From an uncultured archaeon (lineage in GTDB: Archaea > Asgardarchaeota > Lokiarchaeia > Sigyniarchaeales > SOKP01): a stretch of DNA of 61,191 nucleotides. The position numbers and the translations under genes are program-made. The stretch lies in the NCBI GenBank assembly GCA_964493715.1, contig CAZBPC010000006.1, positions 1-61,191 on the forward strand, given 5' to 3'. The notes beneath the pieces are model-generated. The model made no database searches. It saw only the letters and a list, made by a program, of their open reading frames with translations, and had not been told where the DNA came from. Of this stretch, positions 1 through 61,191 are shown piece after piece; the first letter of the stretch is position 1; each line of letters opens with the position of its first letter.

Positions 1-56
1 AGATTTTGATTTTTTATACAATATTTTTTTATTATTTTATATATTTAAATAAAAAA

Positions 57-272
57 TTAATTATTTTGATCAAAATGATCAAGTATAGCAATTCCAAAAA
101 ATAGCATTAAAACACCATAAATAAACATAAAATTTTCAGGTTGAGATTTAAAGTTCTTTTTCTTCTTTATTACCTCATTGATCGCAACAATGACCTCAAA
201 TAGAAATCTAGCTCGATTTTCAATTGACCATCCATATTCATCCGTTCTAATATTAGAACATCTTATAAAAGA
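57..272 (-). pseudogene. start-less open frame, possible cassette remnant (hydrophobic C-terminus)
   Basis: Hand translation gives 71 open codons between TAA 273-275 and TAA 57-59: ...DEYGWSIENRARFLFEVIVAINEV...FMFIYGVLMLFFGIAILDHFDQNN*. It has no 5' start and lies at the end of the cassette array. Confidence 0.25.
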
Positions 273-361
273 TTAATTTTACATTACATGATTGTTCTAT
301 CAAAAATAATGATGCTTGGACACACCAAATTCCTTTCTTTCAATAATTATAAGGTTATCTT

Positions 362-793
362 CTAATTGTCTAGTATAAGTTTTTTGTTTAAACTAGTCGC
401 AAATTTCTGAAAATATGCGATTATTTCTTCACATTTCAGAAGTGAAAAATGCCGGGTACTTAATTCAAAACCTGAAATGAATTTAAAATCCTTATTATAA
501 TTCTGATAAAATGAGTAAAACTGAACTTTATATTTCTTTCTGGAAAGTTTTTGAAATATCTTATATTTTTTAGTTTTCTCGATTATTTTAATAACATCAA
601 AATCTTTCCACCATATAAAAAAAGAAGGTTTTTCCAAGATTTTTACTGTTATATAATTTTTTGTAATTCTTATTGCAGATTCTTTGAATACTGGAAAATA
701 ATCTCCAAATTTACTATAATAATATAGTTTTTTATTTTTAATTCTTAAAGAAAATAAAATGACTCCTAAAAAAAATAATATCGAAAAAAACAT
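362..793 (-). CDS. TM + PH-like (bPH) small protein, candidate immunity protein 4 (possibly 5'-truncated)
   Basis: N-terminal hydrophobic helix followed by a beta-rich IRITKNYITVK...FIWWKDFDVIKI pattern typical of bacterial PH-like domains; abuts cassette 793-1062. Confidence 0.5.
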   Translation of the reverse strand: MFFSILFFLGVILFSLRIKNKKLYYYSKFGDYFPVFKESAIRITKNYITVKILEKPSFFIWWKDFDVIKIIEKTKKYKIFQKLSRKKYKVQFYSFYQNYNKDFKFISGFELSTRHFSLLKCEEIIAYFQKFATSLNKKLILDN

Positions 794-1062
794 TATAATA
801 GGGAATCTTGCGGTAACAATAATAATGCTACACTAGCTACAGCAATCGTTAATCCTAATAGAATTATCGCCATAATTGCCCAAACTAGAATATACACTGA
901 TGCTCTAATTAACAACCACATGAGATCTCCGAGTGCTGTGAGAAGTGTCATGAATATCGAATCAGCGAATCCAATCAAATAACCCATTTTTTCCGCAGCG
1001 ATCATCGCCATGTTATAAATTACAACAAGGTGTAAAAATGGGCATAGCCAGGTATAATTCAT
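793..1062 (-). pseudogene. truncated cassette containing the conserved hinge motif
   Basis: DSIFMTLLTALGDLMWLLIRASVYILVWAI aligns with QSIGMTILSWLAHLAWLLVRAAILIFAWI of 5983-7971; the frame stops about 30 aa later. Confidence 0.6.
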
Positions 1063-1204
1063 TTAATAATGAGGACCAATAAAAAGTCTTCACCGATTCC
1101 AACCTTTAAATTATTATTTAGTCTTTTTTCCTATAATACATAGAATAATATTGGAACTTGTAGTTAAGACTTTCACATTTAATAAAAAAATAGAAAAGAT
1201 TAAC

Positions 1205-1300
1205 AAAATGAGATTTATTTTTTTATAATTTTAACGTGATTTTGTTCCAGTATTTTAAGTAATGGTTTGTAGTCAAAAACATTATACAATACGTGATAAC
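1205..1300. repeat. direct repeat copy A (3' end and trailer of immunity-like paralog)
   Basis: aaaatgagatttatttttttat.attttaacgtgattttgttcca..attttaagtaa.ggtttgta is near-identical to 3049-3144 (offset 1844); weaker similarity continues into 1147-1204 vs 2996-3048. Confidence 0.85.
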
Positions 1301-1808
1301 TTCTCTGAAGACGTTGGGGGATTTTCACTCCCTTCTCTTTAGAAATTCGAAATCTCCATTCAATAGGACTTGTAGCATCAAATTTAGGGAAGATTCTTAT
1401 TTTAGCAACCTCATCTTTAAGAAATAGCACTTTTTTGATCTCGATTTTATCAATCTTTGAATACTCAAAGGCATAATATTCACTATATTTCTGATTTTCA
1501 CTTTTATCGACAATTTTTTTATTTGTTGCGAAAAATGATCTCTGATCATGAATTATACCTAACCATATAATTATTGAAGATATGACACCAAAAAGTGGAA
1601 AAATTATAATGAAAAATGCGATAAACAGAGTTATAGCAGAAAGAAAAATAAAATCAAAAGAAGAGGATGATCTAAAGATTATATTAGCCATTATGATCCC
1701 AATTATGGAAATTGGTAATGAAATTAAGATTATAATCTCTTGGAATTTTGGGCTAATTTTCGACTGCCAATGAATTTCCTCGTCTTTTTCTATCATATCC
1801 ATTAACAT
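1215..1808 (-). CDS. 2-TM + PH-like membrane protein, candidate immunity protein 3
   Basis: Paralog of 3059-3667 (shared FAT..I.DK.E, F.YS.I.KIEIK, YHVLYNV..YKPLLKILEQNHVKIIKK); GGAGG RBS just upstream. Confidence 0.8.
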   Translation of the reverse strand: MLMDMIEKDEEIHWQSKISPKFQEIIILISLPISIIGIIMANIIFRSSSSFDFIFLSAITLFIAFFIIIFPLFGVISSIIIWLGIIHDQRSFFATNKKIVDKSENQKYSEYYAFEYSKIDKIEIKKVLFLKDEVAKIRIFPKFDATSPIEWRFRISKEKGVKIPQRLQRSYHVLYNVFDYKPLLKILEQNHVKIIKK

Positions 1809-1836
1809 ATTTCTCCCTCCTTTATAAATTTATACT

Positions 1837-2730
1837 TTACACAAATGCTTGTAATAAGAATAAAAATCCAAATCCCATAAACCAAATCATAGTGCATAGG
1901 GTGATTATTTGAGTTATATCTTCCGTTCCAGCGCTAAGACTATCAAAAATCGTTTCAGCTGCAAACCAACATGCAAATATTAACGCAATACCTTGAAATA
2001 ACATTTCAGCAAATTCTCTCATCATTCTATCAAAAGTAGAACCTTCAAACAGAGTATTAATAGAACCAATAATCAATTTTACTCCTGAACCGATAAGAAT
2101 GACTATTATTTTCAAAAACATAACATAAGAGCTCTCAGATGGCTTGAAGTCATGTCCGATTTTACAAAAAAATGCAAATAATAGTACTGCTGTCCATAAA
2201 CCAACAACCCATCCTGCGGAGTAATATGGTGAAAGAGGATCCTCGCTGTTTAGACAAAGTGTAAAAATTGTAGTTGCTACTCCAATAAATAGTGCATATG
2301 TAAGTAATGCAGCTATAGCTTCCAAATTTGGATCGACGAGTATCGGAACAGCTCCCAAAGCTGTAATTATAATCGTAGCAAGTAATATAGAATCACCTAT
2401 ACCATTGAAAAAACGAGTTAATTTTTCATCAACAGATAAATCCTCAACATAGAGTTGATATTGTTCAGTCACGATTATGTCAGTAGAAGTGTTAACCTCG
2501 AAATAAAAATAATACACCCCGATTTTATCAAATGAGAGTTCAAGGAAATATTCTTTTCCATCGGTAAAATCTTCATCTTCCAAATCGGCTTCGGTCATAT
2601 TGTAAACTCTTTCATATATCCAATTATCATTATTAACATGCAACTTGGGGAATCCTGTTTGCGGTGCTCTATTAAGAGCATCCGTATAAATAATCTCAAA
2701 TCTAAAAATGAGATAATCGTTAATCCGCAC
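1837..2730 (-). CDS. orphan C-terminal cassette 3: beta-sandwich domain + ~5-6 TM helices (5'-truncated)
   Basis: IFRFEIIYTDALNRAPQTGFPKLHV...DFTDGKEYF...IGVYYFYF...QYQL.VEDLS is clearly homologous to the middle of 3681-4994. Homology starts abruptly at ~2710 and the GTG start has no obvious RBS. Confidence 0.75.
   Translation of the reverse strand: MRINDYLIFRFEIIYTDALNRAPQTGFPKLHVNNDNWIYERVYNMTEADLEDEDFTDGKEYFLELSFDKIGVYYFYFEVNTSTDIIVTEQYQLYVEDLSVDEKLTRFFNGIGDSILLATIIITALGAVPILVDPNLEAIAALLTYALFIGVATTIFTLCLNSEDPLSPYYSAGWVVGLWTAVLLFAFFCKIGHDFKPSESSYVMFLKIIVILIGSGVKLIIGSINTLFEGSTFDRMMREFAEMLFQGIALIFACWFAAETIFDSLSAGTEDITQIITLCTMIWFMGFGFLFLLQAFV
2639..2670. repeat. 32-bp direct repeat copy A (RAPQTGFPKLH coding segment)
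   Basis: 28/32 identical to 2935-2966 by hand alignment. Confidence 0.8.
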
Positions 2731-2934
2731 ACTACTAAAGCAAGGAATAATGCTGGATATTCAAAAAGACCTCGTGATGTATCGTACTCAGATATCGCTT
2801 CAATATCATCTCTTATTGTAAAACATGTAAATATGATCCATTAAATGAATCACAATTTCCATAGCGCTAACCACACCTCCAAAATTTAATAATGCTCCCA
2901 TAATCATATTTTTAAAACAACCTATTGCTAGACC

Positions 2935-2966
2935 TGCAACTTGGGGAATCTTGATTTCGGAGCTCT
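2935..2966. repeat. 32-bp direct repeat copy B, micro-remnant of another cassette
   Basis: Minus strand reads RAPKSRFPKLQ, versus RAPQTGFPKLH at 2639-2670; lies in the intergenic gap. Confidence 0.75.
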
Positions 2967-3048
2967 CCCAAAAATATCAAAAGTATGTTTCCTTTAATAC
3001 TTGGAACTTATTACTAAGGTTTAAACAATTACTAAAAAAAATTAAAAA

Positions 3049-3144
3049 AAAATGAGATTTATTTTTTTATGATTTTAACGTGATTTTGTTCCAAAATTTT
3101 AAGTAAGGGTTTGTAATTAGATACATTGTATAGTACATGATAAT
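3049..3144. repeat. direct repeat copy B
   Basis: Near-identical to 1205-1300. Confidence 0.85.
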
Positions 3145-3667
3145 CTCCCTCAAAAAGTTGGGGGACCTTCACACCATGTTCTTTGAAAAATTTAAAACTC
3201 CATTCAATAGTGTTTGAAAGATTAAATTCAGGGAAGATTCTGATCAAAACACCTCTTTTTTTAAAAAAAAATCTTGGCTTGATCTCAATTTTATTGATAT
3301 TTGAATATTCAAATATGAAATATTCAATATATTCCTTTTTTTCTCGTTTATCAATAATATTATCATGTGTTGCAAAATATGTAATTTTACCACCCAAACT
3401 CTTTCCAGCTAGCCAGTCAATTAATGCTAAGGTAAATCCAGCCAATGGAAGCCCTAGCAATAATATAGCACTCATTCCGAATAACCCCATTAAAAGAAAT
3501 CCAAATAATCCAGTGGGATAATCTGAGAATTTACGGAAAAAATCTTGGAATAAGATTCCGATTACAAGAACCATTGATGAAATAAGGAATAAGATTAATC
3601 GGAAATATAATTTAACATTTAATTGCCAGAGCATTTCCTTATTCTTTTCTACCATATCTATTGACAT
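3059..3667 (-). CDS. 2-TM + PH-like membrane protein, candidate immunity protein 2
   Basis: Paralog of 1215-1808 with diverged TM helices and an identical C-terminal end; GGAGTG RBS; starts 13 nt after the cassette 2 stop. Confidence 0.8.
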   Translation of the reverse strand: MSIDMVEKNKEMLWQLNVKLYFRLILFLISSMVLVIGILFQDFFRKFSDYPTGLFGFLLMGLFGMSAILLLGLPLAGFTLALIDWLAGKSLGGKITYFATHDNIIDKREKKEYIEYFIFEYSNINKIEIKPRFFFKKRGVLIRIFPEFNLSNTIEWSFKFFKEHGVKVPQLFEGDYHVLYNVSNYKPLLKILEQNHVKIIKK

Positions 3668-3680
3668 TTTTCACACTCCA

Positions 3681-5051
3681 TTAAAATTGAAAGAACTTCA
3701 TAATACTCAAGATTAGGAATCCAAAACCAAAACACATAAGTGTCATTATAGAAGCACGAGCTATCATTTTAGTTGATTCTTCTGTTATTATATTAAATTT
3801 TCCAAAAATTGTTGAAGCTGAGAAGAGACTAGCAATAACCAACAATAAAAATTGAGATGACGAAGTAATCAATGAAATCAAGTCTAATTCGCTGTTATCA
3901 GGATCAAATAATGCTTTGATAGATCCAAAATTTGCTTTAATCACTGCACTAATTATTAACGTTATAAATTTTATGATAGTTAGAGTTGTTGTTTTAGATG
4001 GATCAAAGGACAATGGAAATTTGCAAAATACCCCAAGCAACCCTGCTGAAATTAGAACACCTAAAGACCACCCTAGGGCGCGATATGGAGTATTTTCTGA
4101 CTTACTATTCACAAAGATTCTTAAATTTATCCAAAGTGTTAGCAGTAGTATTCCATACATTATATTTCCAGCAATCATCTCCGCTGTTGGATGTGGGATT
4201 AGAGGAACCAACCCCAAAATTGATATCATAGCTGTGGTGAATGCCATAGAATCATACATACCTTCCTTCAAACTAGTCATTTTTTCCTCAAATGATAAAT
4301 CCTCAATACTAAGTTGATATTGATCAGTTTCGACTGTATCAGTAGGAGTTTCGACATCAAAATAAAAATAATAATCTCCAATATGATCATATGAAATTTC
4401 ATAGAAATATTCTTTCCCATCAGTAAAATCATCATCTTCCCCATGAGTTCCTATCAGGATGTAAACCCTTTCGGATTCTACCCAACCATCATGAATAACA
4501 TGTAGCTTAGGGTATCCTGTTTCTGGTGGTCTATTATCGATATCCGTGTAAGTAATAGTAAATCTAAAGATCGTTTGCGTGTCCCCACCATTAGGATTTA
4601 CATTTATATTACTGAGCGTGCTTTTACCATCGGAAGAAGTGTATACATCTGAAGGACTGCTCATATCGGGATATCCATAATCAAATTCTCGAGACAACCC
4701 TATTCCTATAATTTCTTCTGTTCTAGATGTTAAAGTATTATCCATTGAATCATCCTTGATCACTAAGGGAAGATCGACATCGAAGAAATCAACATGTTCT
4801 AATGTAACGGTCGTTTCCGTTTTTATTGGTAATCCTTTTAAACTGTATTCAAAAGACATTACATCGTAATTTACTTCTCCACCAAGCAATAATATGAAAG
4901 GAACCATGACAAGGTACATGACATACTCCAAAAGCATGTTGAAGATCTTAATTGCCAATACAATATATGCGAATACTAGGATCGCAGCACGCACTAAAAG
5001 CCATGCTAAGTGTGCTAGCCACGAGAGTAATTGCCATAATTTTTGTACTTC
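3681..5051 (-). CDS. orphan C-terminal cassette 2: hinge + beta-sandwich + ~5-6 TM helices (no proper start)
   Basis: The frame is open from 5051 (EVQKLWQLLSWLAHLAWLLVRAAILVFAYI); the ORF track starts at internal GTG 4994. The ATG matching the trunk Met (5035-5037) is out of frame by a 1-nt insertion. Confidence 0.75.
   Translation of the reverse strand, partial: EVQKLWQLLSWLAHLAWLLVRAAILVFAYIVLAIKIFNMLLEYVMYLVMVPFILLLGGEVNYDVMSFEYSLKGLPIKTETTVTLEHVDFFDVDLPLVIKDDSMDNTLTSRTEEIIGIGLSREFDYGYPDMSSPSDVYTSSDGKSTLSNINVNPNGGDTQTIFRFTITYTDIDNRPPETGYPKLHVIHDGWVESERVYILIGTHGEDDDFTDGKEYFYEISYDHIGDYYFYFDVETPTDTVETDQYQLSIEDLSFEEKMTSLKEGMYDSMAFTTAMISILGLVPLIPHPTAEMIAGNIMYGILLLTLWINLRIFVNSKSENTPYRALGWSLGVLISAGLLGVFCKFPLSFDPSKTTTLTIIKFITLIISAVIKANFGSIKALFDPDNSELDLISLITSSSQFLLLVIASLFSASTIFGKFNIITEESTKMIARASIMTLMCFGFGFLILSIMKFFQF
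4981..5037. repeat. hinge repeat copy B
   Basis: 4981-5029 matches 7112-7160 at 47/49 nt, and extends to 5037/7167 with one extra base. Confidence 0.95.
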
Positions 5052-5477
5052 CTAAGTTAATATATACATTATTTTTATAAATATAATAATCTTTAATTTA
5101 GAAATTGTACATCTTTGAATCTCTATCATTGAACGCTTTTTTACTGTTAAGGAATAAGTTATGATAGTGTTAATGCTAATTAAAATTACTTGATCATCTC
5201 CAAGAACAATCGTGAATAAATAAAGAAAAACTAATAATACAATGAGCAAAATCGCAATTCTTATCACTAAATTTCGTGTATCAGTTAAATTCACCAATTT
5301 AACTTGATCACACAATACTTTTTCACTATTTTGAAGATATTTTCCTACAAAATCTTCAGAATTAAATTTATCTTCGACCTGTGTGACAGATATTGATGTT
5401 AACTCTTCCTTTTCTGATATTCCAATATCATTTAAATTCTTGAATTTAATTTTTTGCTTTTTATTTATTTGTTTGAA
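5052..5477 (-). pseudogene. start-less remnant of another TM/PH-like (immunity-type) gene
   Basis: The frame is open 5477-5055: ...EDFVGKYLQNSEKVLCDQVK...IAILLIVLLVFLYLFTIV.... EKVL-C resembles the EEIHW/KEMLW motif that precedes TM1 in the neighbouring paralogs. Confidence 0.4.
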
Positions 5478-5930
5478 TCACTCAATCTGATTTGAGATTT
5501 CTTTCATTATTTCTTTGTAATTTTCAATTAAAAACGTAGGAAAGATTATCTCTTCAGAAACTAATTGGATGATGAATTGTGGATATATCTTGCCCTTCAA
5601 GCGTACCTCCTTTATTTGACTAAAGTGAATGAATCTCGTGGTGACATAATTAATCACGCCATTATTCCTCACTTGAACACCATTCTCGTATACAATAACA
5701 TAGGAAACTAGTACTTTCATTCCAATCCAGAAGAAGATGAATCCTGAAAATAGTAAAAACTCCCAAAAACCAAAGGTGATATCCATTCTTAAGATAAGAT
5801 AAATTTTTATATATAACCATGCTAACATTAAAACTACTCCACACATAAAAAAAGTCATAGAAATATAATCCCGTTGTGTTTTACTTTTTAAAATTTTTTT
5901 TCCAGGTTGATTATTTTTCATATTATTCAT
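5478..5930 (-). CDS. 2-TM + bPH-domain protein, candidate immunity protein 1
   Basis: Two TM helices then YVIVYENGVQVR...FIHFSQIKEVRL, a typical bPH pattern; directly downstream of cassette 1. Confidence 0.75.
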   Translation of the reverse strand: MNNMKNNQPGKKILKSKTQRDYISMTFFMCGVVLMLAWLYIKIYLILRMDITFGFWEFLLFSGFIFFWIGMKVLVSYVIVYENGVQVRNNGVINYVTTRFIHFSQIKEVRLKGKIYPQFIIQLVSEEIIFPTFLIENYKEIMKEISNQIE

Positions 5931-5982
5931 TTGCTTTGATACTATTTAAATTTAGAAAATAATTTTATAAAAAAAAAATTAA

Positions 5983-7971
5983 TTAATTTGATTCTTCGAT
6001 TAAAATTGTATATCCGATTGTTATTAATGATATTCCTATACCCATACTTATAAGCCCAAAGACAAAAGCAATTATCGATTTTTTATCACCATTAAATCCC
6101 CAAAGACTCCCACCTATAACATTACCATAATTAGTTGCTTTACCCTTCTTATGACCTCCAAATAAAACTATGCTAGTTGCCAAGAGAATCATTGAAATAA
6201 CTGCAAAAACACCACTTGCTATTGCTACAATGACTTTAGCGGGAAGATTATTAGCTAAATCGATCCAGTTTAGTTGTTCAAACCAATCTACACCTAACAT
6301 CGATCCTACTCCAATAATATCCAATAATTCAACTAACATAATCACAAATCTTCCATGGTCATAATTGCCTCTCCCAAAAAAAAGCTTGATAATATTTGCC
6401 ATAAATGTATAAGTTGTATCAATATAACCACTCATTATAAAAGCAAATAATCCTGCGATAAAAATCCCATATCCTAAACCCATAAATTTTACAGCTCTTG
6501 TTGTTGGATCATCATTACTAATAATTACTACTGCAAGCAGAATGGTGGCAATGAAGGCTAAAATTGATAAAATCGTTAGTATAGTCTTATACGTCACTTC
6601 AGATTTACACATTTCTAATATGCCTGATATAATACACATAAAACTACAAGCAAGCCCTATACCAGATCCTACAGCTATTAGATAGTCTAATACTAAATTC
6701 CATATAAATAAATCATCAGAAGTACTTGAAGCTTTTACTTTACTTTCACTATATAGTGAATTTTCTGGGTTTGTATTATCGGTGAAAATCTGTTCTAATG
6801 GATTTTCTAGATGGTTTGGAACTCCAATATTATTTGTAAGAAGTGTACATGATAATTCAAAACTGATTTCATTTGAAGTAAAATAGAAGTTCAAAATTGG
6901 AATATCAATTTTAAAGAATTCGATATGACACATATCAATAGTATAACCGATATCAAAGTTAAGATCACCTGAAACTGTAATATTGTTTATCGACAGTGAA
7001 TAATCAATACTAGCAAAAATATCGAAGAGTAAAACCAAACCCATCATGGTTATGATGATGAGATTGACAAATAGAAATAGTAATGCAAATACGATCCAAG
7101 CGAAAATTAAAATCGCAGCACGTACTAACAGCCATGCTAAGTGTGCTAGCCACGAGAGTATTGTCATTCCTATTGATTGAGCATTTTGATTGTTTTGGTT
7201 GGTGATATCTGCAATGCTACTGGCTATTGTGATTATTAGATAAGCTATTCCGAAGGTAATGATGTACAATATTACAACGAGTACCCCTAACCACCACGCT
7301 AAGGGGTCAAAAGGTCTTGGAGCTGCTCCTAACTCCGCACTAACATGAGGACTATCTAATGGGATAAACAACATCGCTGCAGAGGGTAGATTCATCATCG
7401 TGGCTGATATGCCGTCATCTTTTGTCGAAATATAGGAATATAACACGGCAGTTTCGTTGGTTTCCGCGTCAATCAGGCAATTGAGTAATAAATCCAGAAT
7501 TTCCATTGCTTCTTCAGCAGAGAGATCAAATCTTACAATGTGAAAATCGCAATCACCGCAAGCATCTTCGAGTTTATTTCCATCTCTATCAACGGAATAA
7601 AACTCATATTTACCTTCCTCATCGCTATAAAGTGGAGTTTCATCCAATCGGTCATGTTCAATGTAACCATGTAGCTCAGTTTTGGTGAATAAGGAGGTGG
7701 GAATCACGATCGCGTTTGGTCCTTCTACGAAAGGCGTGCCTTCAAATATTGTATCTGTATTCAAGTATAATTGAAATACCGTCGTCCTTTCTTTTTCTTG
7801 ATAATGTCCGGTGAAACCATTGGAGCTAGCATCAAAAATTGCAATCGTATTGGCTCTTTCGATGGCTAATGTCTTGAGTTTCACTTGCACGACATCATTG
7901 TTAGCGTGAGCTACTTGCAACGTCTGCTCATGGCCCACCGAACCTATCGTGTAGTCTAATGTGCCTCCCAC
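5983..7971 (-). CDS. trunk fragment + hinge + multi-TM C-terminal domain (cassette 1); 5'-truncated large protein
   Basis: Acidic soluble N-region (~220 aa), hydrophobic hinge, then ~6 Gly-rich TM helices. The coding frame continues upstream past an in-frame TAG (8008-8010) to ~8100 (FNDKYYLDIDDDFTEQDETIPVTIWG). Confidence 0.8.
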   Translation of the reverse strand: MGGTLDYTIGSVGHEQTLQVAHANNDVVQVKLKTLAIERANTIAIFDASSNGFTGHYQEKERTTVFQLYLNTDTIFEGTPFVEGPNAIVIPTSLFTKTELHGYIEHDRLDETPLYSDEEGKYEFYSVDRDGNKLEDACGDCDFHIVRFDLSAEEAMEILDLLLNCLIDAETNETAVLYSYISTKDDGISATMMNLPSAAMLFIPLDSPHVSAELGAAPRPFDPLAWWLGVLVVILYIITFGIAYLIITIASSIADITNQNNQNAQSIGMTILSWLAHLAWLLVRAAILIFAWIVFALLFLFVNLIIITMMGLVLLFDIFASIDYSLSINNITVSGDLNFDIGYTIDMCHIEFFKIDIPILNFYFTSNEISFELSCTLLTNNIGVPNHLENPLEQIFTDNTNPENSLYSESKVKASSTSDDLFIWNLVLDYLIAVGSGIGLACSFMCIISGILEMCKSEVTYKTILTILSILAFIATILLAVVIISNDDPTTRAVKFMGLGYGIFIAGLFAFIMSGYIDTTYTFMANIIKLFFGRGNYDHGRFVIMLVELLDIIGVGSMLGVDWFEQLNWIDLANNLPAKVIVAIASGVFAVISMILLATSIVLFGGHKKGKATNYGNVIGGSLWGFNGDKKSIIAFVFGLISMGIGISLITIGYTILIEESN
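7112..7167. repeat. hinge repeat copy A
   Basis: See 4981-5037; encodes MTILSWLAHLAWLLVRAAI. Confidence 0.95.
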
Positions 7972-8301
7972 GTATTCATAATCACATGGATCTGCTGGTA
8001 ATATACACTAACCCCATATCGTGACAGGGATCGTTTCATCTTGCTCAGTAAAATCATCATCGATATCAAGATAATACTTGTCATTAAAAAGGATAGTTAG
8101 TAGTATGTTTTCGCTAAATTTCAGTATTAAATTTTTTAGTTTATAATTAATCAAATTATTTTAAAAGTAAAATATCATAGATGCCAAAATTATCTCAGAA
8201 TAATATTTTTTACATTACCAATATTTATTATCTTAAACAATTAAAAACCTCTTAAATTGATAATAGTTACTATTTACGAAAAGTGAGGTGAAAAAGAGAA
8301 A

Positions 8302-8724
8302 ATGTCAGAGATAGTTAAAGATTTTACTATCCAAAGTTATTTGGAGTACATACAAAATAAGAAACTAATGGGGACAAAATGTAAGGATTGCGGCGAATTA
8401 TACGTTCCAGTAAGGCAATTATGCACTAAATGTAATTCTCCAAATATGGAATGGGTTGAAATGAGTGGGAATGGCAAACTTGCAGCCTTTACATGTATCA
8501 CAGTAGGTACACCTTATTTTATTGAAAAAGGATATGATAGGAACAGACCATATTGCTTTTCTGTAATTAAACTTGAAGAAGGTCCCATGGTATCAGCTCA
8601 ATTAGTTGGAGTTGATGAAACAAAGCCAGATACGATTAAAATTGAAATGCCTCTTAAGGTTAAGTTCCTAGAAACTGAAATTAAAGGCGAAACTAAGGTA
8701 GATCTTGGTTTTGAACCAAAATAA
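8302..8724 (+). CDS. DUF35 Zn-ribbon/OB-fold protein (acyl-CoA/thiolase associated)
   Basis: CKDC...P.RQLCTKC, W.E.SG.G...FT, PY....L.EGP; GAGGTG RBS. Confidence 0.9.
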   Translation: MSEIVKDFTIQSYLEYIQNKKLMGTKCKDCGELYVPVRQLCTKCNSPNMEWVEMSGNGKLAAFTCITVGTPYFIEKGYDRNRPYCFSVIKLEEGPMVSAQLVGVDETKPDTIKIEMPLKVKFLETEIKGETKVDLGFEPK

Positions 8725-8785
8725 TAAATTTATTAATTTTCTTTTTATTATTATAATTAAGCCATAGCCATATAGGTGGATTTTA

Positions 8786-9934
8786 ATCAAAAAAGTCTCC
8801 AAAATCATTTTAATAACACTTCTTACTTTATCTATTACTTTACTTTCGATTTATTCCATTATAATTGTACTCAACCCCTCCCAAATTCGAAATATAGATG
8901 TCCCTTTAGAGTTTAATGGAGATAATGCATATTTAATGGTTGAAGATCAAATCAATTTAAATTTAACTCATTATAGAATTCCGGGTACTAAGGGTCGTGA
9001 AGATTGTGCTGATTATTTTGTGAATAAGTTCAAGGAAATTAATGTTAACTTTACTTATATCCTGCAAAATTTTACCGTTTTATCTGTAGATTGTCAAAAT
9101 GTCGTTTTTAAATTAAATGAAGACTTGGATAATATCGTGATTTTAGCAGCCCACTATGACTCTAGGGCAAAAGCAACTAAAGACCCAACCATCTCTTTAA
9201 GATCCCATCCAGTATCAGGTGCTAATGATGGAGCAAGTGGATGTGCAGCACTTATAGAATTAGCGCACGTTCTTTACAATCAAAGATTCGATTTAAACTG
9301 TCAAATTTGGTTTGTATTTTTTGATGCAGAAGATCAAGGCTATGATTATGCTGCTGGAATCCTGGGATGGGATTGGTGTGAAGGTTCTACGCGTTTTGCT
9401 AATGATTTAGAAGATTTTCACGATCCCAGTGAAACTTTCGATTGCATGGTTTTATTAGACATGGTTGGAGGAAATAATCTACAATTTATCAACGAACAAT
9501 ACTCCACTTTCTCACTTTTACAAGAAATATTTGAAATCGGGAGGCAATTAGGTTTTGACCAAGCTTATCCAACAAATCCAGTTTCAGCCACCATCACTGA
9601 TGATCATGTATCCTTTATGGAAAAAGGAATTCCATCAGCAGATCTAATCATCAACTTCTGGAATAATCCCTCTTGGAGTTATCATCATACTACTCATGAT
9701 GATTTATCTCATATTTCAAATCAGAGTCTAGAGATAACGGGTAAAACAATTGAACAATTTATTTATAATAATTATTTAGATATTCCTGAAAACAATTATA
9801 AGGGAAATTTTCCTTGGAATAAGGATATAAATTTTTTAGATACTGATATTTTAACGATTTTAATAATTACGATATCAATTATCGCAATAACTGCCATAAG
9901 CTATAGCATTTATAAGAAGTTTATTAAAAATTAA
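8786..9934 (+). CDS. M28 family peptidase / glutaminyl-cyclase-like, membrane anchored
   Basis: AHYDSR, GANDGASG, FDAED, LDMVG, DDH, HHTTHD motifs and a C-terminal TM. The frame extends upstream of ATG 8936 through a signal-like segment to ATC 8786, behind an AGGTGG RBS. Confidence 0.85.
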   Translation: MKKVSKIILITLLTLSITLLSIYSIIIVLNPSQIRNIDVPLEFNGDNAYLMVEDQINLNLTHYRIPGTKGREDCADYFVNKFKEINVNFTYILQNFTVLSVDCQNVVFKLNEDLDNIVILAAHYDSRAKATKDPTISLRSHPVSGANDGASGCAALIELAHVLYNQRFDLNCQIWFVFFDAEDQGYDYAAGILGWDWCEGSTRFANDLEDFHDPSETFDCMVLLDMVGGNNLQFINEQYSTFSLLQEIFEIGRQLGFDQAYPTNPVSATITDDHVSFMEKGIPSADLIINFWNNPSWSYHHTTHDDLSHISNQSLEITGKTIEQFIYNNYLDIPENNYKGNFPWNKDINFLDTDILTILIITISIIAITAISYSIYKKFIKN

Positions 9935-10000
9935 TTTTCTTAGAGAATCATATAATTTTAAAGTATAAACTATAAAAAGTATTCAATAGAGATTAAATAT

Positions 10001-10942
10001 ATGGACATAATCACTCATTTAGTCTTTGGAGCACTTATGTTTAATCTTTTTCTCAATGAAGTAACTTTTAATTATTTTATTTATGCCATGGTTTTTGCAA
10101 TTTTACCTGATTTGGATATATTTCTTTCTCCGTTAAGACGAAAATTCAAATCTGACTATCTTGAACATCGTTCTGGTTCCCACTCTTACATTATAGGAGT
10201 AATAATATCAACGATTATTGGGAGTATTTATTCAATTCTAACACATCAATCCTTTTTCCTCGTTTGGTTAATAGGAATTATTTTTTATAGTATACATATA
10301 TCTCTTGACTTACTCAATACAACAAAAATACCCTGTTTTTATCCTTTATCAAAAAAAGAATATTGTTTCTATGTTGAAAAAGCAGGTAGCTCATTTACAT
10401 TATTAACATCAACTATATTTATAATCAGTGGTTTAGTAGTCTTTAATTATTTTCCAAGTCTTTTTTTCATAATAATTAATATAAATACATTTTTTATGGT
10501 TTTTTATTATTTATATCGAATAATTACAAAAATCCAGATTAATTCTCGTCTTAACAATAATCAAAAATATCTTCCCGGTGTATTACCCTTCATTTATTAT
10601 GTCTTTGAAGAGGAAGTTATGGATAACTCTATATCATTACAAATTCTAAAAAAGTCTCACTTTTCGAGAAGTAAGTCTATCTATATGAAAAAATCAAACT
10701 TAACGCAGCAAGAAATGGAAATTTTTAATAAAGGAATAGAATTGTGTATGGAAAACTATTATTATGCAAAATGGACGTTTTTACCAATATTTGTTAGAAA
10801 TGAAGGGACATTCTCTATAAGATTTTTCTTTTTAGAGCCGATGGTCCATTCAAGAGCCATGTATATTCAATATAATTTTGATTTAGTTACAGAAATAATG
10901 ATTGGATATAATCAAAGTTTTGGTCGCTTTAACCATTCATGA
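10001..10942 (+). CDS. YdjM/DUF457 membrane-bound metal-dependent hydrolase
   Basis: D..TH, LPDLD, HR..SHS, H..LD motifs with TM helices. Confidence 0.85.
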   Translation: MDIITHLVFGALMFNLFLNEVTFNYFIYAMVFAILPDLDIFLSPLRRKFKSDYLEHRSGSHSYIIGVIISTIIGSIYSILTHQSFFLVWLIGIIFYSIHISLDLLNTTKIPCFYPLSKKEYCFYVEKAGSSFTLLTSTIFIISGLVVFNYFPSLFFIIININTFFMVFYYLYRIITKIQINSRLNNNQKYLPGVLPFIYYVFEEEVMDNSISLQILKKSHFSRSKSIYMKKSNLTQQEMEIFNKGIELCMENYYYAKWTFLPIFVRNEGTFSIRFFFLEPMVHSRAMYIQYNFDLVTEIMIGYNQSFGRFNHS

Positions 10943-11010
10943 GATTTTACATAATAGATACTGATAAATCAGTAAAGTTCCATAAAAAATAGAAACAAAC
11001 CCTAACTCTT

Positions 11011-11634
11011 TTATTTTTTAAATCCTAAAATCGCACGATGTTTTGTTCTATCAAGATATATTTTTTTAATATCAAAACCCTTGAAAAATTTGTAAATTTC
11101 GCGTTCAGTGAAAAAATGATGAAGTAGCCCTTTTTCAGGTCCTGAAAGCGGGAGATATGTACCTTTTTCAATTTTTTCAAAATTTGGATGGTTATTTTTA
11201 CTACTAAGCTTAGATATCGGAACGGTGATAAAAATTAACCCATTAGGTTTTAATACACGTTTAATTTCTCGAATCGTGAATTTTATCTCTTTAATTTTAT
11301 TATGGTGTATTACTTGGATGGAAATAACAGCATCAAAAAAGGAATCTTCATACGGAAATTTCTCTTCCATTCGGTGAATCATCAAATTGCAATTTAGATT
11401 ATTTTCTGCCACCCATTTTCTAGCAATTTCAATAGCATTAATAGCAGCATCAAGGCCATAAACTTCAAATCCTTGATTTGCAAAATAAATTAAATGACGC
11501 CCCGTCCCACAGCCTAAATCCAGAATCCGTTTCGCATTTCTTTCCTTTAAAAGATTTACGATGTCTTCCATATCTCGATGGGGTTTAGTAAATACTTTCC
11601 CTTTTTCTCCAAAAATAGCGTTCCAACTATCCAT
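11011..11634 (-). CDS. class I SAM-dependent methyltransferase
   Basis: ILDLGCGTGRH, FDAVIS..VIHH, RVLKPNG. Confidence 0.9.
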   Translation of the reverse strand: MDSWNAIFGEKGKVFTKPHRDMEDIVNLLKERNAKRILDLGCGTGRHLIYFANQGFEVYGLDAAINAIEIARKWVAENNLNCNLMIHRMEEKFPYEDSFFDAVISIQVIHHNKIKEIKFTIREIKRVLKPNGLIFITVPISKLSSKNNHPNFEKIEKGTYLPLSGPEKGLLHHFFTEREIYKFFKGFDIKKIYLDRTKHRAILGFKK

Positions 11635-11663
11635 TACAAATATCTACCAAATTGTTAATATCC

Positions 11664-12626
11664 TTAATGAGTGCATTCCCAGTAGTAATGCCCATATTTC
11701 TCTTTAAATTCTTCGGCAAATTCATTTGATTTCGGTCGTATGAATTCATAACCATTTTGAATGCATTCATAATTTATAGGAAGTGGACCTAATACTTCAC
11801 CATCAACTTGGCTTACATATGATTCTCGTTCAAACGTCCTCATTTCTATTCTTACTTTTTTACTCTGATATTCGTGAATATCAGGATGAGGAAGCAGTGA
11901 GGCATTATACATTCTTCGAAATTGTCTAGCTAATTTAATTTTATCAATATTCACAATACTTATATCAAAAAGACCATCTTCAGTACTAGCTCTTTGACAA
12001 ATAAACATCCCTCCACCATATGCTCCAGAGAGTCCAACTGCAGCAAGAGTTGCTTCTCCTTCAAATGTATCATTATCCATTTTAACGATGATTTCTTGGC
12101 TTACCCAATCTTTTAATACATTTAAAATAATCAAATTATAATTCTTTTCTTTCTCTTCATTTGATCTCCGGGCTACTTCGCTATCAAACCCTTGAGACCC
12201 AATACCCAAGAAATAGCGTTCAGTTCCATCATCTTTTTTAGCAAGACCTATATCAGATTTGCTTGAATATCCTTCAGCTATAATTTCACAGGCGCGTTTT
12301 ATATCTGCTCTATAACCAATAGCCGCGGGAATATCATTTCCAGATCCCATGGGTATAAAGCCACATAATTCTCCTGTGTTTGAGGAGATAACTCCATGCA
12401 GCACTTCATTTGCTGTTCCATCTCCTCCTGCACCAATTACACGATATCCATCTTTAGCAAGTTGGTTAGCTAATTGTATTGCATGTTCAGCATATTCGGT
12501 TTCGTGTATTTTATAAGAAACATTTAGGTTATCTAAATATTTCTTCACATTTTCGATTTCTTCCTTCGCTTTTCCTTTATTTGCACTTGGGTTATAGATT
12601 ATGGCATGATCAACCACATTTATCAC
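11664..12626 (-). CDS. diacylglycerol/lipid kinase family (YegS/BmrU)
   Basis: NP.A, GGDGT.NEV, P.GSGND, GFD, GGG, DG.FD, DGE. Confidence 0.92.
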   Translation of the reverse strand: MINVVDHAIIYNPSANKGKAKEEIENVKKYLDNLNVSYKIHETEYAEHAIQLANQLAKDGYRVIGAGGDGTANEVLHGVISSNTGELCGFIPMGSGNDIPAAIGYRADIKRACEIIAEGYSSKSDIGLAKKDDGTERYFLGIGSQGFDSEVARRSNEEKEKNYNLIILNVLKDWVSQEIIVKMDNDTFEGEATLAAVGLSGAYGGGMFICQRASTEDGLFDISIVNIDKIKLARQFRRMYNASLLPHPDIHEYQSKKVRIEMRTFERESYVSQVDGEVLGPLPINYECIQNGYEFIRPKSNEFAEEFKEKYGHYYWECTH

Positions 12627-12799
12627 ATCCTATTCCATTTATGAAGCAGTTTAAATAAACGTTTTAATGTTATCTTAAACTCTAACCTATAAATACCTTT
12701 TTAAAATTTTTAAATAATAGAAAGAGAGTATAATTAACCGGGTGAAATGACGGTAAAAGAATTAAAAGTACATTTCAATTTAGATAAATACAAAAAATA

Positions 12800-13378
12800 C
12801 TATTTTTCTTTCCATTGAACTCCACACTGGTTACAAGAATATTTCTTTCCATAAATTCGTGGATAACTACATAGTAAATCTGATTTATCGGTCATTTCAT
12901 GGATTTTGTATAGGTTAGAATCTCCGCATATAGGACAAACTCTTCGACCTTCTGGTTTTGGGATGATCAATATATCTCCGTGTGGTACTAAACCATATAG
13001 CATATCTGCATACAAATCCTTGCTAAATATTCCGTGATTAAAATTATCATCTTCAAGTGCATCAATCATTTCCTCTAATTGATTGTGTTCTTCTTTTTCT
13101 TCTTCCTTACAGATTTTCATATAACTTAAAATAATCGGTTTTATTTCATTATCTCCAGGTAAACGATTAAATTTTTCATGAAAATTGTCAATAAATGATA
13201 AAACTCGTTCCTTCTCGACAGTAAATCCTAAATCTTCTACTTTTTCGATAATATAAGTTATAATTTTTTCTTTTGAAAGAGATTCTTCTATAAACATGAT
13301 TATCTTCTTAACCCAATGCCCTTTTATTATTTTCAGATCGAACTTGATACTGACATCAAATAAATAAGATGTTATCAT
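12800..13378 (-). CDS. hypothetical protein with C-terminal C4 Zn ribbon
   Basis: GRRVCPICG...IHE..DK....YPRIYGKKYSCNQCG..W.EK; the same domain stands alone at 60784-60990. The true start is probably downstream (MFIEE). Confidence 0.75.
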   Translation of the reverse strand: MITSYLFDVSIKFDLKIIKGHWVKKIIMFIEESLSKEKIITYIIEKVEDLGFTVEKERVLSFIDNFHEKFNRLPGDNEIKPIILSYMKICKEEEKEEHNQLEEMIDALEDDNFNHGIFSKDLYADMLYGLVPHGDILIIPKPEGRRVCPICGDSNLYKIHEMTDKSDLLCSYPRIYGKKYSCNQCGVQWKEK

Positions 13379-13556
13379 TTATATTAGTTTCTTCTCGATA
13401 CTTATTCATGAGAGATTATTTTTTTGCCACGTTGAGCTAATTGTTCAAGAATGAAATTCTAATGGTATGAAGAGAATTAAAATCTGAAAGATAGTTCTTT
13501 TTTAAAGAATTTTCTAAATATTTTTAAAAAAATACTCCTGCTATAAAAATATAAAT

Positions 13557-14216
13557 GTGTATTATTATTTTACTACTCAAGAACGCTCCAATATCTTAAT
13601 TATGGAAATAACAAACAAAAAAACTCTTTCAGAAGATAAGAAAAAACCAGTTATTAAGAAAAAAGTTATCATCGCTGTATTATTGATGAGTTTTGCTTTT
13701 TTTGGGTCATTTGTCATTTATTTTGTTTTACAAGTTAGCCTCAATACCCAAACTCCTATAGTAGTAGTAATTTCAGGTTCAATGACTCCAACCATCAATA
13801 AGGGGGATATACTATTCGTAAAAGGTACAGATCCTGCTCTAATTCAAAATGGCTCAATTGTTGGAAAAGAGGGGGATATAATCGTTTTCGACGCTTATGG
13901 TTTATGGGCAGGCGCGCCTTTAGATCCAATTGTTCATCGAGTTATTGGTAAATGGTATGATAATGGTACATGGTATTTCAGCACTAAAGGAGATGCCAAT
14001 TCTTTACCAGATCCCGTTCTAATACCAGGAGATAGGGTGATTGGAGTGGTTGTTGGAGGCATACCTTTTATTGGTTGGATAAAAATATTGCTTACAGATT
14101 CAGGATTGTTAATCCCCTTGCTTATTATTGTTTCAGTTGTTTTAATTATTAGTATTGTATCTGATTTTATTAAGGAGGAAGAAGAAGATCCTAAGAAAGT
14201 TATTAAAAAGAAATAA
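13557..14216 (+). CDS. sec11: signal peptidase I, archaeal/ER Sec11 type
   Basis: VVISGSMTPT..KGD, PIVHRV, TKGDAN..PD, flanking TMs; likely start ATG 13602. Confidence 0.92.
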   Translation: MYYYFTTQERSNILIMEITNKKTLSEDKKKPVIKKKVIIAVLLMSFAFFGSFVIYFVLQVSLNTQTPIVVVISGSMTPTINKGDILFVKGTDPALIQNGSIVGKEGDIIVFDAYGLWAGAPLDPIVHRVIGKWYDNGTWYFSTKGDANSLPDPVLIPGDRVIGVVVGGIPFIGWIKILLTDSGLLIPLLIIVSVVLIISIVSDFIKEEEEDPKKVIKKK

Positions 14217-14415
14217 ACTAATAAATTGAGATTAAAACATCTATTTATTATAAATGATTTATCTTTCTATTTTTTAATAAAATTTTTAAGATTTCTATAA
14301 TTTGATATCAATGTTAATAATCGTAAATCAATTCTATTTACGATACTACAATACTCTATGAAAACAAATTAATACAAAACATACAAAAAACACAAATAAA
14401 AAATTGGTGAAAAAA

Positions 14416-14697
14416 ATGCCTGGAAAAGAAGAAAACAGTGTATTTGTTGGTCGCCGCCCTACGATGAACTATGTTATGGCTACGATGATGATCTTAAATA
14501 AAGGTGAGGATTGCACCGTCAAAGCACGAGGGAGAGCTATCTCACATGCCGTTGATGTATGCGAAATTCTCCGCAACAGATTCCTTAAGGGAACAGAATA
14601 TAAAGATATTACACTTTCTACTGAACAATTAGAAGGCGAAAACGGACAAAATAATAATGTTTCCTCGATTGAAATCGTTTTAGCACCTCCAAAATAA
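14416..14697 (+). CDS. albA: DNA/RNA-binding protein Alba
   Basis: VFVG..P.MNYV, KARGRAISHAVDV.E..R.RF, VSSIEI.L; GGTGA RBS before ATG 14416. Confidence 0.95.
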   Translation: MPGKEENSVFVGRRPTMNYVMATMMILNKGEDCTVKARGRAISHAVDVCEILRNRFLKGTEYKDITLSTEQLEGENGQNNNVSSIEIVLAPPK

Positions 14698-14744
14698 ATA
14701 GAATGAAGTAATTATCTTTTCGTTAATACGAATTAACACACTAA

Positions 14745-14763
14745 CTTTTTTTTTATTATTTTA
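14745..14763 (+). terminator. oligo-T tract, probable archaeal terminator of albA
   Basis: A long T run with short interruptions (tttttttttattattttt-type) ~50 nt after the stop codon. Confidence 0.4.
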
Positions 14764-15103
14764 TACCAATACTAAAAATATTGATTATGTAGGAATTTGA
14801 TCAGTAAGCCTATAGCTCTATTCTCCTTAATTAGTAACTTCAATAATTAGATTAACTATAACTTTACAATTAAATTTAGGTTAGTTTTATCGCAATAATA
14901 AATTAGAAAAAAAAATTATCCCTTTTATTCTAATATGAGTTCAATCTTTAGAGATATATATTTTTTGGTTACAAATTATAACAAATAAAAAACTCTAAGA
15001 TTTATGCATTAATAACGGATTTCAATAACATTTAAAAAAAACTACGTGCAAATTAATATTAGAAACAAATAAATTTTTTAATTTATTTTTTTTTCAGAGG
15101 GAG

Positions 15104-15325
15104 ATGTATTTGGCTAAAAAAACTAATACAGTAAAAACCGAAAAAATAGAACCTTTATTTGTCAAATCTAAGGTACGAGAATATATAAAAAGTAAAGATT
15201 GTAATACTGCAAGTGCAGTATTAGATGGAGCTTTATTAAATGGCATTATAACTAAAATGCTTGATAAAGCGATAGCTCGAGCCGTTGCAAATGGACGTAA
15301 GACTGTCAAAGACAGAGATTTATAA
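15104..15325 (+). CDS. histone-fold protein of the short-alpha2 (Bd0055/DUF1931-like) class
   Basis: LFVKSKVREYIK...NT......L...I..ML.KAI.RA.ANGRKTVKDRDL carries the histone RKTV..RD motif; start at ATG 15104 or TTG 15110. Confidence 0.88.
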   Translation: MYLAKKTNTVKTEKIEPLFVKSKVREYIKSKDCNTASAVLDGALLNGIITKMLDKAIARAVANGRKTVKDRDL

Positions 15326-15537
15326 AAACTTTAATAATTTATTTTTTATTTTTTTCTAAATTACTATAAATTTTTCTTAATCTAGATTATTTTAATTAAT
15401 CTTTAGGTGTCTCTGAACTTTAAATATTAAGAATAATATAATAACTAAGAAAAATGAAAGTGGATCTATAGAATTACTTCTTAAAATTGTTGAAAAAAAC
15501 AAAATTCTAAAGACACAAAAAGATAAGTGTATTAATA

Positions 15538-18500
15538 ATGGGAAAAGGAAATTTTGATAAGCAAGTATTAACCAGATTCGTTCAAACAGAATGTAAAAGG
15601 CAACTATTTTTGGATTTATCTCAAACAAGACCTAAACTCTGGAGAGATCCTAATAGGTTGCTCGTGGATCCTAAAGTTATTCGAAGAAGCTCAGATAATC
15701 TAATAAAATTAGGTCAGCGATATGAACAATTAGTCTATAAACATTTGGTTAATTTTAAAGGTGCATTATATCAAATAGATGCGAAAATTAAGGTTAAAAA
15801 ATCTTATCTTAAACCTATTATATTACTAAACCTATATAACCAAAATGACAAAGATTCCTTTTTATTATTAGAACATCAATACCGTATTCCTCCAAGTTTT
15901 TTTTTCAATCATTTTTTCGATCGATCCAAAACTAACATAATTCCTTTTTATTGGTCAAAACAACGACCCGATATAATGATTATTCGTCGTGAAAAGGATT
16001 TAACAATTCAAGTTAATGAACTTTTAACAGATGGGACAATCCGCACTGTTCCAAAAGAAGAGCTTAAAACAAGATATAGCATATCAATCATTGATATTAA
16101 AAATATCCGAGATGAAAATATTGGAAAGAAGCAATTCATTGAAATTTTATATTACATGTTAACTTTATCTCACTTCTTAAAAGAAAACGATTTATCGTCT
16201 AAATTTTTTGTAAACATTGATTTTAACGGAATTCTTGCTCGTTTAAATGAAGAAAATATTCTAAAGATGAGAACTGTTGAAAATCTCATCTCTGAAATTA
16301 TAAATGTAGATTGGGAAGAATCAAATATAATAATTAAAGATTTAATTTCTCAAATAAAGAATTTATGGAAGAAAACTCCCTGTTCGATTGACGAAATCCC
16401 TGTTAACATTCAACCAAACTGTGGATTCTGTTATTTTATTGAGGATTGCAAAGATTCACTCGGGAAGGATAAAAAAAAACCTTCTAGTGAATGGGATCTA
16501 GCGTTAATTCCTTATACTACTATGTCTATTGCTCAGCAATTAAGAAATGATTATAACTTTTCTACAATAGGAGATGTAGCGGCGAAAGTTAGGACGATCC
16601 AAACGGGAGATACCCCTAAACCAATATATTCTGAGTTACCCCTATTAGAACTAAAAGCTAGAGCACTAATTGAAAATAAAATTATAAAACCAAAACCAGG
16701 GGATATTCATGCATATTCCATACCAAAATATTCAACGATTGGAATAAATTTCGCAGTAGAAACCGATCCAGCAAATCAAAGAGTTTATGCTGCAGGGTTA
16801 TTTCTCTTTATGTCTGTTTTTTCTAAATCTCCATACAGACGAATATATGATAATTGGTGGAGAATCTGGAAAGAAGGATTAGAAGATTCAAAATCCAATG
16901 AAGAGATCCAATTGAAATTAAATGAACATCTGATTCATGAAATTCCAATCAATGTAGTAGATAGGTTTCGTGAATATCTAGAAAAATTAAATCTATTCAA
17001 AACAATATATCTCGCCGGTGATAAAAAGGCAGATGGAACTTTAAGAAAACAAACTGTGGTAATTTATCAATTTGCAAATATCAATGAGGGTGATTCTGAT
17101 GAAACCGAAGGAAAATTCGCGGAGATAATTATTTTAAGGTTATATTATCTCTTGGAAATGTGTAATATAGTCGAAAATTATGTGATAATTGATGCAAAAG
17201 AGGCGGGGAGATATTATGGACCCTCAACAAGTTTATTTTACTGGTCTAAAAGACAATTGAATAATTTCCAAGATATGCTTGAAAGAAATATAAATCATAT
17301 TATCAATAATCAAGAAGTAGCCATTGCCTTTGATGCAATAATTTCATTATTTACGCCTTCAGATTCTGAAGTGGCTCACCCTTATCAACATAAAAAATTA
17401 TTTAATGTACAAGAATTTGCAGAATCAGTTTTTGGTTTTCCCAGTATTATTTCATATACATGGCATAAAATAGCTAAAAAAGAATTTAAAACTTATGCTA
17501 ATAAAAAGTATTGGATTCCGCATTTTAATTACATGGACTTTAATAACTGGTACGATTACATTTTAGAGGAGGATGATGAAAAGAAAAAAGAGAAAAAAAA
17601 AGAGATAACCAGGCAAGTAATGTTTAAAGTCCGAACAATTAACTCTCTGAGAAGTAAATTTCAAGATCAATTCAGTAATATTATATCCAAGAATGTAAGG
17701 GTTATTAATAAAACTCAATTTATCAGTATTTTTTTAAGTCCAGAATTTCACCCAATTAGTCAAGTATGGTATTTATTTTCCAAATACACTGGTGCAATGG
17801 AGGAAATGGATACAGAATATTTCCGAACTACTTTTCCTGAATTTAGTATCGGAAAATTAGCAGCTGCTAAAGTGGAAGATTTAAGGATTTGGAGCCCTAC
17901 AGGAAAGAAAAATATATGTGATTTTAAAATTACCTCGTTATCTAGTAATATGAATATTAATCCGGGAGATCGAGTATATTTACTACCCGATAATGAAAGA
18001 GATACAAAGACAATACAAAAACTGGAACAATGGAAAATTATCATCAAGGAAATGGTTTGGGATCCTAAAATTAATGGATATTATATCTTTTCACAAGAAA
18101 CGAATAGTAAAAGGTTAGATGAATATAAAGGAATTGAAAACCATTTTTCATGGTTTATATATCACACGTCATTAGATGTTTGGTCAAATAAACTATATAA
18201 TAAAAATGGACTATTAGAGCGATATAATTTGGGTAAATCTTGGTTGGGATTTAGACTCTCTTACTTGTGGAATATAAGATCAAAGCAAGAATTATATTGG
18301 CCTTATAATTGGGAATTTTTGACTCCTTCTGTTTATTTATATCTCCCAGAAGTATTATCTTCTCTCACAACTGATCCCTCTAAAAATCTCAGTTCAAAAT
18401 TAATTACTGCAATAAATCCTATTCCTGATGAGTCTCAAATTATTGCAATAAACAATTCTTTAAATCACGTGATTTCAGGAATCCAAGGACCTCCTGGAAC

Positions 18501-20007
18501 TGGAAAATCTCAAACGATAGCAGCTCTTATTGATGAATATTATGAGAGATGTCTTCTTAATGGGAAAAAAACCATTAGAATCTTGGTATCTTGTTTTTCT
18601 TATGCAGCTCTGAAGGTTGTTTTGGATAAAATTCGAATAGGGAAAGATTCATTTGATAATCCTACTAAATCCTCACACTTACAATTAGTTTATTTAAGAT
18701 CTGAATATCAAAAACAAATTGAATCAAAAAAGGGATGTAGAGATGTTGACGATTTGCTCCGAAAGGGTTCCACTTGGAAATTAAATGGAACATCACGAAC
18801 AGTAACAAATAAAATCCATCTAGAAGAATCACTTGAGGAAAGTTTTATTATATTTGCAAATGCTCACCAGTTATATCATTTGGTGGAAAGGGTTAATCCA
18901 GAATTCTCTTTTGATTTGGTAATCATAGATGAAGCAAGCCAAGTTCCTATTCATTATTTTCTATCAAGTTTACAATTCATTATAAAAAAGAACCTTAAGT
19001 TAAAAATTAAAACTACTCCTGGGGAGCCTGGTACTTTAATCAGAGATCGGAGCATTATTGAAGAATTTGAGCTCGAAAGTAAGCTCGATCCAGAAACATT
19101 ATCGAAGGTTATAATCGTAGGGGATTATAATCAATTACCTCCTGTACAACCAATTAAACCCCCTAAAAACTTAGAGGTTATCTTAGGCAGTCTATTTACA
19201 TATTATGTCAGACAACAAAAGATTTCTAATGTTCAATTGAAAGTAAATTATCGTTCGCATCAAGATATTGTTGACTTTACTTCTGCTTTATTATTATATG
19301 AAGATATTAATCCATGTAAGGAAAATGCGCAAAAATTATTAAAGGGAAAAATCAAAAAAGAAGAAGAACAATGGATTAAAATTGTACTAGATCCTCAAAA
19401 GGTTGTTTCTGTTATCGTACATGGGAGAGAATATGAAATTGGAGTAAGTGCTCTTGAAGCAGAATTAGTATCTAACCTCACTATTAGTTATTTTAGTATG
19501 ATAAACCCAAAAACCGGAAAAGAAGAAACTCAATTCTGGAAAGAGAAATTGGGAGTTGTTGCACCGCACAATGCTCAGGGGCGTTTGATCATTAGAAAAA
19601 TATTTGATAGATTAACTGAGGATAAAAATCGATTAACAAATTTAGAAAATCAAGAATTAATGAGGAGATTACGAAATACTGTTTATTCTGTTGAAAAATT
19701 CCAAGGATCTGATCGAGATTTAATTATTGCTTCATTTGGATTATCAGATAAAGATCAACTAGATGCCGAGAGTGAATTTATCTATAATTTAAATAGGTTT
19801 AATGTACTAACCTCCAGGGCTAAATATAAACTAATATTAGTAATGAGTAAAAAGTTTCTTGGGTTCATACCAAATGATAGAACTATTATGACTCAAGCAG
19901 CTCATATTAGGAAATATGCATTTTCCTTTTGTAATGAGGAAATGTTCATTGATATATTCAATGAAAAAAAGGAAAAAGAAACAGTAGTCTATAGATATAA
20001 AAAATAA
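15538..20007 (+). CDS. Dna2/TM0106-like nuclease-helicase: Fe-S PD-(D/E)XK nuclease + RNase H-like domain + Upf1/Dna2-type SF1B helicase
   Basis: C19...RPD...IIDIK...CGFCYFIEDC; FAVETDP; GPPGTGKS, DEASQ, GDYNQLPP, NYRS, APHNAQ, VEKFQG, RFNVLTSRAK. Confidence 0.88.
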   Translation: MGKGNFDKQVLTRFVQTECKRQLFLDLSQTRPKLWRDPNRLLVDPKVIRRSSDNLIKLGQRYEQLVYKHLVNFKGALYQIDAKIKVKKSYLKPIILLNLYNQNDKDSFLLLEHQYRIPPSFFFNHFFDRSKTNIIPFYWSKQRPDIMIIRREKDLTIQVNELLTDGTIRTVPKEELKTRYSISIIDIKNIRDENIGKKQFIEILYYMLTLSHFLKENDLSSKFFVNIDFNGILARLNEENILKMRTVENLISEIINVDWEESNIIIKDLISQIKNLWKKTPCSIDEIPVNIQPNCGFCYFIEDCKDSLGKDKKKPSSEWDLALIPYTTMSIAQQLRNDYNFSTIGDVAAKVRTIQTGDTPKPIYSELPLLELKARALIENKIIKPKPGDIHAYSIPKYSTIGINFAVETDPANQRVYAAGLFLFMSVFSKSPYRRIYDNWWRIWKEGLEDSKSNEEIQLKLNEHLIHEIPINVVDRFREYLEKLNLFKTIYLAGDKKADGTLRKQTVVIYQFANINEGDSDETEGKFAEIIILRLYYLLEMCNIVENYVIIDAKEAGRYYGPSTSLFYWSKRQLNNFQDMLERNINHIINNQEVAIAFDAIISLFTPSDSEVAHPYQHKKLFNVQEFAESVFGFPSIISYTWHKIAKKEFKTYANKKYWIPHFNYMDFNNWYDYILEEDDEKKKEKKKEITRQVMFKVRTINSLRSKFQDQFSNIISKNVRVINKTQFISIFLSPEFHPISQVWYLFSKYTGAMEEMDTEYFRTTFPEFSIGKLAAAKVEDLRIWSPTGKKNICDFKITSLSSNMNINPGDRVYLLPDNERDTKTIQKLEQWKIIIKEMVWDPKINGYYIFSQETNSKRLDEYKGIENHFSWFIYHTSLDVWSNKLYNKNGLLERYNLGKSWLGFRLSYLWNIRSKQELYWPYNWEFLTPSVYLYLPEVLSSLTTDPSKNLSSKLITAINPIPDESQIIAINNSLNHVISGIQGPPGTGKSQTIAALIDEYYERCLLNGKKTIRILVSCFSYAALKVVLDKIRIGKDSFDNPTKSSHLQLVYLRSEYQKQIESKKGCRDVDDLLRKGSTWKLNGTSRTVTNKIHLEESLEESFIIFANAHQLYHLVERVNPEFSFDLVIIDEASQVPIHYFLSSLQFIIKKNLKLKIKTTPGEPGTLIRDRSIIEEFELESKLDPETLSKVIIVGDYNQLPPVQPIKPPKNLEVILGSLFTYYVRQQKISNVQLKVNYRSHQDIVDFTSALLLYEDINPCKENAQKLLKGKIKKEEEQWIKIVLDPQKVVSVIVHGREYEIGVSALEAELVSNLTISYFSMINPKTGKEETQFWKEKLGVVAPHNAQGRLIIRKIFDRLTEDKNRLTNLENQELMRRLRNTVYSVEKFQGSDRDLIIASFGLSDKDQLDAESEFIYNLNRFNVLTSRAKYKLILVMSKKFLGFIPNDRTIMTQAAHIRKYAFSFCNEEMFIDIFNEKKEKETVVYRYKK

Positions 20008-20017
20008 AATTACTTAA

Positions 20018-21577
20018 ATGATTATAATGGAACCGATAAAATTCATTCATATATCAGATATTCATCTCGGTAAGAGACAATATAATTTGAAAGAGAGATA
20101 TAAAGACTATTTTCGAGCATTTAAATGGGTTTTGGATTTTGCTATTAGTAAAAAAGTAGATTTTTTATTAATATCGGGAGATCTTTTTGATAACAAAAAT
20201 ATTAATCCCTCTGTATTGAGTGATGTTTTTTACTTAATTAGGGATTTTAAAAAAAGGAGCTCTTCAGAATTAAATAAAGAAATTCCAATAGTATGTATAG
20301 AAGGAAATCATGATAATCCTGTTTATAAAACCAATTCATGGATGAGTTTTTTGGCCGATTTAGATCTAATTATATTGCTCGCTGGAGATTATGATAAGGA
20401 TAGTAAAAAATTATCTTTTCAACAATATTCTACCTCAAACCATAGAGGTGGAATGGTCCAAATTAAAGATGCCATAATTTATGGACTTCCTTATTATGGC
20501 AGTTTTACTAAACACATGTTTCCCGCAATTTATCAAGCAATTCCTAAAAAAGAGGATAAATTTAACATTTTAATGATGCATTTTGGTATTGAAGGGCAAG
20601 ATAAATCAAAACCGGGAATTGAATTAACGCCTAATCTTAAAAAATTACATGATAAAATAAATTATCTGGCTTTGGGACATTATCATAAGAATTATATATT
20701 AGAAGACCAAGAACAGTGGATATATAATCCAGGAAGTTTAGAATTGAATGATCTTACTGAATTATCTTTTAGTAGAGGCGCCTTTTTAGCCGAAATATCT
20801 GGAAGTGAATATTATCAAAAAGATTTAAAATTTATAGAATGCGATAATGGAAACAAAAATCCTAATAGAATTCCAAACAGAGAATTTTTCCAAATCCAAT
20901 CAATTGATATTACAGGAGAGAGTTCTTTCGAAGGTGCTATAGAATATATATTAAAAAAATTGAAGCAATATGGATTACCACTTCGAGATATAAATAAAGA
21001 AATTAATAAGAGTGATTTGAACTGTCCAATCGCAGCCTTTAAAATTATTGGAGAAGTGGGTTTTTCTCGTTTAGAAATCAATTTAAACAAGCTGAAAGAA
21101 GAGATAATCAAGAAATATGCTGTTTTAGATGTTCGAGTATCTTCTAAGGATTTATTTTCTGCAATAGATTTAATAAAAATCGAAGAAGAAGATTTAACTA
21201 TTGAAAAAATTGAACGACTCGTGTTTAGCGCATTAATAGATCAAAATGAAGAGTATAAACCCCTAAAATCAGAAATCCTTAATTTATTAGATGATTTTAA
21301 GGCTGAACTGATATTAAAAGGACCAAATTACGCAAAACTTAAAGAAGAACTGATTCAATGGAGTAATTTAAATATTAAAGATTTTAAAAATCTAGATATA
21401 GCCAATAAAAAACCCATCGTAGATAGCTTAGAGTCATTTGATCTTAAGGAAAAAGCAGATAAAAATGAAGAAAAAGAAATTGATATAGAAGAAGATAAAG
21501 GATTTAGTGATTATAATGAGTTCGATGATCTTGATAATTTTATTGATGATGGATTTGATGAATCAGGAGATGATTAA
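20018..21577 (+). CDS. mre11: Mre11/SbcD DNA repair nuclease with acidic C-terminal tail
   Basis: SDIHLG, GDLFD, GNHD, MHFG, LGHYH, NPGSLE metallophosphoesterase motifs; adjacent to an SMC-like ATPase. Confidence 0.92.
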   Translation: MIIMEPIKFIHISDIHLGKRQYNLKERYKDYFRAFKWVLDFAISKKVDFLLISGDLFDNKNINPSVLSDVFYLIRDFKKRSSSELNKEIPIVCIEGNHDNPVYKTNSWMSFLADLDLIILLAGDYDKDSKKLSFQQYSTSNHRGGMVQIKDAIIYGLPYYGSFTKHMFPAIYQAIPKKEDKFNILMMHFGIEGQDKSKPGIELTPNLKKLHDKINYLALGHYHKNYILEDQEQWIYNPGSLELNDLTELSFSRGAFLAEISGSEYYQKDLKFIECDNGNKNPNRIPNREFFQIQSIDITGESSFEGAIEYILKKLKQYGLPLRDINKEINKSDLNCPIAAFKIIGEVGFSRLEINLNKLKEEIIKKYAVLDVRVSSKDLFSAIDLIKIEEEDLTIEKIERLVFSALIDQNEEYKPLKSEILNLLDDFKAELILKGPNYAKLKEELIQWSNLNIKDFKNLDIANKKPIVDSLESFDLKEKADKNEEKEIDIEEDKGFSDYNEFDDLDNFIDDGFDESGDD

Positions 21578-21582
21578 TAACT

Positions 21583-24237
21583 ATGATAATAACAAAAATA
21601 GAACTCGAAAATATAGCAACACACAAGTCCACTGTTATAGATTTTCAAGATGGTTTAAATGTGTTGCTTGGTCAAAATGGTACAGGTAAATCTACAGTTC
21701 TAAATATGATTGGATATAATTTATTTGATTTCTTACAAGGAAATCAAGGAAGTTATATACGTGATGATGTTTTAAACCACACAAATCATGGAATTGTAAA
21801 GGTCTGGATTGTAGGATTAAACGATGATCAATTTATAATTTCTAGGACAATTGGAAAACAAGCAAACATTATTGAAGTCTCTGATGCTAAAACAGGGACT
21901 TTATTAACTAGTATTAATGATAAATCAAGCTTACAACAATGGTTAAAGACTCAAATCGGTTTAAAACCAGAATTTAATTTATCAAAACTTTTTAATACAT
22001 CGGTTGGTGTTCCTCAAGGAACTTTTACTGAACCTTTTCTAAGAGCACCTCAAGGTAGAAAAGACTTTTTTGACCCTATCTTACAAGTAGATGTATATCG
22101 ATCTATGTGGATGAAAATAAAGGGCATACAGAGTTCAATTTTAGAAGATATTCATCAATTTGAAAAAGATGCTGAAAAATTAAAAGGTTTTTTGATAAAT
22201 AAGGATGAGTTATTAGATAAAGCTAAAAATTCAGAAGAAAAATTAGATAATTTTCAAAAAAGTAAAGCTGAATTGGAAATTCAATTGAAGAAGGTAAATG
22301 AGAAACATGATCATTTAACAAATCTAAAATCAGAACTAGATCAACTTATTCAATCAACCAAAGAATTAGAAGGAAATCGAAATGAGATGGTCTCAAGGCT
22401 TGAAGAGAAAAAGAAATCTCTAAAAGAAGCAACCGAATCTAACGAACTATGTCTCAAAACTAAAAAGAATTATGAAGAATATGAGAAATTATCTCAAGAA
22501 ATGAATAGAATAAGTGATGTCATTGAATTAGATTCAAAAATTGAAATTATTCTTAAAGATGTTAATAAAATTGAATCTTCAACAAAAGAATTAGATACTT
22601 ATACTATTGATTATCACAAAGATTTAGAATTACAAAAGAAAATTGAAAAACAACAAGAATTAATATCGAAAATTCAAAATGATAAATTACAAATGAGTAA
22701 AATCAGAGAAAATTATACGTCTCTTAGTAAGGATATTAATGATAAAGAGAAAGCTTTAACCAATTATTCCCAAATTAAATCAAAACTTACTGATCTTGAG
22801 AAAATTTTCGAAAATCAAAGAATTTTAGAAAATGAAATTATTAAGTTAGAAGCTGAATTGAATCAATTAAAAATGAATAAAGAACATTCCAAAAATGGAA
22901 AATGTCCTATTTTGAATGAACAATGTAAAAATGTTAAAGATAAATCGCTTGAACAGATTTTTGAAAAGAAAATCAAGGAATTGGAGATAAGACTTCATCC
23001 AAACAAAAAGGAGTTTCAAGCTAATGAACAAAAATTAGTAGATTTTGAAAGAATTAAAAAAGAATATGAAGATCTAAGGGAATCATATCTTAAATTAGAA
23101 TTATATAAAAATCAGAAACTAAATTTAGGACGCGATATCCAAGAAATTAAAAATAATCTAAAAGATGAATCAAATGAGAGAGAAATTTTAACTAAATTGA
23201 AGAAAAATAAGGCTTCTTTAGAGTTAAATGTAAACCAATATCACATCTTAAAGGATAAGTTTGAAAATACTCTGCCGAAATTAAATGATGCGCTTAAAAA
23301 ATTACAAAATGAAAAAGAATCCCTTGTAGAAAGCTTAGGATTTACGAAAAAAGCTAAAAAACCTTCTGAAGACTTTTTTACGACATTTGAATCTATTACT
23401 GATAAAATGAACAAAATACGAGAAGATCATGACATATTTCAAATGAATGAAAAACTAGGGAATCGCTTGCCTGAATTAACCTCTCTTGTAGATGAACTGG
23501 AGAAAAAATTAAAAGAAGCAAATGATAAACTAAAAATCGAGATAGTAACCAAGGAAAGAATTGAAAAATCATTTGATATGGAGGAATATAATATAATCAC
23601 AATGAAAAAAGATGAAATTAATAAATCATATATCAAAATTGAAGAAAACATTAAAAATGAAAGAAGTAATTTTGAAGAGTATTCACAACAAATAGACATT
23701 ATGTTGATAAAAGAGCAAGAATTAACTCAAATTGATGACAAATTAGAAAGTTTAGAATTCTTGGAGAAATATATTGATACAATTAGGACCTGGTATAAAG
23801 AAGCATCTCCCAAAATTACTGAATCGCTTCTAAAACGAGTAAACTTAATCGCTTCAGAGATTTATCGCGATCTTTTTGAAAGTGAAAATATTGAATTAAA
23901 GTGGGAGAATGATTATAATGTCAAAATTGAGACCATTAATAGCACAAAGGAATATCGTCAATTATCTGGCGGAGAACAAATGGCCGCTGCTCTTGCTATA
24001 CGTCTTGCTATTCTAAAAGTCCTTACTAATGCAGATTTTGCATTTTTCGATGAACCTACTACAAATTTAGATAAAGATAAACGTAGTAATCTCGCAAGAT
24101 GCATACAGAATATCAAAGGTTTCCGTCAAATATTTGTAATTTCACATGATGATACGTTCGAAGAGAATGCTGAAAATATAATTAGGTTCACCAAGGACGA
24201 GGAAGAAATTACCCACGTGCAATTTTTAAGCAACTAA
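21583..24237 (+). CDS. rad50: Rad50/SbcC SMC-like ATPase
   Basis: GQNGTGKS, Q-loop PQG, long coiled coil, central CPILNEQC, LSGGE, FFDEPT, ISHD. Confidence 0.93.
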   Translation: MIITKIELENIATHKSTVIDFQDGLNVLLGQNGTGKSTVLNMIGYNLFDFLQGNQGSYIRDDVLNHTNHGIVKVWIVGLNDDQFIISRTIGKQANIIEVSDAKTGTLLTSINDKSSLQQWLKTQIGLKPEFNLSKLFNTSVGVPQGTFTEPFLRAPQGRKDFFDPILQVDVYRSMWMKIKGIQSSILEDIHQFEKDAEKLKGFLINKDELLDKAKNSEEKLDNFQKSKAELEIQLKKVNEKHDHLTNLKSELDQLIQSTKELEGNRNEMVSRLEEKKKSLKEATESNELCLKTKKNYEEYEKLSQEMNRISDVIELDSKIEIILKDVNKIESSTKELDTYTIDYHKDLELQKKIEKQQELISKIQNDKLQMSKIRENYTSLSKDINDKEKALTNYSQIKSKLTDLEKIFENQRILENEIIKLEAELNQLKMNKEHSKNGKCPILNEQCKNVKDKSLEQIFEKKIKELEIRLHPNKKEFQANEQKLVDFERIKKEYEDLRESYLKLELYKNQKLNLGRDIQEIKNNLKDESNEREILTKLKKNKASLELNVNQYHILKDKFENTLPKLNDALKKLQNEKESLVESLGFTKKAKKPSEDFFTTFESITDKMNKIREDHDIFQMNEKLGNRLPELTSLVDELEKKLKEANDKLKIEIVTKERIEKSFDMEEYNIITMKKDEINKSYIKIEENIKNERSNFEEYSQQIDIMLIKEQELTQIDDKLESLEFLEKYIDTIRTWYKEASPKITESLLKRVNLIASEIYRDLFESENIELKWENDYNVKIETINSTKEYRQLSGGEQMAAALAIRLAILKVLTNADFAFFDEPTTNLDKDKRSNLARCIQNIKGFRQIFVISHDDTFEENAENIIRFTKDEEEITHVQFLSN

Positions 24238-24357
24238 ATTAAGAAATTTTTAAGTTTATTTTCCTTTTTTTATCCTTTCATTTTTTTGTATAAATTATGA
24301 TATAATAGAGACTCCATAAATTTTTATATCAAATACACTCGTTGTTCCTTAGGGAAT

Positions 24358-24900
24358 ATGCAAGAAACCATTTCTTTAGTAATTGGGTATTTGATATTAC
24401 TAATTATTATTTATATAACTTACATATTCATTAAGAAAAAAAGAGAGGGAGAAAGAGAGAAAAAACCAAGTAAGGAACAATCTCAATCCATTGAAATTAA
24501 AAAATATACCTGTTTAGATGGTCATTTGGTCAAATCAAAAGGTGAGTTAATTATTGATAATTATTTGTATTTGCTTAAGATAGAACATTTTTATGAGAAA
24601 TCCATCAAGATTTATGGTTCAAAAATCAAATATGATTGGTATCTCCCAAAATACGATATTTATATGGAATATTGGGGTTATGGAGGTAAAAAATATGAAA
24701 AAAGAAAAAAAGAAAAATTACGATTGTATAAAAAAGCCAATCTGAAACTAATTTCAATAGAAAATTACATGTTTCACGACATCTACTCAGAAATCGATAA
24801 AAAATTAAAAAAGTTTATCAACATAAAAAATCTAAAATATCCAATCAATTTTAGCCAAATTTTTTATAATTATGGAACCCAAATGGATGAAAGGATTTAA
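24358..24900 (+). CDS. N-terminally membrane-anchored PD-(D/E)XK-type nuclease-domain protein
   Basis: TM 6-25; DGH.VKSKGELIIDNYL...YE...YDWYLP...YMEYWG, a motif set seen in helicase-IV-associated restriction-like domains. Confidence 0.7.
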   Translation: MQETISLVIGYLILLIIIYITYIFIKKKREGEREKKPSKEQSQSIEIKKYTCLDGHLVKSKGELIIDNYLYLLKIEHFYEKSIKIYGSKIKYDWYLPKYDIYMEYWGYGGKKYEKRKKEKLRLYKKANLKLISIENYMFHDIYSEIDKKLKKFINIKNLKYPINFSQIFYNYGTQMDERI

Positions 24901-24909
24901 GTTATCTCC

Positions 24910-26094
24910 CTATTTTAAGAAATTTTCAAAAAGATCATAAACTTTTTCTAAAATATCTATATTAGGTAAAAATGTAAGCCTTATATGACCTTTTCCATAA
25001 TCTCCAAACCCTGAACCATAAACGGAGCAAACACCAGTCTCTTTTAGTAAATCAATAACGAAATCTTTATCGTTATCCCAACGATCAAATTCATTGAAAT
25101 CAATTTTAGGAAATAAATAGAATGCACCATTTGCATTTACACAACTAATCCCTTCAATTTTACGAATTCTATTATAGGAATAATCTCGCCTTTCTCTTAA
25201 TTTTCTCACTAAATCCTGAGTATGATTGCTTTTAGTCTTAAAGATTTCAATGGCAGCATACTGAGCTATAGAACTGGCAGATAAGCGTGCTCTCGCCATT
25301 TTTGCCATTCCCTCTTTAAGTTCGTTTAATTTATTTTCAGGATCATGATAATATAGATAACCGAGTCTCCAACCCGTCATGAGATCAGATTTAGAAAAAC
25401 CATTCATCCCAATTATTGGAACATCTTTACTAAGTGAGGCTGGAGATACATATTCCATTTCATATGTAATTTGATCATATATCTCATCCGAAATAATTGG
25501 TAAATTATATTCACCAGCTAAATCTATTATTTGTTTGACTTTTTTTTCAGAATATAACACTCCTGTGGGATTATTTGGAGAACAAATAAGAATTGCTTGG
25601 GTCTTTTCATTGATTTTATTGCGAATATCCTCAATATTTGGATCCCATCCCTCTTTTTCATCCAATTCATATTCGATGGGAATTCCATCATAAAATTTGG
25701 TGTTATTGATATATAACGGATATGTTGGACCAGGTATGAGAAGTTCTTCACCTCTCTCTATCAAAGCTGCAAGAAGAAAATAAATTCCTTCTGTGACACC
25801 AGCAGTGATTAAAATATCTTCAAAATCTACATCTAAATTTTTTTTTTTCTTCATAAAATTACTAATTTCTTTTCTTAATTCAATTACCCCTAAAGAATCA
25901 GCATAAAAATTCTTCCCATCACGACTGACTGTCGCCAAAGCTTCGGAAATAAAAGGAGGTGTTATAAAATCATATTTTAATGGATCTCCAATATTTAAAT
26001 GGTAGATTTTTTTTCCTGTTTGTTCTAATTGATTCGCTATCACTGCGATATCTCGTATAGCATATTCAATATCATTTACTCTTCTAGAAATCAT
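24910..26094 (-). CDS. PLP aminotransferase class I/II (alanine aminotransferase-like)
   Basis: EYAIRD, LNIGDP, PNNPTG, SDEIYD, GFSKS..MTGWRLG. Confidence 0.93.
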   Translation of the reverse strand: MISRRVNDIEYAIRDIAVIANQLEQTGKKIYHLNIGDPLKYDFITPPFISEALATVSRDGKNFYADSLGVIELRKEISNFMKKKKNLDVDFEDILITAGVTEGIYFLLAALIERGEELLIPGPTYPLYINNTKFYDGIPIEYELDEKEGWDPNIEDIRNKINEKTQAILICSPNNPTGVLYSEKKVKQIIDLAGEYNLPIISDEIYDQITYEMEYVSPASLSKDVPIIGMNGFSKSDLMTGWRLGYLYYHDPENKLNELKEGMAKMARARLSASSIAQYAAIEIFKTKSNHTQDLVRKLRERRDYSYNRIRKIEGISCVNANGAFYLFPKIDFNEFDRWDNDKDFVIDLLKETGVCSVYGSGFGDYGKGHIRLTFLPNIDILEKVYDLFENFLK

Positions 26095-26218
26095 TATTTT
26101 TCACAATTCAAGAGGAATTCAATTAATTTTAGCATGAAAGATTATAATAATTGTTATAATTATGACTTTCATTTAAATTAGATTATAACAAAAAGGAGTA
26201 AAAAGAAGTGAGAATAAA

Positions 26219-26587
26219 TTAAAGTTGAAATTCTCTATTTCTTAATTTTGAAACTAGATGCCCTCTCGAGAGCAGCTGAATTCCAAATTGAGAACTATAA
26301 TCGCGAGAAAAGTCTGTACTTATGTTACACACCATTATACCTCCTTCTAATTCAGGAACATCTATACAAGCTTTATGTAATTGTCTTAGCTGAGTGATTG
26401 AGATTTCTCTTTTCCAATCTCTGATAAATATTCCAAATCTACCAAATTTGCCACTCTTAACTACAGCACTGAATGTCCATATCTTTCCTGAATTCCCTTT
26501 TAGAGTTGTGGGACCTTTTTCAAAATTATATTTCTCAGAAAATACTTTTTCTGCTAATTCTTCTAAAGAGGCATCTGAAAATTCCAT
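26219..26587 (-). CDS. Mrr-like restriction-endonuclease-fold protein, catalytically degenerate
   Basis: LKG.SG....F, DWKR.I....L, GIMV, A/S..FGIQLL layout of Mrr_cat, but the D and E-x-K positions read S and I-R-D. Confidence 0.6.
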   Translation of the reverse strand: MEFSDASLEELAEKVFSEKYNFEKGPTTLKGNSGKIWTFSAVVKSGKFGRFGIFIRDWKREISITQLRQLHKACIDVPELEGGIMVCNISTDFSRDYSSQFGIQLLSRGHLVSKLRNREFQL

Positions 26588-26772
26588 TTTATCACATCAT
26601 TTTTATTTAAATATATTTAACTTGTTATATTTAAATGTTATTTTTAATATTATGCGTGTAAATCTTAAAAATATGTAATATGTGGATGATACATGCAAAA
26701 TATATGTTTATAAAGAATTGATATATGTTTCCGACATTATTTTCTTTACGCTTGATAGATTATCCCAATTGT

Positions 26773-27642
26773 TTAAAATGTTCCTAATAATTGGTAAAGA
26801 GGATAATATCCATCAACTTCCGACCCTTGAGATTTTAAAAATTTTAACAAATTTTTTTGCAAAAATTGGATTATTTCAAGAGCAACAATATCACATGTGT
26901 TATTACATTCAAAATAGTCATTAGGAAGATATCTGCATTCAGCATTTACTCTGAGACAAAAATTCTTCATTTGAAATGATAATCCTTCAGCAGATAGAAT
27001 TTCAAGATGATCCCATCCATCTTTAAATCCACCTATGCTACTTGGAGGCACGGATTTAATATTATTTTTTAAATCTTCCAATAAAATAAGAGATTCTTTT
27101 CCATCTCTCATCCCTATTCTTTCAATTACATTAATTAATTCTTTTCTTGCTTCTAATTGACATAGAAAATTATATTTTTGAAAAAGTTTTTCAGCTTCTA
27201 ATGTTTTCTCTGGATCCAATATTTTCCACCCAGGTAATTTTTTACACTTAATGCTCTCATTTTTCAGATTTGAAAAATTGCACGGATAAATCCAACATTG
27301 TGGTGGTTTTATTCCTGAATTATGAACTTTACAACCATTAATTTGTTTGTCAAAAAAAAAGCATTTTCCAGTTTGTTCATCAAATCTTAGATGAAAACTA
27401 AAAATATTACTTCGTACGAAATCATTTTCAGTAGCTAGAGATTGATTTATGTACTCTTCTGCAAGAACCTTTGGTACATCAATTTTGATTGAACAACAAT
27501 CCCCTTTACATAAATTCGGATTTGTACAATCAGGTCCTTCAATCGCTTCTTTCATTAATTTATTGAACTTCCGAATGATGACCCAAAATAGTTGGTTATG
27601 AGGCCTTTTCAAGATATCAATATTATTATCATTATAAAACAT
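26773..27642 (-). CDS. YkgJ/UPF0153 Cys-cluster (Zn/Fe-S) protein
   Basis: C....C.GDCC, GKCFFFD....CKVH...KP.QC.IYP. Confidence 0.75.
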   Translation of the reverse strand: MFYNDNNIDILKRPHNQLFWVIIRKFNKLMKEAIEGPDCTNPNLCKGDCCSIKIDVPKVLAEEYINQSLATENDFVRSNIFSFHLRFDEQTGKCFFFDKQINGCKVHNSGIKPPQCWIYPCNFSNLKNESIKCKKLPGWKILDPEKTLEAEKLFQKYNFLCQLEARKELINVIERIGMRDGKESLILLEDLKNNIKSVPPSSIGGFKDGWDHLEILSAEGLSFQMKNFCLRVNAECRYLPNDYFECNNTCDIVALEIIQFLQKNLLKFLKSQGSEVDGYYPLYQLLGTF

Positions 27643-27760
27643 AAAAATATCTAGATTTCCTTAAGTTTATATTTTTGAATTATATTATTTATTAAATACT
27701 TCTTTTTAATTAGAACTATAGAATCATACCATTATATAAATAATATTAAAGGTTTTACTA

Positions 27761-29866
27761 ATGTCTGATTTAATTGTTGTAGATATTACTGAAAATGAGA
27801 GAGTTCTACTAGATGGATCTTTAAATTTAAAAGAAATAACTGGAAATGGAAAACTGATAATAAAAAATCCTTCACAAAAAAGCAGACTCTGGAATTTAAC
27901 TTGTGACCTAAAAGAAATAGTAAATACCACAATTTCTGAGAGAGAACTAAATGCAGGAATCTTAAGTCCCGCACATGAGTATGTGGAGCAGTATGAAATA
28001 AAAAACCTCAAGAAACCTTCGTTGAACGTTATGGAAACATTTTACACAGATATTAACAATGGAGAGAAAGTGAACAATGCATTTCTTTTTGATTATGATA
28101 ACCGGTGCAAATTAAAATTAACTCTTACTAATCCATTAGATCATATCATATCTAATATCAAATTACAAAGGGAAATTCCCGTGTTTTTTCAAGATATTGA
28201 TATCATTACTCCTAGGTTAGGGGTTGCAGGACTTGTAGAGGATAGTGGATTACGTTTCTTAAATTGGGATATTGTGTCTCTTGATGGACATCAAGTTGTA
28301 GAATTAGAAGTTCTTTGTATAGTAAATGTTTCCGATAAGAACCAAAAAGCTTTAGGTGATTTAAACGTAGCGTATTTAGTTAACAACTATAAATTAACCC
28401 TTTTAAACCCTGAAGTAAGAGGTTTAACGGATTCATTGAGTGGAATAGATCGTGATGAGGGATTGCAACCTGGGACGTGGGATTGCACGGTAGAATTTAT
28501 CAATGAATCTGAATTTCAAGTTAGATTAGAAGATGTAAAGGTTTATCAAAAAATAACTACTGGTTCAGAAACTGTCGTTTCTCAAACACCTAATAGATTA
28601 TTAAACCCTGAACAAATTTGGGATTTCAAATTTAAAGTAGATTCAAAAAATGTTCCAGAATTAAGTTCTACAATAGAATTTACACCCTTATTTGTAGTAA
28701 TCACTCGATTAGTAGGAGAAATTAATAAAGAATCTACGGTGTATAACGTATTAAGCGCAACAGTTGATAAATTAATTAATCCTCCAGAAGTTGATGCTTA
28801 TGCAAATACAGATATGACAATAACTAATACTATTGTAAATAATGGAACTAGTCCAATTGATATCATTACTATTACAGACGAGATTCCCGTAGATTTTATC
28901 CCCCCCTTTCTGAGTGAAATTAAAATTAAGTTAGGCGATATTGATATTAGTTCTCGAACTGATTTTACACGAAAATTTGAAATAATTCCTGATAATCAAA
29001 GTCCGGATACAACTCATAGTGTTTATATCGAACTATTTAATTTAACTCGCGAATTTAATTCGAATACAAAATTAGAACTGACATATCCATTGATAGCACG
29101 AAATCCACGACCTCCTACAGAAACTCGCTACATGACACCTATCAAAATTGAGATTAATAGTCCTGTTGAAGGAAAAATTTTCACTAAAATGCCAGTAGTA
29201 GAACCAGAAATCAGGATCAAATATGTCAAGAGAAATCTTAAAACGCTTAAAAGTATTAAACCTGGTTTAACTGAAGGAGAATTTTCAATTTCAGTTAGGA
29301 TTCAAAATAAAGGAAATATCGAATTAGAAAATATTTTAGTAAAAGAAAAAATTCCCCAGGGATTTGAGTTAGCAGAGATTAATTTAACGTCCTATGACTT
29401 AAAAACAGGTGATGATGGTAGTGAACTTCAAATTAAACTCGATGAACTTAAGGGAAACGATTCTGTTGTTATAGATTATAGTTGTTCAGGTCAAACTGAG
29501 TATCCCCGATACGAACCCGAAGTAATTGTATTGGGAAGAGAAACTTCGGAAGGATCAACCAAATCAGAATTGAATCAATCAACGGCTAATAAAGAAGCTA
29601 TAAGCTCGATTTCTCAAGAAAAAAAGGCACATCTAAATGATCTCTTTAGAGAAATCTTTAAAAAAGTAGATCAAACAGTAAAAGGTAATGATTTTGGAAA
29701 ATTTATCGAAGAAATGCGAGATGAATTTCCATCAGGACCTATTCTTCACCAATTTATGCAATTTGCGAAAGAAATTAAAACAACAGCTGCTGAAAAAGTT
29801 ATTGTTGGAACGTTGAGAGAAGAAATACTTTCCAAATTAAATGAATTTAAGGACAAGTATGCTTAA
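27761..29866 (+). CDS. cytoplasmic multi-beta-sandwich (DUF11/Ig-like repeat) protein with helical C-terminus
   Basis: Recurrent h.h.N......NI.h.(D/E).IP..F units; no signal peptide or TM. Confidence 0.65.
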   Translation: MSDLIVVDITENERVLLDGSLNLKEITGNGKLIIKNPSQKSRLWNLTCDLKEIVNTTISERELNAGILSPAHEYVEQYEIKNLKKPSLNVMETFYTDINNGEKVNNAFLFDYDNRCKLKLTLTNPLDHIISNIKLQREIPVFFQDIDIITPRLGVAGLVEDSGLRFLNWDIVSLDGHQVVELEVLCIVNVSDKNQKALGDLNVAYLVNNYKLTLLNPEVRGLTDSLSGIDRDEGLQPGTWDCTVEFINESEFQVRLEDVKVYQKITTGSETVVSQTPNRLLNPEQIWDFKFKVDSKNVPELSSTIEFTPLFVVITRLVGEINKESTVYNVLSATVDKLINPPEVDAYANTDMTITNTIVNNGTSPIDIITITDEIPVDFIPPFLSEIKIKLGDIDISSRTDFTRKFEIIPDNQSPDTTHSVYIELFNLTREFNSNTKLELTYPLIARNPRPPTETRYMTPIKIEINSPVEGKIFTKMPVVEPEIRIKYVKRNLKTLKSIKPGLTEGEFSISVRIQNKGNIELENILVKEKIPQGFELAEINLTSYDLKTGDDGSELQIKLDELKGNDSVVIDYSCSGQTEYPRYEPEVIVLGRETSEGSTKSELNQSTANKEAISSISQEKKAHLNDLFREIFKKVDQTVKGNDFGKFIEEMRDEFPSGPILHQFMQFAKEIKTTAAEKVIVGTLREEILSKLNEFKDKYA

Positions 29867-29960
29867 TAAATTGTTTATTTCTTTTTATTTTGTTATTTTT
29901 AATCATATCAAGATCATTTTAGATAGTTAAATTATTAATATTAACAGATCACAACATTGA

Positions 29961-31046
29961 TTGTTTAACTTGCATGCTCGAGAAAGATATCTTGCAATTT
30001 ATGATGATATTCTGCGTTTAAAGCTCGATAAAGTACCAAAATTCGTTCAATATGTCAGAAGTGAATTCATTACAAAAAATCAAACTGAATTTTTACTAAA
30101 TTCATTAAATATTCCCATAAAAAATAATTATTTTGCTGTTCCTTATCATCTAGGTTTTGATGCAGTCTTTGCTCCATTTCCTTTAAGTGTAAAGGTTAAA
30201 AATATTAAAATTGAGAAAAAAAATGGTACTATATTACGGATTGGAGAAGATGGACAGTCAAAAAAAAGAGAAACTGCCTACTATGAAGGTGGATTCATTC
30301 ATTCCTTAGAAACTTTAGATAAACTTAGATCAAATATGAAGATTATCGATAGGAGTCAACTAATTTTAAAAACCATAAGGATTTATGAAAGTTATAGCAA
30401 TAAGATCTTTCCTATATTGATGGTAGATGGTATTTTCGATCGGATTTGGAAAAGTATGGGAATGGATACTTTTAGCCGGCATTTTAGAAAAAAAACTAGA
30501 CTGTATCAAGAATTGATCAAATTTTATGCTGAAATAACTCGCATAAATATTGAAGGGTTAATTAATGCAACGGGTAATCGTGGGAGAATTTTAAATATAT
30601 TGGATGATGTTGCATTTAAAGGTAGGACAATTATTTCTCCAGAGCGATGGAATCAAGATTTTTCCCCTATTTACCGTAAAATAACAGAAATAATTAAAGA
30701 TGGTGGGTTAATTCCCCAGTTACATTCAGATGGAGATGTGACGGAATTGATCCCCTCTATTATTAGAGCAGGCTTTCAAGGATTGCAAGGTTGGGAAGGT
30801 GGATGTGATCCTTATTATATAAATGATCATTTTCCCAATTTTGTAGTAATAGGATTCGGTGATGTCAGTCACGTTCTCCCTTATGGAAATAATGAACAAA
30901 TAATCCAGCATGTTAAAGATCTAATGAACGCTTTAAAAGAAAATCGTCATTTTATAATAGGACCAAGCACAGTCATCCATGAGAAAATTCCATTAAAAAA
31001 TATTAAACTCTTCATCTCTTCTGCTGAAAAATTTGGCAAGTATTGA
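29961..31046 (+). CDS. uroporphyrinogen decarboxylase / methylcobamide methyltransferase family
   Basis: DDVAFK...ISPE, HSDGDV..LIP, PST..H..IP..N. Confidence 0.8.
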   Translation: MFNLHARERYLAIYDDILRLKLDKVPKFVQYVRSEFITKNQTEFLLNSLNIPIKNNYFAVPYHLGFDAVFAPFPLSVKVKNIKIEKKNGTILRIGEDGQSKKRETAYYEGGFIHSLETLDKLRSNMKIIDRSQLILKTIRIYESYSNKIFPILMVDGIFDRIWKSMGMDTFSRHFRKKTRLYQELIKFYAEITRINIEGLINATGNRGRILNILDDVAFKGRTIISPERWNQDFSPIYRKITEIIKDGGLIPQLHSDGDVTELIPSIIRAGFQGLQGWEGGCDPYYINDHFPNFVVIGFGDVSHVLPYGNNEQIIQHVKDLMNALKENRHFIIGPSTVIHEKIPLKNIKLFISSAEKFGKY

Positions 31047-31105
31047 AAATTTTTTTAATCACTCAAGATTAATAATAACAGCCTTCATAAAAATACCTGA
31101 TAAAA

Positions 31106-31738
31106 ATGTCAATTATCACTATAATAGTTATTATCTTGATTTCCTCTTATTTCCTTGAAGTCTCCTCATATATCTTTCAGCTAATCAACTTTAAAAATAA
31201 ATCTTATGACAAGCTATTGACTCGAGGTAAATTTTTTCAATATTTATCCCTAGTAAATTTATTAATCATCACGTTTTTCACGTCAAATATCTTTCAGTCC
31301 TTTTTTCCCGAGAATTTGAGCTATTTCCATAGTCTTTGGGGTTATTTTTCTCTCATTGGAATAATATTCATCATTGGAGGATCAAGAATCATGCATTTAG
31401 CAACAAAATTATTACACCAAGAGAAGGGTAAATTAATAACAAAAGGGATTTATAAAACGACGAGACATCCAATATACTTAGCTTTAATCTTAATTTCATT
31501 TGGAAGTGCGATTATTCTCGACTCTGTAGCTGGAATATTGTTAATTCCCTTAAATACGGGCGTTTTAGAGATATTATCTTTCTTAGAAGAAAAGCATGTA
31601 TTAATGAGAAAATTTCAATCTCAATATCAAAAATATAAAGAAACAGTTCCTTCCAAATTATTTCCAAATCCTTATAATTATCTTCTGATTATCATTTCGA
31701 TTCTAACTGCTTATGTTGGAATTTTAAATTTAGTGTAG
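31106..31738 (+). CDS. PEMT/ICMT family membrane methyltransferase
   Basis: LIT.GIY..TRHPIY, EEK..L..F...Y..YK..VP. Confidence 0.85.
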   Translation: MSIITIIVIILISSYFLEVSSYIFQLINFKNKSYDKLLTRGKFFQYLSLVNLLIITFFTSNIFQSFFPENLSYFHSLWGYFSLIGIIFIIGGSRIMHLATKLLHQEKGKLITKGIYKTTRHPIYLALILISFGSAIILDSVAGILLIPLNTGVLEILSFLEEKHVLMRKFQSQYQKYKETVPSKLFPNPYNYLLIIISILTAYVGILNLV

Positions 31739-32914
31739 TAATTTTTTTAATTGTTTAACGACCATTTTTTGAAAATTTTCCATTTCAAGCAGATGTTCGT
31801 CAAGGATTTTAATTTTCTCTGTTTTATAACTCTCTTCATAAATATTCTTCTTTTCTAATTCTAACCAGGTTTTATTCTGGTTTTTAAGGTACTTTAAAGA
31901 TTTTTCCATGTCTCCAACTTCAATTTTAACTGTATCTTTTGAATTTTTGATTAATTGAAGTATTAAATTAAAATTATTAATAGAATTTAACCAGTTTTTC
32001 AACCCTTTATCATGCTTCAATCCTTCAATTGATTGGTTCATATACTCTAAAAACGCAATATATATATTAACGGGTTTTATCACACTTGTTTTTCTAGGAA
32101 ACTCAGATTTTCTTTCTGTTTCAAAAGTATTAGTAATGTATTTTAGTGAGATGTTACTTTCTTCAGATGCTTTATTTTCAATATCCTCTTTTTCCAAAAC
32201 TTTATGGTCAGTAATCAATTGGAATTCATCAATTTCTAATTGTGTGATTAAGGGAGTAAATCTTACTTGTAATTGTTCCTCCGCAAAATATTTATCCGAA
32301 TCTCTTATGATTTGTGTATAGGTTTGGATTAGGTCTTCACCAATAGGTGCAAATAAAACACCATGATCAGTATCTAATTGTTTTAATAATGGATAAATTC
32401 TACGAGTTTTGATTGAACCGGTCACTAAAATTTTTTGCCAGGGTTTTAATTCTGGCAATCCTTCTAACGGATTTTTAACAATCACTTCTATGCTCCCTTG
32501 AAGATTTATCCTTGACAGATTCTTATTTGTTATTTTAGCAATAAGTGAATTTGCTTCAAGAATTTTTATTTTACCTTTAGGTGCTAATTGATGAGCAAGT
32601 GCAGCTATATAACCACTCTTTGCTCCAAGAATGAGCAAGTCATCATCTTCTTTTAACATTAAGTTTTGAATCATGATTGTTATCATGTGAGGTGCACTAA
32701 TTGTTCGAATGTTTTCTGGATTTGTTTTGTCAAAATAGAAAAGAGAAGGAGCATCATCATATATTTTGGAGAATTTAATGCATCTTTTTGGGATAAACTC
32801 CCTAAGAGGTAAGGTTAGAAATGCCTTAAACAATCTGATATCATTTAAATACCCGGCATTAAACAAATGATATAGTAATCCAATTTTAGCTTTAAAATAA
32901 TTATTATTTTCCAT
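31730..32914 (-). CDS. protein-L-isoaspartate O-methyltransferase-like with helical C-terminal extension
   Basis: REF, TISAPHM, divergent SAM motif ILGAKSGY.AAL, G.PE..PW.KILVT, VRFTPL. Confidence 0.75.
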   Translation of the reverse strand: MENNNYFKAKIGLLYHLFNAGYLNDIRLFKAFLTLPLREFIPKRCIKFSKIYDDAPSLFYFDKTNPENIRTISAPHMITIMIQNLMLKEDDDLLILGAKSGYIAALAHQLAPKGKIKILEANSLIAKITNKNLSRINLQGSIEVIVKNPLEGLPELKPWQKILVTGSIKTRRIYPLLKQLDTDHGVLFAPIGEDLIQTYTQIIRDSDKYFAEEQLQVRFTPLITQLEIDEFQLITDHKVLEKEDIENKASEESNISLKYITNTFETERKSEFPRKTSVIKPVNIYIAFLEYMNQSIEGLKHDKGLKNWLNSINNFNLILQLIKNSKDTVKIEVGDMEKSLKYLKNQNKTWLELEKKNIYEESYKTEKIKILDEHLLEMENFQKMVVKQLKKLLH

Positions 32915-33026
32915 ATTTTTTAGGAATTATCGAATTGTAAATTAAAGATGTATCGAATTTTTATATATATTTTTATAATAAAAAATTAACATTCATATAG
33001 TAACTCTACTCAGTCTCTCCCTACCC

Positions 33027-33608
33027 ATGATAGTCCTTGAAATTAAAAGTATAAGACAAGTGAGATTAACATTGTCTTTGATCACAATAAACATTATCCT
33101 CTTTTTTACATTAAATAATCCATTATATCTCGATTATTTTTATAAACTGGTTTTAATAAATTCAAATGTCATTGAACAAAATGAGATCTGGAGACTTTTT
33201 ACTTCAATGTTCATGCATGGTGACTTAAATCACCTGATATCAAATATGTTTGGTCTATTGATATTTGGTACCTATATTGAACAATCTTTAAGTAAAATAA
33301 AATATCTTTTTATTTATGTAATTTCAGGATTAATTGGAAATTTATTCACTTTACTGCTATATCCAAGAAATGTTATTAGCTTTGGGGCATCAGGAGCAAT
33401 ATTTGGGATTATTGGAGTGGTGGCTGTAATCATTTATATTGAAGGAGACAAATTTTTTTTACTATTAGCAACTCTTTATTTATTGTATTTTATCGCATCT
33501 TCCTTTGCACCGGGTATAAACTTGTGGGCTCACTTATTTGGGTTAGCATCTGGTAGTATTTTCGCTTTTGTTAATCATTTTATAGAAGTAAAGAATCAGA
33601 AGAAGTGA
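33027..33608 (+). CDS. rhomboid intramembrane serine protease
   Basis: WRLFTSMFMH, H..SNM, GASGA, AHL.G. Confidence 0.93.
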   Translation: MIVLEIKSIRQVRLTLSLITINIILFFTLNNPLYLDYFYKLVLINSNVIEQNEIWRLFTSMFMHGDLNHLISNMFGLLIFGTYIEQSLSKIKYLFIYVISGLIGNLFTLLLYPRNVISFGASGAIFGIIGVVAVIIYIEGDKFFLLLATLYLLYFIASSFAPGINLWAHLFGLASGSIFAFVNHFIEVKNQKK

Positions 33609-34273
33609 TTATGCTTCTGTTTTTTTTCTTTGAGTGCTAATTCCATCGAGAAATCTTTAGGGCATAAAGATGTAATTGGGCAATTTTTGCATTTTGGGCG
33701 ATTTGGTAGGCACGTTGATTGACCAAATCTAACAAAAATTCGATTTATTCTTATCCATTGATCTTTTGGAATAATGTGTTTTAGCGATTCCTCAGTCTGT
33801 TCAGGTTTAAGGGTTTTAACCCAACCCAGTCTATTTGAAATCCTATGAACATGAATATCAACAGGAATAGCAGGTTGTTTAAAAGCATATACTAAGACAC
33901 AATTAGCGGTCTTGGATCCCACTCCTGGTAAGGAGATCAGATCTTTATAGTTTTTTGGGACAATTCCATTGTGTTCGTCGGTAAGAATTCTTGATACTTT
34001 CTTTATTCTAAGAGCTTTTACTTTATAAAAACCTGCTTTATAAATTAATCTTTCTAAATCATCAATATTAGCATTAGCTATTTGTTCAGGTGTTTTAAAC
34101 CGGGAGAACAACGATAATGTCGCTACTCTTGTATTTTCATCTCTTGTTCTCGCAGATAAAATTGTTGAAATTAGAATTTTAAACGGATCTTGTTTTTTGG
34201 ATGATAATTCATCTAAATGAGTCTCTCCTTCTAAACTATTTTCAATCGTATCAAAAATTTCTTCAAAGTTCAT
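33596..34273 (-). CDS. nth: endonuclease III
   Basis: LISTILSA, HhH LPGVGSKTA, VDIHV.R, C.P.RPKC..CP....C Fe-S motif. Confidence 0.95.
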   Translation of the reverse strand: MNFEEIFDTIENSLEGETHLDELSSKKQDPFKILISTILSARTRDENTRVATLSLFSRFKTPEQIANANIDDLERLIYKAGFYKVKALRIKKVSRILTDEHNGIVPKNYKDLISLPGVGSKTANCVLVYAFKQPAIPVDIHVHRISNRLGWVKTLKPEQTEESLKHIIPKDQWIRINRIFVRFGQSTCLPNRPKCKNCPITSLCPKDFSMELALKEKKQKHNHFF

Positions 34274-34282
34274 TATTATTCA

Positions 34283-35692
34283 TTACTTTTTTTCAAAAAT
34301 GAAAATCTTTCTTTTTATTACTTGTCCTTTTTTTGCATCGAGGAAAGCCCTTACTTGGGATTTTTGAAATTGTAGTCTCTGATTTGACTTATTTATAATT
34401 CGTTCTAAATTCATCATTGGTACAACTTTAAAATTATTATTTATAGCGATTTTTTCAATATCCATACTTACATCTCCACCATCACTAGTACTAATTATAG
34501 GTGAGATTATTGCTATTCTACTATTTGGCTTTAAAATTATTTCTGCTTCTCTAAACGTATGTGAATACAGAGGAATCAATTGATTTTGTATCAAATCCAT
34601 CGCTTCTTTATAATTTGGATTTGTTTTAAAGAATGGTCCTAAATCTGGTTCCGTACATATTCCATCGAAATAATTTTTATCAAAATGCTCTGATAAATTC
34701 TTAATATCAACTTGTTTAATTTGATTATTTAATTGGTAAGGTATATCCTCCTCTAAATCATTAAGTAACCAATTTAGATTTCGAAAAGTCTGTTGCACTT
34801 TTTGGGCATCATTATCTGTTCCATATACTTGAAAATCTTCTATTGTAGCAAGTAATAAAATTGTTCCGGTTCCTACAAAAGGATCCAGTATTTTTTTGGA
34901 TTCCCTTTCTTCAAATAAATTTAAAAAATTTAACATAATTAATGCTAATTTTGGAGAAATGCTACTCTTAAATTCTTTAAAGGGACGTTCCTCATCAATT
35001 TTCTTTTTATAACTTGGATCATCACACGTATAGGTTCTACCAATATACATTCCTTCTTCAGTAATTCCGAATACAATTTCTGCACGATCTTCATTGAATA
35101 ATCCATATTTAATGAGAACATGAGGAAAAATGGGGTTCAAATTTCCTTTTTGAATGTTTTCTTCAGGATATTTGTAATATAATGATTTACTAGCTCCCAT
35201 TTCCTTTAATAAATTCATTATTTCTTTATTGAGAAATGGTAGGAGATGTTTGACTAATACATCTTTATAAAATTCATCATCATAAAAATTAGGGTAAATA
35301 GAAACAGCAAAGAAAAGACTCTCATTTTTAATTCTCTTAAACATCTTAGGCAGAGAATTATTAATTATAGTCAGTATTTTACTTCTTGTTATTTCAACAA
35401 CTTTAAATTTCTCTATATGTGAAGGGAAAGCTTCCATTAAAGTATTTATATGGACAAAATCAAATATCTTTGCTATTTTCTGACATCCTCCTAATATATA
35501 TTGTAATTCCATCAGATCATTAATATAATGCTTGTTCTTATGCAGATCTTCAAATTCAACAACTGCGATATTTGCTGAATAATCAACAATTTTACCTTTA
35601 AATCTTGAAGAAAAATGAAGAACATTATCCAACTCTGCTAAAGATAGTTTGAAATTTGATCCTAAAACAAAAATAAATTTATCCATTATCAA
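34283..35692 (-). CDS. Trm11/TrmG10-like tRNA methyltransferase
   Basis: L.LAEL, ISPKLA..M.N, LDPFVGTGT, TEPDLG. Confidence 0.75.
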   Translation of the reverse strand: MIMDKFIFVLGSNFKLSLAELDNVLHFSSRFKGKIVDYSANIAVVEFEDLHKNKHYINDLMELQYILGGCQKIAKIFDFVHINTLMEAFPSHIEKFKVVEITRSKILTIINNSLPKMFKRIKNESLFFAVSIYPNFYDDEFYKDVLVKHLLPFLNKEIMNLLKEMGASKSLYYKYPEENIQKGNLNPIFPHVLIKYGLFNEDRAEIVFGITEEGMYIGRTYTCDDPSYKKKIDEERPFKEFKSSISPKLALIMLNFLNLFEERESKKILDPFVGTGTILLLATIEDFQVYGTDNDAQKVQQTFRNLNWLLNDLEEDIPYQLNNQIKQVDIKNLSEHFDKNYFDGICTEPDLGPFFKTNPNYKEAMDLIQNQLIPLYSHTFREAEIILKPNSRIAIISPIISTSDGGDVSMDIEKIAINNNFKVVPMMNLERIINKSNQRLQFQKSQVRAFLDAKKGQVIKRKIFIFEKK

Positions 35693-35763
35693 TCGTGATA
35701 AAAAATTAGAATATTAGACGGTAAAAAGTTGCATGTAATATCTTTTTTTCCTTTTTTTCGACT

Positions 35764-37035
35764 TTATTCAGTGCCTATAACAAACTTGATGACTTTTATA
35801 ATATCGGATTTGCGCGCATTATTAGGTAAATGAATATCATTTTCATCACAGAACTGCTTTAACTCTTTTACTGTTAAATTTGATAGATCGTCGGGAAGTT
35901 GTTGTGTTGCTTCCTGTGAAATAATATTTTCTGAATCTTTAGGATCTTCAGAGGGTTCCCCTTCCAAATTGATTGAGGATTCGTATTTTTCTCCTGATAC
36001 CTCTTCAATGGCACTAATTATATCTTCTAAATCTTCTTTTTTTCTTTTTGGGAACAAATCTGGGACTTGTTCAACGACATTACTATCTAACGTTTCTGTT
36101 TTTTTTTCCCCTGTTTTGATTTGGTTTTCTTTCATCTCCTTCATAGAATTCGCATAATTTTCTCTTAGATGTTTTAAACTTGCATTTATGAGGTTTGAAA
36201 AATTTGTCCATCCATCCTTTTCTATTGCAGATTTTGCCCAGAGATATAAATCTTGCTGTAAATCAACTGTGATTACCTTCCCTTCAGTAGCAATATCTAA
36301 GATCAACCACCGTAAAATGTTAGAAATTATAATGTCATTATCAAAAGCCTTAAATCCGTATTCTCGTCCAAGACTTGAAAATATGGAAAGACTTCCAAAT
36401 GCAAAAACTTTTCCCTTAAAATATTCAACACTCACCATTAGTGGTATTTTTGGAGAATCTTCTTCAATCCATGTCTGTCCATCAAAGAAATTACGAAAAC
36501 AATAGAGTCCTCCTCTTACAACAACGTCAAATCTTACATTTTTCCTATTTTCTTCAAGTTCAAACGTTTCAATTGAACATGCACTAGATAAAACGATTTT
36601 TTGAATTTGTTCCGTGATATAGTGTGATTTGAACTTATCTAAAATCTGTCGTTTTTGTACGCTTACATAATTCACGGAATCAGACACTTCATCAGCTACA
36701 AATCTAAATCCAAATTTTTTTGTGAGTTCATTCAAATTGGTACGATTAACATAATCTCCTCCACGAGTGCTTACGAGCAACAATCCTCCTCCCAACCTTA
36801 CATATTGTTCTAAATTTTCAATTTCTTGAGGACTTAGGTCAACATTTTTAGGAGATGATATAATGATCGCATCATAATCTTTTAGTGTCATTACTGAAGC
36901 AAATCCCGCCTCTATTTTCCCTAATTTATAACCTGAAGTAAATAAAAATTGGGTAAAATCTGTATAGGAAGAAGCTTCCAATGTTAACATGTTGTTATGG
37001 CTATTATCAAGGGCAATTGAATATTTCTTTTCCAT
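35764..37035 (-). CDS. GIFT (GldG/IFT52-like) domain + RHH-like segment + SAP/Rho-N-like C-terminal domain
   Basis: D.SHN, L..YD..II.SP, EIE.L..YV..GGGLL, NLNEL...FG, G.V...GS..IFS, DN...N...WL; C-terminal LSNLTVKELK..C....I......RK.DII. Confidence 0.7.
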   Translation of the reverse strand: MEKKYSIALDNSHNNMLTLEASSYTDFTQFLFTSGYKLGKIEAGFASVMTLKDYDAIIISSPKNVDLSPQEIENLEQYVRLGGGLLLVSTRGGDYVNRTNLNELTKKFGFRFVADEVSDSVNYVSVQKRQILDKFKSHYITEQIQKIVLSSACSIETFELEENRKNVRFDVVVRGGLYCFRNFFDGQTWIEEDSPKIPLMVSVEYFKGKVFAFGSLSIFSSLGREYGFKAFDNDIIISNILRWLILDIATEGKVITVDLQQDLYLWAKSAIEKDGWTNFSNLINASLKHLRENYANSMKEMKENQIKTGEKKTETLDSNVVEQVPDLFPKRKKEDLEDIISAIEEVSGEKYESSINLEGEPSEDPKDSENIISQEATQQLPDDLSNLTVKELKQFCDENDIHLPNNARKSDIIKVIKFVIGTE

Positions 37036-37181
37036 TTTAAATACTAAATTCTTTTTTTTTATTCATAGTAATAATAGACCTATTATTTATATAACTTACA
37101 TCATTAGAATTTGGGATCTATCTCTCAAATGATTCTATAACAATTGCTATCTCATTATTTCATAAAAAAAAAGAGATTAAA

Positions 37182-38282
37182 TTAAATTTTAATTTTAATA
37201 TTGAACCTAGCTAATAACATCGCTATACACGCTTCTATTAAAATAGGAAGAACGCCAAGAACTATCATGGTTAATACTGGTAAAGCTAATAAAGTATCTC
37301 GAAAATTATCTACAAGAAATTGGGCTAATAGGCTAAAGACCAACGCAAAAATAAACAATACTAGAAGGTTTTTGCCCATTTCACTTAAAATGGGTACTTT
37401 AAAATTTAACATCTCAAAGCTGAAAAACACTGCAATTAGAAACCCAGAAACTGCAATAGCTAATAATGCTAAGGATGTAGTACAATCGTGATGCTCTGCC
37501 GGTTGAATCCAATCTACAACATAAAAAAGAATTATCGCAATAGAGGATACAGGTAATATTCGTTTTTTAAAACCAATCTTAGTATCATTTGGATCCATTT
37601 TAAACCATTGGGAAAAGCAGGTCGCTGCGATAGCTATTGCTGCGTGATTGAAAGCATTAAATGGAAATATTATACTTCCTCCTGGGAGAGGTCCTTTATA
37701 TTCAAATATTCCACTAGCATATAAAAGAGAATGAATGATCATTATCGCTATACTTAAAAGAATTCTCTTATCAGCACTTTTTGGTATTAAGTAAGTTGCT
37801 AGATAAGCTGCAAACGTGCCAATCGCAAGATTAGCAAACGTACCATACCATAATACTTCATCCCATGGTATAATCCCATTTGAAATTAAACCTCCTAAAA
37901 GTCCATCATCAATAAATGCCAAAGCATATAATAATGCTACTCTAATTAATCCGTGTTTCCAAGCCGCTCCAGTTCCTTTTTTTTCTCTTCGACTTGTGAA
38001 AGCTAAGTATGCTCCAAATCCCATTACAAACATGAAGATTTGTTGTCCAATATCTATTATTGTTATCATGGGAGGATATCCGTTATAATATTTAAACCCA
38101 TGATTCAATAAGGGTGGACCAATCGGTTGAATACCTAATCCAAAATTTCCTGATAATTCCCAGGTAACTACAGAAATGATTAAGAAAATAATAATTAATC
38201 CTCGAAATTGATCTAACCATTCATATCGAACATGTAATGGTTCTTTTCGCACACTATCTTGTTCAATTACTTCTTCTGACAT
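37182..38282 (-). CDS. HGSNAT-like transmembrane acyltransferase
   Basis: R..WLD.FRG, H, T.ID...F.F.MG, MGKN.L; ~10 TM. Confidence 0.75.
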   Translation of the reverse strand: MSEEVIEQDSVRKEPLHVRYEWLDQFRGLIIIFLIISVVTWELSGNFGLGIQPIGPPLLNHGFKYYNGYPPMITIIDIGQQIFMFVMGFGAYLAFTSRREKKGTGAAWKHGLIRVALLYALAFIDDGLLGGLISNGIIPWDEVLWYGTFANLAIGTFAAYLATYLIPKSADKRILLSIAIMIIHSLLYASGIFEYKGPLPGGSIIFPFNAFNHAAIAIAATCFSQWFKMDPNDTKIGFKKRILPVSSIAIILFYVVDWIQPAEHHDCTTSLALLAIAVSGFLIAVFFSFEMLNFKVPILSEMGKNLLVLFIFALVFSLLAQFLVDNFRDTLLALPVLTMIVLGVLPILIEACIAMLLARFNIKIKI

Positions 38283-38445
38283 ATTTTGCCACGTGTAATT
38301 TCATTTTTTAGTATAAAAATAGTAAATATAGATTTATTCTCGACTTATATAAAAATTACGATCATTTGTTAGAGATAAAGAAACTTAATAAAATAATAAG
38401 ACCATTTCACTATAATCATCTTTGTAATTTTCATCGTGAAATGAT

Positions 38446-39894
38446 ATGAAGAAACGAGAAATGCTTTCATTAGTTATTTTTTTGATGCTCATTCTTATAA
38501 TCATCATGGATAGTGCTTTATTACTCCCGAATCAGGTACTAATCGCTGCAGACTTAGGAATTTATTTTGATTCAATTGGAATTCTTATGGGAACCTATAC
38601 AATAATATATGGTGTATCAATTCTTGTATTTGGATACCTAACAGATAAATATCTTCGTAAAAATTTGCTTATTCTTTCAGGCGTATTATGGTCAACCACA
38701 GCATTATTTTATTTGTTTGTAGAACAATTCTGGCAACTGATGGTGCTAAGAATTATTGCAGCAATAGCAACTGGAATAACCGCTCCTCTTTCGATTTCAT
38801 ATATGGCAGATCTGATATCTTCAGATTCTCGTTCAAAGTCGTTTGCGTTTTGGGGTTTAATCACCACGATATCGAGTTTATTAGCCAGTGGAATTGCCCT
38901 AGCTTTTAATCTTATAGATTTTGATTCGATTATTCAACCCACAATAACTCAAAAGATAGATTATATTAGAAATAATTTTGCCGATTCTTTATATACTTGG
39001 AAGCTACCCTATTTTTATCTCGGTATTGCTGCTGTTATACTTACCATTTTAAACATTCTTATCACAATTGAACCAAAAAGAGCTGTGAAAGAGAAATATT
39101 TTAAAGAACTCTTATCGGATGAGAATATACAATATTCCTATAGAATTAAGCTATCAGATCTAAAATACATCTATAAGAGAAAATCAAATTTTTTTTTAAC
39201 TATGAATTTTTTTGATGTTGTTGCATCTGGGCTGTTACTTGCTTATATTTTTCCTTATATTGAGCTTGATATTGGCATTAATATCATTGATTTGAAAGTA
39301 ATTGTTCTAATATTAATAGCAGTGGTTTTCGGCTTAATAATTGGGCAATTTGGATTAGCTCATTGGGGTGATAAAAAAGTCCAAAAAGGAGAACTCAATG
39401 GAAGAGTAAAGGTCGCTACTATCTGTTCTATCTTGACCTTACCTTTCTTACTTGTTGCATTTGGCATGGCACCAAACGTTCCCTCCCAAACATTTTTCTT
39501 TGGAATCTTGCATACAGTTGATGAAATCGGATTCTGGATATTATGGATAATTTTTTCCTCATTTTTAGGAATGGGTCTCGCATTAACGATGGGAATTGGG
39601 CCAAATTGGTATGCCGCTTTATTAGATGTTAATTTTCCAGAAAATCGAGGAACTATGATAGCAGTCGGCTCTTTTATTGATACTATCGGTAGAGCTATGG
39701 GTGCTTTCATTGGTGGATTTATCGTTTCTTACACTGAAAGTTTCTCAGCTACAATTTTCTGGTCTACTCTTATATTTGGTATTTTATCAGTATTTCTTTG
39801 GATTCCTCTTTTCTATACCTCAAAGAAGGATTTTAATACTGTCAATGAAGAAATGAAGCAACGTTCCATTCAAATTAAAGAAAAAAGAAGTTAA
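38446..39894 (+). CDS. MFS transporter
   Basis: GYLTDKYLRK motif A, ~12 TM, DVN.PENRG. Confidence 0.9.
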   Translation: MKKREMLSLVIFLMLILIIIMDSALLLPNQVLIAADLGIYFDSIGILMGTYTIIYGVSILVFGYLTDKYLRKNLLILSGVLWSTTALFYLFVEQFWQLMVLRIIAAIATGITAPLSISYMADLISSDSRSKSFAFWGLITTISSLLASGIALAFNLIDFDSIIQPTITQKIDYIRNNFADSLYTWKLPYFYLGIAAVILTILNILITIEPKRAVKEKYFKELLSDENIQYSYRIKLSDLKYIYKRKSNFFLTMNFFDVVASGLLLAYIFPYIELDIGINIIDLKVIVLILIAVVFGLIIGQFGLAHWGDKKVQKGELNGRVKVATICSILTLPFLLVAFGMAPNVPSQTFFFGILHTVDEIGFWILWIIFSSFLGMGLALTMGIGPNWYAALLDVNFPENRGTMIAVGSFIDTIGRAMGAFIGGFIVSYTESFSATIFWSTLIFGILSVFLWIPLFYTSKKDFNTVNEEMKQRSIQIKEKRS

Positions 39895-39945
39895 TAATAA
39901 TTATTTTTTTTATTTACTTTATTTAAAGTTTCAGAAGTGTTAATC

Positions 39946-40721
39946 TTATTCTTCTTTAATTGAGAGGATTATTTTTATCCAACGGGGCAAAATAAAACCA
40001 AGATAAAAGAATAAATTTGATATCACCAATATTATTCGGATTATAATTAACGTTATCGCGTCCATCTCTATTAATGCATCAAATATTGCGGAGATTCCAA
40101 ATAAGATGAAAGCGAATAATAAAAAATAACCCTTCCACATCAAAGATTTACTTTCTTTTAATTTTATAGAACTAACGGCAAAATGAATCCCCGTTGCACA
40201 CGCAGTAATAATACTCAAGCCTAAAAATACTAGTATAAATCCTTTATAATCTATATCAGTAGGATTACTAATATTATTAAATATCCCTAATAATGAGCTA
40301 ACTGGTGCTCCGGAGGCAAAGTACAGAAAATAAAACAAATAAAATTCGAAGATTAGTGATAAAACACCATAAATAATCAAAATCATCTTCTTTCTCTCTG
40401 GTTTTAAGGTGCTAAAATAAACATTTAACCAAGCCAGTATTGCTATTGGGATTCCTACAGTTCCTAAGAGCACATAAATTTGATAGGATAAAGTCTCTCC
40501 CGTAATTTGCCAATATATAATCCTAATCCACTAGGAAACCACGGAGATAATGTAAAAACGATACATAAGAAAAAATTGAAAATCAAAAATTGCTTTGTTT
40601 TAATCGATTTTATTAATACTATCAACCCAAAGAAGAGACCAATAAAAACTGAAATTGCTGCGGTGATACCAGAGACTATAGCTACTTCACTTACAAATTG
40701 TATAATCATATCATAAATCAT
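39946..40721 (-). pseudogene. frameshifted 7TM (HisKA_7TM-like) membrane protein
   Basis: ORFs 40464-40721 and 39946-40473 join if one base is restored near 40520 (PSGLG-[x]-IYWQITGETLSYQIYVLLGTVG). Confidence 0.75.
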
Positions 40722-40810
40722 CCTAATTTATTTTTAGCTTATATACACAATTATAAAAGATTAAATTAATAAATTTTAAGTTTGAGTTTGTTAGGATTTT
40801 AATAAGATTT

Positions 40811-41683
40811 CTAATTATTGTATATAAGAATGTCAAGAACTGTATGGTAAAGGTGAGGACCATAGCTTTTTACAAATCTTTTTTCTAATAATTTGCATCT
40901 TAGACTTTGCACTTCAGCTATTTTTTTGAAATCATCAAATAAATTCATATAATTATCTTTCTCAATGATTCCTTCGTAATGGTAAATTGTTCCATCATCA
41001 CGAGCAACTAACAAGGCTTCTTTTATATAATTTTTTGGAGCGGGAAAAACGCCCATAATAACTCTATGGGCTTTTATTCCTGAATCTCTTAATTTCACTA
41101 CTTCTTTTTTACAATCACCATTTATTGGGATAATTAAATCTTCGAGATGGTTTAGTTTCACATTTTCAACTAAATATTGATATGCCACTGGATTTAGTTC
41201 AATACTATAAATTCGGCTTGGTTTTGAATGTTTACCTATTGGTAGAGAAAAATACCCAATGCCAGCAAACATATCTACTATGATCTCACCATCTTTGACT
41301 AAAGTTGCTAAATATTTCCGTTCAGATAAATTTCCTTGGCTAAACATTATTTTAGTGAAATCAAAACTGTAAATAACATCATGTTCTTTATGCCTAACAA
41401 GAGAATTATTTTCTCCCGCAACATATTCTATATTATTTGGCTCTCTAAACGTACCCTCAATTTTTCCTTTATTTAAATAAACAGATTTTATATTAGGTAA
41501 TAACTCCATGCACTTTTGAGCAATAACAGTTCTTTTATCCAAAAGAACTGGATTTAATTTAAGGATCATTACTTTTCCTATCAACTGAAACCCTCTTGGA
41601 AGAAGATCGAGTTCCATCTCTGTTAAAATGTCCTTTAAACTACTCTTAAGTTTTGTCTTAAAACTCATTAGATAGATGTCCAA
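40811..41683 (-). CDS. Trm5/Taw2 (TYW2) family SAM-dependent tRNA-modifying enzyme
   Basis: G.FREP, MFSQGNL.ER, VDMFAGIGYF, ELNP.A, HY. Confidence 0.88.
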   Translation of the reverse strand: MDIYLMSFKTKLKSSLKDILTEMELDLLPRGFQLIGKVMILKLNPVLLDKRTVIAQKCMELLPNIKSVYLNKGKIEGTFREPNNIEYVAGENNSLVRHKEHDVIYSFDFTKIMFSQGNLSERKYLATLVKDGEIIVDMFAGIGYFSLPIGKHSKPSRIYSIELNPVAYQYLVENVKLNHLEDLIIPINGDCKKEVVKLRDSGIKAHRVIMGVFPAPKNYIKEALLVARDDGTIYHYEGIIEKDNYMNLFDDFKKIAEVQSLRCKLLEKRFVKSYGPHLYHTVLDILIYNN

Positions 41684-41810
41684 AAATGTAAGAAATATCG
41701 ATAATAATTTCTCATTTAGAATCGAGTTAAATTATTATATAATAGTTAATCAATGATAATATATTAAATGAAATTTTTGTTATTAAAAAAAAATCAATTA
41801 CCAAGGGAGT

Positions 41811-43676
41811 ATGAATAAAATGACAAGTTTAAAAGATGAGCAATTCATCGTTAATGAACAAAAAGTATGGTTCAATGGAGGTTATTGGCCGGAAGGGGTT
41901 CCAAAGCAATTGAAAGATGTTGAAGGATTAGAGATCACCCCCATGTGGGAAGGATTCATTAAATCTGCTAATGAATATGGAATCTGGGATAGTGATATTT
42001 GCATCTTTGTATATGGACCTTACATAGAAAAAGTTAAATTAAAAACCTTGTTTGAGTATGCAAAGAAATTCGGCACTTTTTTACACGATCACGACATTAA
42101 AAAGGGAGACGTTGTAGCCATAGATCTTCCAAATTCTATTAATTTTGTAGTGGCATATATGGGATGCATGTATATTGGTGCTATTGCACAAGGAATCAAC
42201 CCAACTTATAAACCAATGGAACTATTACACTCTCTAACTATGACCAACGCAAAGGTACTAGTTCTTATGGATATGTTATACATAGCTGGCCCTAGCACCA
42301 TTCTTCCTAAGACAAGTGTTGAATTATTGATCCCTTCTAACTTTACTGATTTTTTTACTGCTAATGAAGAAATTATCGCAGCACTAGGAATTCCAAATGC
42401 AAGGGAAAAGATACCCAATGAAACAGAGGATTATAAAATACACTGGATGAATGACATCATAAAAAATACTGAACCAAAGGAAATCTCAGTGGAAATAGAT
42501 CCTTGGACTGATCCAGCAGTATATTTAATGACAGGAGGCACTACTGGCTTACCTAAAGCTGCAATGCTTAGTCACGCTAATTTAATTTCTAATCTGTACA
42601 TGATTAAACCTTGGACAAATCTTGAACCTGGAATGATAACCATTGGAAGTATACCTTTTTTCCACAGTTTTGGCATGACATGCGTTATGAATGGTGCTCT
42701 ATCCTTAGGTATGGTTATGCTACTCTTTCCAAAACCACCAACTGATGATGTTCTTTCTGAAACGATTAATAAACTAAACGCTCCGCAAGGAATCATATAT
42801 GTTGGTGTTGAAATGCTCTTTAAGAGGCTAACAGATTATGTGAATGAATTAGGAGTTGAAGCGTTTAAGCAAAAATATGATTTTTGGAAAAAACTACGAT
42901 ATGCCACGTCAGGAGCAGGGCCACTGCACGAATATGTGAGGAAACCCTTCGAGGAAATATTCTGTCCCATTCGTGTAGGTTATGGGTTAACCGAAACTTC
43001 CCCGGTAACTAGTGTTGCTCCATTTTGGGGTCCAAATAAGACGGGAAAATTAGGTTTACCTCTTAGTGGAGTAGATTGGGCAATATTTGATTCCGAAAAT
43101 TTTGAGGCAGGACCAATATGTGATGGGACACCCGAACGAAATAATTTCGGAGTTGAACATACTGGTGAAATTTGTGTAGCAGGTCCTCATATCATGCTTG
43201 GATATTTAGGAGTTCAAGAGGAACAAGAGGATAATCTTAAGATGTGGGGTGGTAAGCGCTGGCTATTAACTGGAGATATTGGTTTCATGGATGAGCATGG
43301 TTTCTGTGAGATTAGAGATAGAAAGAAATCTTTAATCAAGGTATCTGGTCACTCCGTTTTTCCTAAAGAAGTTGAAGATTACCTTGGACAGCATCCTGCT
43401 ATTGATGAAGCTGCTGTAGCTGGTCTTCCTGATGAAAACACAGGGGAAAAAGTAAAAGCATGGATTACATTAAAACCCGGACTTAAGATTGATAGAGACA
43501 TTACAGTGGATGAGATTAAGCACTGGTGTTTAGAAAACATGGCAAAATGGAAGAGTCCTGTTTTGATAGAAGTGGTTCGAAATCTTCCAGTTAGCATGAC
43601 CGGTAAAGTTCAAAGAAGAGAACTTCAAGAGAAAGATATTTCAAAATTAGAGAGTGGAAAATCAATTAAAGGCTAA
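41811..43676 (+). CDS. long-chain acyl-CoA synthetase (AMP-binding)
   Basis: TGGTTGLPK, GYGLTETSP, TGD, DRKK, P.EVE, GKV.RR. Confidence 0.93.
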   Translation: MNKMTSLKDEQFIVNEQKVWFNGGYWPEGVPKQLKDVEGLEITPMWEGFIKSANEYGIWDSDICIFVYGPYIEKVKLKTLFEYAKKFGTFLHDHDIKKGDVVAIDLPNSINFVVAYMGCMYIGAIAQGINPTYKPMELLHSLTMTNAKVLVLMDMLYIAGPSTILPKTSVELLIPSNFTDFFTANEEIIAALGIPNAREKIPNETEDYKIHWMNDIIKNTEPKEISVEIDPWTDPAVYLMTGGTTGLPKAAMLSHANLISNLYMIKPWTNLEPGMITIGSIPFFHSFGMTCVMNGALSLGMVMLLFPKPPTDDVLSETINKLNAPQGIIYVGVEMLFKRLTDYVNELGVEAFKQKYDFWKKLRYATSGAGPLHEYVRKPFEEIFCPIRVGYGLTETSPVTSVAPFWGPNKTGKLGLPLSGVDWAIFDSENFEAGPICDGTPERNNFGVEHTGEICVAGPHIMLGYLGVQEEQEDNLKMWGGKRWLLTGDIGFMDEHGFCEIRDRKKSLIKVSGHSVFPKEVEDYLGQHPAIDEAAVAGLPDENTGEKVKAWITLKPGLKIDRDITVDEIKHWCLENMAKWKSPVLIEVVRNLPVSMTGKVQRRELQEKDISKLESGKSIKG

Positions 43677-43827
43677 CTTTTAATTGTTATTGTGATTCTT
43701 CATTTTTTTTATTATTTTTTACTTTTATTATGTTAATATGCTATTCTTACATCCATATATAAGAGTTAATTTAAATATGTAAGCTCTATTTTATTTGTAA
43801 ACTAGAATTTTAGAATAACGATATAAT

Positions 43828-44679
43828 ATGGCTGATGAGATCAAAATATTAAAACCGGCGTGTCCAAAATGTGGTGTAACCAAAAATATTCCGATCCTTG
43901 CATCAATTTTTGCTCAAAAGACTTTTGGTTTTATAAAGATTCAAGTTCCTCAAGGTGGTTGCTGTGAGGATCACCAATTCATTGTAATTGCTGATAATGA
44001 GGCCAAGATCATTGGATATGAAGCTATAGATCTGTCTGTAACTAAAGAAGAAGAGCAATTAGCTGAAATGGAATCTGAAGTCAAGTTTCCATTAAAATAT
44101 TTAATAAATAAGCTAGGTTTTAATAGTGTTGCTGGTTTAATCCATGCAAAATTGTTTAAATATGATTCATTTATTATAAGAAGCGATGAAGCTGATATAA
44201 GCATGGAAGATCTAAATGAATACTTTGATATGATGATTCCTGAACCATATAAGAATTCAATCAAAATTGATACCATCTATTTTGATGCTCAGATTTTTCC
44301 AAACCCTGGTTATTTCTATTCATTAGTAGCAAATCAAAGAACAAAGGCATTCCTCTTCAATCCGAGGAAACGTATAATACAAATGCCTTGGTACACGAGC
44401 ATAGCCTACGAAACTCATATTATTAACTATGCCTTAAAACGAACAGATCCAAAGGAACAAACCAAAATAATCTCTGATTCTATTGGGCGATTCATAAGCG
44501 ATTCCGAATTTGCTAAAACAATCTTGGATGGAGTTAAAAAAATTTCTGAAAAAGAATTCATAAAAACGTTAGATGAGAAATTAGCATTGACTACGATAAA
44601 CAAATATCGAATGGCTTTAATAAATGAATTCTTAAGAAGACAAGTTTCTGTTGATCTACTTAAAAAGATAAAAAAATGA
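43828..44679 (+). CDS. hypothetical protein with N-terminal CxxC...CxxH Zn-binding module
   Basis: CPKC...CCEDHQF...D......GYE..D; helical C-terminus. Confidence 0.7.
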   Translation: MADEIKILKPACPKCGVTKNIPILASIFAQKTFGFIKIQVPQGGCCEDHQFIVIADNEAKIIGYEAIDLSVTKEEEQLAEMESEVKFPLKYLINKLGFNSVAGLIHAKLFKYDSFIIRSDEADISMEDLNEYFDMMIPEPYKNSIKIDTIYFDAQIFPNPGYFYSLVANQRTKAFLFNPRKRIIQMPWYTSIAYETHIINYALKRTDPKEQTKIISDSIGRFISDSEFAKTILDGVKKISEKEFIKTLDEKLALTTINKYRMALINEFLRRQVSVDLLKKIKK

Positions 44680-44685
44680 ATTATT

Positions 44686-46314
44686 TTAATGCATTTTGTT
44701 TAAATTTTTATAGGTTTTTCCCATTACCTTATATATATTAAGAAATTCATTGAATAGTCCATCATATATCTCTTTATTATCGGAGTTAGGTTGAAAGATA
44801 TTGGAATATTCAGTATATTTTGGAATATCTTCCCAATTGATATATCCTAATCCTACTGAGGCAATGAATGCAGCTCCTCGCGCATTTGCTTGAATGGGAT
44901 TCTTTACTTGCTTTATTGTTCTGTTAAGTACATCGGCAAAAATTTGACACCATACATTGCTATTAGCTCCACCACCAATAATGTTAAGCTCTGGAATGAT
45001 CTTGTCATCTTTAATTAGTTCAGGTTTATTTTTTTTGACCCATTTCGCAATAAATTTCTCGACATATATCAATAGCCATCTCAAGTTATAAGCAACTCCC
45101 TCAAAAATCGCTCTAATTAAATGTTCTCTGGTAGTATCAAGTGATATATTATATATACCGCCTCTAACTGTATGATCATCTATTGGTGCTCTTTCTCCAA
45201 AGAGCCAAGGTGTAAATATCAAATTATGAGCTCCTACTGGAGTATTTTCGACGATTTTATCAAAAATCTTATACACATCAGGAACCTTCTCTTCTTTTAA
45301 TAACTCATCCTTATGATATAAAATATTATCCCTTAAAAAACTTAAGGCTCCTCCCGCTATTTCTTGTTCGTTAAGAAGCATGTATTTACCTGGAATTCCT
45401 GAAGGAGCGGTGCCCATGTTATGGAATATATCAACTTTTTTAAATGGGAAGTGACAAAGCATCCAATCAGATGTGCCTATTGTAAAGTGTGCTTTATAAT
45501 CTTCGACGGCTCCAGAGCCAATTGTAGCGGTATGTAAATCAGGTGCACCTAAGATTACTTTAGCCTCACTGTTGATTCCGACCTTTTCAGCAAATTCTTT
45601 AGTAACTTTTCCTAATACGTCCGTGGTTTTTTTGATTTCAGGAAATTTGTTGACATCTAACTTTAATTTCTTTATAAGTGTCTTGGAATATTTTATATTA
45701 TTAATATCTCGAATATCTGTAATCCAATGCATATGCACTGTTGCTTCAGAAGTAGCAATCTGTCCTGTTAACTTGTAATTCACCCAATCTTGAGGTTCTA
45801 AAAATTTAAACGTTTTTTCATAAATATCTGGAAAATTATCCCTAATCCAAAGGACATGCGCAATAGAATCCTTACCTGATAAAGTTGGGCCCCCACCAGT
45901 AATTTTAATCCATTTAAGCATTTTTATCATATTGTAACCACTAACTTTGATAAGCCCTTTATGTAACTTCTTCATTTGCTTCGCTCCTCTAGTATCCATC
46001 CAGATAATACAATTCATAAGTTCTTTACCTTCTTTATCAATTGGAATAGTCCCGCTCCATTGACTCGTATTAGATACAGCAACGATGTCCTTAGGATCAA
46101 TAATTCTCTTTTCAATAAGTTCTTTAGAACCTTCTATTATGGCTTTCCACCAATCTTGAGGATCCTGTTCCGCTGCTCCAGGTTCTGGTAAATACAAAGG
46201 AACTTCTTTAAGCACCCAGTCAATAACCTCCCCATACACAGATACTATTGCAGGTTTTGGGCCAGATGTACCATGATCGATTGCCAAAATGTATTTTTCA
46301 ATCTTATTTGCCAT
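44686..46314 (-). CDS. FGGY carbohydrate kinase (xylulokinase-like)
   Basis: AID.GTS..K, AEQDP.DWW, W.D.R, GERAP, GGGA.S..WCQI.AD. Confidence 0.92.
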   Translation of the reverse strand: MANKIEKYILAIDHGTSGPKPAIVSVYGEVIDWVLKEVPLYLPEPGAAEQDPQDWWKAIIEGSKELIEKRIIDPKDIVAVSNTSQWSGTIPIDKEGKELMNCIIWMDTRGAKQMKKLHKGLIKVSGYNMIKMLKWIKITGGGPTLSGKDSIAHVLWIRDNFPDIYEKTFKFLEPQDWVNYKLTGQIATSEATVHMHWITDIRDINNIKYSKTLIKKLKLDVNKFPEIKKTTDVLGKVTKEFAEKVGINSEAKVILGAPDLHTATIGSGAVEDYKAHFTIGTSDWMLCHFPFKKVDIFHNMGTAPSGIPGKYMLLNEQEIAGGALSFLRDNILYHKDELLKEEKVPDVYKIFDKIVENTPVGAHNLIFTPWLFGERAPIDDHTVRGGIYNISLDTTREHLIRAIFEGVAYNLRWLLIYVEKFIAKWVKKNKPELIKDDKIIPELNIIGGGANSNVWCQIFADVLNRTIKQVKNPIQANARGAAFIASVGLGYINWEDIPKYTEYSNIFQPNSDNKEIYDGLFNEFLNIYKVMGKTYKNLNKMH

Positions 46315-46526
46315 TTTTAATCTACCAATCTTATTTTGTATTATTAAAATAAATTAAATCTTTTAGAATATAAATTTTAGTTCACTTAAGGATTTTTATG
46401 AATTTTAAAGTTCAAAAAATTAAGATCTGAATGAGAAATAAACTTAATTTTAGATGTATCTCTTAATATATATAATTAATTAAAATATATTAATAGCTTA
46501 AAAGAAATCAAAATTGATGATTTTTA

Positions 46527-47930
46527 ATGGATTATGAGGAAAAAATAGCTAAAATTAAAAAAATTGTTGATTTGCCTATTGGTAAATTTAAATCCGAAGA
46601 ATTAAAGGGCATTATTGATAGATATGAGAAGAATCATGTGAAATCGAAAGAAACGTTTGAAAGAGCTAGAAAAATCATCCCAGGAGGAGTTGAACATAAC
46701 CTTGCTTTTAATTATCCTTTCCCTTTAGCGAGTAAACGCGTTTTTGACTGTTATATGGAGACTGTAGACGGTATTATACTTACAGATTTTTTGATGGATG
46801 GAGGGCCGATAATTCTTGGACATAATCATCCCGTTTTGACGAAAAAGATGATAGAAGTTATTCGGGAAATCGGACCATGTCATGGGATTACTAACGAATA
46901 TGAATACCTGGCTGCTGAAGAACTTCAGAAACATTTTCCATCATGTGAAGTTATTAGATGGCTTCAAACAGGAACAGAAGCTGATATGCTTGCAATAAGA
47001 ATTGCCAGAGTTGCTACAAACTATAAATGGATAATTAAAATAGGTGGCAGTTATCATGGATGGTCAGACCAATTAGTTTATGATATGCATGTTCCCGGAA
47101 CAAAACTATTAGAATCGCATGGAATTCCAAAAAATGTATTTAAATTCGTTGATTCTTGCCCACCAAACGATATTGAAACATTAAGACAAATGTTTGCTGA
47201 AAAACGAAAAGTTGCTGCCGTTATAATTGAGCCTATGGGAGGTGAATCAGGAGCGATTCCAGTTAAACCTGGATTTAATAAAGAAGTGGAAGAACTCTGT
47301 CATGAGAATAAATCTCTTTTGATATCCGATGAAGTGGTATGTGCTTTTAGGCTGCATATGGGTGGTGGTCAAGCTTATTATGGTTATGAACCTGATTTAT
47401 CAATCTTTGGCAAAATTGTTGGACACGGGTATCCCTCCGCTGCAGCTATTGGAGGTAAAGAAGAATTTATGAAATATTGCGCAGCAGGTGTGGGTGGTGG
47501 AAAAAGAGCTTATAGTGGGGGCACTTTAGCAGCAAATCCTTTGACTTGTGCTGCTGCGTATTATGCTATTAAATTAGTTGAAGAGACTGGAGCAACAGAA
47601 ATAGCAGGAAAAGCTGGAGCCCGATTAGCTAATGGATTAAATCAAGTTTTTGATAAATATGATTTACCCTGGTTTTCATACAATTTAGGTGGAACGGTTC
47701 ATTTTCACACATCGTGCTTATTTGGATTGAGTTTTGATATTCCTGACCAAGTAGGACAATTACCATTAAGAAAGAAATTCATGGAACACATTGGAGCCGC
47801 TCTAGTAGACCAAGAGATTATATCCGTTGCCGGAAGCAGATTCTATACCTGTATGCTTCATACCGATGAAATAATTGATGAAACCATCCAAAAAATTGAT
47901 AATATTTGTCAAAAAATAGAAAAATATTAA
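46527..47930 (+). CDS. class III PLP aminotransferase (GSA-aminomutase-like)
   Basis: IPGGV, GP.ILGH, TGTEA.M.A.R.AR, YHG, DEV...FR, FGK..G.G, GT.A.NP. Confidence 0.9.
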   Translation: MDYEEKIAKIKKIVDLPIGKFKSEELKGIIDRYEKNHVKSKETFERARKIIPGGVEHNLAFNYPFPLASKRVFDCYMETVDGIILTDFLMDGGPIILGHNHPVLTKKMIEVIREIGPCHGITNEYEYLAAEELQKHFPSCEVIRWLQTGTEADMLAIRIARVATNYKWIIKIGGSYHGWSDQLVYDMHVPGTKLLESHGIPKNVFKFVDSCPPNDIETLRQMFAEKRKVAAVIIEPMGGESGAIPVKPGFNKEVEELCHENKSLLISDEVVCAFRLHMGGGQAYYGYEPDLSIFGKIVGHGYPSAAAIGGKEEFMKYCAAGVGGGKRAYSGGTLAANPLTCAAAYYAIKLVEETGATEIAGKAGARLANGLNQVFDKYDLPWFSYNLGGTVHFHTSCLFGLSFDIPDQVGQLPLRKKFMEHIGAALVDQEIISVAGSRFYTCMLHTDEIIDETIQKIDNICQKIEKY

Positions 47931-48037
47931 ATCTAAAATTTAATCCTATTTCTTATTAGAATCTCATTATATATTGCTTCTTCGTTCCCCGCTTTTTTTA
48001 TATTTATATTCTTTACCAGTGATGACCTAAAATCATC

Positions 48038-48976
48038 ATGTTTTTGATCCAAAATTTAAAAATTTTAGACAACGTACAGAAAAATGTTTTAACCGAAACA
48101 AGGTTCTATTTTCTTATGGGGATAAACAAAAATTGGTTCGTCGAGAAAATTAACAAATTTCTGGAAAATGATGAAATCAATAGGATGAAAATGGTTGACA
48201 ATTCCAAAATGTTTGAACCAGATGTAATCGTTGGAATAGTTTCGGGGAACGATCCGATATTTGGCGATTATAAGAAGATTATTGGGGACTTTTATCTTGC
48301 TCCAACTGAAGCATATAAATGGTACTGTGAAAAAAATAGAATAGCTAATTCAACACGAAATTTAAGCGTAGTAGCTTATATTCTTCCTATTAATAGCAAT
48401 ACTAAAAAGGAAAATTTTGAATATTCTAAAGAAAATCCTTCAAAGAAATGGGCGAATACCAGATTATTTGGAGAACAAGCTAATGTAAAGATTCAGATGC
48501 ATTTAATCAGTGAATTAAAGAACTTAGGGATTAATGCAATGGCACCTACTAACGAAAAACGTTTATTTAATATAAATCGTAAGATCTGGGCTTCAAATTG
48601 GTCTCATAGGCATTGTTGTTTTGCAGCGGGTTTAGGGTCTTTCGGATTATCTGATGGGTTTATTAACTCCCGGGGAAAGGCGATGAGGTGTGGTAGTTTA
48701 ATTATTGATTACGATTTACCCTCGGATGCAGCAAAAAGACCTTTAAATCCATACGAGTATTGCATCAATTGCGGAGATTGTATTAATCGTTGCCCCGTTA
48801 ACGCAATATCATTTGAAAATCGTCATGATAAAATTATTTGTTCAAATCACGTTATGGGAACAATCCCATATATTAAAAAAAATTATGGAATTAACATCTA
48901 TGGATGTGGATTATGTCAAGTCGGGGTTTCATGCTCAAATGGAATCCCAGATAAGATGGTAATTAAAGCATCTTAA
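48038..48976 (+). CDS. QueG/reductive-dehalogenase-like cobalamin 4Fe-4S protein
   Basis: WSHRH..FAAGLG.FG, C.NCG.C..RCP, C...CG.CQ..V.C; likely start at MGINK. Confidence 0.8.
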   Translation: MFLIQNLKILDNVQKNVLTETRFYFLMGINKNWFVEKINKFLENDEINRMKMVDNSKMFEPDVIVGIVSGNDPIFGDYKKIIGDFYLAPTEAYKWYCEKNRIANSTRNLSVVAYILPINSNTKKENFEYSKENPSKKWANTRLFGEQANVKIQMHLISELKNLGINAMAPTNEKRLFNINRKIWASNWSHRHCCFAAGLGSFGLSDGFINSRGKAMRCGSLIIDYDLPSDAAKRPLNPYEYCINCGDCINRCPVNAISFENRHDKIICSNHVMGTIPYIKKNYGINIYGCGLCQVGVSCSNGIPDKMVIKAS

Positions 48977-49731
48977 CTCTGTATTTCATTTCTCAACTTT
49001 AATAGTGTATCGGGGTAATTTGTGAATATTCCGTCTATTCTTCCATCATCATAATTCATGTTAAGGTATTTTTCCATGAAATGTTTAAAGAACACACCCC
49101 ACAAGTAGCATTTATAACCTGAATCTTTAATAAGTTTAAACAGTTCGAAATTAGATTTATAATGTTGTATATTAAATACTTGAATGTTTAATTCTTCCAT
49201 TACATCAAATTGTAGTTCTTTTTCAGCAATACTATTTTTTTTATAACCCCCGAAAACCGAGTTTACAAAATTAACTTTTTCATTCTTTTCTCTTAAAGGT
49301 CTGAAAAAATCATCTAAAGATGTAAATATTGAAGCAGGTTTGGCGATTTCAATTCTATCAATAAGATCCAATTCCTCTCCGATTTCAATAATTTTAACTC
49401 CTACTGGTGTTTCTCTAACATCGAAATTAAATATTAAATTACTTTTTCCAAATTCATTAAAAAGATCTCTTAATGTTAGAATTTGTTCGTTATTTTTGAG
49501 TTTGATCTTTTTGATTTCTCTTAAATTCAAATTACTTATCCTTTTTGAACTGCCGTTAAGATTCACTTGGTTAGAAAAACTAAGAATAACTTGTTCATCC
49601 TTGGATAATTGGGTTTCAGTTTTTAATCCGTCAACACCCATTTTAGTGGCCTTTTTAAAGGATGACATGGAATTTTCAACGGGATATCGAAAACCCGCGC
49701 CTCTATGACCCCATACGATAGTACGATTCAT
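48973..49731 (-). CDS. glycerophosphodiester phosphodiesterase-like protein (degenerate active site)
   Basis: GHRG...ENS..SF..A...G.D, DGIFTNYP; the E-x-D and HD motifs are replaced by K-T-E and F-S. Confidence 0.8.
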   Translation of the reverse strand: MNRTIVWGHRGAGFRYPVENSMSSFKKATKMGVDGLKTETQLSKDEQVILSFSNQVNLNGSSKRISNLNLREIKKIKLKNNEQILTLRDLFNEFGKSNLIFNFDVRETPVGVKIIEIGEELDLIDRIEIAKPASIFTSLDDFFRPLREKNEKVNFVNSVFGGYKKNSIAEKELQFDVMEELNIQVFNIQHYKSNFELFKLIKDSGYKCYLWGVFFKHFMEKYLNMNYDDGRIDGIFTNYPDTLLKLRNEIQS

Positions 49732-50045
49732 TTTTTTTTATCACCTTAAATTTATTGTTATAATTATACATTGAAGTAGAAATTTAAAGGTATAACTTTA
49801 ATCTTAGAAGATTCATTGCTGGTTTTGTTATAAAGTGAAGCGTAATAATTATGAAACTTAATTATTTAGAATAAAGGCTAAAATTCGGATTTTAAATGTT
49901 CAAGATTATATTTAAAATTTTAAGTAAGTTTGTTATTAGATATCCAATTAAAATTGATTTTCATTAACTTTTATATTTTTAATCAATTAATCTAATTGAA
50001 TTTATTAATAATCATTTTAATCTAGAATAAGAAAGGTAGAGCAAT

Positions 50046-51068
50046 TTGGGAAATCAAAATGAAATAACTGAACAATCAAAATTGTTTAATAAAGACGGGT
50101 CTTTAGTACAGAGAGGGTGGGCTCGCAAACCAATTCTAAAGTATAATAAAGAGAATATTGGAAAGAGTTGGATGCGGATTAAAGAATGGGATCACTATTC
50201 CGTTTTAAATAAAGATTTCGGGTTCCAAATGACTATCGGGGATATTGGATACTTAACTCAAATGAGTTATGTCTGGATTGATTTTAAGAAGAAAGAGAGG
50301 AATGGGCAATCTATTATGAAGTTCTTTACCAAATCTAAATTACTTCCATTAAGTTCTTTAGAAGATAGCTTAATCGAATTTCCTACCAACAAATTTAATG
50401 CCACGATAGAAAAAAAAGGAAATAAAAGAATACTCACTATAGATGATCCCTCTTTATTAGAAAAGGGAATCAAAGGTACAATTACGCTTGATGATATTGA
50501 ATCCTATGATAATACTGTTGTAGCTACAGGTTATAAAAAACCAAAATTATTTTACTACAATCATAAAATCAATTACATGCCTGCTAAAGGATCCATAAAA
50601 ATCGGAGAAGAAAAATTTAATTTTGAACCATCTTCATCCTTTGGTCTCATGGATTGGGGAAGAGGAATATGGTCATATAAGACACATTGGCTCTGGGGAT
50701 CTGCCTGTGGACTTGTTGATGGTGTTCCCGTAGCATTTAATATTGGATACGGTTTTGGAGATTTATCAACTCATACTGAAAATATTATCTTTTACGATGG
50801 TAAAGCCCATAAGTTTGATGAAGTTACTTTCCACCATGAAGATCGAGATCCTACAAAACCTTGGAAATTTACGAGCAATGATGGACGATTTAACATGACT
50901 TTAACTCCGTTAATCCCTCATAGAGAAAAATTGAATTTCGGTTTAATATATCTTAATTCTTCTCTATTGCATGGCTATTACTCTGGTGAAATTGTTTTAG
51001 ATAATGGAGAAAAAGTGATCATTAAGGACATGTTGGGTCATGCTGAAGATATTTACTGGAGATGGTAA
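50046..51068 (+). CDS. DUF2804 family beta-barrel protein
   Basis: GWAR.P, R.KEWD.Y, YN.K, DWGRG.W...T.W.W, FN.G.GF, EN, PW.F.S.DG. Confidence 0.8.
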   Translation: MGNQNEITEQSKLFNKDGSLVQRGWARKPILKYNKENIGKSWMRIKEWDHYSVLNKDFGFQMTIGDIGYLTQMSYVWIDFKKKERNGQSIMKFFTKSKLLPLSSLEDSLIEFPTNKFNATIEKKGNKRILTIDDPSLLEKGIKGTITLDDIESYDNTVVATGYKKPKLFYYNHKINYMPAKGSIKIGEEKFNFEPSSSFGLMDWGRGIWSYKTHWLWGSACGLVDGVPVAFNIGYGFGDLSTHTENIIFYDGKAHKFDEVTFHHEDRDPTKPWKFTSNDGRFNMTLTPLIPHREKLNFGLIYLNSSLLHGYYSGEIVLDNGEKVIIKDMLGHAEDIYWRW

Positions 51069-51126
51069 CTCTTTAAAAAAAAACACTCAAATCGATAATA
51101 ATAAAAAAATAAGATAGAAAATTTAT

Positions 51127-52593
51127 TTATAAATCCATCTCTTTTAGTTTTTCTTTATTTTTTGCTACTTTATCTGGGGTTAAATCATACCATTTCCAAA
51201 ATATAAAAATTGTTATAAGAACTACTAGTGCTGGTATTATAGCAGAATGAACTATTATTCCAAATTGAGCTAATTCTGGAGTTGGGCTTTTTACGAATAA
51301 TTCACTTAAATCATTAACTCCTTCAATAAAACCAGTTGCAGAATGAATAATTGCAAATATTAATGCTTGAAATGCGATACTTAATCGAATAAAAAATGCA
51401 TTCCATCCATAATATACCGTATCTTCTCTTCTTCCAATTTTTACGGCAACATTATCGAGGACATCAGCCATTGCAGGTGGATCTGCGAACCATTGAGCCC
51501 CCAGTCCGATTCCCCAAGCAAATAAAGCGATTATATATCCCAAATATCCAAGGAAAAGCCCAAACATCAAGGGAACGAAGGCGATAAACATAACCCATCC
51601 CGCAATTATCTCTAATTTTTTGTTATTGTTTATTTTTTTTGAGACATACGTCCAAAAAGGCATTGATAGCATAGCTCCTAATAACATTGCACCCAAAATT
51701 AGTGAGAGAGAGGGCATTTCCATGTCGAGTATAAATGTAACAATGTATGCACCTGATGTTTGTATAAGCGCGGCAGCTGCTTGATATCCAAAAAAGAAAA
51801 TAACTTTCACCATAAAAGTTTTATCGGACATTACTCTTTTTGTAGTCTTGAAAAAAGCTTCTCTTGGGGCAGTTTCAAGTTTTTCTCTTCTTACCTTGTA
51901 TCTTTCTCGCATTCTCTGATTTTCATTTATTCCAGGGAGCATAACAAAAAATAATAGAAATCCAATTCCAATGCTAAACCATGCCATTGTTTGATAAGTC
52001 TCAGCAACCCCTTTTATTACAAATAAAGGAGGAATAACCATAGCACATACAATACCGATCATTCCAATTATTGTCCCAATCCCTGTAGTAGTTCGACGTT
52101 CATTTAAACCTCGGAATTTGTCTGGAAACATTGCTGTTGTATTCACATTCCATAAAGTAAACAATGTATCATACACAAATAAAGTAACCAGGTACCATGT
52201 GAATATTGCCCATTGATTTCCATAAAAATTTGTAGGCACTAAGAATATAAATAAATAGGAAAACAGCCATGGAATGGCCCCAATAATAATCCAAGGAAGT
52301 CTTTTTATTCCCCATTTACGTTCCCAAGGCATATGAAGGCGGTCCATAAGATATCCAAACAATGGGTCATTAATTGCATTCCAAATAGAATATATTATAA
52401 ATGCTAAAGCTCCCAATACAACAGGTAGGCCAATTACTACTTCGTAAAAGTAAAATACAAAAAGCCCGAAAGAACCTGTTATCCACTGACCAAAAAATTG
52501 GGTAAATCCATAGGATGCCATGATCTTTTTTGAATTTTCGTAGGATTCTTCAGTTGGTTTTAATTCATTATCAATACTCATATGAAATTTCAC
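51127..52593 (-). CDS. MFS GPH-family (melibiose/Mfsd2-like) symporter
   Basis: WNAINDPLFG...D, RRE..YYG; paralog of 55185-56627. Confidence 0.9.
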   Translation of the reverse strand: MKFHMSIDNELKPTEESYENSKKIMASYGFTQFFGQWITGSFGLFVFYFYEVVIGLPVVLGALAFIIYSIWNAINDPLFGYLMDRLHMPWERKWGIKRLPWIIIGAIPWLFSYLFIFLVPTNFYGNQWAIFTWYLVTLFVYDTLFTLWNVNTTAMFPDKFRGLNERRTTTGIGTIIGMIGIVCAMVIPPLFVIKGVAETYQTMAWFSIGIGFLLFFVMLPGINENQRMRERYKVRREKLETAPREAFFKTTKRVMSDKTFMVKVIFFFGYQAAAALIQTSGAYIVTFILDMEMPSLSLILGAMLLGAMLSMPFWTYVSKKINNNKKLEIIAGWVMFIAFVPLMFGLFLGYLGYIIALFAWGIGLGAQWFADPPAMADVLDNVAVKIGRREDTVYYGWNAFFIRLSIAFQALIFAIIHSATGFIEGVNDLSELFVKSPTPELAQFGIIVHSAIIPALVVLITIFIFWKWYDLTPDKVAKNKEKLKEMDL

Positions 52594-52733
52594 TTTTTTT
52601 CCTTATTGTTTCATTCTTATGATTTAAATAATAATATATATACTTAAAAATTATTTAAAGTTGGCTTTAAGTAGTTTCAAATGTATACTAAACTTCAATA
52701 AAGTTAATAAAATTTGAAAACAAAAAAATGATC

Positions 52734-52824
52734 TTACTCCGGTGAAATAATTTTAAATAATGGAGAAAAAGTGATCGTTGAGTGTATGTTAGGTCACGCT
52801 GAAGATATTTATTGGAGATGGTAA
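52734..52824 (+). pseudogene. duplicated 3' tail of the DUF2804 gene
   Basis: 79/91 nt identical to 50978-51068 by hand; reads YSGEIILNNGEKVIVECMLGHAEDIYWRW*. Confidence 0.9.
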
Positions 52825-53059
52825 GTTGCTCCGTACTCACTCTTTTTTCTAAAATAAATTCTGATTTAACTTGATCATACAATTTATTATTGAAAATTAA
52901 TAGCTTGAAATTGAATCAAGTCTCAGTGACACCCGAGGATGTAATAGCAAGAACTTATACTAATATCTTTATATCTTTCAAATTAGCACATTCTTGCCTT
53001 TCAACAGCATTATTTCAATAATATTTAGGGGGGATCGTTTAAACGTGGAGGGTGATTGA

Positions 53060-53266
53060 ATCCATGATGAAGAAGAGGAAAAAGAACTCTTCAAAACAGC
53101 AAATGATTTAGATAAGGTCGCCGCATCATTATCTCAAAACGATATTTATTCCTTGTTGAAACTAGGTTTTGAGCACTTTAGATGTTATCAGCTTGCAAAT
53201 CTAAAAGAGATCTTTGATGAAGTCATCGATATCGGTCAAAAAGATGATAAGGTTAAAGAATTTTAA
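53060..53266 (+). pseudogene. start-less coding-like fragment
   Basis: Open frame IHDEEEEKELFKTANDLDKVAASLSQNDIYSLLKLGFEHFRCYQLANLKEIFDEVIDIGQKDDKVKEF*; follows GGAGG and an out-of-frame GTG/ATG. Confidence 0.3.
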
Positions 53267-53844
53267 AAAACATGTAACCATTAAAATATTCAAATCATTT
53301 TTGAACAGATAAAGACAGAACAAGGAAACTGTTCATTGTGTTTTGGGAGATATTGCTTATTTAGTAAGAGATTCAGATGTCCATCTTACTTTGGATAGAC
53401 TTCATCAAAGATATGAAAGATGTTGCTAAAAAATACTTCTTAATTGATCTGAATTGATATCAACTGTTATAATTTCTTCTACCTTGTCTTTTTCCTAATT
53501 TGAAAAGAATTTAATATGAATATAACACATGCTTATTCTCTCTTAATTTCAGCGATTTTATTAGAGAATTTAAGATTAAAAAATGAAAAATGAAAGCAAC
53601 AGGAACACGTCCACTCCGGTTGTATAAATTTCTTATTTGAAATAAGATTTTTTATAAAAAAAAAGTGAAATTGATTCTTGGTTATGCATTATGTTATATT
53701 CATTGCGATTTTGTAAGGCTAAGCTTAATTTTATTTGTGAAAATCCGTTTTTTATATTTATAATGAATAATATTAAATAATCTAAAAAAAATTGAATCTA
53801 GATATTGTTATAATAAAACAATATTAATTTTAACATAATAAAGT

Positions 53845-54162
53845 GTGATATATAATATGGCAAAATATGATCAAATAATGAAAGTTTTAGCGATTTTAGG
53901 CGGTTTAATAGCTCTAATAGTAGGACTTTTAGACCTTCTCGGTTTCAATTACGGTTTCGGAGCATATTGGGGCGTTGCTTATCTTTTTCCTATAATCGCA
54001 ATAATTCTTGGTATCGTGGTACTTCTAAGTGCTTTTAGAGGAAACCCAGTCCCTTTTACTGCAGTATGGCTATTAGTTTTAGGTATTTTAATTCTAATCT
54101 TTGGAAGCTGGTTAGCAGCAGTTTTAGTGATTATTGCTGCAATTATAGGGTTTCTTGATTAA
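53845..54162 (+). CDS. small 3-4 TM membrane protein
   Basis: Almost wholly hydrophobic and Gly-rich; likely start ATG 53857 (MAKYD); followed by a T tract. Confidence 0.75.
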   Translation: MIYNMAKYDQIMKVLAILGGLIALIVGLLDLLGFNYGFGAYWGVAYLFPIIAIILGIVVLLSAFRGNPVPFTAVWLLVLGILILIFGSWLAAVLVIIAAIIGFLD

Positions 54163-54379
54163 TACATAATAATTCAACTATAACTTTTTCTTTTTTTTAA
54201 TTTCTGCAATAACTATAGAACTATATTTAAATTATTCCATTATTTTTTGCCCAACTTAACCAGACCAGATAACGCTTTAGGAATTTCTATTATTATGAAT
54301 AAAACTGATAAAATTTAAATTTATTTTAAAAATTTATTTTATATAATCGATTATAAAACAAATATACAGGAAGCAAGCA

Positions 54380-54961
54380 ATGATCGAAGATTTAATTGAT
54401 AGTATCTGGATATTAGAAATAGAATCTGGAATCGTTATTTATGAAGAAATTTATAATGACATAACAAAACATGGAATATCAACAGATATGATTTTAAATT
54501 TTCTTTCAGCCTTAGTTAGTTTTGCTGATGAAGTGTTTGCAGATGAGCTAAAATATATAAAACTATCAAATCATAAGATCTTTTTTAATTTTTTAAAGCA
54601 CGTCATGTTGGTAATATCGATAACTGACAAAATTTCTATTGAGGAAACGGAATTAAAGGTTTTAATTGATAGAATCGGTAAAAAATTTGAATCAAAGTTT
54701 GAGCACTTATATAAAAATGAATTTTGGTATGTAAATATCGAGGTGTTTAATTCTTTTTCAAAAGATATAAGAGAGTTCATTAAAAGAGAACCAGAACCAA
54801 TCAAAATAGTACATAGTATTAATTTTTCTGAAAAAATACAAAAATTGAATGAATTAATTGATAATGAAACAAATAAATTTTTAAACAGAAAGCAAAAACT
54901 CCAAGAAGTGTATGAACAGAAGGTAGACCGATTAGAATCTAAAAAGAAAAACATTATTTAA
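54380..54961 (+). CDS. longin-like domain protein (eukaryotic-signature type)
   Basis: IDSIWIL...SG..IY, D.I.NFLSAL.SFA.E, L.YI.L...KI.F, F...F...F pattern of the longin/roadblock-like fold; coiled-coil tail. Confidence 0.7.
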   Translation: MIEDLIDSIWILEIESGIVIYEEIYNDITKHGISTDMILNFLSALVSFADEVFADELKYIKLSNHKIFFNFLKHVMLVISITDKISIEETELKVLIDRIGKKFESKFEHLYKNEFWYVNIEVFNSFSKDIREFIKREPEPIKIVHSINFSEKIQKLNELIDNETNKFLNRKQKLQEVYEQKVDRLESKKKNII

Positions 54962-55184
54962 ATGAACAACCAAATAACTTATTATTAGTTAGTGTTATAG
55001 TTTTGTAAGTGAAGTAAAATAAGACAGATTCGAATTACGCTTAAAGGCGAACAAATTGAACTTATCCAGAAGGTTTTGGAAATCATTATTGATGATCTAA
55101 ATAATAAAAATGTGACTCATCTCAAAAGAGAAAATCAAATTAAGCAAAAATATTAAAAAAAAAATAATAAAAAAAAATGTGTCT

Positions 55185-56627
55185 TTATAATAGACCCATT
55201 TCAGCTAATTTTTCTTTGTTAGCAGCGACCTTATCGGGTGTTAACCTGTAATATTTCCAAAATAGTAATAAAGTTATGAGAACTAATATGGCAGGAACTA
55301 TTGCTACGTGTATCCTAATGCCGAATAATGCTAATGGTTGCTGTGTAGGGGCACCTTCAACATACCCTGTAAGCACATGGCTTAATGCTATCGTAACTGC
55401 GATAAAAGCCTGCCCGAATTTAATGAAAAACGATTGAAAACCGTAATAAATTGCCTGTTGCCTTTTTCCAGTTCTCACCGTTACATCATCCAATACATCA
55501 CCCATTGTTGGTGGGTCAACATACCAATGACCCCCTACTCCGACGCCAAAGAAAATTAACGCTATCATCCAAGGAATAAGCCCGTTAATGAAGATCATGG
55601 GTAAAAATGTAAGGAATAAAGCGATTCCTGCGTAAATACTCAACTTTCTATTGTCATTTATTTTATGAGCAAAGTACGTCCACAGTGGAGTCGAAATAAG
55701 AGCTCCCAGAAGCATCCCTCCTAAGAGATACATTATAGCATTATCTCCCATTCCCAAAAGATAAGCTGATATATATAAGGCAGAGGTTTGAATCATTACT
55801 CCTCCTACTTGGTACCCAAAGAAGAATACTGCCTTCATCATAAACGTTCTATCTCTTACTACTCTAAAATTTGATTTTAAGAATGATTCTAGATGTTGAG
55901 CTTCTTTAATTTCTTTTCTTTGCGCATATATTTTTCTTACTTTTTTATCTTCATATATTCCTGGTATAACGAGCAAGAATAGAAAAAATCCAACAGTTAC
56001 GCTAAATATAGAAGCTTGCACGTATGTTTCGGCGACATTAATAACAATAAATAACATCGAAGGAAGAATAAATGCCATGACGAGTCCCGTAATTCCTAAA
56101 ATAGTCCCAAAGCCTTGAACTACTCTTCTTTCCTTTAAGCCACTGAATTTATCTGGATAGAGAGATATTACATTTACGTCATATAGGGTTAATGCAGTAT
56201 CGTAAATGCACAATGAAATTACATACCATAAGAAAATTTCTAATTGATGAGCTTGTACTATACCCGCTGAACCATACCAATCAGTTGGCACCAAATAAAT
56301 AAACAAGTATGATATTAACCAAGGTATAACACCAATTAACATCCACGGAAATCGTTTAAACCCTTTTTTTTCCCATGGCATGTGAACCTTTTCCATTAGC
56401 CATCCTACAAGAGGGTCATTTATAGCATTCCAAACGGAATAAATAATAAAAGCCCACATGGCCAATAATATTGGTAATCCTATAACGTTTTCATAGAAAA
56501 AAAACACAGAAAAACCAAATGCAGCGGATATCCATTGTCCAAAAAGTTCTCTTGACCCATAAGAAGCCATTATGCGTCTTGGATAGGTATATTTTCTTTC
56601 TTTTGTTGTTTCAACACTTTCAGTCAT
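55185..56627 (-). CDS. MFS GPH-family symporter
   Basis: WNAINDPL.G, ~12 TM; paralog of 51127-52593. Confidence 0.9.
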   Translation of the reverse strand: MTESVETTKERKYTYPRRIMASYGSRELFGQWISAAFGFSVFFFYENVIGLPILLAMWAFIIYSVWNAINDPLVGWLMEKVHMPWEKKGFKRFPWMLIGVIPWLISYLFIYLVPTDWYGSAGIVQAHQLEIFLWYVISLCIYDTALTLYDVNVISLYPDKFSGLKERRVVQGFGTILGITGLVMAFILPSMLFIVINVAETYVQASIFSVTVGFFLFLLVIPGIYEDKKVRKIYAQRKEIKEAQHLESFLKSNFRVVRDRTFMMKAVFFFGYQVGGVMIQTSALYISAYLLGMGDNAIMYLLGGMLLGALISTPLWTYFAHKINDNRKLSIYAGIALFLTFLPMIFINGLIPWMIALIFFGVGVGGHWYVDPPTMGDVLDDVTVRTGKRQQAIYYGFQSFFIKFGQAFIAVTIALSHVLTGYVEGAPTQQPLALFGIRIHVAIVPAILVLITLLLFWKYYRLTPDKVAANKEKLAEMGLL

Positions 56628-56717
56628 TTTTATCCCCTAATTTCTAAACATATAAAAATTTAATTTAATATATCAATTAATTAAACCATTATAAAAAGCT
56701 TATTAATTATAAGATAA

Positions 56718-57401
56718 TTGAAAATAATAATATTTGAACCTCATCCTGATGATTTATTGTTAGGACCCGGTCCAATTTTACTTGAATGGATTAATGAAAA
56801 TAAGCATGAAATACACATAATAACGGTTACAGATGGAAGAGCCTGTTTTAGAGTTGGAGAGCAAGCAGATTCAGAAAATGCTCCTATAATGACTGAAGAC
56901 GAAGTTGCAACAATGAGAATAAAAGAAGCGAGGGAAGCAATCAAATTTTTAGGAATCCCCACGGAAAATCATCACCTTTTTAACTTTCATGATGCTGATG
57001 GGCAAAAGTATGTGAAAGAAGGGATTGAAAAGACAATTCCTCTAATTAGAGATGCCGATCGAATTTTTTTTCCAAGCAACAATAATCTTCATATCGATCA
57101 TCAAGCGACTCGTGACATTGCAATTGGAGCATCAAAAGCATTATCATTGAATAATCTCGAATATTTTGTCTATTTTGTACCCTCTTATGGTAAACTTCAA
57201 GAAGATTCGAAAGATCATCAATTTGAATATATAATTGATGAAGAAAAAGCAAAAATTCTAAAGGAATGGTTAGAGATCTACCAATCTCAATCGTTCACAA
57301 AATATACTTGGAAGATGTACAATAGATTCCTTAACAAGATAAGAAAGTGGACCTATGGCATTTATAAATATGAAGAAATTGGAAAGTATTATAATTTTTA
57401 G
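56718..57401 (+). CDS. PIG-L family N-deacetylase
   Basis: PHPDD, TDG, R..EA..A...LG, H.DH, Y.SQ. Confidence 0.9.
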   Translation: MKIIIFEPHPDDLLLGPGPILLEWINENKHEIHIITVTDGRACFRVGEQADSENAPIMTEDEVATMRIKEAREAIKFLGIPTENHHLFNFHDADGQKYVKEGIEKTIPLIRDADRIFFPSNNNLHIDHQATRDIAIGASKALSLNNLEYFVYFVPSYGKLQEDSKDHQFEYIIDEEKAKILKEWLEIYQSQSFTKYTWKMYNRFLNKIRKWTYGIYKYEEIGKYYNF

Positions 57402-57583
57402 GTTTTTTCTCTTTTTTCTATTGCACAATAAAACTTATATAATAATTTAGCATTGCAAACTATGCATAATTGTTCATAAATTGACCTTCTAAATTTCTTT
57501 TAATCTCATTACCCAAGACTACTTCGAACTAAGGTTAATTTTGTAAGATATTTTTTAGAGTTTGAATTAGATTAAGGGTAAAT

Positions 57584-58576
57584 TTGAAAATGCTCAATAT
57601 AATCTTGTGGATTTTATTGATGTTGGGAGGAATTACTTTAATTATTTTTTCTAGCAAAGTTGCTGTGAACAATTCAGCTTTACTTGCAACTGCACTAGGA
57701 ATATCTCCCTTAATTATAGGAGTAACTTTGGTTTCAATCGGAACGGATATTTCTGAAATTTTTAATTCGATTGTGTCTTGTGCCCGTGGACATGGCGATA
57801 TTGATGTAGGAGATTCAGTAGGTTCTGATTTAGCTCAATTAACACTCATTTTTGGGCTTCTTCCAATTATTTGTGGAGCATTTTATATTCATCGAAAAGA
57901 TATAATTATCTTAGGAACTTGCGAGGTGCTTTCTCTATTAGTAATTTTCACCGTAGTAGAAAAAGGAGATATAAGCCGTTTGGATGCAATATTTATGGTG
58001 GGAAGTTTGGGAATATATATTTGGTTGATTTATAATGCTAATAAAGAAAGCATTCTACACCGTATTGAATTGGTAGAAATTGAGACACCTAAAAGAAAAA
58101 AGAAGATCTATCTTCTATATGCTGTTTTGGGATTTATAGGGGTTACAATCGCGTCAGTTATGATTATCGAATCTGTGATTAATATTTCAAGGTTATTAAA
58201 TGTTCATGAATACATCATAAGTTTTTTTATTCTGGCTATTGGAACCTCTCTTCCAGAATTGGTGGTTGATATTAACGCACTCCGTTGTAAACAACATTCC
58301 ATTGCAATTGGAGATATTGTAGGATCTTGCATCGTAGATTCAACTTTAAGCATTGGAATAGGTCAAGTTCTTTTTCCTCAAGCAGTTACAGCCCGTTTTG
58401 CAATCCCTACAATCTTATTTACTCTTATTGCCAGTTTTATAGTTATTACCACTGTAACCATAAGAAAAAAAATTGATAAAAAAGCAGGTATTTTCTTTAT
58501 AATGATCTATTTTATCTCTTACAGTTTACCAATTTTACCTGTATATGATTTTTTGAAATCAATATTTATAATATAG
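57584..58576 (+). CDS. CaCA family Na+/Ca2+ antiporter (YrbG-like)
   Basis: alpha repeats GTDISE...GDSVGS and GTSLPE...GDIVGS. Confidence 0.9.
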   Translation: MKMLNIILWILLMLGGITLIIFSSKVAVNNSALLATALGISPLIIGVTLVSIGTDISEIFNSIVSCARGHGDIDVGDSVGSDLAQLTLIFGLLPIICGAFYIHRKDIIILGTCEVLSLLVIFTVVEKGDISRLDAIFMVGSLGIYIWLIYNANKESILHRIELVEIETPKRKKKIYLLYAVLGFIGVTIASVMIIESVINISRLLNVHEYIISFFILAIGTSLPELVVDINALRCKQHSIAIGDIVGSCIVDSTLSIGIGQVLFPQAVTARFAIPTILFTLIASFIVITTVTIRKKIDKKAGIFFIMIYFISYSLPILPVYDFLKSIFII

Positions 58577-58583
58577 ATTAATC

Positions 58584-58931
58584 TTATTCAGGTAAGTAAA
58601 ATTTACATAGAACACATTGTTTTGCTTTTAGTCTTCTTTCTGGTCCTAAGATTATGTATTTAGTTGCCATTTTTCCTCCACACTTCGGGCAGTTTTGTAA
58701 GAAATTGTCTTTAATGGATTCTAAAACTAATTGTATGCTTTCTTCTAACGCTAAAAGTTCGTTTGCATTTCCAATTATTTTTTTTGCAGATACTATTCCT
58801 ATACCTTTGATCCATGCTAATTCTTCGGGTTTTGCACTTGCCACGTCCTCGATAGTCTTAATTCCTGCTTTAATAAGATTTTCTGAAGCAGCAGGACCAA
58901 TTCCTCTGACTCTTTCAAGCTCAGTCGACAT
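58584..58931 (-). CDS. tandem helix-hairpin-helix + C4 Zn-ribbon protein
   Basis: VRGIGP, IKGIG, CPKC...CVLC. Confidence 0.8.
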   Translation of the reverse strand: MSTELERVRGIGPAASENLIKAGIKTIEDVASAKPEELAWIKGIGIVSAKKIIGNANELLALEESIQLVLESIKDNFLQNCPKCGGKMATKYIILGPERRLKAKQCVLCKFYLPE

Positions 58932-59092
58932 GATCTTACAAAACCTTAAAGATTGATGAAATGGACTTCAAGAACACAGACGTTATATACATATTTGAAT
59001 ACAAAAATAATTTTTATGTAACAATTATAAAATGGGATTCAACACTGATAAAATTTGAGATATGCTAAAAAAAAAGAAAAATGAATTGATTT

Positions 59093-59812
59093 TTATTTTT
59101 CTAATTGACGTCCTACACCAGTATACATTAAATACCCGCCTGCAATTGCTAAAACTAGTCCTATTAAACCCATTATTGTCCGAAAAATTGGTATATCCAG
59201 AGTATTTGATATAAATATGCCATACATGAAGACTATTAAACAACAGAATCCATAAATGAAATACTTCCACTTCTTTTTGAGAAGATCATCTTCAAATTTC
59301 TTGTATATCTGAAATGATAGATATAAAAATGGTATGACTGCTCCTATTGAAACTACAAGGACTACATAAATAAAAAATGGTAATGCCCATACGGGTGACC
59401 AAGTAGCATTAAGGGTTACACCAGCTCTAGGGATGAATAAGAAAAAGATCATGCAGAACATCGCAATACCGTATCCTAATAAAATCAGAATTTGTTTTGT
59501 AGTAGTAATTACTTTCTCTGACCTCAATAAGATCAAGTCAAAAACTACGAGGAAAATAGCAGAGTAGTATATTCCGAAATTCGTGACAAAATTCAATAAC
59601 AGCACGAGATTGACATCTGTCATTGGACCGTATATGAAATTCACGAGAAATCCTATTACAGGCGAAATATAGAACCCAGAAAAGATTACGTTAAGCCTCT
59701 TTCGATCTCTTTTCAATATTTTGAATGCAAGAAATAGGAAAAAGACGAAAATAAATCCTTGGGCAATATAAATCGTTAAAAATCTCATGGCGGTTAACTG
59801 AAATAATACCAT
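59093..59812 (-). CDS. stand-alone 7TM (HisKA_7TM-like) membrane protein
   Basis: ~7 hydrophobic segments; LKKKW.YF..G...YG...SNTL, Y.GV..QL shared with the neighbouring gene. Confidence 0.75.
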   Translation of the reverse strand: MVLFQLTAMRFLTIYIAQGFIFVFFLFLAFKILKRDRKRLNVIFSGFYISPVIGFLVNFIYGPMTDVNLVLLLNFVTNFGIYYSAIFLVVFDLILLRSEKVITTTKQILILLGYGIAMFCMIFFLFIPRAGVTLNATWSPVWALPFFIYVVLVVSIGAVIPFLYLSFQIYKKFEDDLLKKKWKYFIYGFCCLIVFMYGIFISNTLDIPIFRTIMGLIGLVLAIAGGYLMYTGVGRQLEK

Positions 59813-59944
59813 TATTAATCACTAAGGTTATTTTTTTTTTTGTATTTATTATGTAGTTTATTATTGTAGCACAATAATTTAATAATATGCTTTCAACGAG
59901 ACTCAATAATTAAAAAAAAAAAATTCTTTATAAAACAAATAATA

Positions 59945-60652
59945 TTAGAGTTGTTTTGCTACACCATAATATATAAAGTATATACTAATTAATGATGGCA
60001 AAGACACGATTGACCAAATTAATCTAAAAGTTGGATCAGCAAGTGTATTTGAAAGAGACGTTCCATAGTATAAGAAAAAATACCCAAATATCCCAATTAA
60101 AAAATAAATCCATTTTTTTTTAAGTATCGCTTTCTGAAAAGATCTGTATATCTTAAATGAAATATAAATTGTTGGTCCAATGGCAATGCTACTACATATG
60201 ACAATACTATATATAAAAAAGGGCCAGCTCCACTCTGGTTTCCAAGAAACTTCATTAAATTTCATACCATCAGGAATAAACCATAGAACAAAAAGTAATA
60301 AAGCATAGATTGTAAAAATGGTCAATTGCTTTTTTGGTGTAATAATTTCATTAGACTTTAATAGAATTAACAGAAAAATTAATAAGAAGATAAGCGATAG
60401 GCAGAATAAGTAATACGTGATGAAATGTAAAACCAACGTTATAGTTTCATCAAATATATTTACATAAACCATATTTATCATTGCTCCTATCGCCACAAAA
60501 AAATAAAAATTACTCAAAATGAAATTTATCCCTTTTGTTTCTCTTCTAATAATTTTATAACCAATAAATAAAAAAAATAAACCAGCTAATCCTTGCACAA
60601 CGAATACTTGTATAAAACGAGATAAATCCATACCTTGGGCTATTAGGAACAA
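59945..60652 (-). CDS. stand-alone 7TM membrane protein, tandem paralog
   Basis: Same motifs as 59093-59812. Confidence 0.75.
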   Translation of the reverse strand: MFLIAQGMDLSRFIQVFVVQGLAGLFFLFIGYKIIRRETKGINFILSNFYFFVAIGAMINMVYVNIFDETITLVLHFITYYLFCLSLIFLLIFLLILLKSNEIITPKKQLTIFTIYALLLFVLWFIPDGMKFNEVSWKPEWSWPFFIYSIVICSSIAIGPTIYISFKIYRSFQKAILKKKWIYFLIGIFGYFFLYYGTSLSNTLADPTFRLIWSIVSLPSLISIYFIYYGVAKQL

Positions 60653-60783
60653 CTTAAATACCTGTGAAAAGTCTTTAGATAATGTTTATAATATCATAAT
60701 TTAGTATTCATAATAAATTATGCACTTATTTTTACGTTTTTTCTTAGAAATTTTAAAGTAATGGAGATATAATAAATATCGGG

Positions 60784-60990
60784 TTATTTTTCTCTCCACA
60801 AAACTCCACATTTACCACAACGATATTTCTTTCCATAGATACGAGGATAATCATTAATAACGTTCGTTTTATCTTCTAATTCATGAATCATAAACTTATT
60901 TTCCTCGCCACATTTGGGGCATTTTCTTCTCCCATCTGACTTTTTAACTGTCATTATATTATCAAGGTTTTCTCCCATCTTTGGTATCAC
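60784..60990 (-). CDS. small C4 Zn-ribbon protein
   Basis: GRRKCPKCG...IHE.EDK...YPRIYGKKYRCGKCG..W.EK; homolog of the C-terminus of 12800-13378. Confidence 0.8.
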   Translation of the reverse strand: MIPKMGENLDNIMTVKKSDGRRKCPKCGEENKFMIHELEDKTNVINDYPRIYGKKYRCGKCGVLWREK

Positions 60991-61191
60991 CCTATATTTT
61001 ATGAAATTTGTTGATTATATTATGAAGATGGGGCTTTTTAAATCTTGTTAAGTTTTCTGGATCTTTCATTAAAAGTTAATTTCCAAGTTTGAAAAACTAC
61101 GATAAATTTGAACTATTTTTTTGATTATTATGAAAATTTTGGTTAGATAACACATTTCCATAATTGACTGCTTGTTCATATAATTCTGGGT

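Follow-up and report, generated by a model that had tools for sequence, protein, structure and literature searches.

A probable decayed array of orphan modules from undescribed protein families in a Promethearchaeia (Asgard) genome, of the polymorphic-toxin or self-recognition kind

The CdiA-CT/CdiI (CDI) systems combine a very large surface protein, a short boundary motif, a hypervariable C-terminus, and a small cognate gene downstream, and are accompanied by arrays of orphan cdiA-CT/cdiI modules. Similarly, loci encoding Rhs/YD-repeat and MafB toxins build up orphan arrays downstream, made of displaced old C-terminal tips and the immunity genes that go with them. A different kind of specificity is found in IdsD/IdsE of Proteus mirabilis, where allele-specific pairing has been attributed to the hydrophobic or membrane parts of two adjacent gene products; the Ids proteins travel by type VI secretion and are found without a giant adhesin body or orphan arrays. 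TraA of Myxococcus offers a further analogue for allele-specific self-recognition. In small membrane-anchored bPH proteins, such as YdbS/YdbT, a short N-terminal stretch leads into two membrane helices, after which comes a small beta-rich domain that ends in a helix. In archaea, the published account of VARTIG on which we draw describes a large secreted Ig-domain protein of Thermococcales, arCOG07710, with a C-terminus that is hypervariable by recombination and with variable downstream genes, for which its authors weigh conflict, immunity, and self versus non-self recognition (PMC8416519). That account confines VARTIG to Thermococcales, its Ig-centered searches having found no close counterpart elsewhere (PMC8416519).

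The window analyzed here, i.e., the whole stretch of DNA under study, comprises 61,191 nt of a genome that we designate G000. We conclude that the locus at its start (Table 1) is of the polymorphic-toxin or self-recognition kind, that it is built from undescribed families, and that its large gene is inactive in this genome. What remains is probably the decayed 3′ end, plus an array of orphan modules, of a giant surface-protein gene from a polymorphic gene family of Promethearchaeia (Asgard) that has not been described before. A first-pass annotation of the sequence had proposed eight ORFs, all on the minus strand, in which hydrophobic (A) and partner (B) genes alternate, and we recovered each of them at the same coordinates. 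Its reading of the start signals was also correct, in that B2 and B3 have ribosome-binding sites, whereas the A genes have only GTG starts and no such site. However, the ORF at 5983–7971, which it treated as the trunk gene, is not full length: it represents only the 3′ part of a ~3,200-aa gene that has lost its first ~2,440 codons, and a nonsense codon precedes the GTG. Orphans are therefore all that the window contains. Likewise, 793–1062, which had been assigned as a tip cassette, is a fragment in which the end of a trunk and the hinge, both from a different subtype, are followed by a short hydrophobic tail.

Table 1. Features of the locus, numbered from the first nucleotide of the window
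Feature	Coordinates	Strand	Description
Deletion junction	8083..8089	-	TTTTAAT microhomology; upstream intergenic DNA runs directly into the former giant gene at codon ~2,440
In-frame TAG	8008..8010	-	TGG (Trp) in the intact L085 gene and in homologue P0003
Trunk remnant	7102..8082	-	Membrane-proximal ectodomain of the giant protein; 91.7% DNA identity to L085 8899-9891
Hinge copy 1 (LSWLAHLAWLLVRAAIL)	7084..7167	-	Probable recombination boundary inside a membrane helix
A1 tip	5983..7083	-	Beta domain (residues 322-383), then seven helices (418-661); glycine-rich
B1	5478..5930	-	150-aa partner; two membrane helices and a small beta/alpha domain
Soluble beta-helix-like partner gene, remnant	5052..5315	-	94% DNA identity over 82 nt to C14
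A2	3681..5051	-	Orphan from the hinge onward: beta domain, beta-rich middle domain, ~7 helices
B2	3059..3667	-	202-aa partner; GGAG before ATG
Frameshifted debris of older tips	2731..3058	-	P0004-type tip and a beta-rich middle-domain fragment at 2932-2966
A3	1837..2730	-	Displaced 3' part of a tip, without hinge; DNA 97.7% identical to that of the intact L085 gene at its 3' end
B3	1215..1808	-	197-aa partner; AGGAGGG before ATG
A4	793..1062	-	Trunk end and hinge of a second, P0026-like subtype; no real tip
B4	362..793	-	N-terminally shortened partner; start overlaps the A4 stop (TAATG)

The hinge motif that the first-pass annotation saw in three cassettes is indeed common to A1 (SIGMTILSWLAHLAWLLVRA), A4 (SIFMTLLTALGDLMWLLIRA), and A2 (LSWLAHLAWLLVRA), although in A2 its first part is absent. 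The second copy lies at 4953–5037, at the start of A2, and in G000 a fourth occurs on contig C65, at its end. The A1 and A2 copies are 85% identical at the DNA level over 85 nt, and their flanks do not align; furthermore, Logan contigs break at hinge copy 1 (7131–7159). Each of 28 database homologues (28/28) contains the motif exactly once, with the family consensus W-L-[LI]-[IV]-R-[AVS], and it is therefore not a chance match. The hypervariable C-termini start at this sharp boundary, and identity collapses exactly there. Mean pairwise identity is 0.52–0.68 for the trunk (across 29 proteins), 0.49 for the hinge, and 0.11–0.27 past it. The trunks of P0001 and P0002 are 96% identical over 250 aa and their tips 24%, while those of P0001 and P0018 are 100% identical and the tips give no match. 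The same boundary is visible in DNA, where the giant gene of G209:C51 shares 71–98% identity (mostly at least 80%) with its two downstream orphans over eight 90-nt windows (~700 nt) before the hinge, compared with 32–56% past it.

The trunk search of genomes that the first-pass annotation had proposed uncovered, in relatives, giant secreted genes with a conserved trunk and variable C-termini. The trunk is matched in 31 of 398 genomes of the phylum; for the family to which the window belongs, the figure is 26 of 132. Of the 57 matched places, 21 lie in open frames of at least 2,000 aa, the longest of which is 6,008 aa. Intact members (2,300–6,000 aa) begin with an N-terminal signal or anchor, and their PKD, LamG, and TSP3 ectodomains are followed by the conserved trunk of ~250 aa, a membrane segment with the hinge, and the hypervariable tip. 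An export signal or anchor together with PKD, LamG, TSP3, or DUF2341 domains was identified in L085 (3,195 aa), G209:C51 (3,941 aa), and G177:C23 (6,008 aa); the window's own copy has no export signal, its 5′ end having been deleted. The trunk is under strong conservation (dN/dS 0.09–0.13), and AlphaFold2 models an alpha/beta domain at residues 15–202 with a pLDDT of ~90. As the first-pass annotation had surmised, it belongs to no family that we could recognize by Pfam, NCBIfam, or PDB-sequence matches, and the window's tips, like the trunk, were accounted for by no Pfam, NCBIfam, PDB, or fold match. By Pfam, the window proteins, nine long homologues, and three giant proteins contain none of the known trafficking or pre-toxin domains (TPS/FHA/VENN, RHS, LXG, PT-TG, PT-HINT, and similar). 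The polymorphic architecture proposed in the first-pass annotation is supported for the family by the hinge boundary, co-varying downstream gene, and orphans; the window itself is without a full-length gene.

The 8.36 kb of 5′ sequence missing from the window are present in L085, a closely related metagenome strain (92–98% DNA identity to the window), at 538–8898, and have no nucleotide match anywhere in G000. The deletion junction is identical in an independent metagenome contig, L082, and Logan contigs of four runs cover 7693–8217 with 0 differences. L082 also shares the TAG, at the site matching 8008–8010, and the annotated A1 ORF begins further downstream, at GTG 7971. Since G000 has no intact giant gene with the W-L-[LI]-[IV]-R-[AVS] hinge, any function there could rest only on the partner genes or on candidate internal starts.

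Related strains bear different tips on the same trunk. The intact 3,195-aa gene of L085, which encodes a signal anchor, carries an A3-type tip and is accompanied by B3 and by the same flanking genes as in the window. L083 has an intact gene with an A2-type tip; this gene spans at least 2,322 aa, and its working end is 91% identical in amino acid sequence to the A2 tip. The window's deletion and TAG recur in L082, where they are combined with the P0002 tip, and L084 is collinear with window positions 7696–4566. As the truncated allele occurs with different tips in the co-occurring L082 and L084, the locus went on recombining after the deletion. The recombinant joints in public runs rest on k=31 contigs, and the two sides of the key joint have exactly 31 letters in common, which means that it may be an assembly chimera. 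Orphan arrays are found in G209:C51 (a 3,941-aa gene followed by orphans of 771 and 724 aa), L083, and the window; the orphans downstream of intact genes combine a partial trunk with the hinge, a tip, and a partner gene. We infer that homologous recombination in the trunk or hinge would swap tip and partner modules, and that incoming modules would push the old ones downstream. The A3 tip and B3, which form the working end in L085, would then have come to lie behind the inserted A1 tip–B1 and A2–B2 modules.

The partners are diverse. B1 has only two database matches, and a paralogue that is 54% identical adjoins an A1-type tip fragment on C150. The soluble partner remnant at 5052–5315 resembles L004 5350–5814 and the 154-aa gene after the first orphan of G209:C51. 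The B2 family comprises 11 database proteins with a conserved EKDEEILWQS N-terminus and C-terminal domain and a variable membrane region. B4 lacks the first membrane helix that is present in its C14 paralogue, and a fragment of an unrelated gene lies at 169–277. For the PH-like character that the first-pass annotation ascribed to the partners, the evidence consists of sub-cutoff bPH_3 matches in 3 of the 13 members of the B2 family (best E 0.0023), a bPH score of E 0.036 for B3, and an ESM-Atlas neighbor, PH_40, at 0.91; the AlphaFold2 model of B2 (pLDDT 52) is too poor for its fold to be judged. The B1 and B2 families have no homology detectable by hhalign (probability 0.3%), and no partner in the window matches a known immunity family. 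Partner dN/dS is 0.33–0.46.

Across the family, a same-strand ORF of at least 80 aa lies within −30 to +260 nt downstream of 31 of 41 modules (the other 10 have no close downstream ORF), and 26 of these 31 ORFs encode at least one membrane helix. Among 465 pairs of modules, both tip and partner are similar in 14, the tip only in 53, the partner only in 1, and neither in 397. Partner similarity hence tracks tip similarity (odds ratio 105, from pairs that are not independent), and is not predicted by trunk similarity (odds ratio 3.5, p 0.14). The pairing is not strict at short range, since A2 and the corresponding L083 tip share 91% identity, yet their partners only 60%. Some downstream genes are clearly of another nature, encoding an MFS transporter, MarR-like proteins, and phospholipase-C-like enzymes; the last of these include secreted Zn-phospholipase-C-like genes after long-tip genes (L066, 31.4 bits vs. 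a cutoff of 26.8). Such unrelated neighbors are what one would expect if the tip were an ordinary variable membrane anchor or receptor (adhesion-receptor 7TM-like), its diversity a product of weak constraint and recombination, and the downstream genes unrelated neighbors or assembly helpers. We nevertheless regard this as very unlikely, as weak constraint explains neither the 96% versus 24% boundary within one protein pair, nor orphan modules that keep trunk homology, nor partner types that follow tip types, and the tip dN/dS of 0.4–0.56 between alleles indicates that constraint is present. The alternative raised in the first-pass annotation, variable surface or adhesion cassettes, also fits poorly, because the variability resides in a membrane-embedded tail rather than in an exposed ectodomain.

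We consider it somewhat unlikely that everything here, partners included, is what neutral decay has left of a dead locus and is without function today. The 5′ deletion and TAG, the truncation of A3, A4, and B4, the frameshifted region and unrelated gene fragment, and the want of an intact giant gene in G000 are all consistent with decay. In contrast, B1–B3 are complete, with strong ribosome-binding sites in front of B2 and B3, and the same truncated allele occurs with different tips in L082 and L084. Moreover, B3 has 0 changes in 197 codons relative to the partner of the intact L085 gene, compared with a dS of 0.053 in the adjacent A3, where dN/dS is 0.70. Instead of being debris, the intact B1–B3 may have been kept as protection or identity genes despite the dead large gene.

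The tips are mostly bundles of four to eight predicted membrane helices, with at least four in 38 of 41 complete tips. Relatives of the A1 tip number only 25 among 1.84 billion representative proteins, and all are C-terminal parts of this giant-protein family; A4 is 76% identical to P0026 residues 379–444. The glycine richness ascribed to the tips holds for A1 (11.4% G, against a genome baseline of 5.8%) but not for A2 (5.6%) or A3 (7.9%). No tip in the window matches a known toxin family. Elsewhere in the family, one distant tip has a class-2 lipase match (24.3 bits vs. a cutoff of 20.3), and those of P0019 and P0027 contain HELAHC…H with metzincin-like spacing, as read by eye. The tips form the C-terminus of a Sec-type protein and are predicted to be integral membrane bundles; they should therefore insert into the producer's own membrane, a predicted location that argues against classical delivery.

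These properties could also suit self-recognition or kin discrimination without killing, in which the giant adhesin would contact neighbors and the variable tip and partner would form an allele-specific identity pair. By analogy this is conceivable, given that the variable parts of both proteins (tip helices and B2-family membrane region) are membrane-embedded, that the tips are predicted to stay in the producer's membrane, that no toxin family is detected in the window's tips, and that partner type follows tip type. We think it unlikely, however, because the lipase and HExxH tips and the neighboring phospholipase-C-like genes point to damage, not labeling; the persistence of partners after the large gene has died is a typical trait of immunity genes, although identity genes would fit as well. 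In our main reading, tip and partner may be a cognate pair that acts inside the membrane in cell-to-cell conflict, either as a membrane-damaging effector and its immunity protein or as an identity pair. A bolder reading, which we hold to be slightly less likely than not, is that Promethearchaeia possess contact-dependent competition or kin recognition of their own design, in which the membrane tip of a giant adhesin and a cognate small membrane protein are exchanged by recombination at an in-helix hinge, specificity is read within the membrane, and partners are kept as protection after loss of the giant gene.

Compared with CDI, the family shares a giant protein, a motif-bounded variable C-terminus, an adjoining small gene, and orphans with upstream homology for recombination. 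It differs in that Pfam finds no TPS domain, FHA repeats, VENN motif, or CdiB here, in its single-membrane archaeal host, and in the location of the boundary motif inside a membrane helix. With Rhs and MafB loci it has in common that displaced tip modules lie downstream and that identity falls sharply at a conserved motif, but the scans brought up neither YD repeats nor an Rhs core or MafB domains, and the trunk is without a Pfam, NCBIfam, or PDB-sequence match. Unlike the tips of CDI and Rhs systems, most of those here are predicted 4–8-helix membrane bundles that should stay in the producer's membrane. The proposed pairing of two adjacent gene products via membrane regions resembles IdsD/IdsE by analogy only, as the type VI route is found there and the giant adhesin body and orphan arrays only here. 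The layout of B1–B4 is the same as that of YdbS/YdbT, although the bPH_3 matches of the partners are below cutoff and hhalign detects no homology between the B1 and B2 families. As for VARTIG, compared by architecture and to the extent of the account cited, the variable part there is a C-terminal Ig domain and here a membrane module after a membrane hinge (PMC8416519). Within the same account, the likeness lies in a large secreted archaeal protein with a recombination-driven variable C-terminus, in variable downstream genes, and in the same hypotheses as to function (PMC8416519).

The array at the start of contig C6 is a real feature of the source genome, a Sigyniarchaeales MAG (G000). As the first-pass annotation had described, eight minus-strand open reading frames alternate between large hydrophobic genes (A1 to A4) and small partner genes (B1 to B4), at the coordinates that had been given for them. 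Contig C6 begins with the window (61 kb), which places the array at a contig end. The G+C content of the region is about 25-40%, and none of the eight array proteins reached threshold in Pfam and NCBIfam scans. The contrast in ribosome binding sites was likewise borne out: GGAG (B2) and AGGAGGG (B3) stand ahead of ATG, and the A genes offer GTG alone with no such site. A scan for promoter and terminator consensus sequences (bacterial, in an archaeal host) found 59, not above the 51 ± 7.5 found in shuffled sequences. The proposed common hinge, whose membrane motif in the family is W-L-[LI]-[IV]-R-[AVS], was present in A1, A2, and A4, and a fourth copy in the genome occupies the extreme end of contig C65. 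At the DNA level, the A1 and A2 copies are 85% identical over 85 nt, with flanks that cannot be aligned, and the C65 and A1 copies are 94% identical over 82 nt. The spot just downstream of B4 holds additional debris, a piece of a flavin oxidoreductase gene (Old-Yellow-Enzyme type) with 86% DNA identity to the intact gene on contig C122.

Coordinates of the features of the array and of related loci (L numbers, extracted loci or contigs; X numbers, sequencing runs)
Feature	Sequence	Position (nt)	Remark
A1	window	5983-7971	large
A2	window	3681-5051	large
A3	window	1837-2730	large
A4	window	793-1062	large
B1	window	5478-5930	partner
B2	window	3059-3667	partner
B3	window	1215-1808	partner
B4	window	362-793	partner
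Upstream neighbour	window	8612-8077	same in L085
Trunk	window	8092-7100	91.7% to L085
Deletion junction	window	8083-8089	TTTTAAT microhomology
TAG	window	8008-8010	TGG in L085
Stretch collinear with L084	window	7696-4566	97.5%
Older tips	window	2731-3058	frameshifted debris
Oxidoreductase fragment	window	169-277	
Intact oxidoreductase gene	L006 (C122)	871-1908	
Rearrangement joint	window	7129 to 4999	X6
Rearrangement joint	window	2667 to 4530	X6
Rearrangement joint	window	5168 to 1214	X10
Second trunk-end copy	window	7210-7286 and 7336	X1
Segment absent from window	L085	538-8898	
B3 counterpart	L085	11190-11783	
942-947-aa protein	L085	13479-16322	
942-947-aa protein	L005 (C134)	749-3577	
Second giant-gene stretch	L082	3319-4068	
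Gene with lipase-type tip	L078 (G168:C186)	1082-2359	
Secreted protein	L066	1848-3110	
Secreted protein	L047	2176-3582	
Secreted protein	L045	3541-5100	

A1 has 28 database relatives, and those with a named source come from Promethearchaeota or Thorarchaeota MAGs. Each of the 28 carries exactly one copy of the motif [LWI][LTI][LIV][IV][RG][AVS]. Mean pairwise identity along A1 is 0.52-0.68 in the conserved trunk (residues 31-210), 0.49 at the hinge (271-300), and 0.11-0.27 from residue 301 to the end, the hypervariable tip. Individual pairs of homologues behave in the same way: P0001 and P0002 have trunks that are 96% identical over 250 aa and tips that are 24% identical; P0005 and P0006 have trunks at 96% and tips at 25% over 48 aa; and P0001 and P0018 have trunks at 100% and tips without a match. 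The search of Asgard genomes with the trunk that had been suggested as a check did return large secreted genes with a conserved trunk and variable C-termini, in 31 of 398 genomes of the phylum (26/132 in the window's own family). Open frames of at least 2,000 aa occur at 21 of the 57 trunk matches, the longest being 5,927 and 6,008 aa. These giant proteins have an N-terminal signal peptide or anchor, plus PKD, LamG, TSP3, or DUF2341 domains, which identifies the trunk as the end of a giant adhesin-like ectodomain that is nearest the membrane. A related-locus search with a 12-sequence alignment returned uncultured MAGs only. There was no usable match for the trunk in the ESM Atlas, nothing relevant in a PDB sequence search with an alignment profile (alignment A3) and with the HExxH tip, and nothing in an NCBIfam search.

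The window trunk is also present in four metagenome contigs of close strains (L082-L085), at 92-97% identity. In L085, the shared upstream neighbour is followed by an intact gene of 3,195 aa, whose tip is A2-like at its beginning (80%) and A3 in the remainder (97.7%). Next to the tip are a gene identical to B3 and, beyond it, genes that match those of contig C134 (95%); this contig joins the window start through a 55-nt overlap. In the window, the giant gene has lost its promoter, its start codon, and some 2,440 codons. No copy of the deleted DNA was found anywhere in G000, nor was another giant gene with a hinge. In G000 the large gene is dead, and A1, which had been taken for the trunk gene, lacks the 5′ end present in L085 and has the TAG upstream of its GTG. 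A pyrrolysine reading of the in-frame TAG was rejected, given TGG at this codon in the intact allele and a frame that the deletion truncates as well. In the window, the A1 tip, B1, a beta-helix-like gene remnant, A2, and B2 have been added between hinge and A3. In L083, the gene is intact (at least 2,322 aa) and ends in a tip of A2 type, behind which lie a partner of B2 type and more orphans. L082 shares the deletion junction and the TAG with the window, with the tip of P0002 behind the hinge. The comparison with these contigs therefore reveals one trunk with different tips in close strains, and the window assembly is confirmed by these independent metagenome assemblies. Downstream of its truncated module, L082 has a second giant-gene coding stretch (ending …RHFNDKYYLDIDD) that runs off the contig end, so an additional and longer copy may exist in this strain. 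In G000 and the L085 strain alike, the array is directly followed by a 97-aa gene and then that of a conserved protein of 942-947 aa, the C-terminus of which, with a …D-x-K-type motif, looked nuclease-like by eye.

Logan contigs from four runs tile the array region, break at repeats, and contain three rearrangement joints, which are suggestive of hinge and tip recombination. As the contigs are built with k=31, the joints are hints only, and that between 7129 and 4999 is no proof because exactly 31 letters, the assembler word size, are common to both sides. In run X1, the source sample has a second trunk-end copy (depth about 9 versus 13-15, with a 75-nt skip), and in the database protein P0018 an A1-identical trunk end is joined to the C65 tip. 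Therefore, C65 is probably a further orphan module whose trunk part was collapsed in assembly.

Orphan modules downstream of a large gene, as the first-pass annotation had envisaged, were seen in another genome (G209:C51). Here, a 3,941-aa gene is followed by a 193-aa two-helix membrane gene, a 771-aa copy comprising trunk, hinge, and a new tip, a 154-aa gene with a soluble, beta-helix-like product, and a 724-aa copy. The three copies share 71-98% of their DNA sequence (mostly at least 80%) over eight 90-nt windows (about 700 nt) ahead of the hinge, a figure that drops to 32-56% directly after it. We propose that recombination in the trunk or hinge would install a new tip together with its partner, and that the incoming pair would displace the old one downstream.

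At least four membrane helices are predicted in 38 of 41 complete tips (at least 250 aa). An AF2 model of A1 (69-sequence alignment, mean pLDDT 79) consists of an alpha/beta trunk, a long helical membrane segment with the hinge, a small beta domain (residues 322-383), and seven helices (418-661). Judging from domain types, the beta domain may face outward together with the parts behind it (Ig-like domain, TSP3 repeats, enzyme-like tips), in which case the hinge segment would form a membrane hairpin. A search of 1.84 billion representative proteins with the A1 tip gave only 25 relatives, and every one was a C-terminal part of the same family. Three fold searches with residues 415-662 of the model placed 7TM receptors among the top rows (class B, adhesion GPCRs, viral US28), all at chance-level scores; the likeness of adhesion GPCRs to the A-gene family (a giant adhesion ectodomain, a conserved membrane-proximal domain, and about seven helices) is superficial. 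A few rare tips are of different kinds. A distant member (L078) combines a single membrane helix in its tip with a domain of the class-2 lipase / alpha-beta hydrolase type (PF01674, 24.3 bits, cutoff 20.3), and the tips of P0019 and P0027 have, by eye, TSP3-like repeats and a HELAHC…H motif, for which Pfam, PDB sequence, and NCBIfam searches gave no profile match.

A small gene had been postulated after each tip. A same-strand open reading frame of at least 80 aa does lie within -30 to +260 nt after the tip in 31 of 41 modules (with at least one membrane helix in 26 of the 31), and partner type goes with tip type; the other ten modules have no close gene, and some neighbours (MarR-like proteins, an MFS transporter) do not fit. 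Among pairs of modules, 14 are similar in tip and partner, 53 in tip only, 1 in partner only, and 397 in neither (odds ratio 105, the related loci being non-independent), and similarity of trunks is not associated with that of partners (odds ratio 3.5, p 0.14). Within G000, A1-type tips go with B1-type genes (window, C150) and A2/A3-type tips with B2/B3-type genes (window, C84). The B2 family is conserved at both ends and variable in the membrane region. Another kind of neighbour that does not fit occurs in related genera, where giant genes whose tips are long (about 750 aa) precede genes for secreted proteins (420-520 aa) with hits to Zn-dependent phospholipase C, above the cutoff of 26.8 for L066 (31.4 bits) and below the cutoff for L047 and L045. 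The ratio dN/dS is 0.09-0.13 for the trunk, 0.40-0.56 for tips between alleles, 0.33-0.46 for partners, and 0.70 for the displaced A3 fragment. B3 differs from its L085 counterpart at 0 of 197 codons, next to an A3 with dS 0.053 and dN 0.037, and between A2 and its L083 counterpart the tips are 91% identical and the partners only 60%. Complex prediction for A1 residues 265-662 with B1 scored 0.00, which is evidence neither way, and an AF2 model of B2 (13 sequences, pLDDT 52) was too poor for a fold search. The PH fold that had been proposed for the partners stays putative.

Tip and partner would form a putative cognate pair within the membrane, acting in conflict or recognition between cells. 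Because membrane-embedded tips argue against classical toxin delivery, we keep as its main rival a non-lethal system by which cells signal identity. If a cognate membrane pair is indeed at work, the closest prokaryotic relatives of eukaryotes have their own cell-cell conflict or recognition system, in which giant adhesins carry exchangeable specificity modules embedded in the membrane. Such a system bears on how syntrophic, contact-dependent Asgard cells choose or fight their neighbours. The trunk and hinge profile allows such loci, now labelled "hypothetical protein," to be found and annotated in Asgard MAGs.

A full-text literature search, beyond whose reach lay the 2019 mBio survey of archaeal polymorphic toxins and the VARTIG supplementary tables, retrieved no description of the family. 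TPS, FHA, VENN, RHS, and other pre-toxin domains were not found in its proteins, and it therefore belongs to none of the named families tested. According to the introduction of PMC8416519, archaeal polymorphic toxin systems are predicted and not characterised experimentally. In layout, the Asgard array works like the CDI, Rhs, and MafB loci and like the archaeal VARTIG module (PMC8416519).

Follow-up and report, generated by a model that had tools for sequence, protein, structure and literature searches.

Organisation of the trunk-tip locus

The window, i.e. the whole stretch of 61,191 nucleotides analysed here from one contig of an uncultured Asgard archaeon, carries a locus whose genes all lie on the minus strand (Table 1). 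Its full-length gene encodes a protein of 662 aa that combines an N-terminal trunk, a hinge helix and a C-terminal tip, with TM segments at residues 220-256 and 270-324 plus six others according to hydropathy. The protein has 27 database homologues, the query itself excluded, and the trunk-tip family is limited to one Asgard lineage. Neither a Pfam family nor a PDB fold match was found for the family; for the AF2 model of the trunk (pLDDT 79.4, pTM 0.78), the PDB searches gave no match (Foldseek best E 0.27, VIA best Z 2.4), and tip1 displays a weak, sub-threshold similarity to SUR7/PalI (E 4e-5, 23.8 bits for a cut-off of 29.6). The dN/dS of the trunk is 0.16 when compared to contig L051 over 185 codons.

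Members of this family often form the C-terminus of adhesin-like giants of 2,300-6,000 aa, in which an N-terminal hydrophobic segment and PKD, LamG, TSP3 and lectin domains were detected, a predicted domain content that fits surface display. In the window, family homology runs on upstream of the 662-aa gene start: the tblastn alignment of a giant relative extends to 8130, and comparison of the translations places the in-frame TAG (8010-8008) where the relative P0003 has a W. Because of this upstream stop, and because no signal peptide was found in the 662-aa protein and no giant form in the window's own genome, expression of the gene is only putative, and the gene resembles a truncated remnant itself.

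Table 1. Features of the trunk-tip locus (positions in the window).
Feature	Position	Strand	Description
Upstream remnant	8008..8154	-	Family homology 5' of the GTG start, broken by an in-frame TAG
Full-length gene, 662 aa	5983..7971	-	GTG start; trunk (aa 1-268), hinge helix and tip1, a multi-pass membrane module
Trunk	7168..7971	-	Acidic alpha/beta soluble domain (aa ~1-220), first TM segment, short loop
Hinge copy 1, putatively expressed slot	7112..7167	-	In-frame ATG, then codons for TILSWLAHLAWLLVRAAI
Tip1, variable C-terminal module	5983..7111	-	TM segment, ~96-aa acidic loop, six more hydrophobic segments
p150, small 2-TM partner	5478..5930	-	Directly after tip1
Orphan-slot flank	5052..5477	-	141-codon open frame, terminating at TAG 5054-5052
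Hinge copy 2, orphan slot	4981..5037	-	ATG 5037-5035 shifted out of frame by one extra base
Orphan tip2	3681..5051	-	456 codons open stop to stop; no ATG, GTG or TTG ahead of GTG 4994
p202, 2-TM partner	3059..3667	-	K/R-rich, PH-like C-terminal domain
Tip fragment, 297 aa	1837..2730	-	C-terminal part of a tip; hinge absent
p197, p202-family partner	1215..1808	-	100% identical to L051 over 204 codons
p89, second hinge-type remnant	793..1062	-	Type-B trunk end, hinge 889-918, 31 aa to stop (regex scan)
p143, small 1-TM K/R-rich protein	362..793	-	Overlaps the end of p89

The region downstream of the full gene contains three tip remnants, all promoterless, as well as small 2-TM partner genes. Every tip is followed by a small gene with one or two TM segments, in the window as well as in G064, G011, G047, G093 and L049. 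A paralogue of p150 (54%) occurs behind a tip1-like fragment on contig C150, and the partner of tip3, a tip found on other contigs, belongs to the p202 family. Database searches with p202 identified 11 proteins including the query, the sole source name given being Promethearchaeota. Hydropathy indicates two TM segments and a K/R-rich C-domain of 110 aa in both p197 and p202; no Pfam match was found for p202, and p197 only matched bPH_3 weakly, below the cut-off (E 0.036, 15 bits for a cut-off of 23). Co-variation of tips and partners is present in close pairs (0.38/0.55, 0.54/0.47 and 0.49/0.55 for tip and partner, respectively) and not across the full set (Spearman rho 0.20, p 0.08 over 78 non-independent pairs).

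An intact 156-aa gene, followed by a paralogue of p143 (36%), lies at G000:C14:55343-55810, and a truncated copy of it makes up the 3' part of the orphan-slot flank. The final ca. 60 nt of this flank are 90-100% identical in the window, L049, L050 and L052 despite the differing tips that come after, and three unrelated tips (tip2, tip3 and tip5) are found behind it. Where the full gene reads ATG ACA ATA CTC, the orphan reads ATG GCA ATT A CTC; as had been noted in the initial annotation, the extra base shifts the ATG out of the frame of the 456 open codons (5051..3681), and it occurs in all four orphan-slot copies (window, L049, L050 and L052). In the L050 copy, ATA stands instead of ATG. The first canonical in-frame start of the tip2 frame is GTG 4994. 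Tips of the tip2 type are found fused to a trunk in C84/P0041 (55%), P0006 (69%) and L051. Although its frame contains internal starts, orphan tip2 may plausibly be silent unless recombined.

Further downstream, the tip fragment is 40% identical to the C-terminal part of tip2 and recurs in L051 as the C-terminal portion of a protein that is full-length and fused to a trunk (97.7% nt identity over 1656 nt including p197). Contigs of two runs, X7 and X12, join position 2667 to 4530. The p89 remnant resembles C84 and P0026.

The hinge as DNA repeat and conservation boundary

An ungapped comparison within the window indicated that 4981-5029 and 7112-7160 are identical at 47/49 nt, with mismatches at 4992 C/7123 T and 4998 A/7129 C that are both synonymous. 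The perfect homology is short, its longest exact run being 31 nt (4999-5029 = 7130-7160), and ungapped likeness reaches 77 nt with 66 identities (4953-5029 vs 7084-7160). When searched with up to 3 mismatches, the 50-mer was found at exactly two sites in the window, and none of 100 dinucleotide shuffles gave two or more matches. In global alignments the flanks of the two copies are 53% (upstream) and 61% (downstream) identical, which is the background level between unrelated flanks, and they were therefore judged unrelated. The near-identical 49-bp repeat and the strong divergence beside it, both described in the initial annotation, were thus recovered.

On the minus strand, each hinge copy lies in the reading frame of a long ORF, with ATG 7167-7165 in frame within that of the 662-aa protein (7971..5983), and the repeat encodes a transmembrane helix, MTILSWLAHLAWLLVRAAIL. 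The distances (7971-7158) and (5051-5027) are each divisible by 3, so that an exchange between the copies would preserve the frame, as required for the in-frame fusion of tip2 to the trunk that had been predicted. The exclusively synonymous differences indicate that the separation of the two copies is of roughly the same age as that of the strains (trunk dS 0.20), despite their unalignable flanks.

At the protein level, 8 close relatives are 81-100% identical along the trunk and 85-100% along the hinge (aa 269-288), and only 18-59% over residues 289-310 and 20-44% over the remainder. The TM segment that precedes the hinge is conserved at 37-100%, as opposed to 85-100% for the hinge itself. In P0002, a trunk 98% identical is followed by an unrelated tip. 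Residues M269, L272, L275, W280, R284 and L288 are at least 90% conserved, and the peptide motif W-L-[LI]-[IV]-R-A-x-I-L is kept family-wide, even where the DNA differs. Tandem paralogues in 4 other genomes display 83-88% nucleotide homology along the trunk, which ends at the hinge in L035, L042 and L043 and 84 nt short of it in L041.

Tips behind different flanks and the explanations considered

The window's own genome contains three near-identical and two diverged hinge copies. The third near-identical copy lies at the extreme end of contig C65, the last 55 nt of which are identical to window 7130-7184. The exact 31-mer was found on 4 metagenome contigs, and in public metagenome contigs the hinge follows one of two constant upstream flanks, the trunk flank or the orphan-slot flank. 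Eight hinge copies were compared in all 28 pairs over 60 nt upstream, the hinge and 150 nt downstream. Upstream, they fall into two classes (97% identity within the trunk flank, 90-100% within the orphan-slot flank and 52-55% across classes), the hinge is 82-100% identical in all 28 pairs, and downstream they sort by tip (98% for tip1, 87-99% for tip2, 100% for tip3 and 55-63% across classes). All four combinations of flank with tip2 or tip3 were found: trunk and tip2 in L051, orphan flank and tip2 in the window and L050, orphan flank and tip3 in L052 (99.6% over 459 nt to C65), and trunk end and tip3 in C65 and P0018, although the latter two may be orphans with a long trunk remnant, as in L049, rather than expressed alleles. 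A further junction of the trunk with a tip2-type tip was found in P0006. The conservation boundary lies at the hinge and the same tips stand behind different flanks, every breakpoint falling inside the ca. 50-nt hinge.

In X12, a single contig of 884 nt (depth 21.2) connects 4976 directly with 7108; the 2131 nt between them are missing, and 46 nt match both sides. This joined form differs from the window at 35/265 and 37/618 letters and hence comes from a strain 6-13% diverged, which indicates an evolutionary exchange and not a fresh deletion in the window's strain; it may also represent an ancestral, never-interrupted arrangement rather than a deletion product. No contig joining both hinge copies was found for the window's own strain among the assembled contigs of the source run, which drop rare variants. 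A comparable layout exists in a different genus, with G011:C75 carrying a full gene, its partner, an orphan hinge and tip, and another partner, as well as a direct repeat of 169 nt (83%) across the hinge. Orphan tips also occur in L049 and L052, and decayed orphans with frameshifts in G011 and L049.

These data support the overall interpretation of the initial annotation, in which the repeat was a probable crossover site: hinge copies exist beyond the window (same genome, 4 metagenome contigs, G011:C75), and so do alternative trunk-tip junctions (L051, P0006, the X12 contig, P0002, C65, P0018 and L052). The junction expected from ca. 7160 to ca. 4980 was recovered in X12, i.e. only in the diverged strain. 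Very probably, the DNA of the hinge helix serves as a homology patch for homologous recombination that swaps tips, and the array is the record of such swaps. The helix would constitute a fixed junction between the conserved N-terminal trunk and an exchangeable C-terminal membrane tip, and could act as a patch because its DNA is nearly identical in every copy; recombination there would replace one tip by another. If 7112-7160 crossed over with 4981-5029, tip1, p150 and the flank (2131 nt in all) would be lost, and tip2 would be joined to the trunk in frame. Displaced tips and the partner genes downstream of them would remain as start-less orphans, so that the succession of gene, partner, orphan hinge and tip2, partner, tip fragment, partner and hinge remnant may be read as a layered record of replacements.

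Four other explanations were considered. In the first, the orphan is not silent but yields a membrane protein of its own, translated from GTG 4994 or from an ATG further inside, and its hinge likeness reflects shared ancestry only. Gene callers annotate a 412-aa protein (P0040) at this position, the frame is open over its 456 codons, and A/T-rich TATA-like and purine-rich stretches, a weak indication in a genome of 30% GC, precede the ATG; we nevertheless regard this as unlikely, since a start at GTG 4994 falls in the middle of the hinge helix and the ATG aligned with the near-invariant M269 is out of frame in all four orphan-slot copies. Stand-alone translation would be compatible with recombination at the hinge.

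The second explanation is that cassettes are switched often and in a programmed manner inside a clone, as in antigenic or phase variation, with the orphans maintained as a library of silent copies and their out-of-frame ATG serving to silence them. The extra base shared by the four copies ahead of three different tips, the intact tip2 frame and the higher conservation of the hinge relative to the preceding TM segment would agree with such a library. It is improbable, however, as the same-strain junction was not seen in source-run contigs, no recombinase gene was found among the 22 neighbouring ORFs scanned, other orphans have decayed, and common descent of the slot explains the conserved frameshift equally well.

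The third, already disfavoured and quite improbable, invokes protein constraint only, with a structurally essential helix, decaying paralogue debris downstream and no recombination at the hinge. The family-wide peptide motif and the frameshifted orphans of G011 and L049 would be expected from it, but it leaves unexplained a 31-nt exact run with synonymous-only differences beside unalignable flanks, the reassortment of flanks with tips into four combinations that break within the hinge, and a single truncated-gene flank ahead of three unrelated tips. Finally, mis-joins by the assembler at a shared k-mer are highly improbable: the junction evidence comes entirely from short-read assemblies, the 55-nt overlap at the end of C65 is typical of a de Bruijn graph branch and the source-run Logan contigs break at both hinge copies, yet a separate contig (L050) repeats the window layout across both hinges (97.6% over 3127 nt), one contig of 21.6 kb (L051) carries trunk, tip2-type tip, fragment and p197 and is matched by contigs of X7 and X12, the joined forms have strain-specific differences on both hinge sides, and P0002, P0006 and P0018 derive from further assemblies.

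Possible function and comparison with known systems

In its layout, the locus is organised like the bacterial polymorphic toxin and orphan arrays (Rhs, CdiA). Polymorphic toxin systems reportedly comprise a conserved N-terminus separated by a sharp boundary from a hypervariable C-terminal toxin such as a nuclease, deaminase, peptidase or pore-former, and are said to include a specific immunity gene directly behind each tip, start-less orphan cassettes and a dedicated secretion route (e.g. T5SS, T6SS or T7SS) with release of the tip. The locus has both a sharp boundary between a conserved N-terminal region and a hypervariable C-terminus and downstream start-less orphan tips in which some of the conserved region persists. 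For tip1, tip2 and tip3, Pfam searches gave no family above cut-off, even at E<=1, and no known toxin family was found; the tips of P0019 and P0027 have a terminal domain in which an H-E-x-x-H motif can be seen by eye, with no Pfam match. No delivery machinery or cleavage site was identified. We consider it an evenly balanced proposition that this functions like a polymorphic toxin/immunity or self-recognition system, with the tip as variable effector or identity module and the 2-TM PH-like protein as its cognate protector or partner. More tentatively, and with some doubt, Asgard archaea of the Lokiarchaeia type might have their own contact-dependent competition or kin recognition, based on a giant adhesin-like protein with an exchangeable membrane tip, a PH-like protector and the hinge DNA as crossover site. 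Crossover at the hinge would then let strains, and possibly single lineages that use silent orphans, re-arm.

In CdiA-CT/CdiI systems of contact-dependent inhibition, a giant surface protein ends in a polymorphic region with a sharp boundary, and the sequence of this boundary recurs in orphan CT/immunity pairs. The Asgard family is laid out similarly, with a polymorphic end that often terminates adhesin-like giants and with orphan tip and partner modules that carry the hinge; unlike in CdiA, its boundary lies inside the membrane. Membership in CdiA was rejected, the Pfam searches having detected no TPS, FHA or VENN match and the boundary peptide being a hydrophobic helix. In Proteus, the T6SS-delivered Ids proteins (IdsD/IdsE) establish identity through variable stretches of membrane proteins whose cognate binding partner also lies in the membrane; they are a possible functional analogue of a variable membrane module with a small membrane partner, with no homology. 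The archaeal polymorphic toxin systems (Makarova et al. 2019) reportedly combine proteins that carry a variable toxin domain at the C-terminus with immunity genes further downstream; in the Asgard locus, by contrast, the searches detected neither toxin nor immunity domains of a known type.

For Salmonella rhs, the part of Koskiniemi et al. 2014 (PMC3967940) devoted to these loci describes recombination between main gene and orphan that activates the orphan tip, and orphan tips of one serovar that are main tips in another. As far as that account goes, the Asgard locus resembles the Rhs loci of Enterobacteriaceae in its conserved N-terminal part, hypervariable C-terminal tip and small gene behind it, in the start-less orphan tip and partner modules that lie downstream and retain some conserved sequence, in the homologous recombination of main gene and orphan that would fuse the latter in frame, and in tips that stand as orphans in one strain and behind the trunk in another. 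It differs by a homology patch of 49-77 nt (at least 339 nt in the trunk-remnant type) vs the 522 bp given there for Salmonella, by a junction that is a transmembrane helix, by tips that are multi-pass membrane modules and not soluble enzymes, and by an archaeal host with no known T6SS link. Rhs/YD-repeat membership was rejected, as no RHS/YD Pfam match was found in the window protein, 22 homologues and two giant relatives, and no DPxGL-type motif occurs. The parallel initially drawn with the VENN and DPxGL boundaries stands for the architecture of the locus and not for the hinge itself, a transmembrane helix that has neither motif.

An archaeal counterpart is VARTIG of Thermococcales, for which the portion of Makarova et al. 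2021 (PMC8416519) on this system describes a large surface protein with a hypervariable C-terminal module shuffled between strains by recombination, in a locus laid out like a polymorphic toxin system. The variable unit is there an Ig domain, and the recombination sites, spread over ca. 600 nt, could not be mapped. On this description, VARTIG and the Asgard family, which belong to different phyla and have no sequence relation, share an archaeal surface protein with a recombining C-terminal module in a toxin-system-like locus; in the Asgard family, unlike VARTIG, what is exchanged is a membrane module, with the crossover mapped to the ca. 50-nt hinge.

Organization of the array and its hinge repeat

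The window begins at a terminus of contig C6, in a genome assembled into 160 contigs (3.68 Mb), and the array located there is described in reading order in the table. In the 662-aa protein, an acidic soluble domain (aa ~1-220) is followed by a first hydrophobic segment (220-256), a 13-aa loop and a hinge helix that starts at M269; the part upstream of the hinge is referred to as the trunk. Its hypervariable C-terminus, tip1, is composed of one more transmembrane (TM) segment, a 96-aa acidic loop and six hydrophobic segments. A scan of 22 ORFs in the 8.3-37 kb region found no recombinase. On the plus strand, positions 15538-24234 encode, next to each other, a 1489-aa protein with AAA_11/AAA_12 helicase domains, a metallophosphoesterase and an 884-aa SMC/AAA_23-like ATPase, a trio that could correspond to an SbcCD-like repair module or to a defence module.

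Features of the array in reading order (p numbers give the length in aa)
Feature	Position	Strand	Description
Short remnant of family sequence	8154-8008	minus	closed by an in-frame TAG
662-aa ORF	7971-5983	minus	trunk, hinge helix and tip1
p150		minus	2-TM protein
141-codon open frame		minus	TAG at its end
Orphan hinge and tip2	5051-3681	minus	456-codon open frame with the second hinge copy at its start
p202		minus	2 TM and K/R-rich C-domain
Tip fragment, 297 aa	2730-1837	minus	without hinge
p197		minus	paralogue of p202
p89		minus	end of a second trunk type, diverged hinge (889-918) and 31 further residues
p143		minus	last in the array

The initial annotation had described a near-identical repeat at 4981-5029 and 7112-7160 whose flanks diverge strongly, and both points hold: the copies agree at 47 of 49 nt, with an exact run of 31 nt (4999-5029 = 7130-7160) and a weaker extension to 77 nt (66/77), and their flanks align globally at 53% and 61%, which is the level found between unrelated AT-rich flanks. 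The single base said to be inserted after the orphan ATG is indeed present in the sequence, and a crossover between the two copies would, as proposed, keep the frame. When a 50-mer was searched with up to 3 mismatches, these were the only two sites in the window, and two sites occurred in none of 100 shuffles. The exact 31-mer is present in four public metagenome contigs and gave no match in a scan of genome contigs that may leave out the window's own genome. An RNA structure in the hinge was rejected (MFE -13.3 kcal/mol, z 0.59), 139 of 200 shuffles folding equally well or better, and the window has no Rfam match.

Reassortment of flanks and tips at the hinge

Eight hinge copies (28 pairs) were compared, namely the two of the window, that of C65, another contig of the same genome, and those found on the four contigs sharing the 31-mer. 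Hinge identity is 82-100% across all of these pairs. Upstream sequences fall into two classes that are 52-55% identical to each other: the trunk flank (window 7160+ and metagenome contigs L050 and L051; 97% identical) and the orphan-slot flank (window 5030+, L049, L050 and L052; 90-100% identical). Downstream sequences correspond to tip1 (98%), tip2 (87-99%), tip3 (100%) and tip5, with 55-63% identity across classes. All four combinations of the two flanks with tip2 and tip3 were found. The trunk flank precedes tip2 in L051, as a full-length open frame of 608+ aa, and tip3 at the end of C65 and in database protein P0018, identical to the window over its 113 trunk residues; the orphan-slot flank precedes tip2 in the window and in L050, and tip3 in L052 (459 nt, 99.6% identical to C65). 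The C65/P0018 form may be an orphan with a long trunk remnant and not a second expressed allele; a long trunk remnant is also kept in L049, before a tip3-like module.

A 156-aa gene, which is intact at C14:55343-55810 of the genome, is present in truncated form as the orphan-slot flank; the junction of that flank therefore has a single origin, yet tips of three unrelated kinds follow it. Flank and tip must have been exchanged to give such patterns. All breakpoints lie inside the ~50-nt hinge, which probably acts as a recombination junction.

The joint predicted by the initial annotation was looked for on assembled contigs and was recovered in a different strain. A 4976-to-7108 joint occurs in sequencing run X12, on a contig of 884 nt (depth 21.2) that skips 2131 nt, 46 nt fitting both sides; because this contig differs from the window at 35/265 and 37/618 positions, it belongs to another strain. 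For the window's own strain, no such joint was seen among the contigs of the source run X1, which says little since contigs hide rare variants. Longer contigs in X7 and X12 join 2667 to 4530, indicating that the strains in these runs carry the trunk, the hinge, the N-terminal part of tip2, the tip fragment and p197 in one gene, like L051. Relative to these strains, the arrangement in the window would be explained by two insertions or displacements, one after the other. A second recombination boundary (2667/4530) is inside the tip, where a conserved beta-rich domain (F-R-F-x-I-x-Y-T-D) begins.

Comparison at the protein level involved eight proteins with a close trunk or hinge (P0002, P0018, P0004, P0005, P0006, P0007, P0009 and P0003). 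Identity to the window protein is 81-100% in the soluble trunk, 37-100% in the first TM and loop, 85-100% in the hinge (aa 269-288), 18-59% in the 22 residues that follow and 20-44% beyond these. P0002 has a 98% identical trunk and an unrelated tip, and P0006 an 88% identical trunk with a tip2-type tip. Tandem gene copies in four other genomes display 83-88% trunk nucleotide homology between copies, which stops at the hinge in three loci (L035, L042 and L043) and 84 nt short of it in the fourth (L041). The hinge is thus the boundary of conservation.

Orphan tips, reading frame and expression

The orphan ATG aligns with M269, and an extra base shifts it out of frame in 4/4 orphan-slot copies, one of which also has ATA; being common to all, this frameshift is inherited with the slot. 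In the orphan tip2, no canonical start is in frame before GTG 4994, which lies in the middle of the helix. The tip2 orphan is open over its whole length, and those of L049 and of G011:C75, a contig from another genus, are frameshifted. The architecture of the window recurs in G011:C75, with a full gene, a small partner gene, an orphan hinge and tip, and a partner, with a 169-nt direct repeat at 83%. M269 (window 7165-7167), the first residue of the hinge helix, is conserved at 90% or more in the family and orphans keep an ATG there, raising the question of its use as an internal start in full-length genes too. In C14 (55343-56674), the intact 156-aa gene is followed by a p143-like gene and then, near the contig end, by a type-B trunk-end remnant, a gene order that points to a paralogous or ancestral version of the distal part of the array.

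The p150 gene, the 141-codon frame and the orphan tip2 share one reading frame (3681-5930) with only a TGA (5480-5478) and a TAG (5054-5052) between them, probably as a consequence of the conserved flank. Genetic code 4 would fuse p150 to the next frame via one TGA; the standard code was kept because the p150 homologue on C150, a contig of the same genome, ends at the same place. For the TAGs, read-through by pyrrolysine is not supported, with no PylD above cut-off and no CUA tRNA among the 16 tRNAs called by Aragorn, a set from which intron-bearing tRNAs are probably missing. Aragorn also called a tRNA-SeC with anticodon TCA (C26:15797-15889), suggesting that this Asgard genome may use selenocysteine.

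Family homology extends 5' of the GTG start of the 662-aa gene, with an in-frame TAG where the relative P0003 has a W (8008-8154); P0002, which comes from another sample, begins at the same V as the 662-aa gene. This "main" gene may itself derive from a longer gene of the giant type, as a C-terminal piece that was displaced. Since it has no signal peptide and directly follows an in-frame TAG, its expression is considered as putative.

Family distribution, possible function and known systems

For the 662-aa protein, the database contains 27 homologues other than itself, all hypothetical (28 proteins at E<=1e-3, query included, among 8000 candidates scored), whose records name only a Promethearchaeota or Thorarchaeota archaeon, which places the genome among the Asgard archaea; Pfam has no family for it nor for the 22 homologues scanned. 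Within the same taxonomic family, 17 of the 98 other genomes have the trunk; in a phylum-wide sample it is present in 14/66 genomes of that family, in the single genome of a second family and in none of 231 genomes from 28 others. A profile of its soluble domain retrieved, from 1.84 billion representatives, 207 clusters (E<=1e-3); many are proteins of 2,000-5,870 aa with the domain placed 450-1,000 residues ahead of the C-terminus. Two giant relatives contain PKD, LamG, TSP3, DUF2341 and lectin domains together with an N-terminal hydrophobic segment and are therefore adhesin-like surface proteins. The trunk-hinge-tip unit forms the C-terminal end of these giant proteins; only short forms occur in the window's genome. 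The trunk is under purifying selection (dN/dS 0.16 vs L051, 185 codons).

For the soluble trunk domain (222 aa; window 7306-7971), the AF2 model is alpha/beta and fairly confident (pLDDT 79.4, pTM 0.78). The best matches of this domain were Foldseek E 0.27 (PDB) and 0.14 (viral, BFVD) and VIA Z 2.4; at the sensitivity of Foldseek and VIA-align it has no detectable relative among solved or viral structures. A PDB profile search gave a sole match at E 0.77 and the protein atlas no usable one. The whole 300-aa trunk model matched long helices only, and the trunk was assigned no fold.

The locus shows genetic features typical of polymorphic toxin or recognition systems, namely a conserved part for putative delivery or display, hypervariable C-termini beyond a sharp junction, a gene for a small membrane protein behind each tip and, further downstream, orphan modules that have no start. 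For a toxin/immunity or self-recognition role as such, the chances seem evenly balanced. In the partner proteins, two TM helices are combined with a K/R-rich C-domain that is probably cytoplasmic; the bPH_3 match is weak (E 0.036). Close tip pairs come with close partners, a trend that is not general (rho 0.20, p 0.08 over 78 non-independent pairs). Tips of this genome match no toxin family, with only a sub-threshold SUR7/PalI match for tip1. The tips of some relatives (P0019, P0027; L041:3067-6012) are of another kind: behind the hinge and several TM helices they bear aspartate-rich TSP3-like repeats, and their last domain has an H-E-x-x-H motif and no Pfam match.

Asgard archaea are the closest known relatives of eukaryotes, and cell-cell contact is central in ideas on eukaryogenesis. 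To our knowledge, almost nothing is known of how they recognize, compete with or attach to neighbour cells. The locus, which belongs to a lineage-restricted surface or membrane family with the genetic signature of polymorphic conflict or recognition systems, offers a concrete and testable candidate for such functions. The literature searched, which did not include the 2019 survey of archaeal polymorphic toxins, contained no published account of this family, and an earlier mention is possible.

The nearest archaeal analogue is VARTIG and the nearest experimentally studied one the Salmonella rhs main/orphan locus. For VARTIG, mapping of the recombination sites was not possible (PMC8416519), unlike the Asgard hinge, where the crossover maps to ~50 nt. 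In Salmonella, an orphan tip is reported to become fused to the main gene by recombination across 522 bp with 95% identity, and the orphan tips of one serovar to be the main tips of another (PMC3967940). The defining features of Rhs and CdiA (YD, DPxGL, TPS and VENN) are missing from the Asgard family, in which a transmembrane helix serves as the junction and a multi-pass membrane module is exchanged. A transmembrane helix can thus fill the role that the soluble motifs VENN and DPxGL have in bacteria.

Follow-up and report, generated by a model that had tools for sequence, protein, structure and literature searches.

Organization of the locus

The window, the whole 61,191-nucleotide stretch of contig CAZBPC010000006.1 analysed here, belongs to an uncultured Asgard archaeon (genome G000, 100% complete). 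It carries three + strand ORFs separated by gaps of only 10 and 5 nt, as the first-pass annotation had described: a gene for a large protein that we call HelNuc (15538..20007; 1489 aa), an archaeal-type mre11 (20018..21577; 519 aa), and rad50 (21583..24237; 884 aa). The left edge of this variable segment is a very AT-rich intergenic stretch (15326..15537, + strand), presumably the promoter region, which follows a 72-aa backbone ORF ending at 15325. On the right, a T-rich stretch past the rad50 stop codon (24238..24300, + strand) is the likely transcript end; it forms the right edge of the variable segment, which runs to 24357 and is followed by a backbone gene at 24358-24900. Both the 72-aa ORF and this gene are also present in genomes in which the site is empty. 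In GC content and codon usage, the module matches its flanks, and searches for an integrase, a transposase, or flanking repeats found none.

Among 40 related loci retrieved, 22 carry all three genes in the order HelNuc-Mre11-Rad50, all within the taxonomic order of the window (Lokiarchaeia by protein names); at one further locus (L126), a contig end cuts the module inside mre11, and L155 has a divergent arrangement. Therefore, the linkage is neither peculiar to this genome nor due to chance, and the operon proposed at first pass is supported as a conserved operon-like unit. In addition, pairwise identities of the three proteins correlate across the 22 loci (Spearman 0.81-0.87, 231 pairs), i.e., HelNuc, Mre11, and Rad50 diverge in step.

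Domain architecture of HelNuc

HelNuc appears from alignments and models to be a large, previously undescribed enzyme combining two nuclease-like domains with a Dna2/Upf1-type helicase, and a literature search found no paper that describes the family; all of its named homologues are from Asgard archaea. From the N to the C terminus, it comprises a PD-(D/E)xK nuclease, an RNase H-fold domain, a beta-barrel, and an SF1B helicase. The Cas4/RecB-type nuclease (residues 1-320; 15538..16497, + strand), delineated by alignment and an AlphaFold2 model (pLDDT 91.8), contains the motifs R143-P144-D145 and D186-I-K188 and four cysteines, C19 followed by C295-x2-C298-x5-C304. This one-before, three-after arrangement corresponds to the AddB/Dna2 "staple" pattern, as given in an excerpt of PMC3378879. 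C19, E112, D145, D186, K188, Y206, C295, C298, and C304 are invariant across 39 aligned family members, which bears out the iron staple read from the single sequence at first pass. In VIA-align comparisons, the model matched Cas4 best (7mi4_A, Z 10.7, rmsd 4.2, 187 aligned; 8d3l_I, Z 9.8), followed by MGME1 (Z 8.0), Dna2 (5ean_A, Z 7.4, 197 aligned), EXO5 (Z 7.4), AddB (Z 7.1), and the AdnA/AdnB nuclease domains (Z 6.6-7.0), and the profile of the domain matched no solved chain by sequence.

The second domain (residues about 399-767; 16732..17838, + strand; pLDDT 81.3) is modelled as a DnaQ/family-B-polymerase-exonuclease-like RNase H fold with helical insertions. Its VIA-align matches were Pol alpha (8d0b_F, Z 13.3, rmsd 3.4, 193 aligned), archaeal PolB (5mdn_B, Z 13.0), Pol epsilon (12.8), MrfB (10.9), ExoI (10.8), the DinG exonuclease (9.9), and Pol III epsilon (9.8). 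Among 38 sequences, E524, E546, and H738 are conserved in all, D410, H643, and N664 in 37, E408 in 35, and D667 in 33. The acidic residues depart from the textbook DEDD motif (E-x-D, not D-x-E); therefore, the domain may be inactive, a point that counts against a role in end resection.

The beta-barrel (residues about 770-878; 17845..18171, + strand) resembles those found before Upf1-like helicase cores, with VIA-align matches to SETX (8ftm_B, Z 9.2, 100 aligned) and Sen1 (8ram_O, Z 9.1) and weak Foldseek matches to Upf1 (2xzp, probability 1.00, E 9.6e-3) and Dna2 (5ean, probability 0.77). The helicase core (residues about 960-1445; 18415..19872, + strand) had been recognized at first pass as SF1B of the Upf1/Dna2 type, in agreement with the sole Pfam matches of HelNuc, AAA_11 (1.5e-14) and AAA_12 (9.1e-20), at residues 964-1438. 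Its motifs GPPGTGKSQ (984-992), DEASQ (1131-1135), VGDYNQLPPV (1194-1203), VEKFQGSDR (1385-1393), and NVLTSRAK (1422-1429) are invariant in the family. Against solved chains, the helicase family profile scored 3.2e-20 for Dna2, 4.9e-20 for IGHMBP2, and 1.8e-19 for Upf1, which places it, by profile, equally near all three. Taken together, the predicted folds and invariant residues would suit a nuclease-helicase.

Mre11 and Rad50

Mre11 matches Pfam Metallophos (1.1e-15) and, below the model cut-off, NCBIfam Mre11_Pyroc (6.5e-29); its best solved relative is Pyrococcus furiosus Mre11 (1ii7, 2.4e-23), and the phosphoesterase motifs SDIHLG, GDLFD, GNHD, and GHYH are present. For comparison, the HerA-linked Mre11 of a genus-mate (G233) has SbcD as its sole solved relative (3.3e-5), and judging by these matches, the Mre11 of the window is nearer the canonical archaeal protein, as a resection role would lead one to expect. 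Its acidic C-terminal motif LDNFIDD (21530..21550, + strand), which takes the form D-[LI]-D-[DE]-[YFI]-I-D-D across 21 aligned Mre11 tails of HelNuc-linked operons, is possibly a partner-binding peptide.

Rad50 can be aligned from end to end with NF003034, the archaeal Rad50 model (7.6e-52, positions 1-867 of 878, below cut-off) and, in the PDB, matches the Rad50 of Methanocaldococcus jannaschii and P. furiosus (2.7e-20). It retains Walker A (30-38), LSGGE (794-798), Walker B (821-826), and the H-loop (852-856), and a variant hook, C441-P-x5-C448 (22903..22926, + strand), replaces the usual CxxC; among 22 aligned Rad50s of the module, 20 have the form CP[FIL]L...C and the remaining two have CPVC or CPLC. 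No second Rad50 was found in the complete genome, so the module holds the sole copy. Since both proteins are of the archaeal type, the SbcCD label offered at first pass was wrong.

Alternation with herA-nurA operons at one chromosomal site

In G233, the same site carries HerA(582)-NurA-like(391)-Mre11(439)-Rad50(701). The flanks, 42-94% identical to those of the module, comprise DAGK, an S26 peptidase, Alba, and the 72-aa ORF on one side and a 180-aa ORF, an aminotransferase, and a 122-aa ORF on the other; the site itself is bounded by a small histone-fold-like gene and the conserved 180-aa gene. When the site was read in 14 genomes of the genus, the G233-type operon was present in four and HelNuc-Mre11-Rad50 in three (G000, G245, and G254). 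NurA-like-HerA-Mre11-Rad50 occupied three more, Pfam-checked only in G256, with G261 and G237 placed by weak tblastn matches at the same positions; NurA-like and HerA genes with a fused Mre11-Rad50 occurred in one, and the site was empty in three. No restriction, CBASS, or toxin-type systems were found there in the 14 genomes, only Mre11-Rad50 (MR)-based end-processing sets. Because three genus-mates have an empty site and the 100%-complete G260 has only a Rad50-like frame interrupted by stop codons, MR modules are dispensable in this genus, which does not favour an essential resection function.

The first-pass wording "instead of HerA-NurA" thus holds literally, as genus-mates carry herA-nurA-mre11-rad50 variants at the identical site. 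None of the four G233-type proteins was found in G000, nor was a separate herA-nurA-mre11-rad50 locus anywhere in that genome. G000 does keep a stand-alone NurA and three HerA-like DUF87 genes, mutually unlinked and none adjoining mre11 or rad50; therefore, HerA/NurA-type activities may be partly retained. Among 152 genomes of the order, HelNuc occurred in 38 and the G233-type HerA in 54, and both were present in 3 versus 13.5 expected if independent, an avoidance that is only a tendency because related genomes are not independent.

Distribution and phylogeny

HelNuc matches were obtained in 51 of 398 genomes of the phylum, including 11 of 90 high-quality genomes, and, G000 aside, in 7 of 40 genomes of the genus; absences here come from an initial screen in which just the two top candidates of each genome were scored. 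In the tree, a single clade of 25 rows (SH-aLRT 100) unites the 24 MR-linked HelNucs with one (G229) that lacks the linkage. Genera g1, g12, and g13 are each split over two HelNuc sub-clades, which points to horizontal transfer, or else to an old duplication followed by loss, and would be uncommon in a core repair system. The module lies next to the same small backbone gene in three genera (g1, g7, and g12).

Comparison with known systems and alternative roles

Like the herA-nurA-mre11-rad50 operon of Sulfolobus, Pyrococcus, and Thermococcus, which serves long-range resection, the module encodes a motor and a nuclease alongside Mre11 and Rad50, and both operon kinds share a chromosomal site in this genus. 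However, it has neither NurA nor the hexameric FtsK-type ATPase HerA; instead, a single polypeptide unites an SF1B helicase with two nuclease-type domains, and its motor and nuclease are unrelated in sequence to the HerA/NurA parts. AddAB, AdnAB, and RecBCD likewise join one or more motors to two nuclease modules and so process both strands of a break, whereas HelNuc is one chain with one SF1B motor, linked to Mre11-Rad50, and its second nuclease-type domain is RNase H-fold rather than RecB-type. By fold, residues 1-780 share the two-domain layout of the TM0106-family RecB-like putative nucleases (Cas4-like plus Pfam RNase_H_2), the nearest named ESM Atlas clusters to this part (scores 0.92). 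This likeness is a lead only: TM0106 proteins are about 470-600 aa long and have no helicase, and HMM searches with TIGR03491 and PF13482 gave no match on HelNuc, although PF13482 matches two other genes of the genome. Considering the conserved gene order, the folds, the invariant catalytic-type residues, the same-site alternation, and the absence of any other Rad50, we lean toward the module being a break-end resection machine that substitutes for HerA-NurA in situ.

A dedicated or dual role against viruses or plasmids, with Mre11-Rad50 sensing free or replicating foreign DNA ends, HelNuc shredding the DNA, and the site acting as an arms-race hot spot that swaps alternative MR-based degraders, is a less probable alternative. 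It would account for the patchy distribution of HelNuc, its polyphyly within genera, the five states of one site, and the vacant or stop-broken cases, and several neighbourhoods point the same way. A bacterial full-length homologue (37% identity, 65% GC) lies directly after BREX-type genes (BrxD and a DEAD-box helicase gene, plus weak matches to PglZ and DUF6079); second-tier relatives turn up sporadically among bacteria, for example in some Listeria isolates; a clade of ~1600-aa paralogues adjoins OLD, PIN, and Schlafen-type genes; one stand-alone HelNuc adjoins AIPR; and G249 has extra NurA-HerA-Mre11-Rad50 copies beside an OLD-type nuclease and an Eco57I/MmeI-type enzyme. However, the site exchanges only MR-based sets, the MR-linked module in 10 other genomes has mostly housekeeping neighbours (actin, TFIIB, Rpb6, ribosomal S24e, transporters), its Rad50 is the only one of a complete genome, and its native base composition and lack of mobility genes or repeats suit a resident repair function. 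The PADLOC defence models MkoA, DpdJ, Hhe, and PDC-S37 share the SF1B Upf1-type helicase core, but the matches (MkoA 1.5e-33, DpdJ 1.6e-25) are confined to residues 964-1464, with none on the N-terminal 960 residues; across the module, PADLOC recognizes only generic helicase and SMC-head parts. AddAB, AdnAB, and RecBCD have roles in both repair and defence, and the two readings overlap because RecBCD and other repair enzymes give protection from phages as well. Thus, the defence system suggested at first pass survives as a rival without its SbcCD component.

The other first-pass suggestion, a eukaryote-like resection module, would make HelNuc an orthologue or direct ancestor of Dna2, the partner of MRN/MRX, which we regard as unlikely. 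The "Dna2-like" description stands for the layout of an Fe-S nuclease whose catalytic core is preceded by one cysteine and followed by three, then a beta-barrel, then an SF1B helicase, and for the functional coupling to Mre11-Rad50 that HelNuc is predicted to share; the nuclease fold does match Dna2, Dna2 is nominally the top solved match of the helicase profile, and named close homologues are all Asgard. An excerpt of a 2026 review also speculates that Exo1 or Dna2 replaced NurA in eukaryotes (PMC13748450). Nevertheless, the nuclease fits Cas4 better than Dna2 (Z 10.7 versus 7.4) and matches no solved chain by sequence, the helicase ties with IGHMBP2 and Upf1, and the Pfam Dna2 model failed to match HelNuc even in a genome-wide search at E<=1. 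The solved Dna2 chain has no match to the extra PolB-exonuclease-like domain of about 370 residues, and the HelNuc family is operon-encoded, accessory, and patchy, with full-length bacterial homologues. Since the likeness is only partial, orthology with eukaryotic Dna2 is not supported. Least probable of all, HelNuc would act on substrates of its own (flaps, stalled forks, or RNA-DNA hybrids) and merely be co-transcribed with mre11-rad50. RNA is often the target of Upf1-like helicases, and stand-alone relatives lie among metabolic genes in three other Asgard families (L142, L144, L147, and L148; 3.5-10.5 kb of downstream sequence inspected each), but the MR linkage is kept across the whole clade with correlated divergence, and the module trades places with herA-nurA-mre11-rad50, not with unrelated genes.

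Proposed role in DNA-end resection

In the resection reading that we favour, the three genes would encode one DNA-end-processing machine doing the job of HerA-NurA in other archaea; the activities, strand polarity, Mre11-Rad50 contact, and biological role proposed here are extrapolated from the respective protein families. Mre11-Rad50 would locate and open a broken DNA end, and HelNuc would then load on it, its SF1B motor moving 5'-to-3' on one strand while the Fe-S Cas4/AddB/Dna2-type nuclease cuts away the 5'-ended strand, leaving a 3' tail for the RadA recombinase. The RNase H-fold domain could either (i) trim the 3' strand, making HelNuc a two-nuclease enzyme like AddAB, AdnAB, and RecBCD, or (ii) contribute structurally or bind DNA. 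Since a RecBCD-like enzyme would also destroy linear foreign DNA, protection is plausible as a secondary role. Because the sole mre11-rad50 genes of this archaeon share an operon with HelNuc at the HerA-NurA site of its sister species, the module probably serves as an alternative apparatus for the trimming of broken DNA ends.

The HelNuc-Mre11-Rad50 operon

In the window, the gene for a predicted 1489-aa nuclease-helicase (HelNuc; positions 15538-20007, + strand) is followed on the same strand by mre11 (20018-21577; 519 aa) and rad50 (21583-24237; 884 aa), with intergenic gaps of 10 and 5 nt and a T-rich stretch directly 3' of the rad50 stop codon, in a sequence with a GC content of 30%. The second gene encodes an archaeal-type Mre11, which has phosphoesterase motifs I to V, matches the Pfam Metallophos model above its cut-off (59 bits), and finds P. 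furiosus Mre11 (1ii7) among solved structures at an E value of 2.4e-23; its match to NCBIfam Mre11_Pyroc (6.5e-29) reaches 101 bits against an equivalog cut-off of 600. The third gene encodes a Rad50, in which a long coiled coil parts the two halves of the ABC-ATPase head. This protein aligns end to end with NF003034 (7.6e-52; 176 bits, below the cut-off of 700), the two head halves resemble solved archaeal Rad50 structures (2.7e-20), and the Rad50 motifs could be located in the sequence.

In place of the standard CxxC zinc hook, the window Rad50 carries C441-P-I-L-N-E-Q-C448 (C-x6-C; residues 441-448, positions 22903-22926). This C-P-x5-C spacing is found in 20 of 22 HelNuc-linked Rad50 proteins, the other two having CPxC (CPVC or CPLC), while the HerA-linked Rad50 of G233, a member of the same genus, has a CPTC hook. 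At their C-termini, the Mre11 proteins of HelNuc-linked operons share a conserved acidic motif, D-[LI]-D-[DE]-[YFI]-I-D-D (residues 505-511, positions 21530-21550 in the window), which is missing from two operons (L135 and L137) in which HelNuc and mre11 are 2-3 kb apart, with other genes in between.

Domain architecture of HelNuc

In HelNuc, Pfam recognizes only an SF1B helicase of the Upf1/Dna2 type (residues 964-1438), leaving the first 960 residues without a match. We relied on an alignment of 39 family members from fetched loci and on two structure models, covering residues 1-330 (pLDDT 91.8) and 320-960 (pLDDT 81.3). Neither model gave a Foldseek row at E<=0.001, and fold assignments were taken from the VIA-align wide search. 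Profile searches against solved chains returned 0 matches at E<=10 for the N-terminal 330 residues and no real relative for residues 320-960 (the single match, a designed protein at E 4.3, was taken as noise).

For the N-terminal model, the top 22 VIA-align rows form a homogeneous list of Cas4/RecB-superfamily nucleases, including Cas4 (7mi4_A, Z 10.7, rmsd 4.2, 187 aligned; 8d3l_I, Z 9.8), MGME1 (Z 8.0), Dna2 (5ean_A, Z 7.4, rmsd 4.6, 197 aligned), EXO5 (Z 7.4), AddB (Z 7.1), and AdnAB (Z 6.6-7.0). The residues that the first-pass annotation had named for a four-cysteine nuclease are all present in the translation (C19, C295-x2-C298-x5-C304, P144-D145, and D186-I-K188), and C19, E112, D145, D186, K188, Y206, C295, C298, and C304 are invariant in the 39 sequences. 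By its modeled restriction-endonuclease-like fold and its D...D/ExK motif, the HelNuc N-terminus is a predicted Cas4/RecB-type nuclease, to which the Pfam Cas4 and PDDEXK_1 models give no match. The arrangement of the cysteines, with one preceding the core and three following it, is described in PMC3378879 as the AddB/Dna2 'iron staple'. A search for the QhxxY motif of RecB-type nucleases found just Q199 and Y205/Y206, at a different spacing.

The second model points to a domain that the first-pass annotation had missed. Residues ~399-767 are predicted to adopt an RNase H fold similar to the exonucleases of DnaQ and the family-B polymerases, and the list of exonuclease folds is homogeneous over model residues 80-448. 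The matches include the exonuclease-like domain of Pol alpha (8d0b_F, Z 13.3, rmsd 3.4, 193 aligned), archaeal PolB (Z 13.0), Pol epsilon (Z 12.8), MrfB (Z 10.9), ExoI (Z 10.8), the DinG exonuclease (Z 9.9), Pol III epsilon (Z 9.8), and the WRN exonuclease (Z 8.7). Its highly conserved acidic and histidine residues (E408-x-D410, E524, E546, H643, N664...D667, and H738) appear, from the alignment, to depart from the textbook DEDD pattern (Exo I DxE, II, III). Residues ~770-878 form a beta-barrel of the type that precedes Upf1-like helicase cores (VIA-align: SETX, Z 9.2; Sen1, Z 9.1). With this 1B barrel in front, the C-terminal part is an Upf1-like SF1B helicase with invariant motifs I-VI and with AAA_11 (54.8 bits) and AAA_12 (71.5 bits) matches above the Pfam cut-offs.

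Relationship of HelNuc to Dna2 and the TM0106 family

How far the protein can be called 'Dna2-like', as it had been at first pass, depends on the level of comparison. The layout does resemble Dna2, since a putative PD-(D/E)xK nuclease with the staple arrangement of four cysteines would lie N-terminal to the helicase. However, HelNuc is not a demonstrable Dna2 orthologue: the Pfam Dna2 model PF08696 is absent from HelNuc at E<=0.01, its sole match at E<=1 across all six frames of the genome is at an unrelated place on contig C2, and among solved chains the helicase profile matches Dna2 (3.2e-20; 75.2 bits), IGHMBP2 (4.9e-20; 74.6 bits), and Upf1 (1.8e-19; 72.7 bits) equally. The best 120 rows of a search with residues 940-1489 were all members of the HelNuc family and supplied no outgroup. 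It is very doubtful that the Asgard HelNuc family is the prokaryotic stock of eukaryotic Dna2, a scenario in which an Mre11-Rad50-coupled Fe-S nuclease with an SF1B helicase would have displaced HerA-NurA in some Asgard lineages, and the enzyme would have passed to the eukaryotic line, where it shed its RNase H-fold domain and its tie to the operon. If true, such an ancestry would account for the presence of Mre11-Rad50 and Dna2 in eukaryotes and for their lack of HerA and NurA.

The fold layout of HelNuc agrees with that of the TM0106 family RecB-like nucleases, as does a lead from the ESM Atlas, where the clusters closest to residues 1-780 are PDDEXK_1 and 'TM0106 family RecB-like nuclease', whereas the family models do not: TIGR03491 is absent from the NCBIfam matches of HelNuc, and Pfam RNase_H_2 (PF13482) gives no match at E<=1. 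We describe HelNuc as a predicted nuclease module of two domains, TM0106-like in layout, joined to an Upf1-type barrel and helicase.

End-processing genes elsewhere in the genome

No herA or nurA gene lies inside the module, which differs in this from a herA-nurA-mre11-rad50 operon. In the whole assembly (G000; 3.68 Mb, 160 contigs, completeness 100), the sole NurA gene (contig C3, 40683-41966, +; 427 aa) stands alone among unrelated genes with no HerA nearby, three DUF87/HerA-like genes on C2, C23, and C137 are beside neither NurA, Mre11, nor Rad50 genes, and no second Rad50 was found. Because these genes are scattered and there is no second Rad50, the genome has no separate herA-nurA-mre11-rad50 locus, in keeping with the first-pass view that the module stands in place of HerA-NurA. 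A second Mre11-like paralogue (C71, 2360-3544, -; 394 aa) is 36% identical to the window Mre11 and also stands alone, among transporter and oxidoreductase genes; comparable stand-alone copies are present in G249 and G238. The NurA gene on C3 adjoins genes for a Rce1-like CAAX protease and a Ras-family GTPase.

The named homologues of HelNuc are all from Asgard archaea (Lokiarchaeota/Promethearchaeota and Hermod-, Heimdall-, Hod-, and Sigynarchaeal lineages). Alba is encoded in the window and Ras-family GTPases in the genome. The window also encodes a 423-aa protein (35764-37035, -) whose N-terminal part is ABC_transp_aux/IFT52-GIFT-like and whose C-terminus has a weak HeH/LEM-like match (E 4e-4, below the cut-off).

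Distribution and linkage of HelNuc

A six-frame search found HelNuc in 51 of the 398 genomes covered from the phylum, G000 included. With G000 left out, it is present in 7 of 40 genomes of the same genus, 25 of 132 of the same family, 10 of 14 in family f3, and 10 of 12 in family f15; absences in this search, as in the locus comparison, rest on an initial screen in which two candidates were scored for each genome. A scan of genome contigs was dominated by the generic helicase P-loop pattern, and 3 of the 80 loci kept were full-length relatives.

The linkage is not peculiar to one genome. HelNuc, Mre11, and Rad50 genes are complete and in that order in 22 of 40 fetched loci, all from the window's order (Sigyniarchaeales). 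In one further locus (L126) mre11 is ended by the contig edge, and another (L155), from a distant family, has a divergent version consisting of HelNuc, a 102-aa ORF, Mre11, and Rad50, confirmed with Pfam. Sixteen loci have no adjacent Mre11-Rad50 genes; five of these (L141, L145, L146, L150, and L156) have fewer than 600 bases downstream and are uninformative, and the informative ones comprise stand-alone HelNucs of distant families amid metabolic genes, one exception inside the window's order (L132), and a clade of ~1600-aa paralogues adjoining OLD-type, PIN, and Schlafen-type genes. In a maximum likelihood tree of 39 HelNuc proteins, the Mre11-Rad50-linked members form one clade (25 rows including one exception; SH-aLRT 100), sister to the ~1600-aa paralogues. 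Pairwise identities of the three proteins correlate across the 22 loci (Spearman 0.81-0.87), and the three genes move as a unit. One locus (L129, 1763-5843, -; genome G274) has, directly behind the module rad50, a set of three genes not seen in the window: one encodes another Rad50-like protein, of the AAA_23 family (846 aa), one is a small ORF, and one encodes an AAA_5 ATPase of the MoxR type.

Exchange of modules at one chromosomal site

Genus-mates without HelNuc have other Rad50-like genes, of ~700 aa. In G233 (completeness 100), a four-gene operon encodes HerA (582 aa, DUF87), a protein of 391 aa that matches NurA weakly, an Mre11-like protein (439 aa), and Rad50 (701 aa), and its flanks are those of the window module: the products of the flanking genes are identical at 70% (DAGK), 42% (192-aa ORF), 61% (S26 peptidase), 94% (Alba), 71% (72-aa ORF), 70% (aminotransferase), 78% (122-aa ORF), and 55% (CxxCxxCC protein). 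None of the four operon proteins matched G000 by tblastn at 1e-4.

Across 14 genomes of the genus, this variable site was found in five states. It holds HelNuc-Mre11-Rad50 in G000 and in G245 and G254, the genomes most closely related to it, a HerA-first operon in G233, G235, G249, and G241, and, on the other strand, NurA-like-HerA-Mre11-Rad50 in G256 (checked with Pfam) and in G261 and G237 (weak matches at the same positions); G232 has NurA-like and HerA genes with a fused Mre11-Rad50 of 1200 aa, and the site is empty in G260, G266, and G240. The fused protein of G232 (L166, 9719-13321, -), in which a single ORF joins the Mre11 phosphoesterase domain to a Rad50-type ATPase, lies behind the HerA and NurA-like genes at the aminotransferase-linked site.

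The 72-aa ORF (15107-15325, +), found at empty sites and beside every other state, and the 180-aa ORF (24358-24900) are backbone genes, and the exchanged segment is therefore ~15326-24357. The 180-aa ORF had been considered as a fourth module gene and was rejected, as it occurs in genomes with an empty site. The 72-aa ORF has a GAGGGAG stretch in front and a 59%-identical copy on contig C9; to judge by its C-terminus, ...ANGRKTVKDRDL, which resembles the ends of archaeal histones, its product may be histone-fold-like.

The module is at another place in G266, G241, and G240, and in genera g7 and g12 it is again beside the 72-aa gene. Among 152 genomes of the window's order, 38 have HelNuc and 54 have G233-type HerA, and the two occur together in 3 against 13.5 expected if independent, a figure to be read with caution, since related genomes are not independent data points and the count covers one type of HerA.

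Repair, defense, or both

On balance, we favor the reading that the module is an end-resection machine replacing HerA-NurA. This reading is in line with several observations: the site alternates only between Mre11-Rad50-based end-processing sets, the module supplies the only Rad50 found in a complete genome, the module neighbors in 10 other genomes are mostly housekeeping genes, its base composition is native, and the window Mre11 is more canonical than the HerA-linked Mre11 of G233, whose sole solved relative is SbcD (3.3e-5). An integrated mobile element with recognizable ends was rejected: the flanking genes include no integrase or transposase, the window has no tRNA or Rfam match, and the repeats around the module are short, AT-rich, and attributable to chance. 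A purely defensive system, which we consider unlikely, would fit less well with these features and with PADLOC-DB 2.0, where no specific defense system was matched and generic parts alone were recovered, with HelNuc matches confined to the helicase part, 0 families for Mre11, and generic SMC-head matches (LmuB, mad3) for Rad50.

Other observations speak for defense or for a dual function. The module is patchily distributed, genera g1, g12, and g13 each divide into two HelNuc sub-clades, and the site may be empty, as in G260 (completeness 100), which has just a stop-broken Rad50-like frame. Extra NurA-HerA-Mre11-Rad50 copies in G249 adjoin an OLD-type nuclease and an Eco57I/MmeI-type enzyme, and a bacterial full-length HelNuc homologue lies directly after BREX-type genes (L009, 144-14533, +; Proteobacteria bacterium MAG, 65% GC). 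This homologue (1529 aa, 37% identity) is the last in a row of DUF6079 (weak), PglZ (weak), BrxD (2e-137), and a DEAD-box helicase. The nuclease-domain profile of HelNuc finds 329 representative proteins at E<=0.001, including a second tier of ~1420-aa bacterial proteins from Pseudoalteromonas, Anaerotignum, and some Listeria isolates. A secondary, RecBCD-like role against foreign DNA, added to end resection, is plausible.

Two of these cases have further details. The broken frame of G260 (contig C7, 46049-48047) contains several stop codons and may be a decaying Mre11-Rad50 module. In one of the two extra sets of G249 (L159 and L160), the OLD-type gene (AAA_15 + TOPRIM) is located between nurA and herA, and the other set is followed by the Eco57I/MmeI-type methylase-nuclease gene.

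Implications for end resection in Lokiarchaeia

Break repair is taught as Mre11-Rad50 with HerA-NurA in archaea and as MRN with Dna2 or Exo1 in eukaryotes. In a 2026 review of NurA, the Asgard NurA proteins are called uncharacterized, and two questions are posed: how the archaeal scheme gave way to the eukaryotic one, and whether Exo1 or Dna2 replaced NurA in eukaryotes (PMC13748450). Our literature search, confined to main texts outside subscription journals, found no description of the HelNuc family or its operon. What is newly revealed is an undescribed architecture joining a predicted Cas4-like nuclease and a predicted PolB-exonuclease-like domain to an SF1B helicase, together with a variant Rad50 hook and a conserved acidic Mre11 tail.

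The comparison shows that Mre11-Rad50-based modules in Lokiarchaeia are accessory and often exchanged, which raises the possibility of a combined repair and defense role in the manner of RecBCD. Among the archaea most closely related to eukaryotes, HerA and NurA have been exchanged at one chromosomal site for a nuclease-helicase made as a single chain, whose layout is like that of Dna2 and AddB. As a natural experiment, the exchange argues for the interchangeability of the HerA-NurA and HelNuc solutions, and HelNuc offers a concrete protein for testing.
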